A stretch of 64,000 nt of DNA, from contig CM074514.1 of assembly GCA_037379345.1 (NCBI GenBank), forward strand, positions 13,888,001 to 13,952,000, in the 5' to 3' direction. The notes beneath the pieces are model-generated. The model made no database searches. It saw only the letters and a program-made list of their open reading frames with translations, and was not told the origin of the DNA. This document shows positions 1 through 64,000 of this stretch, piece after piece. Positions within the stretch are counted from its first letter, which is position 1, and every line of letters starts with the position of its first letter. A program made the translations under genes and the position numbers. This DNA is from Perna viridis (taxonomy: Eukaryota).

Positions 1-1088
1 AAAAAATGCCAACTTTTATTAAATTTTGTTGCAATTGGTTTCAGAGAGTTGTACACATTCAAACGACAGAAAAATCTGTTTCAGGGGCCATAAATCCTAC
101 AACAGGCAATAAATCATTTTGAAAATTTTGGCAAAGGTCCGTATACTGATTGTGAATAATTTTACTCTTCTTCTCAATTTTGCTAAATTCAACGCTTTTT
201 GAGTATTTGCAAAAAAAAAATGTTTTTCGACCCTTTTGTTCTATTTTTAGTAACAGCAGCCACGTTTTTTTCATCTATCAAAAATCTAAACGATCATTTT
301 GTGCAGGATACCCTCAAAAACAGTAATACCAACTTTCATTAAATTGTGTACAGTAGATTCTGAGGAGACGATTTTTGAAAGTAATAACATCAAAAACAGC
401 AAAAAAACGTGTATCAACGGATCTTCACCAAAATTACATCACAGATAGATCTAATCATGGTGAACACTTTTACCAATGTCAGAATTTTGGTAAACCTAAC
501 GGTTTTTGAAATATATGCAAAACACTGTTGTCTGACCCCTATGTTCTATTTTTAGTAATGGTAACCATGTTTTTTTTTTTCACGAATCAAAAATCCAAAC
601 GGTCATTCTGTTTAAATTACCCTAAAAACAGTAATCCCAACTTTCATGGAATTCTGTATAGTATTTTATGAGAAGATTTTTGAAAGTAATAATATTAAAA
701 ACAGCAAAAAAAAAACTTCCAAAAAGGGCAATAACTCCAACAGGGGTCAACAGACCTTCACCAAAATTACATCACAAATAGATCTCATCAAAGTAAACAC
801 TTTAAACCATGTCAGAATATGGTTAAACCTAACGGTTTTTTTTAGATATATGCAAAAAAAAACTGCGCTCTGACCCCTATCTTCTATTTTTTAGTAATGG
901 CGGTCATGTTTTCTCACCGATCAAAAATCAAAACGGCCGTTTTGTGTAGGATACTCAAAGAAACAATCATCCTGTTTCATCTAAATTCATTTAGTAGTTT
1001 CAGAGGAGAATATGTTTGAAGAATTGTTAACGACCACGACGGACGCCAAGTGATGGCAATAGCTCACATGGTCTATGGCCAGGTGAGA
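1..1088 (-). mobile_element. Non-autonomous Helentron-associated (HINE/DINE-1-like) element with an internal ~300-340 bp tandem array
   Basis: Terminus GACGGACGCCAAGTGATGGCAATAGCTCACATGG...CAGGTGAG at 1038-1088 recurs at ~37100-37160, ~41280-41341, 58798-58880 and 60180-60237. The internal motif GACCCCTATGTTCTATTTTTAGTAATGG recurs near 229, 534 and 872. Confidence 0.75.
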
Positions 1089-3323
1089 TAATTATTTATT
1101 TATATATGCAGGATTCAAACCTTGGATTATCTTATAAGATAATCCGAAACATTTATATGCCAACACATGGATTCGTAAATTAGAAGTAAAAAGGTTAAAA
1201 ACATCTAAAAATGGAGAGTTTGTAATTGGTGAACTATCTGTAATCTTTGACTTCTCATACCAACGTTGGAAGCAAGAATTTTGATCAATCTATATATAAT
1301 TACCAATGGAAATGACACGTAAAGAATGAATACATACACTGACACCACAATTTTACAGTCTTCGTCATAAACTGGCTAACATAAGATATTAACACTAAAA
1401 AAAACCATTAAAATCGAGAAAACCCAAAACTGTATATTTTTTCCTTCTCTGTCACAAATCAATCAACATTTTGTGGCAAATTTGGCTATGAAATAGATAA
1501 ATAAATCATGTTTCAAGTTTTCACACAAAAAAATGTTATATTAAGCAATCACTAAGAAGTTGTTTTTCAAAATTTGGCTAATTTTTATTGGGACAAGGGT
1601 AGCAATTTTCTTTGAAAATTATGGATTCATTCAAAATATAGCTGATATTTTTGATAATTATAGTCTACTTGGATACTTATTAGACTACATCCTGGATGGT
1701 GGCTTTCCTTCTAAACCTGTATGGAAAACGGTAACTAATAGTGCGAACATCTGATTGGAACAATCGTAAACACAATGAGAGTAACTTTTCGAGATTTCAA
1801 AACCTTCACCACAGTATTCAATTAGCCAATATTGTGGAAGCATTCAAAAATGTTTACGGAAATTAAGAGATCGTATTTTATTACAAACTCCATATTAATC
1901 TAGCAGTATATGTATTTTCTGTAACATACCGTTCCAAGATGTCTATATCCATGCATGCTCGAATTGTCCGTCGACTTAGCTTCTACAAGACATCTAGTGG
2001 AATATTGTAACTGACAATTATCCCCTGCAGTTGTTTATAGAACTTGATAGTCATGATAAAAAGACGAAATATCAAATTTTGCTCGGAAGGGTACCAAACA
2101 CAATCTGGATAGTGATGAGTTGATACACTTTACCAAACTGTGCCATGTGCACATTGTTCACTGTACTGCCCGATATTCTAGGGCGATACGATGAGCTAAT
2201 ACACGGTAAGATATTATAGAAGGCATAAATGTCTATGACATCATGATGTGACGTGTATATATTTATTTATATCATGTATTCATATGCATTATAAGTGTTC
2301 GTTTCAACTCTATATCGTATACCCTATATCGCATACCCCATATCCCACTTCTAGACCTATATCGCATAGTATCATTACTTACCCGAAAGTTTAAATGTAG
2401 AAAGGAGAGAGTGCATCGATAGTAAATACATGATAAATGTTTACACATTAAAATTAAAAACTCTAAAGAATGTGTCAAAAAATGTCTGAATTAAAAAAAT
2501 GTAGATTTATAAGGACTGTAAATGAATCCTCATGTATGATATGTATAACCAGGGTTGTAAAAATACTTTTGTATTAAATATCTTACGTTTTGCAGTGTTA
2601 CTGACAGATTGAAATTTACGAACATGTGTCCGAATTATATAAGCCACAGGTTCTTGGGGTCGGGATTTTTTTCTTTTTTTATTTTTGGTAAAAAAAAAGT
2701 CCTATATACCAAAATTCATATGGATAGTACAAGTGCAACATTGCTGTTATCACACATGATTTCGTTTTTTTTCTCCCCCCTCCCCCCCAAAAAAAAATTA
2801 ATAAAAATGACAAAAAAAAATTAAAAATCCCTATCCCAAGTACCTGTGATACCTGCGAAAAATCATAGTCCAATAAATTCCGCAAGGGTCAGTGTTTCCC
2901 TGTGACGCGATGGCACAATGACATGGCCATTTTTTTCAATCATTTCTCGATTTCCTTAAAAATAGAACAAACAGCAATGTATTTCTTTATAAAAGCATTG
3001 TGTGTCAAAATAAATGATTTAGCGGTATATTTTTTGATAAGCAAGTGCGCGAATCAATTACACGTTTAATTGTGACGTCGTTGACGTAACGAATGTAAAC
3101 AATATGGCTGACCAGGGCGAAGTTGCAGCTGCTAACCAGGTTAAAATATCAACAAGTCTTACGAAGACAAAAGGTACAATAATTATTTTATGAATCTAGA
3201 TTACTATTTGGGTATGTGTACATAGTGCGTGTGGAAGGTAGTGTATGTACTGTAGACTGTAGTATAACATAAACGAACGATTTACAGGTTGCATATATAA
3301 CAAGTACATATACTGGGGTCTCA

Positions 3324-3430
3324 CTCCAGCAGTGCTACAGGTTGTCTGGCAATCTATTTTCTGACGTAAAGCTCGGGGGTAAGAGGTTGAGGTATGGAGG
3401 AACGGAATTCCAACCTTTACGTTGTAGGAG
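3324..3430. mobile_element. Internally deleted MITE, CTCC...GGAG termini (Tc1/mariner-like, TA target)
   Basis: Both ends match the 678-bp element at 61223-61900 and the copy at 40667-40759. The right flank is TA. Confidence 0.65.
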
Positions 3431-5793
3431 TAGGGTCCTCTATCACGGTAGCTAATTGTTTTGTACACTGAAGAAAAACAGGTCTGTGGAAAATGGGATT
3501 ATTATTTTGTCTGAAGTTAGAACAACATCTAACCTTTCATTGCATTCAACCTATTTTTCTGATGCAGCATCTTCAACACCCAGTAATTGCTTGCAAAATA
3601 AGTTAAATTTCTGCACTATTGAATTTCCCATTGTATCAAGATCACTGCATTGAAAAGAAAATTCTCTTATTTTTTTTTCCTATCAAAAATCTTGCAATAG
3701 TAATTTGAAGGGATGCACTTCAACAACTTTTCATTAGATCATGATAACTTTTAAATCCTTTTTTCTTCTTCATTCATTTTAATAGCAATTTTCTGAACAT
3801 GATCATCGAGAATTTTTAAAATGACCGAAAATCACATAAAAATTTCAAGTTGGCCCCTAATTTTTCTGTAATTTAGGAAACTTGACAAATGTGTGGTTTA
3901 AAAATTTACACTTAGTCCCTATGTCAAGCACAACGAATATTGAGAATGTGCATCTTTGCACTTGATCTAGCCGTACATAGTCGAGGGTGATATATTTTCT
4001 GAGTATGTTACTCGGTGTATCACTCTCTACTGTGGGGACTTTGATACAGATACAGTAAAACTCAACTTGAATGAAAGTGACATGTATTTTAACATTTTAA
4101 AAATAAATCAACAATAGCAAAAGAACAAAAATTAACATTTCTACTATTCATTTGATCTTAAATGAAAAATGAAAAAGATGCCCATACAGACAAAAAAGGC
4201 ACTTCCGATCAAATGGGACATATATCGTGATGAGGGTGATACCAATAATTTTTAAGGCGACAGAGCTAGAAAGGAATAGACCAAAATAACAAATAATGCT
4301 TATTCAATAGAAATTAGTTTTTTTGTATGGATTATAATATTTAGAATCTATAGCACTGGCAGTGAATGTTAAATTTTGTTTTCAAAATGAATAATTGCAT
4401 GTGAGGCACTTCAAGTCTTAAATTATTTTCCTACCAACTGACTGTAAGCCTGACATATCTCTCAATCACAATATGTATAAAGAAATTACGTTAACATTTC
4501 CAAGCACTTTCTAATATTTTTAGTTTTCAGATGGTAAAACTGTTGAAGGCGCAATGTTGTAGAAATTAAACAATTTCAATTTTATTCTGTCCTATCTGGA
4601 GTCATTTGACCATGTATTTTCAATATTACATATGGTGGAAAAATTAACAAAAGTAAATATCCGAAAAGGAGGAAGTACTTATCAATGAACCCTTGTGTCT
4701 GGCTAAAATGGGGAAGAAGAAACAATTTTAGTTTTGCAAGGAACAATTAGCATTACTTGACAAATACTGTTGTAAGTTTGGATAAAAATGTTTTTCTTTG
4801 TAAGAACATTGTCGGTAACTATGAACATGCTTGTGAAGGTTTAAAAAAAACCAGCTTATTCTACACACTGGAAGTAAAGGGTGATCCACAACACAGTTTT
4901 GTATGAAATAAATATTTAACTATAAAGCACAAGGGATAATAGGTTAAGTACCAGTTTGATGCATTAATAGGTTACCTGGTCATTGATCATGGCGACGAAA
5001 TTCGTGCGGACATCAAGTATTCTCAAGAACAGATTCAAAAACAAGTAAGTTGAACAGACAATATCATTTTAGTTAATGTACATTTAGAATATGAACTGAT
5101 CGGAGATTGACACAGATATTAACGAAATTGTCGGAGATGTGCACGATACTGTAAAACCTAGCTGAAGTTCAAACACAAGATATTTTGAGACAGATTAATG
5201 ACACTTTCAGTAAAACATAATTACTGCCTCCGAAGACGGTAATAAGAACACTAATCGGCCAGTAAAATGTATGTATCAAGAAAGTCTTAAGAAGGCCTGT
5301 AGAAGTGATATACATCTATTGACGTTGCGCACGGTGTTAATACCGTAAAGTGTAACGTCAAAAAGACACTTTTAGAAGACATTTCTTCTATACAAGATTG
5401 TGTTAACGGTGTGTTTTTGTTTTGATGTTAAAATCATACTGAACTTGTGAACTTAGGTTCAAATATTGAGCGTAGCTAAAAATGCATTTGAAAATAAAGA
5501 ACCGATATTTTTTGCATGAATTAAATCATTTCGAATCTGCGAACAAATAACATAAGAAAGTCATTTAAAAATCCATCCATGCTTATCCATGCTAGTCAAT
5601 AATAGTTGCTGTTTTGTTGCTGTTGTTGATGTTGTTTTGTTGTTGTTGTTGTTGTTTTTTGTTTTTGTTTTTGTTTGTTTTTTTTTTTTGGGAGGGGGGA
5701 GGTGGGGTCTCCGAAACAAAATTTGCTTGCCCTTAATCTCGATGTATAAAAATTTCATCTCCGAAGTGGGCTTCTGAAGTACGACCCTTATTG

Positions 5794-5794
<1 letters not shown>

Positions 5795-5826
<32 letters not shown>

Positions 5827-6320
5827 GGGGTTTAACGCCCGAGCAGCAATATTTCAGCTATATTCAGCCGATGAACATGGAAGGGATGATAAAATGAACA
5901 TGAAATGATGATTATGAAATGAAAAATGAGATTGGACACAAGGACAAAAGGGTCGACAATTTTTTATTGCCACAAGAAAAAGGGTGGGATGGGTAGGGTC
6001 GGGCAATTTAGCCTCCTGTGGCGGAGCTCAAAGGTTCCTTCTAATAACGAATACCACAACAGGGTTCTTTAACCTGCGAGGAACGTGTTATCTTTCCCAA
6101 CACGGTGCACCACTACGGTTTGCGGTCAGGTTTTCCGTATTATAGCCAGACAATCACAGTATTTAACACGCCAGGGGTACCCCATTAAACCACCTTGGGC
6201 ACACAACCCAGTTGCTCTGTGGGCAGAGCGCCTAGCCCCCAGCACTATTTAGTCGCCTTTTACGACAAGCTTAGCGCTGCTGCAGGCCTATTCTTTTGAC
6301 ACCCGGACCTGCACGGGACT
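5795..6320 (-). mobile_element. SINE-like retroposon, full-length copy 1, (AATC)n tail
   Basis: Colinear with 14151-14660. (TGAT)n tail at 5795-5825. Degenerate 12-bp TSD: GACCCTTATTGT (5783-5794) and GAACCGTATTGT (6321-6332). Confidence 0.85.
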
Positions 6321-7710
6321 GAACCGTATTGTACATTAATCCTTGGCATATAGCAAGTATGTACAAGTGTCGTTATTTAGACATTTATTTTTGCGCGAGC
6401 TATATTATTTTTTACGAAAAGCCACGAAATTAAATAATATTTTCGATGCAACGATGGATCAAAACAATTGATGGGAGAAAAAAAACAACAAAATGTTTTA
6501 TTCGCTGTTCTAGTTTCGTTTATTTTACGGTTTAAACAATGGGAATTTGATTTTCCGAGATTGAGGTGTGGTCTGGGATTTTTTGCATGAAAATGCACCC
6601 CAGAAAAATCATTTGATCCATGTCTACGTGCAAATTTACCGGGTGCGACTATGTCGGGGTCGAGAGTACTGGTGGTATAGCATACACAGTTGGACGAAAA
6701 GATAAATATCAAGTCGACGAAAATACAAAAACAATGAGGTGCTTTTCAAGATATTATCTAATGAATAGAATAAAAATAACGATCATACATGCATATATTT
6801 TCTAACACGCATACTGAGAAAAACATTAACAAAAGAAATAACTCTTACACACCCTTACTTTTTAAAACTTCACATACATGTACGCGCTCGCTCTTTTATT
6901 GGACAAACATGTGCATCGATTAAACGTGAATATTGTCTTAAAATTTGCATTATGTTTCATTCTCTGTCCAATTGATCTCGATGCTTTTTATACTGGTATC
7001 CCTTTTTTACTTCCGTTGCCAAAGGCGAAAGCAGGTCTAGGAGTTGGGTCACTCTGTTCGTCCGTAATAGTTCAGACTGTCCTTTCAACTCCTCTGAAAC
7101 TTCCCAACAGAAAATCCTGAAACTTGGTATGTTGGAAGAACTCATATGTAGTTGTGTATATTGTCAGGAAATTTTGATTCTTTAATTTATATATACGGGA
7201 ATTACATTCGTATGTTCCGTAGTTTCGTATATACATGTACATCCGTAACGCTTTTTTCGTTGCATTTTCCCCACAAATATAAATCACAGCTATAGTGCGA
7301 CGCAGATCCGAACATCGATTGGTCTAACTTGTTTAAATCGGAAAATTCGCTTAATCAATATACTGGTAACGGTTACTTATTATATACATGCATTTTACAA
7401 ACAAATCACGTTTATGTGTTCCACTTACCATTAGTATCAATTTCTTAGCATCGTTTCTTTCATTTTTTTAAAACATTTCCTTATACCATTCATTCTTTGT
7501 TTTTCGTCATTTTTCTGCTTTTGCTAACTTGTTTACTTTGATTCGCTCTTAACAGAAGATTGGTAATCCATATTTGGCGTGGTTTACCATCAACGCATAT
7601 TGTTTTTATTTTTGTTGTTGTTTGATTATTCCTAGAGCGGGTATTGAAGAAAAAGATTTTACACTAAAAACGTCGTGGATGTTTTTGTTTTTTTTTCTCC
7701 CCACTCAACG

Positions 7711-7869
7711 TAGTCCGAATTTCCTCTGACCCTGCAACCCTCCTCTTTTTTATTTGGATATTGATACCAATATCCAAATAAAAAAGAGGAGGGATGCAGG
7801 GTCAGAGGAAATATATCAATATCCAAATAAAAAAAGGGAGGGTTGCAGGGTCAGAGGAAATTCGGACTA
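7711..7869. mobile_element. Fold-back MITE with TAG termini and 9-bp TSD (AcademH- or Mutator-like)
   Basis: Terminal inverted repeat (TIR) TAGTCCGAATTTCCTCTGACCCTGCAACCCTCC and its reverse complement at the right end. Perfect TSD CACTCAACG at 7702-7710 and 7870-7878. Confidence 0.85.
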
Positions 7870-9775
7870 CACTCAACGTCGCATGCACTATAATTAAGTC
7901 AAATAACCATGTAGATATTTTGCAGAATTTCATAATTTAGGGTTTCAAAAAAGTTTTGAAATGCACATTTCAAATACATCTGTTGGGAATGTGTAACTAT
8001 ATTCATTAAAGATATCTAAGGCGCGAAATACATTAAGACCATGCTCGAATTGGTTGAAATATATAGGTGGACATTTTCTTTAGAACTCGTAAAAATGGTA
8101 GAATTTTTATCATGTAGTTTGTATTTCCCTGATTGTTCTTGTTCTCGGTTCTATGTTAGATGCACATTCTCCATATTTTCATTTTCTGTGTATAAAAATT
8201 CATTTTTATGGGTAGTTTACCGTTCGTTTATTGCTAAATTCTCCGACGATGTACAGCGTCTACATCACTTACTATATAAGGAAAGTGACCATGCAAAATG
8301 AAAAACAACGCTCACCGCCATGGTTTCTAACATATGAGAAATTAGCGGAATTTCGCGTCGCTTCCTGCGAAATTAGGGAATATATATTGCATTTCGGTTT
8401 TTGTTAAAATACTATATCCGTTCTGAATGCAATATTTAGGTTACGCGTCTACAGTAATTTTTAACGATTTTGGTGACAATTTCGTGTCAGAATCCGACTT
8501 AAGTATCATAATGTGCCGTTTGTAGGTATCATAATGTTAATTTATGCAAAATATCAAATATTTTGATATGTGATAAATCCTACTTTGGTTTACTGTACAT
8601 GAACCGCGAAGCGTTAATCATCCCAAAGTTCAATACTTGTATGCAAATCACAAATTGCAAACAATCCTTAAAACTCAATTTCTAATCGATTGTCAGTCCA
8701 AATGTAGGTTTGTTCCTTCATCAAAGCCTTAACTTTGATTTTTTTGAATCGCGATCTGCGGACCAATCAACGTTGATGACGCCACAGCACCAAGTTCGTC
8801 TATGTATACAAAATAACCTACATACTATCTTGCCCAAAAATAGAACCATACAATCAAAGGTCTTACAACAAATCAAATTAAATTATTTCTAGATGAAAAC
8901 CTCGCTATGACTTCGAAAAAAAATAAAAACAAATTTCAACTTTTCGAACTTAAATTTTAAGTTTTTTTTCCAAATTCTAGCATGTACATATACCATAAAA
9001 ATTCCACTTTCCTTGGAACAGTCGAATTTTTTTTTAATTTTTAGTCTAGAATTGATTTGTTTTTCATAAGCTTGAAAATTTTGAAATTTTGACAATCGGA
9101 AATTATAATATTGAAATTTTGATCATTTGAAAACCCGAGATCGCGACTTCAAAATTTCTTTTGGCCAATCACATATATTCAGTATTTTTGATCATGATTC
9201 ATGTAGTCTGGTGAAAAAAAAAGAAATGCTTCTACCGATAAAACCTTGGTCCCCTTGATTACTCTTTCAATTTTATTTCAGTCTTACTGCCCAATGCAAA
9301 CCCGAACAAACACTATCCGAGTATGTGCAAAACCAAAAATGTAACTTCTTTAAAATACATAGAGTTGCTACTCCGTGGTATATAGAGGATGGCAGTACAG
9401 TGTTTGTCCCGTAAAATATCTAAATCATAGTCGGTTCACGGGTAAAGTGAGTGTGGAATTCGGGAATGGAAATCAAACGAAATCAGGAGGGGACTTCTGA
9501 ATAGAAATTTTCCTTGTATTGTTTCATTTCATATATTGTCGTTTGAGGAAATCCCTTTTCTCTAAATATATACAAAATTTTATCAAGTTTCCTCGCTTTA
9601 AAGCACTTTTTATAGTCCAAGTTGCTTATAGTCAGATAGCAGCTTAAACAAGTAAAATTTTCGAGATTATATGGTATAAAAGTCGAAATATAGTTTTGAT
9701 GGTCTAAATATAAACTAAAATTTTGAGACTTATACATTAATTTGCTTTGTAAAAAGCAGAGTATTTGGTAACTTC

Positions 9776-10243
9776 CATTCTCCCAAGTCAGAGTTTTGAG
9801 TCCACACTCGCTCCTTCAAACCCCTCACATCACTCATTCATATTTAGCGGGTATCGTCCAGCGCCATCTAGTGAGTTACTTAAATTTTACCCGGATCCAA
9901 AATCCAATCAAATCACTCGTAATAGAAACTCTTCGATATAACTTACAAAGTGGTTACACTTAACGTCATTAAAGACTCTAAACAGAACCTACAGTTATCA
10001 TTTTTGCTCATATTGCATCATTTGTGACATCATACAACTTTCAGTTACTATATCGGATCCATTACCTCGTATTATTGTTTACCTTTCCACAGACATTTTT
10101 TGTTAAATCGATTTTCATTGGCGCTTCTCACCCGGAGAAGCAACCAATCGGAATTGGCTGGACGATATTCTTTTAATATGAATAAGTGATGTCAGGGGTT
10201 TGAGGGAGCGAAGGTGGACGCAAAACCCTGACTTGGGAGGATG
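9776..10243. mobile_element. MITE with ~85-bp imperfect TIRs and 9-bp TSD (AcademH- or Mutator-like)
   Basis: Termini CATTCTCCCAAGTCAG ... CTGACTTGGGAGGATG. Perfect TSD GGTAACTTC at 9767-9775 and 10244-10252. Confidence 0.85.
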
Positions 10244-10424
10244 GGTAACTTCCAGCAAACCAACAAGTTGTTTTGTATAACTTGCGTTGATACTGTGACG
10301 TCATTAACGTCGATTGGTCCGCACATCGGGCTTCAAGTAACCCCAAACAAATTTCATTTTGAAAATGAACAAAATTTTGATATTTTGATGAAATTCATTA
10401 GGAATAAAATAGGCCTAATATGGA

Positions 10425-10445
10425 ATGTTTTTAATTTTTGAACAG
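10425..10445 (+). CDS. Putative first coding exon (MFLIFEQ) of a small uncharacterised membrane protein
   Basis: ATG follows an in-frame TAA. Donor CAG|GTAATG. A 64-nt phase-0 intron joins in frame to the exon at 10510. Confidence 0.35.
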
Positions 10446-10509
10446 GTAATGTGATTTTACAAATTTTGTTATTAAAAATCATCACAGTTTATTAGTCTTT
10501 CATTTTCAG

Positions 10510-10641
10510 ATTGATCATCTACAGCGGGAGATAACCCTTGTCTGGAGAACTATGCAAGACTTGATGATCTTGTTTGCACCAATGATTATAAGCTGGATGG
10601 GTTTCTTCATAATCAGAATGTTCTTTTCCCATGCTTGGGAA
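10510..10641 (+). CDS. Internal exon of uncharacterised two-TM protein (IDHLQREITLVWRTMQDLMILFAPMIISWMGFFIIRMFFSHAWE)
   Basis: Acceptor CTTTCATTTTCAG|, donor GAA|GTGAGT, 132 nt open frame, one hydrophobic helix, phase-compatible with the exon at 11193. Confidence 0.65.
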
Positions 10642-11192
10642 GTGAGTTGTGATAGTTTTTCTTGTGATTGTGCGTATATCTTTATGAACGGAATTTCGCC
10701 TTTCCGCTGATAAACGAGGTCTCCAAAAGCTGAACTTGGTTTTCTTTGGGCTTAGGGGATAACCATTTGATTCCGAGGAAAGGGGGTGGCAGCTTTTGGA
10801 AATAAATATTCTGGCCATGAAAAAGTTGAAAATAACTATTCTGCCCTACACCTCTTAGAAAATAAATAAAATTTCTGACCTCAGTACAGTTACTTCATAC
10901 ATTGAAATGGAAATAAATAATCTTGCCCCAATGTGCATGGTTGGAAATAAATTTTCTGACCTGCAAAATTTCAAAAGTAAATATTCTGACCCAACAAAGT
11001 CTTTATTGGCATACTTTTTACTTTTTGTCGAAATATTTTGTTATAAATACTTACAATTTTTTACTGAAAAATCTAGGTACCACTTTTCTAGAAAAAAAAA
11101 CATTTTTAACTTCAGTACACATTTTTGCAAAAAGCAGGTGTTGCAGGATGCAGCCAGAGAAATGTTATGCAAAGTATTTTGTATATTTGTAG

Positions 11193-11474
11193 GGACTATG
11201 GATAGCTCTCAACAGTACATTAATGGCAGGATGTCTAGCGTTTTTCATGACCCCACTGCATGACTCTCTTGACAAACTTTTGAATGCTTTAAACGAATTT
11301 AGTGATATGAAATTTGAGAAGATTGAGGATGAATTACCTGAGGACATTGGCTTTGGAGATGCTGGCCAAGACGACCTCATAACACCAGGTGAGGGAGAGG
11401 AAAATAGTCCAACAGAAAAGTGTGAAACCAGTGATGATGGAGAGGAAAACACAAATAACAACGACACGGACTGA
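11193..11474 (+). CDS. Terminal exon of uncharacterised two-TM protein with acidic C-tail (GLWIALNSTLMAGCLAFFMTP...EENTNNNDTD*)
   Basis: Acceptor TTTTGTATATTTGTAG|; extends ORF 11223-11474 upstream in frame; AATAAA at 11617-11622. Confidence 0.7.
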   Translation, partial: GLWIALNSTLMAGCLAFFMTPLHDSLDKLLNALNEFSDMKFEKIEDELPEDIGFGDAGQDDLITPGEGEENSPTEKCETSDDGEENTNNNDTD

Positions 11475-11836
11475 ATAGTGTTACCTTGTAAAAACACCCA
11501 TAATTCAGTTTTAACCCTATTATGATTATTTATGTACGTGATGTACATGTATAGTCCATAGGCATTTCTAATTCTTATCATTTATCTTTCTAAACTATAG
11601 GTTAACATACATAGGAAATAAAACTGACGATAAGAAAGTTTGTTTTAAGTTTATAGATTTGATGATATTTATTTCAATTCTGTATTGAATGTAATCATGA
11701 CAAATATTATCAATCATGTAAAGCAAGACATACTGAATGCATGTATATTAAAAACCTTTTTTTTTCAGAAACAACAAACTGATTCTGATTTTGCATACGA
11801 CAAATTAAATTAGTATATAAATATCAGTAGTGTAAT

Positions 11837-13936
11837 CTACAAAACCCCATCCTCCCTATCATTGCTAGCGTCATTGCTTTCAATAAAAAGCAGTGCATCT
11901 GATATGTCATAAAATACATGCCTAAATGGGAACTTAACAAAAAAATCAGCTGCAGTTAGAGTGTCTATAAATTTTTGTGGACACTTCGCAAAAAATATTT
12001 TGATGCCAACAGATTGGTATTCCTTAACTATTTGATAAAGGATACTAACACCTGAGAGATCAATATACGATATCATTTGACAATCTACAACAATATAATG
12101 AACAACGTTTGTAACAAATTTGCGTTTTGAACCATGATTTGGAGTACAATCAGTTTCGACTTCCACTTCATTTACCAAAACCACGGTGGCAGTTTTCCTT
12201 TGCTTCCGTTTAAGTTTTATAGGGTCTACGATCTTCCTGTATAGTTCGAATTTAAACAATTCTGCGTTGGCAAAAAACAAAGGAGCTTGGAACTGGAATA
12301 TCTTTGTAGTTTGGTGTTCGATCACATTTTCTCTGTTTTCACAGTCTAAATATGCATTTTCCTTTCCTGCCACACCTAACAAAATGCTGCTGGAATTCTG
12401 ATGCCGCACGACAACAGTCAAAACTGAAAAGCCTATTCCGGCAATAATTCCATAATCCAGATTCACAAACACAGAAACGAAACAAGTTATCACCCATACA
12501 CAACAGTCCAATTTGTTTATTTTCCATATTTTTGGCAAATCCCTGAACTGTAATATCAAATTTTTCATGGCTACGGTTATCATGGCTGCTAATACGGACA
12601 TCGGAAGTGATCGAAACAGTTGACCAATCCATAAAATGACTAAAAGCATAAATACGATTGTTGGCAAAGAATTCATGGTAGTATTAGCTCCGAGGTCACT
12701 GTCGAGCATAGTTCTGCTTGGAGTTGCAGATTGTGGGAAACAGGAGAAGAATGACGAAAGGATATTTGTCAGTCCGTAAGCAACCATTTCTTGGTTGTCG
12801 TCCACTCGTTGTTCGTGGATTTTTGCGGTAAGTTTTGCTAGCGAAATTGTCAGCATTAAAATCAAAAGTGACATTATAAAACAATCTACAATGATTCTGG
12901 GAGTGATACTAAGGTCTGGAACAGTAGGTGCACGGAAGCCTGAAGGAATGGTACCAATTATAGAAACGTTTAGCTTCCTCTCAAAGTTGATAACGTGTGA
13001 CATCAAAGTTGCGATAACGACAACGACCAAGTCAATTGGAATAGGAACTTTTAAACGAGTTTTGAATTTTTCATTGATACAAACTTTCACAAACAAAAGT
13101 ATTAGCATGCAAACTATTGTTATGACAAAGTCGGAAACAACAGTTTTGTCCAAATTTTCGAACAACTCAATGTACATTTTAACGAGTTTACCAGCACCAG
13201 AGTGTGTAGAAACTTTTACACCGAACATTTTAGGTACTTGACTAGAAACTATATGAATCCCAGCTGCCGTTGTGAAACCGCCTATGAAACTTTCTGACAT
13301 ATACGTCATTAAAAATCCCATACGTAAAATTCCAAGTAAAGAAAGTATCGATCCAACGAGGAACGAAGCGGTAACTGCAGTATTTACTTTATTGTCTATT
13401 ATCATTTCTTCGCTTAGTGGTCCCTGAATAGAACTTAAAGTGTCTAAGCTACTATTATCTGCATACGCTAATGCCAAGGAAACATTTTGATAAGTTGTGA
13501 ACGATGATTCAAAAATGTCCGTCTCTGATAGGACTATCTCTTGAACTAGCAAAGCAATCACTGCATTTGTTGCAAAGGCAACGTATGGAGATGCTCCAAA
13601 GAGCATGTAAAAAATTAAAGGAAAGAATGTAGTATATAACCCATATACTGCAGGTAATCCTGCTAAAACAGAAAACGCCAAACCCTGAGGTAGATGCATA
13701 AAACTAACTGTCAAACCGGCAATCAAGTCTCCACCAAAATATTCCTTTCTGTAGGTACTTACTACTTTGATAACGGGTAAAAATGTTGTAAGTGCATTCC
13801 AAGCTCTCCTTTTGGAACAATGGCATTGTTTTTTTAGACGGCTCAAGGATGTTGGTCTTTGAGGTTTACAATCCGGGTAAAGACGGTCTAATTTGTCCAT
13901 TGAGAGAATAGACCTGGTTACTTGTGAACCATGCAT
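11837..13936 (-). CDS. SLC26A: SLC26 family anion transporter (prestin/pendrin-like, sulfate-transporter plus STAS domain), single coding exon, ~699 aa
   Basis: Family motifs GDLIAGLTV..HLPQGLAF, YGLYTTFFP, GFTTAAGIHIVSSQV, DDNQEMVAYG, and STAS features FQAPLFFANAE and VVDCQMISYIDLSGV. The likely start is ATG 13936, just after the acceptor TTTTTTTTCAG| (exon begins 13943). The ORF-track start at 13960 lies in the intron. The paralog number cannot be assigned. Confidence 0.95.
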   Translation of the reverse strand: MHGSQVTRSILSMDKLDRLYPDCKPQRPTSLSRLKKQCHCSKRRAWNALTTFLPVIKVVSTYRKEYFGGDLIAGLTVSFMHLPQGLAFSVLAGLPAVYGLYTTFFPLIFYMLFGASPYVAFATNAVIALLVQEIVLSETDIFESSFTTYQNVSLALAYADNSSLDTLSSIQGPLSEEMIIDNKVNTAVTASFLVGSILSLLGILRMGFLMTYMSESFIGGFTTAAGIHIVSSQVPKMFGVKVSTHSGAGKLVKMYIELFENLDKTVVSDFVITIVCMLILLFVKVCINEKFKTRLKVPIPIDLVVVVIATLMSHVINFERKLNVSIIGTIPSGFRAPTVPDLSITPRIIVDCFIMSLLILMLTISLAKLTAKIHEQRVDDNQEMVAYGLTNILSSFFSCFPQSATPSRTMLDSDLGANTTMNSLPTIVFMLLVILWIGQLFRSLPMSVLAAMITVAMKNLILQFRDLPKIWKINKLDCCVWVITCFVSVFVNLDYGIIAGIGFSVLTVVVRHQNSSSILLGVAGKENAYLDCENRENVIEHQTTKIFQFQAPLFFANAELFKFELYRKIVDPIKLKRKQRKTATVVLVNEVEVETDCTPNHGSKRKFVTNVVHYIVVDCQMISYIDLSGVSILYQIVKEYQSVGIKIFFAKCPQKFIDTLTAADFFVKFPFRHVFYDISDALLFIESNDASNDREDGVL

Positions 13937-14150
13937 GTTGTAACTGAAAAAAAAGTTCACAGAATTGAGAATAAAAATAATTGATTGAAGAAATAGCCTA
14001 TTTATGCAAAAATGTACATTTTCGTGGTCTTTACTGTTTTACTGTGTCCCTTACAGAACAAAATTGTTGCGAGTCAATTGGCGAGGATTGCTTCTATCAC
14101 GAAAATGATGAGATGTTCGTTATGACCATGTAGTAATTGACAGTAAATGA

Positions 14151-14660
14151 TTGATTGATTGATTGATTGTTGGGGTTTAACACCCGAGCAGCAATATTTA
14201 AGCTGTATTCAGGCGATGAACATGAAAAGGATGATAAAATGAACATGAAATGATGATGATGACATGAAAAATGGGATTGGGCACAAATTTTGATTGCCAC
14301 AAGATAGAAGGGAGGGATGGATAGGATCGGGCAATTTAGCCTCCTGTGGCGGAGCGCAAGGGTTCCTACTCCTATCGAATACCACAGCAGGGTTCTTTAA
14401 CGTGCAAGGAACGTGGCATATTTCCCAACACGGTGCACCACTATGGTTTGCGGTCAGGTTTTCCGTATTATAGCCTGACAACCCCAGCATGTAACACGCC
14501 AGAGGTACCCCATTCCACCACCTGGGGCACACAACCCAGTTGCTCTGTGGGCAGAGCGCCTAACCCCCGGCTAGGTTTCTGAGCACTATTTAGTCGCCTT
14601 TTACGACAAGCTTAGCGCTGCTGCAGGCCTATTCTTTTGACATACGGACCTGCACGGGGC
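14151..14660 (-). mobile_element. SINE-like retroposon, full-length copy 2, in SLC26 intron 1
   Basis: Perfect 12-bp TSD GACAGTAAATGA at 14139-14150 and 14661-14672; (AATC)n tail; colinear with 5795-6320. Confidence 0.9.
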
Positions 14661-14784
14661 GACAGTAAATGAGCCCTTTAGCAAAATAATGATAAAATGA
14701 CATCAATATATAGTAATGAAACTAATTAGAAGTAAATACAAAGTATTTATACATGTATGCACGCGTGACATATTTACTACTTAC

Positions 14785-14900
14785 CTGGATGTCAAGAGAT
14801 AAAAAACTGTTTGTGTAATTTTCTTTTAATACATTAAATGGTTTAGTTGTGACATTCCTCCGTTGATATCAAATAAAATTCCTTTTGATTCAATCTGTCT
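14785..14900 (-). other. Putative non-coding first exon of the SLC26 gene
   Basis: Perfect donor CAG|GTAAGT at 14785/14784 pairs with the acceptor at 13944. The 5' boundary is approximate. Confidence 0.55.
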
Positions 14901-14917
14901 GATAAAGAAACAACACA

Positions 14918-14940
14918 GAGGCCATTGGTGACGTCCACAA
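14918..14940 (-). promoter_or_regulatory. Candidate SLC26 promoter elements (CCAAT box and CRE/ATF-like TGACGT)
   Basis: GCCATTGGTGACGTCCAC lies just upstream of the putative first exon. Motif match only. Confidence 0.35.
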
Positions 14941-16899
14941 GTTGAGTAACAGGGCGTCTTCGAGTCATGCAAGATGGTATATCGTGACGATTCGGTGTTT
15001 GTACCAGAAGTACAAAAAGAATTGTATAACTCTGTCGGCTCTTTCCTCGTTGTAAAACTTTAAGTAAGATAAATTGCTAGCCGATTTAGGTACATTTTTA
15101 TCTCAGATTTTAAGTTTTTCGTAGTATTGGTATTATGACGATTTTTAACGAATTATAGTGAGTTTCATACTTTGTTGCTCGCCTGTTAAGATCGGTGAGT
15201 CGTGATAATCACTGGTTCACTTTCGGATATCTAATTCTGTTTGCTCAGCCCTTCACTGTATAAGAACCAGTTGGTAATGAGTCATATCGACAAATATGCA
15301 CTTGTTGAATTGGGACCTGGTCATATTGGCACAAGTCAAATGAACAATTTGTTAAATCGACACCCGCACTTGTTGTTAATTCGGTACCAAGACTAAGCTG
15401 GGAAGAATAAAACTACATAGTTATATAGTTACAATGCATATTTAACCCCAGGACTTAGTTAAATCGGGACATTGTCAAATCGGTACTTTCATGACAAAAA
15501 TCCGACAAAACATTGGCAATTTTAGTTGAAATTAATTTTGTATCAAATGTAAAAATGTGTATGCATGTATTTTTAATTTCTTATAGTTGAATGAAACAAT
15601 GCATCTGAATATAATTATATCCCCACTGGAAAAGCAGTAGGTTTATAGTGATCATGCTGTCCGTCCGTTCGTCCGCTATCATTCTCATAAACCAAAATTA
15701 CAATTTGGTATAGGGATACATAATGATACAATGGTACGCAACAAACAAATTACATACCGAGGTAAGATTGCGAGAGAGAAGATTTGCCAAATGTATAATA
15801 AATGTACATAAATATAATATTGATGATACACCTAAGGTTCAACTTTTTGTTATCTTAATCATTTTGCATAGCTGAATTAAAACTGAAACATTACGTGAGT
15901 TCATCAATACTGGAAACTTATGACAATTAGGTTGTCTGGTATGCGTGATTTATAGTAATCTATTTCTATCATTTTGAAAATTTTGACTTAAAAAAAGAAA
16001 ATGAAAATCGTCTCCTATATCACCTGAATTACAGAGTGGACATGTTCTTCCCTAGGAACATTTCTCCATCTTCCCTTTTTTATAGGTAAATGATGATGTA
16101 GTTCTAAATCTACATAAAGTAAAAAATGTCCTTATTATCTAATTTATCAAAATAGTTTTCAAATCCTAGGGTATTCCCAATAATGCGATAATTTAATGCT
16201 TTAGGAGACTTAAACATCTGCACACCAGCTTTGATCAACAAGTTTTTGCGTAAAATTATTATGTACCCAAGTAACATTATTGAAAAAAATGGTTGTTCCA
16301 TATATAAGAAAATCCACAATTATCAAAAATTTATCTTATATTTCTGACCCATTCAATGTTCACATTATACTTACATTATAGTGAAGATGGAAGTTTTTTT
16401 TCAGGCTGTTCTATCATCTTCGGGCACTAATTGAGCATTCTAAGTTCAAATATAAATTCTACTTCAGTCTCGAGGGGAATGCAGGATTTTCCACTCGAGA
16501 TAATTAAATTGCAGATTTCAACCAACGAGCTTTAGCGAGTGTGTTAAAATCTTAAATTTAACTTTCGAGGGTTGAGAAATCCTTTAATCCCGAGACATTT
16601 CTCCCATGAATAAAACCATAAAAAAATAATTAAACAACATCCTAAATTCTCCCAACATAAACTACGTCATCAAGGACTTCCCCTCCAGTCATCAAGTCAT
16701 TGCGTCATCGATATCACTACCATTACGATTAGTTGATACACTCAACTAATCTTTTAAAATATGAATAACATTCGTAAATCAACAAGTAATTTATTGATCA
16801 ACAATATGAATAACAACTGTAAACATGGTAAATACTCTCGGCGGGAGTCTTCACGCGACAGTTTAATTTCCTGGCACGTGGCGGACTTTTTCATAAGTA

Positions 16900-17345
16900 A
16901 CAAAATCTTACAAAATTTCAAATGCACCGATTTTAGCATCGCATCTTTTCCCAAATCCCCATGCTTCGCTTCCACATAATAAAATCGGTTTGACAATCTT
17001 ATCAAGTTGATCAAGTTGGCAAGCGATAGATAAATTATTCGTTCTGCCTTTACTGACCACGTGTTGCTTTACTAGCTTGCGCTTATTTGGCACCTTAAAA
17101 ACTTCCCTTTTTTTTAAACAAAACACCCAAAAGTTAAATCCTTTTACAATCTCTAATGGAGTATTATCATACTTAAATAGATACATTATTTTTAATTTTA
17201 CCTCTAGAGAATATAACTATTTTACTTTTTTCAACACATACTCTTAGCTTCCAAATATTAAAATATTCATTCAACATGTTTAACTAATTTTGTAAATCTT
17301 CACCGGATTTTGCTAGCCGCACTGTGTCGTCTGCATATAGTATAA
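16900..17345 (-). mobile_element. Degenerate LINE reverse-transcriptase fragment (RTEX-like)
   Basis: Translates across stops and frameshifts to YADDTV..GEDLQ..WKLRV..KSKIVIFSRG and DKIVKPILLCGSEAWGF. Confidence 0.75.
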
Positions 17346-17383
17346 TCAAGTGTTTTAGATATTTGTTTAATTCGATATCTAAA

Positions 17384-17579
17384 TCAAGTTTAATGTTGAC
17401 AATTCCAAGTTTAATGTTGATAATTCCAAGTTCAGTGTTGATAATTCCAAGTTCAGTGTTGATAATTCAAATATTAAAGTTGGAAATTCCCAGATTAAAG
17501 TTGATAATACCAAGATTAAAGTCGACTATTTGAAAAATAATAATAATAATAAAAGATGGCCCTAATGCACTTCCGTAGG
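17384..17579. repeat. 21-bp tandem array (~7 units) ending in a probable DNA-transposon end (GGCCCTAA...CTTCCGTA, IS3EU-like)
   Basis: Unit CAAGTTYARTGTTGATAATTC repeats at 17384-17530. The RTA terminus resembles the end at 47942. Confidence 0.6.
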
Positions 17580-18759
17580 TACAATGGCATCATATGATTA
17601 AGAATTTGTGAAAGTTCATTGAATTCCATTCAGTGCATAGTTTTATAGGAATTTTGATTAGAAGATACGTCCTTGGTCGACCAATGACACAGCATATTTT
17701 GCACAAGAAAACCGCAGTCATTCAGATTGCAAACAATATGAAGTGTATAAAGGTACAATGTGATAAAAGAATTTGTGAAAGTTTCAATGAATTATATGCA
17801 GTAGTTTAAAAAGAGTTGTGGATTACAAAATGTTCCTCTCCTTGGTCGAACTATGACAAAGACCATGTTTTACACCAGGAAATCCCTACAGTCATTCATA
17901 TGGAAAACAAATTTAAAGGCAATGGTATTTAAACATAAAAAGGTGTGGCAGCCATTCATATATACATAAAAAAATGTTCAATACTACAACTATTAGGTAC
18001 GATGCTCAACAACTCGAATTAGAAAAATACTTCTTAACATATAATACCGATTAACAACTTCCTTATCAATAGGAGACTGGTTATAAGACACCAGCTTTAA
18101 TTTTGAAAGTCAAATATATTGCCCAACAATGCAAACTGCAGAGTTCCATGAAATATCGTAAGTTGTGAATATTCTCAAATTCTTCATTAGTTAAATATAT
18201 GATTTTGTAAACTAAAGACCAAAACTTATAGTACCTACAAAACCAACATCCAGTCAGGTTGAAAAAAAAAATAAAAACAACAAATCCTTCACTACAAAAC
18301 CATTTAAAATGATAACGGTGAGCAAGCTATACTTGTAGGATAATTTATCACTTCTAAGATTAGATTCAGTGTTGTATGATTGAGTTATCATACTCTGACG
18401 TCATTGTAAAGAGAAATAAATTACAATCCATTCAATCCAGATGAACAATCATAAAAAAAAAAACAGCCTTCCAAAAAATGACTTGTTTGACCACTTTGAC
18501 CCCAAATTACTCAAAACATTGAGAAATATTCCAATACTGATTGTCAAATGCAGGTATGGATTTCAACAAGGAATCCAAAGGGGAAAAAATGTTCAAAATC
18601 GGACCAGAAATGAAAAAGTCGAATTTTTGGGGTGTGACCCCTTATAATTCAATACCGTTCAGATATTTGCAATCTGATTAAATAATGCAATTAAACAGGG
18701 TCTTTATAAGGAATCCAGTAAAAAAAATCGAAATCGAACCAAACATAAATTTAAAAATG

Positions 18760-19300
18760 CTTTGCAGAGCACAGCTTGACACGACCGCAGAGGTCGATCG
18801 AATCATGAACAGTTGGGGTAAGTATGGACACAGTCACCATTAAACTTGATACAACTTTGAATTTTGACGACGATTAGACATTTAACACAGGATAAGAATT
18901 AGACCAGTATCGAAGAAGTCACTTTTCGTCCCTTTATTCTCTATAAAATGCTTGTTTCTGATTCCAATTTTGGTCCCCAAAATATTCAAGTCTTAACCCC
19001 CAAAATCAAAACCAGTCTGACCATTGTGCTTTAGAATACTGTGGACCAATATCATAGACATTCTTATGCTTTCACTGGAGTTATATAATACAATTCTATG
19101 AAATGCTTGTTTTAGGCCCTTCGTGACCCCTAATTCTAGAGTTCGGGCCATAACCCACAAAATTTATATCAGCCTTCCTTTTGAGGTGTGAAACCGTTTT
19201 ATAAAAATCTATAAAGATCAACCAACTAATATTTAAGTTATCGTACGAAAGTCAAGTGTCTACGGACGACAGCGCCATATCATTATACGACCGCAAAAAA
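18760..19300 (-). mobile_element. Second HINE-like family, degenerate copy
   Basis: Related segments at 32620-33150, 37260-38535 and 48470-48570. Ends in GACGAC...ATTATACGACCGC. Confidence 0.5.
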
Positions 19301-20379
19301 ATTAAATCTTCTCTCAGTCAGCTACTTGTATACATAATAAGAATTTGTGAGCAGATGGTTAATGAAGTTTTGATAGTTAGTAAATATTTAGCTAACATTA
19401 AATGAATGAGTTCTGCGTGTGCCACAGGACTGATCATTGGTCCAAAGTACACCAAACTAAATGTTAGCAAAAATAAATGTCACAAAACGCTGATCATTAA
19501 GACCATACCCTAAGTACGTGATTAGCTATTTTCAAATGTCTTCGTGTAAGCACAATGAAATAATTAGGGCATCGGAATAAAAGTAGTTGTCATTTTTATG
19601 GGGTAACTAGAAATTATGACAGTTACTAAAGCTCACAAAGGATACTCCCGCCACCCACATTTTTATGCTGACTTGAGTAACTGAAGCTTAAACATTTTGA
19701 TATCATTATGAGCAACAATTCAAGGACAGAATCAGGTGATACATCGTATGAATAATAAAAATCTAATAATTTAAACTTGAGTTCAAAGATCAAGGTCATT
19801 TAAAGGTCATGAATGTAACCGATACATTGTCTTATGGTATTTCTCACACGCCGAAAATGGAAAGCTTACTTAAAGACGAAAATGTTGTGTCCCAGATGAG
19901 AATCCAATTTTGACTCAAAGATCAAGGGTCAAGGTCATACAGATGTAATGAAAGTACGCGACATATCTTCTCATGGTTTTTTACCCACGTGCCAAATATG
20001 GTACACAGGAAAAATGTTTTTGAAAAACGGAAACATATGTTTAGGACCAATATGGAAATTTATGTTTTGTGCCTATAAAATCACATAGAAACAAAAGTTT
20101 TTTTCTAATTATATGACAACCATACCTTTTTCATCATTATGTCCAATGGAAGACATATAATGACCATTAGATTATTATTGACTTTTTTCATGTATTAACT
20201 TGTTAGTCCTACATAAATGTTTTTCATGGTTTTCATATGTATTTTCTGGTGGTCCTAAACATGTTTTTCATATGTTTTCAAAGTGGCCCTAAACATGTTT
20301 TTCAGATGTATTCAAAACATACTAGTACGTTGCAATTTTTCCTGTGCAAGCCTATATCGAAGAAAAAAAGTTATGGCCT

Positions 20380-20740
20380 AGACGACTTCACAGTGTCTGT
20401 GGTATCCTTTATCTCATGTACTTTGGGGAAGGTGCGATGTATAAAATCCTCTGAACTAGGAATTGTTCAGCGATCATCTATATCGCGGAAACTGAGGACA
20501 TAGGATCTGGCTAAAGTATGTTCCTTTCTTGAGATCAGATCAGCTATAAAGTTAGCCTCATAAGAGTGAAGGAAATATGTCAGAGAGTAGAGGGACATAA
20601 TTTGTTCCCATAGTAATGCCGACCGTTTCTTAAAAAACGAGTAATAGAAAATGAAAGTATACATTTGTCCATCTGTTGAGGCAAAAATGAAAGTAGCATT
20701 TGATATAAATATATTCTATTTTACAAAGTAGCGCTTGTGG
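20380..20740 (-). mobile_element. Naiad-type Penelope-like element RT fragment
   Basis: YFLHSYEANFIADLISRKEHTLARSYVLSFRDIDD matches the RT at 34601-35122. Confidence 0.8.
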
Positions 20741-22949
20741 GTGCTAAATTTGATTACTTGTAATATATTAATAGAAATTAGTTGTTCTAATTTAATTGAA
20801 TTGTTGTCTAGTGTGTCCTAATCAAAATTGATTATAAACAAAGTTTTAAAGTTAGTTAGATTTAATGTCATAGTTAATTAAGAAATAAATCGTGGAGGGG
20901 GTAGATTTATACTCCTTTTAAATATGGGTACGGCATTTATATTCGATTATTTAACACCGAGCGACATCGAGGTGTTAAATAAAAATATAAGTGCCAAACC
21001 CATGTTAAAATTACAAATCTACCCCCTGAAAGAATTATTTCTTTTCTAATATAACAAATACGGTATTTTTGTGAAAAATTTCCCTAGGCGTAGCCAAAAT
21101 AACGGCTGTTCCGTTTAACCTCCCCGCATGAAGTTGAATTAATTAAGAAATAAAATAGACCTTCTTCACCTCCCCGTCATCGTACGACTGTATAATGTAA
21201 TGCCTAGCATTTGGGGTTTTGGCTTTTCATGGTTAACGATTTTGAACAGCCTGCCCTTGTGTTCAACCACTGTACCGATCTTCATTATATACACTTCCAT
21301 TTTGTTGACAAACAGTCAAAACAAACAGACGACAAAATATGCATTTTACATGCGCCGCCGATTCTGATAATATATAAATAGTTTATTGTATAAATTCTCG
21401 AAGTTCAAAAACATTTTTTGCTATTTATTTACAGCAATATTGGTCCCGTCATAACAATGCGTGTTCACATCGCCGCTTATTTCCTCAGGAGGCAATGAGA
21501 ACAGCCGCCAGGAAAACGCCGATGATGCGCATTTCTGTTATAAATTTGTATATTTATGTGATCGTATATGTTAAATGTGTGTATTTATATAATTGATTTC
21601 AATCAGATAAACCTCTCAGCCGTTAAATCATTGCGTAAACGTTTTCAAATGAGTGTTTTGTCTCTAAGCGACAGCTAAAGAGAGACAATGCGCAGGTGGC
21701 AAAGTTGGGGTTGTACACTGTTTTGACGATATGAAGACGTCATATTAGAAAAGGAAATAAATTTATATAAGGAACTCTCCCTTTTATGTACCTTGTAGGC
21801 ACTACAAGCTTTTGTACCATGGGTAGCAATATCACAAACTTCTAAAACATTTACTAAGGTTTTTTTAACTGGCAGGTTATTAATAAAAAAAATTGTGTTG
21901 CTCACCTTATTTTAAAAAATATAGTCTATAAAGCACATTCTTTATAACAAAATCCAATGGATTTATCGACTGCCCTAATAGATTCGTTCGTAAAGGACAA
22001 GGTTTTTTCTTTGAACCTTGTTTTCCCAAATAGATATTCGACCCCTAATTGCATCTCTACGTTAAAACTAAATCATTTATCGCATGATATCAACTCTTGC
22101 CTATTTTTATAATGCTGGTAGTTTTGATGTTATTGCCGTTTTCATTTTGTCTATGATTTATGTTGAGGTATTCCATAGAAATAATTGGATATTATAGAGT
22201 AAATTTTGTTTGTGGTTTCAGTTCTTCTTTTATCTTACCGATCGTCAAGGCCTTATAAAAGTAGTTGAACCCACTGCAGTTTGCATTACCCAGTCCACAG
22301 TCCGATGTTGATCATTTATGTGTCATTTTTTTTATTTTGAATTCGGAAATGGTCATCGCTCTGGATATTATTACTTTTGCTTTGAGAACTATTCAGAGAT
22401 TACTTGAAGGCGAGTTAACACATGTGGGAGACTTTATGGTAATCTCTGAAAGTATTTATCGTTTTGTGTTTAGGTTATACGTTGGTGCATTCGTTACGTT
22501 GTCAATCCCTTTTTCCGCCTCCATGTACATGTATCTTAAAAATCTCCTTAGAAAATATAAGAACTTTGAAGAAACAAACCATGTTACCGATTTTACCAAC
22601 AACTCAGCACAATGCATTTGTCCCAAATTATCTTCTCTTTAATTCCGTCAGTATGAAAATTGCAGTTTTTCTTACTAAATTGAACAGTGTCATAATCCTA
22701 GAAGGTGAAAGAAGCCATTGTTTCTCGATCAAATGTTGAAGGAAAAAAACCAGGATCTAGACATCTTAAAATGTCACGGTTGGACAACGGGAATGACTTC
22801 ATGCAGTTGTAATACAACGATTACAGCGTGTCCTCCCTGAAAAACAAACCGTGTAAAGGAATGGCTTGCCAGAAGGACCGTAAAACATCAAATCTGTTAA
22901 TGACTTCGAGGAAAATCTTATGAATTACTTAATCAGACCGACTTTTTCG

Positions 22950-23242
22950 CATAGCTAACAAACGAACGCAATTTGGATTAAATTTGATGTTTATCAATCC
23001 ATTTTTCTTTAAATATTTCTTTTTTAAATTATGCTTGAATGAATGAATTTCTAATCTTATGACGGTATAGTAGTTTTTAATGGTTTCTATCGATATATTG
23101 ATACACTTAATGTTTATATAAATCTACTTGCATTTTTTCTTTAATTTCATGTGATTTTAAGCCTTGTAAATGCTTTAAAAAGTAATATTTTAGATAAGCG
23201 CTATATAAGCACTGCGAATAACAATAACAATAATAATAATAA
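22950..23242 (+). mobile_element. Probable 3' end of an L2-group retroelement
   Basis: TGTAAATGCTTT...GATAAGCGCTATATAAG followed by an (AAT)n tail. The 5' boundary is uncertain. Confidence 0.4.
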
Positions 23243-24489
23243 CCATGACATTATTTTCTCTATTATTCCATATGTTTAGTGTACCCTTCCATTCCAACTC
23301 GTAGGTCAGAAAATATACCATAGAATTTCGACTTTAACTCAATTTCATTGAAACTTCTTTTGCGACAAATGCTTCTTCTCACTTGTATTACACATAACTG
23401 TCACAGGAATCTTTTGTTGTAAAATCTACTAACCGGAAAAACCTTAGGCTTGGCTCTTTGCAAATTACTTTCATACTAACGAATTGTTTCGCTTTTGAAC
23501 TACTAAACCGATTATAAATCGTGTACATTATATTATAAATTTATACAGTTAGTAATAAGGAAACAATTCAGCATTCAGACATTTATTTCAAAATAACATC
23601 TAAATACTTCACATAAATATATATTGAATTTTTATGTACAATAAAATTATTTCAATAAAACTGACAACAAAAAAGTTCGTCTCAAGAGGGCTGTAAATAT
23701 ACGCACTATGTTTACATAAAAAAGAATCAAATTTGTTAAAACCTTAATGGATTTTAATTAAGAAGTATACTTTGAGAATTATTCCTTCCTCTTTGTGACA
23801 ATTTGATTTTAAAAGCAGGAATATCACAAATTTGTCGGTAGCTTGTTGGCTTCTTGAAAAAACTCCAGTACGTAATAGAATTTATAAATATGAACTCTGT
23901 CATTAGAATTTTACAATGAAATGAAAACCAATGTAATAAGTCATTAATGAAGAAAGGAAATCAAAAGATGAAGACAAATATTAAATAAAAATGCATACCA
24001 AATTTAACTACTGAAAAATTAAGCTTCCTTGATAGCTTTTTATGTCAAGAGAATTTAGTAAGTACTTTGTACTTCCCAACATTATCAGCCTATAAACTGA
24101 ATTCTGATATGAAGACTAAATGATAATAGAATGCTTACAAGTAAATTCATCCGAAATGTATAATAAAGTCACACAAACTACTTTGTCAATACTCGCATAT
24201 GGTAAAAACCATCTCTAAGTGTATAAGAGCACCACACACACACACTGCTTTGTTTCACACATACTTTCTCAGCACTCTCACATCATTCTCTTTAATCTAA
24301 ATCCTAATATCAAGCCACCATTTAAGCAATCATTTTCTGTAAAACATCAACATTTGAAACTAAAATATTCATTTTATAGTAAAAATAAAATACAGAAATT
24401 GGTTTAAAACAATGCCATAATAAATACATTGAGAACTTTTTTCAGAGAGTAATGGTATTTCACTACTCCTGAATTTCTGAAAACAAAAC

Positions 24490-24648
24490 TTATTTCATGG
24501 GCATTAAATGAATAGAGCTGGGATCACTGAAGGGGCCAGGTCGACCATGAACATCCAGAGGTCTTACAGCAAAGTGATACCGATTACCTTCCTGGAACTG
24601 TGTCAAAGTACATGCCATTGGTAAAGGTAAGGCTTTCACATCTCCCAC
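24490..24648 (-). CDS. ATF7IP: ATF7IP last coding exon
   Basis: Acceptor TTTTTCTAG|; [18 protein letters not shown]...PMK*; candidate AATAAA (minus strand) at 23582-23587. Confidence 0.95.
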
Positions 24649-27600
24649 CTAGAAAAAAACAAAACATACAATCATAATTTGTCAGTAATCTTTCCTTCTA
24701 TTAGTTATTAGTTCCCACTTCAAGTGTCTAGAATTTATGTAAGGGGCCATAGTGGTAGAAATTTTGCTGTTTTATGTAAATTGACACCATTAACAAAATA
24801 CCCAGTTTCCTCAATTTCACTGTCTGCTTTGAAAAAATGGAGATACCTTCTGAGAACTCTTAAATTATGTGACCCGTTTCTGACTGTAAAGGTATTTTCT
24901 CTGTTTCTTCAACAACTTTAAATTCACTTTTATTTAATTAACTGATTAAGTCCCCAGTAAAGAGATATTTAAAAATGCATTCTTTTTAAATATTGAAAGC
25001 TGCATATTTTGTTTTAAATAATGTCACAACAAAACATGTGATAAGGGATCGAACCATAAAACCAACTTGACTTTATTATCAATGAGATTGTTTGATAATA
25101 AGACAGAAATGTAAAATTGATCCTAAGTTCTGTTAAAAAATTAAAGGAACATATTGTGACTTCAAATTTTAAATAAATTTTACATTTACAATATTCTGTG
25201 AAATTGACAGCAGTTTATTTCTGATTCTTAGAAAATAAAATTTCATTTTCTGGACAAAACCCCAAATATAAAAAACTGACAAGTAGTCTTTGTATTTAAC
25301 CTTTAGATGAATACTTGTGAAAAATATCTTGCTATTTTATTTCACAAAAAGGAAGGTAGGTGTATTACAGTTTTTTGTTTCTCTATCTCCAGTTTTATTA
25401 TCTATATGAATATATGACCCCTTTGATAATAGATCATTCTATTTGTTCATGACTGAGGTTTCCTTCATCTGTTCCCTAACAAACCTTCTTCCAGAGTGTT
25501 GGCACAGGTGTTGCTGCTGTTTCCTGATAGGCAAACAATTGATATGATTGTATTTCTGCATGGTTCTTTGCTATGTAAGTCATGTTCCACGATAAGACTA
25601 TTCCTGGAATGTGGTAATGAGAACAAGTCATTAGAATGCTGAGCATGTGTATTTGTATTTTTGAACACTAGAGCATTTCAGTGCAAAACCAAAATAACAA
25701 CAAATTCAAAGCATATTCAATTGCTAGTAGCTTTACATTTCATTTTAATAAAAAAAACAGTTTTTGTTCTGGACTACAATGTCACATACCCTACAATCTT
25801 AAGTTCAAATAGGTTTTAGGATAAGAGGAATATAATCTATATAATATAAAAATTTAATAATGGTTAGAGTAAACTGAGAAATTTACCTACATCCTCCAAT
25901 ATATTTGAGTTATATACTTGCCCTGACTGACTCTAGATATTTTGAGTGTAGGCTTGGGAGCAAGAGGTTTCTCTCCAGGTTTGATAACCGGAGGATCTAC
26001 ATGTGGCAGAGCTGCAGGATGTTGAACTGGCTTTGAAACTGAAGGTTGATTGGTCTGAGGTAGCAATGGTCGCTGTTTATTAAGAAAGAAAACTGTTACT
26101 TTGTAGATAGATTCTCAGTGACATGACTCTGCTAAGTAGAAATTGGGTACAAATAAACTCTATATTTCCTTTTCATCTCAAACAAAACTGCTGTTAACCA
26201 ACAAAGTTGTTGCTACAAAATCATGTTCCTTTTGGTTTAGAAAACAAAAAACTGAATACAATACTGCTTTTCTTGTTGTATAAAAAGCGTTATGCTCTAC
26301 ACTACTTACTAGATTCTGATTATTTGGTGCTGACTGTAATGGTGGCGGTGGTCTTACAGCTCTCTGCTGAACCCCTGTAACACCAGATGTGGTCGGAGCA
26401 CCTGCCCTGGGTAGTGTTGTTAATGGCAATAGTGCAGCAGCTCGTAATTGTGGTGGTGGTGCTCCTGTCTGCTGTGAAACAACAGGAGCACGGACACCTG
26501 GTGTTTGCCCAGGAGCTGTTGGGGCAGTGACAACCTGTAACAGATTACCAGGCTTAATGTTGGGTGATCCCGAAAATACAAGATGCAAGGGTTGCTGTTG
26601 AGGATTAACAAATCTTGTTCCTGCTGGTGAGCCTAATATGATATTTTTTTGAGGTAATGTCACTTGTTGTGGAGCAATACCACAAACAAGTCCCTGAGTG
26701 GGCTGAACTGTAGTCACAACTGCTGGGATGTTGACTGGTTTTGTGACTTGTTGCAAAGGTTGTTTTGTGGCGCTCTCTTCTTCATCAGTCAAATCAATGA
26801 TTTTCATTGGCGCTTTTGCTACTGTAGACATAACTGAAGTAGGCATTGCAGCCTTAACAGTAGTTCCGGAGGACGGAGTTGATGTGACCATTATAAACTG
26901 AGGGGAGATAGGAATCTTAACATTCACTGATGAAATGTTTGTATGAGTCTTCTGCTGTTGCTGTCTAGTAGAATCCAATAAACTTTTCACTGTTTTATTG
27001 GAAGGATAGCTTTCTTTGATAGAATTAGGTGACAGTAATATTTGGCTCTGTTGTTGTAAAGGTATTTGACCAGCCTGTTGTTGCTGTTGTATAGGGAACT
27101 GTATTGGTTGATGTAGTGGAATCTGAAATCAAATATTATGACAACAGTCCATGACAAGTTAATTTAAACAGAGAATAAGATTTACAATTCAAAGTTTTGG
27201 GACATTTCTTTCTTTTTACTGACAATTTTGAGTTTCATATATGGAAATGCATAATGTAACAATACACAAGTTTTTGAAGCTTATCCCGATGATGAATATT
27301 AAGTTCACACAGCTTTTTCAGATAAACTTTTTCAACAGGAAAAATGTTAACATTTGAAATGTATTTGTTGTATAAAACAAATCACTGACATACTCTTTGT
27401 CAGGTGGGAGGAGTAAATATTCAGACCACTTACCACTGGTATATTTAAGGCTTGCTGTATGGAGGAAGGAGTTGATGCTACAGTTGTAGACCTTAAAGGT
27501 GTCAAGTTATTAGAAACAGAGATCACTTTAGAAGTATTTGGCAGTGCACCTACAATCTGTTGATGGGTAATAACAGGTATAGCTGTCTTAGGTGGTGTCT

Positions 27601-30600
27601 GGTTCACTACAGTTCTGGGAGGAGTCTGGCCAACAAATGATCTAGGAGGGGTTTTAGTGCCACTCTTGTTGGGTGTGGTCTGATTCTGTACTATTTCTCT
27701 ACTCTATAAATAATAAATATAAACAATAAATTCCAGCTAAAAATGAATCTTCTAATGGGAATTTGAACACAATGGTTATTTTTTTTCAAGTGAAAACCAA
27801 GGAAATGATGTATTTATTGGATTATTATCTCTATAATGTTTTAAAGATTAATTTTACTTATTGTACTTTGATAGAAACAAGTAACTGTAAACATATTAGT
27901 CTTCTTTTCTATAAAACTTGAAATATTTCATTAACTAGCCAAAATACCAATACAATACAAGCTTTGAAATTACCCCTGGGGCTGCAAATTAATAGCAAAC
28001 TGATAATAAACAATATATCTAAAATGAACATTTCCCATTCAAACTTTAACGCTATTACAACTGGGCAATCTATTTCCTGGTTCTTTTGAGAGTATAGACA
28101 CGGCAAGAAAATACATGCAGTAGTTTGTACACCGATTATTAAGATTAAGTATGGTTATTGGATAAATAAACTACCGGTAAAATAATACATGCTCTTGTTC
28201 ACAGAACCAATCTTATAACACTATGTATGTAACCTGCAAATAACTGTTCAAAATGTTTTCAAAAGTATTTGTACAAATTTTCTATTCTAGTAGGGTATGC
28301 TTATGCTTGTTAATAGTAGCTCATCACAAATCCTTTGTATAAAGCCATGTAAGCAGAGTTTCAAAAAAGCTTTTGGTATAGGAGAAAGTAACAAAGTAAT
28401 TTCTATTCCTTCCATCTTCATTGAACTTTTTCTCATTTGATTTTAGCCTGCACTACTTAACAAGAAAACTAAAAAATCTAGTGGCCATTTCATATCATCA
28501 AGCAATAAGTAAATCCTTTATAAAGGTCCTTATTCACATCATTTCTTTCTAAGTTGCTAAAACTTGATTTAGTAGGAAACTTTGAGCAGCCTCAACCACC
28601 AAATGAGCCACCTAAGCCACACAGAAAGTGGGTCATTTAAGGCATTGAGGTTAACAACCCTATCAAGTTTCAAAACATTGGCACACATGGTTTCAGAGGA
28701 ATTAACATTTGAATACAGGTCTATCAGAGTACTAAGGTACTTTTAAAAATATGGTCTGGAGTAATCAGTGTTCATGAAGGATAAATGAACTAGTATTTTT
28801 GAAGGTCACATAGCAAGATAGCAGGTGCAGTAACTAAAATCTTCAAAGGAATGGTTTTCACCATCCTAAATGCTAGCTTACCAAAGTAGGTGAAGTAACA
28901 CAATCAGGCTGTAAACAAATTAAAGTATACTGTAAATAAGGGTGCTGTTTCATTGATAAGAAAGTAATAGTTTCCATTGTCTATTATGTGGGACAGAAAA
29001 ATGTACCAAATATGCTGTAATAATTTATATTTGTTTACTTTGAACCTTAAATAATAGACAAATTGCTCATTCTGGAATTTCTTATCTCATTTCTTCTTGT
29101 ATTGCATTCAAAAATTGACTTCAATTCCATAAAAATCAAATAGTTTCTTCCTTAAGTGATGAAATATTTAATAGCATTTCAAAGCAGTACAATATGCAAT
29201 GTACTACATAACTACCACAATGGAGATACATTATGCAGAGCCACTTGCAGTGCAATATGTTTAAAATAGAAATCTAATGAAAGCTACAAAAATTATGAGA
29301 AAACAATATTTTTTAATAAATAAGATCATACTATGAAAATGAAATTGATAATACTAGTACATGTAGTATGTAAATTAGCAATAATTTTAATTGACTAGGT
29401 GTTCATATTTTTTAAATGAAAGTAAATTGAATTTAGGTAAAAAGATTGTGAAACAGACCCATGAATAAAATAAATGTACATAGAAAGCTAAGCAAAAGAA
29501 ATATACATCATAATCCTGAATTAAGAAAGATATTAAAAGGCATACCTTTTCAACTTTGTTTTCATCAACTTGCACACCTATAGACTTTGTACTTATTTGC
29601 TGAAAAAGATTTAAAAAAAGACAATTTAAAAAATACCTTATTTACCTTATTTATAAAGAAAAGACAGATGAGCTTAAAAAACTATTGAAAAGAAGATGTA
29701 TTTTAATTGATTTTACAACCTGACAGAAGGACTATTCACTGTTCATTACAACACTTATCTGTTTTTCACCACTAGTTGTAACTGATTTGTGAATATTTGA
29801 TATGATTTCAAACAAGTTCTGAAAATAATATTTTGTCCTAAAATATTTTGATTTTGTTCTTCGGTTTTCCCACCAAGAACATGTTGTCCTTACCCTCAAA
29901 GCAGCAGTCTTCGCTTTCCTTTTCTCATGTTTTTGCTGTAATACTGTTAGTTCTAGCATTTTACGCTCTAAATCTTTGGCTTTGTTTTTCCACATGTCAT
30001 TGGTACGTTGAAGATCATGTATTTTTCTATGCAGATCTTTAATGGTCACATCTCGGTATGATCTCAAATGACACATGACCTGTGCCTTCACTAACTTAAA
30101 TATTTCCTAAAATTAAATACATGCATTGATTTAATTGAAAGCCACTGTTTTTTTGTACTTTGCATCTTTGAACAAGTTTTTTTCTTCTTTTTTTTTAAGC
30201 TTTAAGACACATTAAACATTGGTCCTTAATTAAGTTTCCCCTACAAGTGATTTTTCAGATTGATGATTTTTATGTTTAGTACCCTATTTTCCTATAGCTA
30301 AACATATTTGGAACAGGAACTTCGTCCCACTCAATGTGCCAAAAATACATATTTCATGGTCATCATCATATACTCATGGATTGTTACAGTGTACATCTAT
30401 CTGCACCATGAAAACTAATTTGTTCAACATATCATAGTTTTCCTTTCCTCTTTGGTCTACCCAGGACTTATTAGCAACTCGGTGGGTATTTCTAGGAAAG
30501 CAGAAGATGCTTACCCTACCAGTACACCAGGTCTATGTTACCAGTTTTTAGTGGAGTCGAGTTGCTCATTTACTTTTGTTACTTTGTATGTGTTATTTTA

Positions 30601-33600
30601 GTTATTTTATGTCCTTCATTGTGTGGGTCTGTTTTCCCTGTCTGGTCTTTTCCATCAGACCATGGACTACATTCTTTTGATTTCCACAAGGATCTTTGTT
30701 CCATGGGTTACTCTTTTACCAGACTAGACAAATTTTCACCATGTTTGAAGTGAATATCCTGCAGTCTACAATTTAATCTAGTAATACTCTTCTTTCTATT
30801 CTGGGATATCACACAAGATGGTGTACACCTTTCAAAATTTATGATGCGTACCTTTTGAGACATTCTTCTAGTCTTCCTGGGAGATTGTACAGGAGTCACT
30901 GAAGATTCTTCATCTTCATCATCCATCTCTGAAGCTGATGTCGTATCTTCAGACTTAGATTCTGTCATTTCACTATCTAAATGGCTGGTATCAGTGTCTG
31001 ACAACTCTTCTATAGATTTAACTCTGTTAAGAGAAATGCCAGTTCTGTTTTCTAATTGCCCTATTACTTCATCTAGCCTTGACCTTTTAGGTTCAGATGA
31101 GAGATCATCCTCGTCTGCAGGTCGTTTTCTATCAGAAGCATCAGGTTTACTAGCAGCTTTTTCATTGTCTTCATCACAGATCGCTGATATTTCACTCTGA
31201 ATAGACTGAGGTCCAGAATCACAGCTTTGAGTTTTGTTTGAGCATTGTTCAATGTCTTTCTCATCCTTTGATTCTGATGAAGGTTCCTTACATGGTTTAT
31301 CAGCCTTTTCTCTATCAGAATCTAAATGCATTATTTCATCCTGATCCCTTTTCTGAGAATTTTCCAATACTTCATCATCTTTTGCAACGTCTTTATCTTC
31401 TTCAGATTTAGGAGACTCCGATTGAGATGTCTCCCCTTCTACTGCCTTTATAGAATCAGATTTAGAGTCTTTGTCAACCAATGTCCTCTCAGACAAGTCC
31501 ACATCAACAGCCTCTTCCGGGACAGCTTTATTGCACAAACCAATACTTTCACTACATTTTACACTGTCATTACTTTTTTCACTGTTTCGGTCAAGTTTTG
31601 AAGTTGAGTAAGTATTGTCTTTTTTTAAGTAAGATTTTGAACTGATATTACTGCTGTCATTGTCCAAATCATCACTTATATATTGGCTATTATTTTCACA
31701 ATCAACACTGTTTAAATTGCTTCCAATTGGAATAGTAGAATTAGACTTAACACCTTGTTGACTTGTACAAGATTTCACACTGTGATTACTACACTCATTA
31801 TGATTAAGAATATTTAACTCCTTGTCTTCATTATTAGGGCTCTGAGATCTAGAATCTGACAGTAATGATGTAGTTGGATTTTTAGTTAAATGACTACTGT
31901 CCTCTAAATGTATACTATGAACTGACTTTATACTGTTTCCACTTTTCACACTATGATTACTTTTTATGCTTTCATTACTTTTCACACTGTGATTACTATT
32001 AATACTATGACTACTTTTCACACTTGTAACACTATGATTAGAATCCTCATTGTCTAATTCTAAGAGTTTGTTTTCTTCTTTGAGATCATTGGAAGCAGTT
32101 TTAATCTCCTGGGCATCGTCAATCTGAAGGAGTTTGTCTTCTTCCTTTTTGTCAATATCATTTGACAAAGTTTTATTATCTTCCTTGGGTGATGATGATT
32201 CATCACTAGATTTTAACAATTCTTCTTCTAATGAATCATCAAGTTCAATAACATCTGGGGTAACCTTAGAATCTAAGAATACAAAAGCATAAATTCACAT
32301 TTTGCCAAAATTATGACTAGAAAAAAGTCATGTCCTGGCACTCCAGGGAAGCATGTTTTAAAAATGCACGTAGTGAGACTGCCTTAAAAACACTTAATAC
32401 AAAAGCTTGGATCAAAAATAGGGCATACAGATGTGAAATCCATATAATGATCCAGTTACTCCTATTCCTATAGAATATCAACTATCACTAATTAAAATAG
32501 GAATATTTTAATTTTTTTTTTTTACATTTGCACTCCTCCACTACAATTTTAACATCCCATAAATTTCATATGGAGATAGGTGGATTAGCTATACATATAA
32601 ATAAAATGCTTCACAGGGGTAGCTTGAAACAGTCAAACCCTGAGCAGATGGGACAAGAATGGACACACCATTCAAGCTTTAACTCTGAATTAGAATTACA
32701 ACTTGACCTTAGACACAGGATAAGAATTTTGCTAGAATTGAAGTTGTCCCTTTTTTGGCCATATCTTAATGGTTCAAGACACAAACCCACTAAGGCTATT
32801 ACCTATCCCAGTCTTCCATTTGTGGTATGACATTTTGTGGTATGATTTTAAAGATGCTAATTCTATAGTACTCAACTACTAAGTATTGTCTAATTAGGAA
32901 ATTTTTTTCTGACCCCTCATTCAAAATTTGTTAGTCACCAAATCTCTAACCAACCCAAGCCTTCCTTGATAGCATTTCTTCAAAGTGATCCACACACTTT
33001 TACTCAAGTTATTGCCCAGGCATCAGAACAATGCCCTTTTCTGGTCCCTTATCCTAATTATGTCAAGTCAAAACTCAAAAATTAATTCCATTCTGACTTT
33101 GGTGTACGGCACCTTATATACACTTGTTATTCTTTGGACATTAGGATAATGCATCTTCTAAAAATAGTGACCTTTTGAAAAAATCGGTGAATTTATTTAA
33201 TAAAATCACAGCTTTTTAAACCGTGTTACATTTTACAATTAACCAACCTCCATTGGTAACTTCTTTAGGTTCTTCTGTAGATTTCCTTTCCTGAGTTACT
33301 GTTGTGTTCTGAATATCCTTTAAGTTTTCAAATAAATTACTTCCAATACTTTTCTCAACAGAATTTTGAACAGTTCCATTTTTCACAATTACAGGTCTGT
33401 CTATATTTTCCAGACCAAAGGATTTTGTTTGAGCTAAAAGGTTGCCAAGACTGTTAGCTTCTTCTGTGGGCTTTGTCAGTTTGCCATTTTTAACATTGGA
33501 CATAATGTCTTTAAAAGAGTTCCGAATATTGTCGTTGATAGTAAATTTGTTCGTTTTAATATCATTACTGTTTTTTGAAATAGAACTCGGGTCTTCTAGA

Positions 33601-33809
33601 ATAACAACATCTTCATCTTTTTTCTCCATCCTCAAGCTCAAATATTCGCTGAAGTTCAACTCCTGACCTGTTTGATTATTCAAAGCTTTAAGGCCAAGTA
33701 AACTTTGATTAAAGTTCCTGTTGAATTCGTTGTTTGCATCGAAGCTGTCCAGTCCACTCAAACCATCACTTGCTTTCCCGCTAGAAGATTCTGCCGCTGG
33801 CATGGCCAT
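24490..33809 (-). CDS. ATF7IP: ATF7IP/MCAF1 (windei), SETDB1 cofactor; join of 9 coding exons: 33809-33248, 32272-30852, 30106-29894, 29599-29546, 27703-27434, 27122-26310, 26072-25922, 25603-25485, 24648-24490 (3762 nt, ~1253 aa)
   Basis: C-terminal FN3-like domain [68 protein letters not shown]-interacting motif (SIM) IIDLTDEEE, central coiled coil and acidic N-terminus. All splice phases are consistent. Confidence 0.95.
25485..25603 (-). CDS. ATF7IP: ATF7IP coding exon 8
   Basis: Acceptor TTCCAG|; (G)IVLSWNM...YQLFAYQE...LWKK; donor AAG|GTTTGT. Confidence 0.92.
25922..26072 (-). CDS. ATF7IP: ATF7IP coding exon 7 (start of FN3-like domain)
   Basis: Acceptor AAACAG|; HPAALP...[13 protein letters not shown]; GC donor CAGG|GCAAGT. 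Confidence 0.9.
26310..27122 (-). CDS. ATF7IP: ATF7IP coding exon 6 (Q/P/T-rich, contains [12 protein letters not shown])
   Basis: Acceptor GATTTCAG|, donor CTA|GTAAGT; in frame with ORF 26178-26990. Confidence 0.9.
27434..27703 (-). CDS. ATF7IP: ATF7IP coding exon 5
   Basis: Acceptor TTTATAG|, donor GTG|GTAAGT, phase 0-0. Confidence 0.85.
29546..29599 (-). CDS. ATF7IP: ATF7IP coding exon 4 (54 nt, [18 protein letters not shown])
   Basis: Acceptor CTTTTTCAG|, donor AAG|GTATGC, phase 0-0. Confidence 0.8.
29894..30106 (-). CDS. ATF7IP: ATF7IP coding exon 3 (coiled coil, presumed SETDB1-binding region)
   Basis: Acceptor TTTTAG|, donor AGG|GTAAGG; heptad-like [29 protein letters not shown]. 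Confidence 0.9.
30350..30716 (+). mobile_element. Naiad-type PLE 3' end inside an ATF7IP intron
   Basis: Homologous to 35250-35590 and 63461-63800, with CpG sites decayed. Confidence 0.8.
30852..32272 (-). CDS. ATF7IP: ATF7IP coding exon 2 (acidic, Ser-rich, bipartite NLS RKRP...PKRSR)
   Basis: Acceptor TTCTTAG|, donor AAG|GTACGC; in frame with ORF 30708-32219. Confidence 0.9.
33248..33809 (-). CDS. ATF7IP: ATF7IP coding exon 1
   Basis: Acceptor TTTATAG| (exon from 33821), ATG 33809, donor GAG|GTTGGT, phase 1. Confidence 0.8.
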
Positions 33810-34509
33810 TACCTGGACATCCTATAAATAGAATCGAAAATTGTGTGAAGTCAACCATGACTATGATGGACTTCAATAGTAGGAGATTGGCAACTGCGAA
33901 AAAAGTATGGCAAAAAGACATTTGGTAACTGATTATTAGTAGTGAAATAAAACAACTTATAAACTTCTTTATAGGTTATGGTCGACAAGTGTACTGTAAA
34001 CCGTAAACAATCGGTTACCATTCGAGTTGTGACCGGGAAGTGATCAATGGACAGTTTGCCCGATGGTTTGTGTAGATACAATGAACCATAATGAAGCCAC
34101 TACAAACAAAAACAAGAGACTCTCGAAGAGTCTGAATCGCTCACCTGGCAAACCATGCCCTATATTATGCTTTGTTACCAAGTTTGACCCACAAAATATT
34201 GCTGAAAAAGAGCATATATTGATGAATGCTGTAAGTTCTACTGAGTACCTAAGGCACTGTGAATGTTGAAAATGTTGTGTTTTAGAACATATGGAAAAGA
34301 TTTGGGCAGCTGTCCCCCAATGCCATGTTATCCCATCAAGTCAGAGGGGGGATAAGGCCGCTATACATTTGCTGAACACGAACATAAATAAAGTTAAATC
34401 ATAGTTATACAACATTTTCTTCTTCAACGTTTGACGTAGGAGACAATGTTTACATAAAATATCATTGAAAGTAAAAATAAGCGGAAAAATGGCCTCCCTG
34501 AACAAATTT

Positions 34510-35590
34510 TTCTCAACACCATTCGTCTTAGAATAGGTTTACATTATACATCGTTGTTTTTCCAAAAAGGATGGTAGACCTAGATACAAATATATAGTTC
34601 TTGGTAGAGATTCAACATACTTTGCAAGAAATAATTTCAAATCATCTTTCAAATATACAGAGGAAGATGTTTACAAAATTTTTAATCTACAACATATTTG
34701 TCCAGTGTGGTGGACGTGTTTTTCAACAAACGGTCGGCATTCCAATGAGAACAAAATGTGCTCCTTTACTTGCTGACCTATTCCTTCACTCTTACGAGGC
34801 TGACTTTATAGCTGATCTAATCCGAAAGAAAGAATATCGTTTGGCTAGATCCTTTAATCTCAGTTTCCGCTCTATAGTTGACGTATTATCTTTAAACAAT
34901 CCTAATTTTAGGGATTTGATACATCGCATCTACCCCAAAGAACTTGAGATAAAGGATACTACAGACACTGTGAAGTCAGCCGCATATCTTGACCTATACT
35001 TAGAAATCGATGGTAAAGGAAAACTATTGACCAAACTTTATGACAAGCGTGATGACTTTTCAATCAGAATTGTCAACTTTCCTTTTATCTGTGGCAACAT
35101 CCCTTCAGTAACTGCGTATTGAGTGTTCATATAACTTATACGTTATACCACAGCGTGCCGAAACTACGCAGACTTTTTGTACCGCGCTAGAACTCTAACA
35201 AATAGGCTTCTGGAACAGGATTATGTTACTACAAGATTGAAGTCAAACTCGTGGATCGTTATGGTGTATCCATCTGCACCATGAACACTGATTTATTCAA
35301 CGGGTCAGTTTTCCTTTCCTCGTTTGCCTACCCCGTACTCGACTTTTTATAAGCAACTCGGCGGTTTTTTTTTAGAAAAGCAGAAGACGCTTACCCTACC
35401 GGTGCACCTGGTCAATGCTCCCAATTTCAAGTGGAGTCCGAGTTGGTCATTTGCTTTTTTTGCTTCGTATGTATGATTTTATTTACTTTGTGTTCTTTGT
35501 TGCGTGTGTCTGTTTTCCATGTCGAGTCTTTGCCCCTGGATTACATTCTTTTGATTACCGCTATAACCTTGGTTCCCTTGATTAATCCTT
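34510..35590 (+). mobile_element. 5'-truncated, inactivated Penelope-like retroelement (Naiad-type: RT is C-terminal), with 3'UTR
   Basis: QQTVGIPMRTKCAPLLADLFL (degenerate QxxGxPMG), FRSIVD (decayed YIDD), YLDL, LYDKRDDF, GNIPS. The ORF ends TDLFNGS with no downstream GIY-YIG domain. Confidence 0.85.
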
Positions 35591-35828
35591 TACAGTAGAA
35601 ACTAAAAATCATGGGAATCCGACAAACTAGTTAAAATGGCCGCCTAAAAAGTTAATACTACTGGTCAACGCAGAGTATCATGTTTATTTTAAGAGTAGCT
35701 TTCATCATTATTCTACTATAGGTGAGGAAAAAAAATAGCAAAAAGGCACCCTGACTCCTATGTTCTATTTTTAGTAAAGACGGCCATGTTTTTCTCGACC
35801 GATCAATTTGTGCAGGATACCCTACGGA

Positions 35829-36744
35829 TGATGACTACGTTGTACAACAGCACCGTTTGGCTAGCACTAGTAAATTATTCTTTTTTAACACAATCAGAGA
35901 TTGGAACTTACTCAATTCTGACGTAAGGCATTCCAGAAGTTTAGACATTTTCAAAGAGCGAATCAAATAACCTATTTCAAAACCTCCCATTTATTATAAT
36001 TTTGGGATGAGAAAGATAAATATAATTCATACCAGACTTGGAAATATATGTGGTTCATTAAATGCCGATCTTCATTGCGTCAATATAATTAACGATCCGT
36101 CCTGTAGCCGAGGCCACCCTTTTGAAGACTCATTTCATTTCTTTATGGAATGCGAAAATTACACAATTCATAGACGAACGTTGTTTGCCCAGATTAATCA
36201 ATATGACATTTCCATTGAATTGATATTAGCTGGTGATCAAAATTTAACAGTAAATCAAAATGTTTATATTTTCTCATGTATTCATTCATATATCAAAAAA
36301 AAAAAAAAAAAACCCAAACAAATCGGTTTTCATGATAAAAAAAACAACAAACGCTTCCCTCTCTCCAGTCACCTTGTAAATATTGTATGTTTATAATGGT
36401 CAAGGAGTGATCTAATTTTTGTTGTAGTATACATATATATATATATATATTTTGCCCATTATATACTTTATTATAATGAGTTAACATCTTTATCGGTATC
36501 GTTGTACAATCCTTTAGACTTGTATAATTATTTTTGTTTGTGCTCCATCGTCATGACTGGACGATCCGATACCCATTAAGTTTGCTGGTTGGCAGATTCC
36601 TTTAGACTTTATATATATATAATTGTCGTCATTATGTATACCACTATAACCATCGTTTATACCGAGAGATGATCTCGATAATGTTGTATAACTTGTGTCC
36701 AATCCCGTTGCTGATGTTGTAGCAAATAAATATGTTTTAACTAA
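35829..36744 (+). mobile_element. 5'-truncated CR1-group LINE (ORF2 C-terminus and 3'UTR) inserted in a HINE
   Basis: TIRDWNLL...IHTRL...LNADL..VNIINDPSC...EDSFHFFMEC; tail AATAAATATGTTTTAACTAA; perfect 10-bp TSD ACCCTACGGA at 35819-35828 and 36745-36754. Confidence 0.85.
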
Positions 36745-37160
36745 ACCCTACGGAACAGTTGTGTGAATTTAATTTAATTTTGTCCCATTGTTTCAGAGAA
36801 GATTTTTCAAAGTTTTACACGTGAAAAAAACGACAAAAGAAATCTGTTTCAGGGTCATAACTTCTACGTCGGGCGAAAAATCGTTTTGAACATGTCTGCA
36901 TATGTCCGTCTTCTGATGGTGAACAATAAAAAACCCTATATTTTGACCCCTACGTTTTATTTTTAATAACAGCGGCCACATTTTTCGACATTTCAAAATT
37001 TTTAAAACGTCCAGTTTGTGCAGGATACCCTTAATTCCAATTGGTTAATTAGTTTCAGAGGAGATGATGTTTGGGAAAAAAGCTAACGACGACCGAGACG
37101 GACGACGAACGCGAATGATGTAAATAGCTCACAAGGTCTTCAAGCCAGGTGAGCCAAAAA
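36745..37160 (-). mobile_element. HINE-like element (other part at ~35720-35828, split by the CR1)
   Basis: Same terminus and internal motifs as 1-1088. Confidence 0.7.
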
Positions 37161-38072
37161 GAAAACATCTATTCAAAAAAAGACAAAGACATCAAAAATC
37201 ACTGGTTGACGTGGCAGTTAAAAGACAATAAGACGATTAAGAACATTTATAAAATACTCCACTAGTCGCAGGTTGATACGACTACAGCAATCGAGCACCG
37301 ACCAGTTGGGCAAGTATGGCCCCACCACTCAAACATTCTAATCACTATCAAAATTGATAGTGATTAGAAATGGTTCCAGTCACAACCTCCAAAATAAATC
37401 CAAACCCTAATTTAGGAGTAAGGCACCTTGTGGAACAATTTAATTTAATATTAATTAATATAAATATGGTTAAGTATTTTTCCACATATAAACAAAACAC
37501 CTTTGGGTCTCTTTTTGGCCCATATTCAAAACCGGTCCGTCAAAAAAAAAATTCACGTCTTTCTTTTGTGATATGGGATCTTGAAAAGTATAGTGCAAAG
37601 CAGATAAAAAAAAGGAGATAAGTAACATTTATTCAAGTCATTTTCCGACATCATGAAAATGAAAATGATTGTTTCTTGTCCCTCACTCGGCCTTGAACAG
37701 TCGTAACCCCTAAAATAAATCCCAGTCTTCCTTAGATGGTATAGCATCTAATGTGATAAAATTAAAGAGATCCATTAAAAAATAGTCCATTTACTGTCTC
37801 CTAAATTTGAAGGGGAAAAAAAATTATTTTTTCTATCCCCTTTTTGGGGTCCCTCAGTCCTAAAGGGTTTAAATCTTCACCGTCAAAATCAATCCAAGTC
37901 AGACATAAGTGATATTAAGTATGACATCATAATGTACAACATAGTGACATCCATATGTTTTAATGGAATTATATGGTTAGAATCTATGAAAAGCTTGTTT
38001 TTTTTTCCAACGCAGTCGGTATAATTCCGCTTTTTACCCTTTGACCTGAAAGACGCTCTTCCATAGAAACGC

Positions 38073-38132
38073 TTGTCTGAATATAGCTGAAATATTGCTG
38101 CTCGGACGTTAAACCCCAAGAAACAAACAAAA
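38073..38132 (+). mobile_element. 60-bp, extremely 5'-truncated insertion of the SINE-like tail
   Basis: CTGAATATAGCTGAAATATTGCTGCTCGGACGTTAAACCCCAA plus (AAAC)n; perfect 13-bp TSD TCCATAGAAACGC at 38060-38072 and 38133-38145. Confidence 0.85.
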
Positions 38133-38729
38133 TCCATAGAAACGCAAGTCACCTGATTGAAATTCTGTTTCCCGATTTGCCAAATACTGATCATTTAGTG
38201 GCGTTCGAATAAACTGCTATGGGAATTGAAGTTGCGAGTCATGTTTTATTTACCGAATGAAAGGGTAGAAAATTATAATTAAAAAGAACAAATTTTACTG
38301 CGTCGGCTATCTTTTTTAATGAGAGTACTCGTTTTTTTTAACCCTAATTCCAGTTGGCGCAATAAGCCTCAACCTCAAAATCAATACAAATTTTTTGAGT
38401 GTGTAAAGAACAATTAACGACACTCAAGTAATCGCACCAAAATTAAAGAAAATCATACATCAACCTATGACGACGACGACACGAACAATAGCGCCATTCC
38501 ATTATACGACTGCATTTTAAATGTGGTCGTATTAAATTAATAGGTTCGTACGGTAAAGGAAGTAGATAAGGGACCTGGAAAAGAGAGACACAGTTTAAGT
38601 CGTCGTGCAAAAGCAACATACGAACTGTCTAAGCATTCCATCCAATAGTACCTTAAGAATCTTACAGTAAAGTGAAAGACAGGTGGACGACGTGATTACA
38701 ATACTGTCCACATTACAGTGGGAATAGAA

Positions 38730-38935
38730 CAGAAACGCTCTAACATTTATCAGACAATTGAATATGCATCTGACAGCAGTGCTTTAATTGTGGGGTTATT
38801 GTTAACTGTCAGCAAGAACAGCAACTGTGGTGCTAATATCACCTAATTAGAATATGTTTATAATAAAATTGGATGGGAAAATATTTCAAAATCGTCGCCA
38901 TAAAAGAAAACTTATTTTCACGTACAATATTGACT
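38730..38935 (+). mobile_element. Degenerate CR1-group ORF2 fragment
   Basis: Remnant LTFIR..IEYAS and YNKIGWEN.QNRRHKRKLIF.YNI across frameshifts. Confidence 0.5.
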
Positions 38936-39984
38936 CATGTTCAAGCATGAGCAAATATCCAACTACGGAATACGGCGACGACTAGATGTTACCTTTATGC
39001 TGATTGAAAACACCTTCTGATTCTTTTTTTTTTTCGACATAAATTCGAAACTGGAGTAAAACCCGTAAAATCCAAAATCAATCACAGTCTTTTTTGTGGT
39101 ATGGCACAATGTGGTACAAAGAGATCCATTACTTTTACTTCAGTAATTAATCGTCTGGACATCGAATATCGACGCCGATGACACTACACTACATTTTTAA
39201 AAGTAGAAAGTAAGATTAAAAAATACATTTAAGGGAAGATCTGTACATGTTTTACAAGGAATGAGAATTCCATAACGCTGGGTGTTAAGGGTTATTCGAT
39301 TTCAACAAAATGATATACTATAGTAACTCCTGTAAATTGTGTTCAATATGTTAATTTATGTTGTAATTGAATAATTGTGGAACACTTGTTCTTATACGAA
39401 AATTAAGAACTGTCGTCTTTGTCAGTAAAATTGCAAGTTATTTGTATAATCAAAATGCATGTCTTTCGTTATAACATATCTCCATACAAGTTTTCACAAA
39501 GTTTCTTTTATCCAAAACTTAATTGATCTTGCTTATTAAAATCTTAACATTGTAACTTTTTGATTCGTAGTGGTAACAGTCTGAGAAAAGATTTTTTTAC
39601 ACATACGAGAAAATGTTCCATCTCTTGTCATAATGAGAATGCCCGTTTCTCCAACATATTTTTTCACAAAAAAAAACCCCTTACTTATTGCGAAACATCA
39701 CACTGAACATGTGAAGTACTGATTATAATCGATTATGGTTTTTCTATCGTATCCAACAATGGATTACAATACAATTCCGACTATTTTATTCCACTTATTT
39801 CATACTATTATGCGTTTTTCTTTCTATTCATGAGGATTCATATTGAAATTCCAAATGACGTCGAATTTTAATATTTGAATACAAAGCAGCCTTAAAACGT
39901 TCTATAGATAAGCTGAATCTTTAGCTAAACAAATGAAAAATACAGCAAGTAAAATAAGATGTTGCACGCTAAAATAAAAACTAC

Positions 39985-40540
39985 TAAGTCGGTCGGTAAA
40001 CAGGAAGTAGATGAGTGACTAACCTGAAAAGGGGAGACACCGTATAAGTCATTATGAGAAAGCTGTACAACAAATATCTAAGCATTCTCAGTAGGAGCTG
40101 AGAAGGGCGACAAACCTGATAAGGGGAGGCACGGTACAATTATTCATCATGAAAAAGCAATATACCAAATATCTAAGTACTGCCTCCAGTACAAGCTGAG
40201 AAATCTGTTACAAAAATTCCATTAGGCAGCACCTTATGAACTATTAAGTCGATCGTTAAACAGGAAGTAGATGAGCGACAAACCTGAAAAGGGGATACAC
40301 TGTACAAGTCATTATGAAAAAGCTATACACCAACTATTTAAGCATTGCCTCCAATAGACGCCGAGAAATCTTTTACGAAAATTTCCATTATGCAACATTT
40401 AAAAACTACAAAGTCGACCTGTAAACAGTAAGGAGATGAGCGAAAAACCTGAAATGAGGAGACACGATATACGTCATGAGAAAGCAATAGACCAAATATC
40501 TAAGCATTTCTTCTGGTAGAAGTTGAGAAATCTATTAACT
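39985..40540. repeat. Tandem array of ~165-bp monomers (3-4 degenerate units)
   Basis: AAGTCG..GTAAACAGGAAGTAGATGAG.GAC.AACCTGAAAAGGGG at ~39987, ~40247 and ~40411, plus a partial unit at ~40108. Confidence 0.75.
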
Positions 40541-40666
40541 AAAGGCTCTAGAAGGCCTGAATCGCTCGTAACCTGGTCCAATACATGCAGTGACTAGTCA
40601 AAAATAGTCTGTTAAGCTTTCTTAAACTGGACTCAACAACTCCAACATCAATCAATAGATTTTCTA

Positions 40667-40759
40667 CTCCAGCAGTGCCAGAGGTTGTCTGGCAAGCTAT
40701 TTTCTGACTTGGTACTATCCATAGGAGGAAGGGAATTCCAACCGCTTACATTGTAGGTG
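40667..40759. mobile_element. Internally deleted CTCC-type MITE with TA flanks
   Basis: Ends match 61223-61900; TA on both sides. Confidence 0.65.
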
Positions 40760-40999
40760 TACAGATCTTCATGAAAATTTTGGCATCGGTCAGTCTCACA
40801 ATGTTGATCTATCTTACGGTTAACCCGAAAAAAAAAACATGGCTAAATTCACTGGTTTTCATAGACTGTTTAAAATGTTCTATCTAACACTTACGTTAGG
40901 TTTCATTTCGACCCACCCATTTGTTTCAAAGATTTTCAAAGTTGAAATTGTAAAATTCGGGAAAAATCCATTTCAGGACTCATTAATCATTCATTCGTC

Positions 41000-41341
41000 A
41001 ACGGACCTTTCTGAAAATTTTGGAGTAGGTCCATCCCATAATGCTGATCAATTTTAAGCAAGATTTTAGCTTAACCCAATTGTTATGGAGTTACTTCCAA
41101 AATTCTACAATTTGACCACTATAGTCTTTTTTTTAGTAACGGCAGTCATGTTTTTGCCAGATCAAAAATTTCCAGACAAGGATTGTTAAAAAAATACCCT
41201 AAGGAACATTCATGCAAAGTTTGGTTACATTCTGTCTAATAGTTTCAGTGCAGAAGATGTTTGAAAAAGTTGAAGAACGACGACGACGGACGCATAGTGA
41301 TGGCACTAGCTCACATGGCCTTTCGACCAGGAGAGCTAAAA
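41000..41341 (-). mobile_element. HINE-like element
   Basis: Terminus GACGACGACGGACGC..GTGATGGCACTAGCTCACATGGCC..GAGCTAAA. Confidence 0.7.
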
Positions 41342-42140
41342 AGTGTAACGAACTGACGGACTGACTAGGTGATCGCAATATTTAGAGTGGGGGGTAATAC
41401 GATACAATAACAACATTACAGTCGGTTCATATATGATTGCATATTGGTCATTTTGCATGATCAACTCTTCCATGAATTCCTTCTGAATTCTAATCATGCT
41501 TCGCATGAATAATGATTTCTCAACATATGAACTCTTTCCTTCTAGCACATATAGTAGCCCGAATGTATTCTGGCTTGCAATACACAGTTTATCCAAATTG
41601 TGTATCAGTTTTTTTAACTTTTAGTTAGAACTATAGTCGACTTGTGTTTTAATTGTTTTTTGATTAAAGCAGTACGCTATTTTTTGAGTCAAGAGTTTTT
41701 CGAACCGTTAAACAAAAAAATGGCACAAGAAGGTGATCATTGCTGACAAATTCTTTATGGACAGATACTTTTTTTAGCAAGTTTCAAAATTCATAATAAT
41801 CTTCAATAGCTATTTAATTACATTTTTGTTTCTGTTGTGTTTTTTTGTTCAGTTTTTAGTTTTTCTTTGGTTAATATAATATAGTAATTTCGATAAGACA
41901 TCGATTTCTATAGAGATTGCTACTTAAGACTTATTGTGTGTTGAAGATAAGCAGGAAACCTCTCGTTGGCTTGCTTTCTTACCATCACCTGAATTCCCCC
42001 ATGACCTTTTACTACACTCTTCCTCATAAATAAATCATAGTAAAAATGAAACTGGAACTACTGCTTCTTTCACAGGAGATTTCTAAAGATACTAGTTAGC
42101 ATTTTGTTATATAATGGAATACTAAGGTGTTCATCTGCTT

Positions 42141-42280
42141 GAGTTGCCTCCGATGATTACAGTTGGGGGACAAATGAGTTCCCTCCGATGATTACAGCCG
42201 GGGGAGAATTGGGTTACCTCCGATGACTATAGCCGGGGGACAATTGGGTTGCCTCCGATGACTATAGACCGGGGAGAATT
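42141..42280. repeat. 35-bp minisatellite, 4 units
   Basis: Unit G(A/G)GTTNCCTCCGATGA(T/C)TA(C/T)AG..GGGGGA.AA.T repeated in tandem with no spacers. Confidence 0.9.
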
Positions 42281-44582
42281 ACTAAACATAGTTTATATTA
42301 AGTTCTTTTTCCTTTTTTAGTAAAAAGTTGATACTTGAATTTCTAACTATGTAGTAAAAACATTTTAAAATACAAACCTCAAGACGATGTCGGAAAGATG
42401 TTAATGCTAAACTTGCGAAAGTGTAGAATTACTGTTTATAACTGCTCTAAATGGCTTTTTTCATATTCTCGTGTTCTTTAATACTTCTAAAAGACCCATC
42501 TTATGCGTATTTAGAGCAATCAATGCTGTTTGCAATATCGACAAATTGAAAGCAACAAATTGAAAGAGACAGAATAACACAAGATGAGATGCTGAAATAA
42601 GTTAAAAGCTGTGAACCAAGCAAACCAGGAATAAACGCATCTTGCACTGTTTTAAAATATTTATTATACGTATGCAAGTGCGTGTATTTTATATGAGAAG
42701 AAACTATTTAATTAGAACAAGTATCAACTTTCAAAAAAATCTTGCTCACTATTATCGTTAATTTTTTTGTGTATATTTTGTTGTTCAACCTGACTGGATG
42801 TTGTTGTATATACCATAGGCATTTGGTCGTATAATTTACAAAATCATTTAACTACTGAAGGATTTGAGGATATTCACAACCTAAAATAGTTCATGTAACC
42901 CAGTTAGAATTGTTGGGCGATAGATTTGGCTTTCATAATTTTAGCTAGCATCTTATTACTAATTTCTTATTGATAAGGAATTTAAGCATGCATACTTATT
43001 AATTGATAGTACATATAATCAAAAAGTATTTGGCCAGTCCCAGCTGTTAAGATTTTACCTCATAGTTGTAGTCATGAAGTTTTTTTGTGTGTATAAATGA
43101 ATGGCTGTCACACTTTTTGTGTTATAATGCCTCTAATTTTGTTTTACTATTTGAATGATTTTAGGGATTTCCAGATGCAGACCATGGTCTTTGTCATTGG
43201 TAGACCAAGAACGCATCTTCGAATCCGCACTTCTCTAAAACCAGTGAATGGAATTCAATGAAACTTTCTTTTAGTTTGCATCTTGCATCGAAAGGTTAAA
43301 TATACCATTTAATTGAGTGAATTAATGAAACAAATACCAAGCTTACTATTAATATTTTTTATAACGTATGCATGTCAAGCAATCCAAGATTCAATTTAAA
43401 ACTGAATAAAATATCATTTAATTCAACTGCTTTTTTTTTTAAAATGTTCGGTAATTAAAGGGAAAAACCACATTTGCATTGAGTTGGGCTCTTATGACAA
43501 GTCATACCCACGTACACAAAAATAAATAACCTTTAATGCAAAATGGGCTTTTATAAAATGCTCAAATGAAAAATAAGTTACTGGCAAGAAAACTGAGAAC
43601 GGACGAAAAGATTATTTCCTTACATTTGATACAAAATGAAACTGTTCAAAAATCAAATAATTTATTGAATAAAGTTTTTGTATCTAAAGCAAATAGATGG
43701 AATCATAAAATAATAATAAAAAAACTAGGTGTGGATTTGATCAGGTCCCAATTTAACTAACGTCTTGCAATGCGCTACTACCGAATTGATCACAAGTACA
43801 GGTAACAGTTCAACTAAGTGTCGATTTCAATTGTTACCAAGAGGTCCCGATTCAACTTGTCTTCGTGTCAAATCTACCATGAGTACAGGTGCCGATCATT
43901 TGACTGGTTATGTACTGGTTCTGATACAGTCAAATATTACATCCTTTAACCTAATATAATTTTATAAGCAAGTGGCGTCACTTTGTTAACAATCGTCGAC
44001 TATGACGCTAGTGAAGATACGGTGAAAAGCATTGAAAGTAAGCACAACAAATTAAGATAATCATTTACATACCTTTATCAAGAATCTGTAAAGACGTCCA
44101 TGTCGTTTATGTAGTACATCAAAAGTGTGCTGCCGACAAGGACCTAAAACATTCGATTAAAGCAAATGTTTAACAATTTTTTTAAAACAGCTCAACGAAC
44201 CAACTAATGTCCCACCCGCTCATTTTTTTAGATAGAACAAGGACAAAAATACCGCTCCAAAACAATATTTGCCGATTTAAACTTGTCCGAGCGTTTCATT
44301 TCTGCAACATGAGCGCCTAAAAGCCAATGTTGGAATAAAAATATATCCAACGGAAATTATCCTAACAAATATGACTGGTCATTTTTTTAATATGTACAGT
44401 CTACCCTGTGAAGCACCCCACGCATCATCACGTTCAGAACTGTGACGTCAATGACATTATTGCAGAACAATCGACTTGCTGAATGTGTAGACAACAGTTG
44501 CTAAGCATATATATAGGCTCTTGGCAAAATACAGGAGTATGAAAAGCCTATTTATAGGCTCTTTGGCATAGTAAGGGTTAAA

Positions 44583-47500
44583 TATGGAATACCAACGGGA
44601 TCAAAATTCTTAATCCGTAAATTGTTGATTTGTAACTTCTTGATTTGTCAATTTGAAATTAGTAAATTGTCTATTTGAAATTCGTAAATTGTCAATTTGT
44701 AACTTGTAAATGTGTAACTTTCCATTTTGTACACTGGAAATCTGTATATGCAACTTTGAAATTCTTCATTTGCAACTTCTTACTTCGTAATGCGTTTTTC
44801 GAGACTTGTAAATCATCAAATATTTTTAATTTGTAACTCGTCATTTCAAACTTCTTTGAAATAGCAGACAAATCGTCCTTAATCATTCTTCATTTGACAA
44901 TGTAATAAACCACGCAAGATTGACAAATGGTAGTTCGTACTCCGAGGTTTTGTGACGTGAAACGTCGATTCGTGAAATGTCAAATTATTCTCAGTTACAA
45001 TATATGTTAACGATCATTATGACGACAGATGGTGCTCGGGATTGGAAGACAAAATGTGGTCTTAAAACAGAACAAGCATTTTTTGATACTTTTTGGCTAT
45101 AACTTTAGTTTCACTCAGTGGAATTCAAAAATTTAAAGTGATTTTCTAAAGAATAATAAAAGTGCTTTAAATTGTTTATAAGTTTTATTTTTTGGAAAAT
45201 ATCAAAACAATAATGCCAAAATCTTGACAGGACGAATATTTTTTTTTGACAAGAAAATTGCGATAAAAGGGGAACACTCCGATGAATAAAGTTCATTATT
45301 CATCAAATGTGTTACGTCTGTCAAATAATGTTTATTCTTAAACCTTATAGTAATAGGCACATTTTGATATAAAAAATATTCATTTTCAGTCAGGTGGGAA
45401 AACCTTGACAGGACGGACTTATTCGGTTACGTGATTTGTATCGTTTTTAACGGGGGCGCGGTAACAATACATAAAATATCTGAAATTTGTTTTATGTCTG
45501 TCAAAAATATTCATCATATTCTTAAAGCTAATACTTTTTTCTACATTTTGATGTATAGATATTTGAAATTGAATTAGAGATAAATTGAAAATCTTGACAG
45601 TACGAACTTTTTTTCGGGAAAATCTTCATTTATCGTCATAAATAGACATAGAACTATATTATACGTACGTACTTGTTATGTATTCCTTTCTAAAATAAAT
45701 TATTACAGTTTTGACTTTCCTTTGAACTTGATTTATTTATTTTTATTATTTTCCTTTATTTAAATTTTGTTTTAATTTTTTTACTATGTCATTGTCAATT
45801 GTGTTTTAACTGTTGTGGGTTGGGGAGCATTACATTTGTGAACTTTTTGATCCTACGTTTGCGGACCATTGTAAACTTAACATTTGTGAACCAAATGATA
45901 TAAAATATAAAATTTTGTAGACTTTTAGTCAATAGGCTGGGAAGGTCCACCGTGTACCCCCACCCCTCATCAACTTCATGGTGATTTTTAGATACCTTTA
46001 TACTTCCCATTACCGAATCAATTTGTCGCAAAAGAATATTCTCGGATTCTTTTTCAGCATCAGCCTATATTTGTACCCTACTGGGTCAAAAAGCCTATGT
46101 CTTCCTGGGATAGCATGTATAAACAAACACAACATATTTAGGTATTCTCATGTAGCCAAATGTCTCGGCTTTCATGTCATACCCAAACAGTTGCGATGAA
46201 ACTTAAAATGAAAATAATGTACCCCTACCCCGCCGAAAAATCGCTTAAATGGGCATATTTTTCAATGTCAAAACCCCAGCAGTATTTATGCTTCAGTAAT
46301 AAATGGCTTATTTGGTATTTTCTGTTTAGTATTATCATAATTAAATTATTCCGGAGTTCTTTTGATGAATATTTCCGATTTTCGTAGTCCGAGTTTATCC
46401 AAAAATGAAAAAAAATGGAATTTTCGAATTTTCCGCGAAAGTCAGATAACTTCTACTCTAAGTTATTGCTTTACTGAAACTTCCCAGATTTGGTATCATT
46501 CGATAGATAATTTTATTTTGTACAAAAATAAACCACAAAAAACTTATTTCCAAGATTTTTTTTCAAAAAATGGTAAAAATATTACCCTATAAAAATCGGA
46601 AAAATGGGAAATTTCAGAATTTCAGAATTTTCTTCTATATCTCCCGTTATTGTCTTTCTTTCAGAATTCCGTAGTTTAAACAATCTTTTATGAGATATAG
46701 CAAATTAATATAATATCTACGCTTCAAAATGAGCATAAGCAATAAATATTTGAACATTTGAATGTTATGATAGGTGGGGAAATGCCATCCCCCCCCCCAC
46801 CCATGAAAAAAATGCCTCAACATAAAAGCTTGTTTAAACTACGGAATTCTGAAAAAAAGACAATAACGGGTGACATAGAAGAAAATTCAGAAATTTCCCC
46901 TTTTTCAGATTTTATAGTAATTGTCACCCTAAAAAGGAAAAACTAAGCGCCTGAATTGATCAGATATGTTTTATACATCTTATTGATGAATGCTTAAAGT
47001 ATGAGTTCTACACTCTTGGTATGATGTGAATTAGAATTTTGTTTGATACTGTGATCAGTTTTCCAGGGGTAGGGGTAATATTTTTACCTTATTTTTTTTT
47101 AAATCCTTCTTGAAAATTAGTTCTTTTTTGTGGTTTATTTATGTAGAAAATAAAATTATCTATCGAATGATACCAAATTTGGGACGTTAAAGTCGAGCAA
47201 TAACTTGTAGAGTAGAATTTATCTCACTTTTACGGAAAATTCGAAAATTCATTTTTTGCATTTTTGGATAAATTCGGGGGTTATCTTAGCCCACGTACTA
47301 CTTTTATAAATATTTATATAACAGTTCAGATATGTGGTGTGATCTGCTTTGAATTTCGCACAGTAATCACCCTTTCACATTTAATTGGCTATATTCGTAA
47401 TTCTTTGTTTTCGTATTTCAATAAATTCAACAGCGTAATATATCCTACTTGTTATCCTACTTTCATCCCAAAGGCATGGCTAAAGCATAATAAAGGTTCA

Positions 47501-47942
47501 TATTTTTAAAAAATTCGCAAATGTAGCAAAGAAGTTCGCAATTGTAAAGTAGCGGTTGTTATTGAGTTAATTTATGTTACAAGTTAAAGTGACATGTTGT
47601 TTTAAAAGATCAACTGAGTAAACAGCGTCTGTTATTTGTGTGGTGTAATTGTTTGATGTATATTTAAGTGGGGCTGTGTTTGCGAATTTTTTGAAAGAGT
47701 AATCAAGGGAACCAAGGTTATAGCGGTAATCAAAAGAATGTAATCCAGGGACAAAGACCAGACATGGAAAACAGACATTCACAACAAAGAACATAAAGTA
47801 ACTAAAATCATACATACAAAGTAACAAAAGTAAATGAGCGACTCGAACTTTGAAAATATGCACCTTTATAATGCTTTAGGAATATTGAGTTACAATTTAA
47901 CAATTTACGGATTAAGAATTTTGACCCCGTTGGCATTCCATA
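44583..47942. mobile_element. 3.36-kb non-autonomous TIR element with TAT...ATA termini and 6-bp TSD (IS3EU-like), carrying nested repeats
   Basis: ~55-bp TIR TATGGAAT(A/G)CCAACGGG(A/G)TCAAAATTCTTAATCCGTAAATTGTT at both ends; TSD GTTAAA at 44577-44582 and 47943-47948; no long ORF. Confidence 0.75.
47695..47850 (-). mobile_element. Naiad-type PLE 3' tail fragment
   Basis: Near-identical to 63461-63615. Confidence 0.8.
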
Positions 47943-48069
47943 GTTAAAAAGTCTGTTATTATGAGGAAATTTAGTGTAAATATATATAGCACAATTTTGA
48001 CTAACAATCTTCCGTAAAAAATAAATTACAATTTAACTAATAATCGAATATTAGTAAAATGACCAGGAA

Positions 48070-48308
48070 TTCCCTAGGTTTAGCTCGGCGGGCGTTTCTA
48101 GAAAGCAGAGCACGCTTCGGCTTACCATACCCGTGCACCTGGTCTATGCTTACAGTTTTCCGAGGTGCTCATTTACTTTTGTTGCTTTGTATTATTGTGG
48201 TTATTTTTGTTCTTCGTTGTGTTTGTCTGTTTTCCATATCTGGTCTTTGTTCCTGTAATACATTATTTTGATTTCCGCAAGAATCTTTGTTCCCTTGATG
48301 ACTCTTTC
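48070..48308 (+). mobile_element. Naiad-type PLE 3' tail fragment, more diverged
   Basis: CTCGGCGGGCGTTTCTAGAAAGCAGAG...GTGCACCTGGTC...CCCTTGATGACTCTTT. Confidence 0.7.

Positions 48309-64000: not shown

What the first reader, a model, noticed from the sequence alone, without database searches (positions are those of the whole stretch)
10425..11622. Hidden small spliced gene encoding a two-TM protein with an acidic tail
Seen: exons 10510-10641 and 11193-11474 have canonical splice sites, join in phase 0 and are followed by AATAAA. A 7-codon exon (10425-10445) supplies a plausible ATG. The ~144-aa product has two hydrophobic stretches (LMILFAPMIISWMGFFIIRMFF; GLWIALNSTLMAGCLAFFM), an amphipathic segment and a very acidic tail. 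The ORF track shows only a fragment, and I recognise no family. Inference: a lineage-restricted membrane protein. An acidic, possibly cation-binding tail beside an SLC26 anion transporter hints at a linked ion-handling or biomineralisation role, but that is speculation.
Basis: partly seen in the sequence, partly recalled or inferred. Interest (0 to 1): 0.7.

Follow-up and report, generated by a model that had tools for sequence, protein, structure and literature searches.

The report
Mussel-restricted two-pass membrane protein gene
This is a real, spliced, single-copy four-exon mussel gene, longer than first proposed and already listed without a function in four Mytilus species, whose product is predicted to be a small membrane-anchored adaptor protein; nothing found ties it to shell-building.

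Summary
The gene is real, but the proposed start is wrong. RNA joins 3173/4971, 5044/10510 and 10641/11193. No join at 10445/10510 was listed. The true model has four exons, starts at ATG 3104 and gives 185 aa. Full-length orthologues (196-197 aa, 96-99 of 185 residues identical) are annotated as uncharacterised or hypothetical in four Mytilus species. Every named hit is a Mytilus protein, and the gene is single copy here. No Pfam, NCBIfam, PDB or fold match was significant. Anatomy: an Ile/Leu heptad helix, two moderately hydrophobic stretches with a short loop, an amphipathic helix, a fast-evolving acidic spacer and a conserved 13-residue end (11 of 13 identical). There is no signal peptide. 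Best reading, inferred: a hairpin membrane adaptor with both ends in the cytosol. The link to SLC26 rests on position alone. That neighbour is one of 8 uninterrupted SLC26 copies in the genome, and the two transcripts appear partly independently across runs. Verdict: a sound, ordinary lineage-restricted gene of untested function, modest interest.

The parts
3104..3173 (+). Coding part of exon 1 (ATG 3104; residues 1-23 plus one base). The 5' end of the transcript is not resolved.
   Evidence: Joint listed as 3171->4969 'GT..AG (cut +2)' in X21 (1 read), X1, X2; in-frame stops upstream; first 3 residues identical to the Mytilus orthologue
4971..5044 (+). Exon 2 (residues 24-48): conserved N-terminal motif and start of the heptad helix
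   Evidence: Joints; 17-18 of 25 identical to five Mytilus proteins; same exon ends in Mytilus-like ORF P0012
10510..10641 (+). Exon 3 (residues 49-92): rest of the heptad helix, first hydrophobic stretch (about 10558-10614) and the loop
   Evidence: Joints 5044/10510 and 10641/11193; 25-27 of 44 identical; Kyte-Doolittle 2.04; same exon ends in P0011
11193..11474 (+). Coding part of exon 4 (residues 93-185, stop TGA): second hydrophobic stretch (11193-11249), amphipathic helix (about 11253-11309), acidic spacer, conserved last 13 residues (11433-11471)
11475..11700 (+). 3' UTR with AATAAA at 11617-11622; contigs end at 11642 (X3) and 11700 (X1)
10425..10445 (+).
   Evidence: No joint listed; 2 of 7 identity; chance rate 0.66
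11650..13943 (-). Neighbour, not shown to be a partner: last exon of an SLC26 anion transporter (CDS 13936-11837, Sulfate_transp + STAS); its 3' end meets or overlaps this gene's 3' end
   Evidence: Pfam; contigs X3 record 10, X5 record 19, X2 record 8; minus-strand AATAAA at 11668-11673
14785..15061 (-). Non-coding first exon of the SLC26 gene (ends as the contigs lay them)
   Evidence: X3 record 10, X5 record 19; donor and acceptor read

Best explanation
This is a transcribed, single-copy four-exon gene conserved in mussels, whose 185-aa product is predicted to sit in a membrane as a two-helix hairpin and likely works as an adaptor or tether, with both ends probably in the cytosol. Shown: gene structure, splicing, orthologues, conservation pattern. 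Inferred: (1) residues 65-83 and 93-111 cross or loop into the bilayer, with a loop of about 9 residues; (2) with no signal peptide, the 64-residue N-terminus and the acidic tail face the cytosol; (3) the heptad helix (a: Ile, Ile, Met; d: Ile, Leu, Val, Leu) pairs with a second copy or a partner; (4) the amphipathic helix lies on the membrane surface; (5) the disordered acidic spacer holds out the conserved terminal 13 residues to a soluble or opposing-membrane partner. The ER or another inner organelle is the likeliest place (from general knowledge of hairpin proteins, untested).
For: Splicing in 4 of the 7 RNA or RNA-guessed runs laid, from 4 study codes; introns present in DNA-like run X18. 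Open 558-nt frame, all GT-AG. Orthologues at E 1e-67 to 5e-66 in a local comparison, core residues 20-131 identical at 67-69 of 112. Conservation is patterned: exon 2 17-18 of 25, last 13 residues 10-11 of 13, acidic spacer 14 of 41, while the spacer keeps its charge (D/E 0.32-0.36 in all 5 sequences checked). Two hydropathy peaks and none in the first 45 residues. Hydrophobic moment 0.52-0.66 at residues 112-121. Heptad pattern. The single-sequence AlphaFold2 model of the Mytilus orthologue has helices 40-84 and 87-134 with low-confidence ends.
Against: No experiment or homologue gives a function or a place in the cell. The first hydrophobic stretch is marginal in Mytilus (best window 1.52), and charges flanking the stretches are nearly even (2, 1, 1 K/R), so the topology is not fixed by them. 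The models are weak (pTM 0.28 and 0.24), and the second gives one unbroken helix with no hairpin. The terminal motif is missing from one homologue, fragment P0006. FFAT-like and SPRY-binding patterns (recalled) are absent, and LIR-like patterns are not at the same place in all homologues.
Confidence: 0.45

Rival explanations
1. It is a strongly diverged member of a wider animal membrane-protein family that these searches cannot reach, so it only looks mussel-restricted.
For: The one word-free search used a 61-aa single sequence; the profile search needs shared 5-residue words; the libraries are mostly microbial; short two-helix proteins lose signal quickly (general knowledge).
Against: The core is 60% identical between this mussel and Mytilus, yet no named non-mussel protein came up among 3,346 candidates. 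Pfam and NCBIfam gave nothing over a cut-off.
Confidence: 0.2
2. It oligomerises through the heptad helix into a small pore or membrane-remodelling assembly, the amphipathic helix lining or bending the membrane.
For: A long helix runs straight into a two-helix hairpin followed by an amphipathic helix, a layout recalled from MCU, CorA tails and SLATT or NINJ1-type proteins. Conserved Pro, Gly and polar residues lie within the hydrophobic stretches.
Against: The loop has neither the MCU nor the CorA signature (recalled motifs; sequences). No Pfam match to these families. It does not explain the conserved far C-terminal motif.
Confidence: 0.12
3. It is an accessory subunit of the neighbouring SLC26, or of the nearby Na/Ca exchanger, and serves ion supply for shell building.
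For: Tail-to-tail with SLC26, 3' ends meeting at about 11640-11700. A Na/Ca exchanger gene lies some 18-26 kb upstream of the ATG. SLC26 and NCX transcripts rise during larval shell formation in Mytilus edulis (PMC6662379, passages seen).
Against: The neighbour is one of 8 uninterrupted SLC26 copies on 3 contigs, and this gene has no second copy beside any other. X1 has a spliced contig of this gene but only short SLC26 pieces; X5 has a spliced SLC26 contig but only a 182-nt piece of this gene's last exon; X2 and X3 have both (tables cut, contig depth is no measure of level). The acidic tail is probably cytosolic, where bulk calcium binding is unlikely (general knowledge). The passages seen single out an SLC26A11-like contig; whether it is this copy was not tested.
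Confidence: 0.1
4. The 47-residue hydrophobic span is a one-sided hairpin that coats lipid droplets or secretory or yolk granules and does not cross a bilayer.
For: Moderate hydropathy, conserved Pro and Gly in the first stretch, very short loop, amphipathic helices on both sides; the span is 47 residues in all 3 full-length sequences checked.
Against: The loop carries a conserved Glu, and an Arg ends the first stretch, which suits two true crossings. No match to known droplet proteins in Pfam.
Confidence: 0.1
5. The reader's 144-aa form exists as a minor transcript from an alternative first exon.
For: The site at 10446 is a good donor, the only strong ATG-linked one within 600 nt of exon 3. 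X1 has a contig over 10314-10539.
Against: That contig is unspliced; no joint is listed in 4 runs; no conservation; contigs drop rare forms and read depth was low, so absence is not proven.
Confidence: 0.03

Closest known systems
Mytilus uncharacterised proteins XP_052068439.1 (LOC127707743, M. californianus), CAC5418481.1 (M. coruscus), VDI71204.1 and XP_076076131.1 (M. galloprovincialis), XP_071129270.1 (M. edulis)
   Same: Whole-length similarity (96-99 of 185 identical), same layout, same C-terminal motif; exon 2 and 3 ends match in Mytilus-like ORFs.
   Different: 11-12 residues longer, mostly in the acidic spacer. No function, family or paper found for any of them.
ER hairpin proteins and ER-phagy receptors (reticulon/REEP, atlastin tail, FAM134, SEC62; recalled, not from a call)
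   Same: Hydrophobic hairpin, amphipathic helix after it, disordered acidic tail ending in a short motif.
   Different: No sequence or Pfam match; one hairpin only; no enzyme domain; no LIR kept at one place in all homologues.
Coiled-coil plus two-helix pore modules (MCU, CorA/Mrs2 C-terminus; recalled)
   Same: Heptad helix runs into helix 1, short loop, helix 2, then an amphipathic helix.
   Different: Signature loop motifs absent; no soluble N-terminal domain; no Pfam match.
DUF717 (PF05338)
   Same: Weak match over the end of helix 2 and the amphipathic helix in 3 homologues (E 0.016-0.055).
   Different: 14-15.8 bits against a cut-off of 27, about 35 of 55 positions; the three hits are kin and not independent; P0001 does not match. 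Recalled as a soluble herpesvirus family. Treated as chance.

Membership tests
Mytilus LOC127707743 orthologue group | Full-length similarity | tested here: met
   96-99 of 185 identical to 5 of 5 full-length proteins; local BLASTP E 1e-67 and 5e-66 for the 2 run
Mytilus LOC127707743 orthologue group | Shared intron positions | tested here: met
   Unnamed ORFs P0011 and P0012 (96% identical to P0004 over the match) leave the protein exactly at the ends of exons 3 and 2; they are read-through ORFs, not gene models
Mytilus LOC127707743 orthologue group | One best locus in this genome | tested here: met
   P0004 finds 3 matches in G000, all exons of this locus
Mytilus LOC127707743 orthologue group | Conserved gene order | not testable with these tools
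   No relative's genome is held; two metagenome scans found no locus
DUF717 (PF05338) | Pfam gathering score 27 bits | tested here: not met
   14.0-15.8 bits in 3 proteins, none in P0001
Secreted acidic shell-matrix proteins | N-terminal signal peptide (recalled feature) | tested here: not met
   19-residue hydropathy at most 0.14 over the first 45 start positions; judged by hydropathy, no signal-peptide predictor run
Secreted acidic shell-matrix proteins | Found in shell proteomes | not testable with these tools
   Main-text searches for 8 accessions and 5 peptides gave 0 papers; supplements are not covered by that search
SLC26 or NCX accessory subunit | Co-expression with the transporter | tested here: inconclusive
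   Both spliced in X2 and X3; only this gene in X1 and X21; only SLC26 in X5; contigs show presence, not level
SLC26 or NCX accessory subunit | Physical binding or change in transport | not tested
   No job sent for this pair
Reticulon/REEP/atlastin-type ER-shaping proteins | Family profile match | tested here: not met
   No such Pfam family at E up to 10
Reticulon/REEP/atlastin-type ER-shaping proteins | Amphipathic helix after a hydrophobic hairpin | tested here: met
   Predicted only: moment 0.52-0.66; helix in both models
Reticulon/REEP/atlastin-type ER-shaping proteins | ER location and tubule shaping | not testable with these tools
   Needs imaging
ER-phagy receptors | Conserved LIR motif in a disordered tail (recalled pattern) | tested here: inconclusive
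   Pattern at residues 124-125 in P0004 and P0008 and the same place in P0006, at 92 and 130 in the window protein, none in P0001; it falls on the amphipathic helix, where such spacing is expected
VAP-binding FFAT proteins | FFAT motif (recalled pattern) | tested here: not met
   0 of 5 sequences
MCU or CorA/Mrs2 pores | Signature loop motif between the two helices (recalled) | tested here: not met
   Loop reads W-E-G in all 3 full-length sequences checked (alignment)
Any solved fold | Clear structural match | tested here: inconclusive
   Model is low in confidence; best VIA Z 8.4 (rmsd 3.3, 98 aligned) among unrelated helical hairpins
Transposon gene or processed pseudogene | Many copies, or loss of introns in DNA | tested here: not met
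   One locus (counts are lower bounds); X18 contigs run unspliced through every exon end laid

The most novel reading that the evidence does not exclude
A mussel-invented membrane tether: a single-copy gene that arose in the Mytilidae, anchors in an organelle or gamete membrane by a hairpin, pairs through its coiled coil and presents a new C-terminal docking motif at the end of an acidic spacer, serving a mussel-specific process such as byssus or shell vesicle handling or germ-cell organelle sorting.
Probability: 0.15. Interest if true: 0.55.

Novelty: new member of a known kind. Interest (0 to 1): 0.27.

Why it matters
It fixes a gene model and defines a small family with no Pfam entry and no paper found. 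The family keeps a 60%-identical core and a near-invariant terminal motif across mussel genera, so it is under selection and has a ready handle for a pull-down. If it proves to be confined to the Mytilidae and to one tissue, it is a candidate part of a mussel innovation. As it stands it opens no long-standing question, and uncharacterised lineage-restricted membrane proteins are common in bivalves (general knowledge).

Tried and rejected
Homologue searches with single exons and longer targets found nothing: 0 of 148 candidates for exon 4, 0 of 2 for exon 3. Three of the 6 hits (P0002, P0003, P0005) are long repeat proteins that do not align with the family and were dropped. ESM Atlas: best 0.92 to an unnamed 54-aa bacterial cluster for a 60-residue part, 0.81 for the full orthologue; leads at chance level. 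PDB by sequence: nothing under E 0.1. Foldseek: 0 matches in PDB, 0 at E 0.001 among viral models. VIA-align: generic helical hairpins, 2 of 48,161 chains at Z 8 or more. NCBIfam: 0 families. Homodimer job on residues 20-140 of the Mytilus orthologue: no verdict, score 0.00, alignment not used. Metagenome scans for synteny: 0 of 599 and 0 of 188 pattern matches confirmed. No RNA holder was on record as RNA in the run index. Rfam over 2500-15500: 0. No similarity to the SLC26 protein (best E 0.15). Earlier findings: 3 look-ups, nothing. Paper searches by accession or peptide: 0; by topic: listings only, none about this gene by title or abstract start. dN/dS could not be run: no orthologous DNA. 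In one search the DNA-like run crowded the joint table (290 rows not shown), so joints there come from the table of pieces. X22 (raw reads, about 24 in 100 read) gave no joint and zero depth at 11322-11722; X5 and X6 gave only short pieces.

Full report
Observation. The proposed 7-codon first exon exists as sequence, but such ATG-to-donor pieces occur in 66% of 2,000 random 600-nt stretches of the window, and 11 lie in this intron alone.

True gene structure. Laying four runs on 2500-14500 gave three GT-AG joints: 3173/4971, 5044/10510 and 10641/11193. They stand in raw reads of X21 (1, 5 and 2 reads, all with the first mate on the minus strand, as expected for a plus-strand RNA in the usual stranded library) and in contigs of X1 and X2. 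No 10445/10510 joint was listed. A second lay showed a 715-nt X3 contig made of 133 upstream bases, exon 3 and exon 4 to 11642; its cover falls in the bins of exons 1 and 2. Of 7 RNA or RNA-guessed runs laid, 4 show splicing, under 4 study codes; X22, X5 and X6 do not. The DNA-like run X18 runs unspliced over 2900-3362, 4286-5353, 10205-10925 and 10958-12049. The four exons give 558 nt and 185 aa with one stop, and in-frame stops lie upstream of ATG 3104.

Relatives. A word-free HMMER search with 61 residues of exon 4 gave 6 hits. Three belong to the family; three are repeat proteins and were dropped. One is the full-length 196-aa XP_052068439.1 of Mytilus californianus, named 'uncharacterized'. 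A profile search found 9 proteins among 3,346 candidates, one of them this window's own exon-4 ORF. Cluster look-up named orthologues in M. coruscus, M. galloprovincialis and M. edulis. The Mytilus proteins are 91-98% identical to P0004 but 52-54% to this one, so the window is probably a mussel of another genus (inference). Two unnamed fragments extend the family: P0001 is closer to this protein and P0006 to Mytilus. The gene is single copy in G000 by four searches.

Anatomy. Residues 1-19 vary. Residues 20-41 are conserved (14-15 of 22). Residues 42-66 form a heptad repeat with Ile/Met at a and Ile/Leu/Val at d; beta-branched residues at a with Leu at d favour a parallel dimer (recalled rule). 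Two hydrophobic windows start at 65 (2.04) and 93 (1.59); in Mytilus the values are 1.52 and 2.08. An amphipathic helix follows. The tail is acidic in all homologues, but its middle has diverged (14 of 41), while the last 13 residues are 10-11 of 13 identical to Mytilus and largely kept in P0001; P0006 lacks them. There is no hydrophobic leader. AlphaFold2 on the Mytilus orthologue gave a two-helix hairpin with low-confidence ends from the single sequence (pTM 0.28) and one long helix from a shallow alignment (pTM 0.24), so the fold is not established.

How it likely works. Without a signal peptide, the simplest topology puts both ends in the cytosol. A conserved short motif at the end of a charge-conserved but sequence-variable spacer is the usual build of a docking site (general knowledge). 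With a pairing helix on the other side of the anchor, the best reading is a membrane-anchored adaptor or tether (0.45). The rivals are a diverged member of a wider family (0.2), a small pore or remodelling oligomer (0.12), an SLC26/NCX helper in shell building (0.1) and a one-sided droplet hairpin (0.1). None was tested by experiment.

The SLC26 neighbour. It is a two-exon gene on the minus strand with an uninterrupted coding sequence. Its 3' end reaches about 11650 and meets this gene's 3' end at 11642-11700; one X2 contig runs through both, which shows no single transcript. The genome holds 8 such uninterrupted SLC26 domains on 3 contigs plus 17 exon-sized matches, and no other has a copy of this gene. 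A Na/Ca exchanger and a death-domain gene lie upstream. Runs hold one transcript without the other in both directions (X1, X21 against X5), a weak point against tight co-regulation.

What is known. No family passes a cut-off: Pfam gives only DUF717 at about half its threshold, NCBIfam nothing. Searches of the held papers for 8 accessions and 5 peptides found none; supplements and subscription journals are outside those searches. The gene is therefore annotated but unstudied as far as I could see. Resemblances to ER hairpin proteins, MCU or CorA are recalled layouts; the membership features I could test were not met.

Verdict. Real gene, corrected model, mussel-restricted at the reach of these searches, function inferred from anatomy only. 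Interest 0.27.

Noticed in passing
window 11640-11700: The 3' ends of this gene (+) and SLC26 (-) meet or overlap by up to about 50 nt; each has its own AATAAA (11617 +, 11668-11673 -). In X1 the plus-strand signal carries a change at 11621 and the contig runs on to 11700.
   Followed up: partly
G000 contigs C4, C8, C10: Eight SLC26 loci with an uninterrupted sulfate-transporter domain, five of them on C8, beside multi-exon copies: likely a retroposed and then expanded subfamily.
   Followed up: partly
window 3115: Spliced contigs of two studies (X2, X3) both appear to begin at about 3115, 11 nt after the ATG (worked out from record lengths). An allele, a second 5' end or fading cover could explain it; unexplained.
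   Followed up: no
window 3070-3110: Two TGACGT (CRE-like) half sites just before the ATG and a YY1-like motif over it (motif names recalled), suggesting a very short 5' UTR.
   Followed up: no
L009:6942 to L008:3321 (+); L008:5342 to L007:1313 (-): A Na/Ca exchanger gene (PF01699) and, on the other strand, a gene with a Death domain (PF00531) and a weak TRADD-like N match lie 2-23 kb before the window's first base.
   Followed up: partly
window 5803-6317 and 14148-14658: Two 90-97% alike copies of a roughly 510-nt high-copy repeat after a GATT microsatellite, one in intron 2 of this gene and one in the SLC26 intron.
   Followed up: no
window 9775-10244 and 7710-7870: An element with 88-nt inverted ends (MITE-like) and a palindromic repeat with 57-nt arms, both in intron 2 and both high-copy by read depth.
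   Followed up: no
window 11245 and 11379: Two amino-acid-changing alleles in exon 4: Phe to Cys in one X2 contig, Ile to Val in X2 and X18.
   Followed up: no
window about 26000-34000 (-): Several long ORFs that look like exons of an ATF7IP/MCAF1-like gene (label recalled from the sequence, not tested).
   Followed up: no
window 22265-22642 (+): A 125-codon open frame with hydrophobic stretches and no Pfam match; may be an exon of another small membrane-protein gene or chance.
   Followed up: partly
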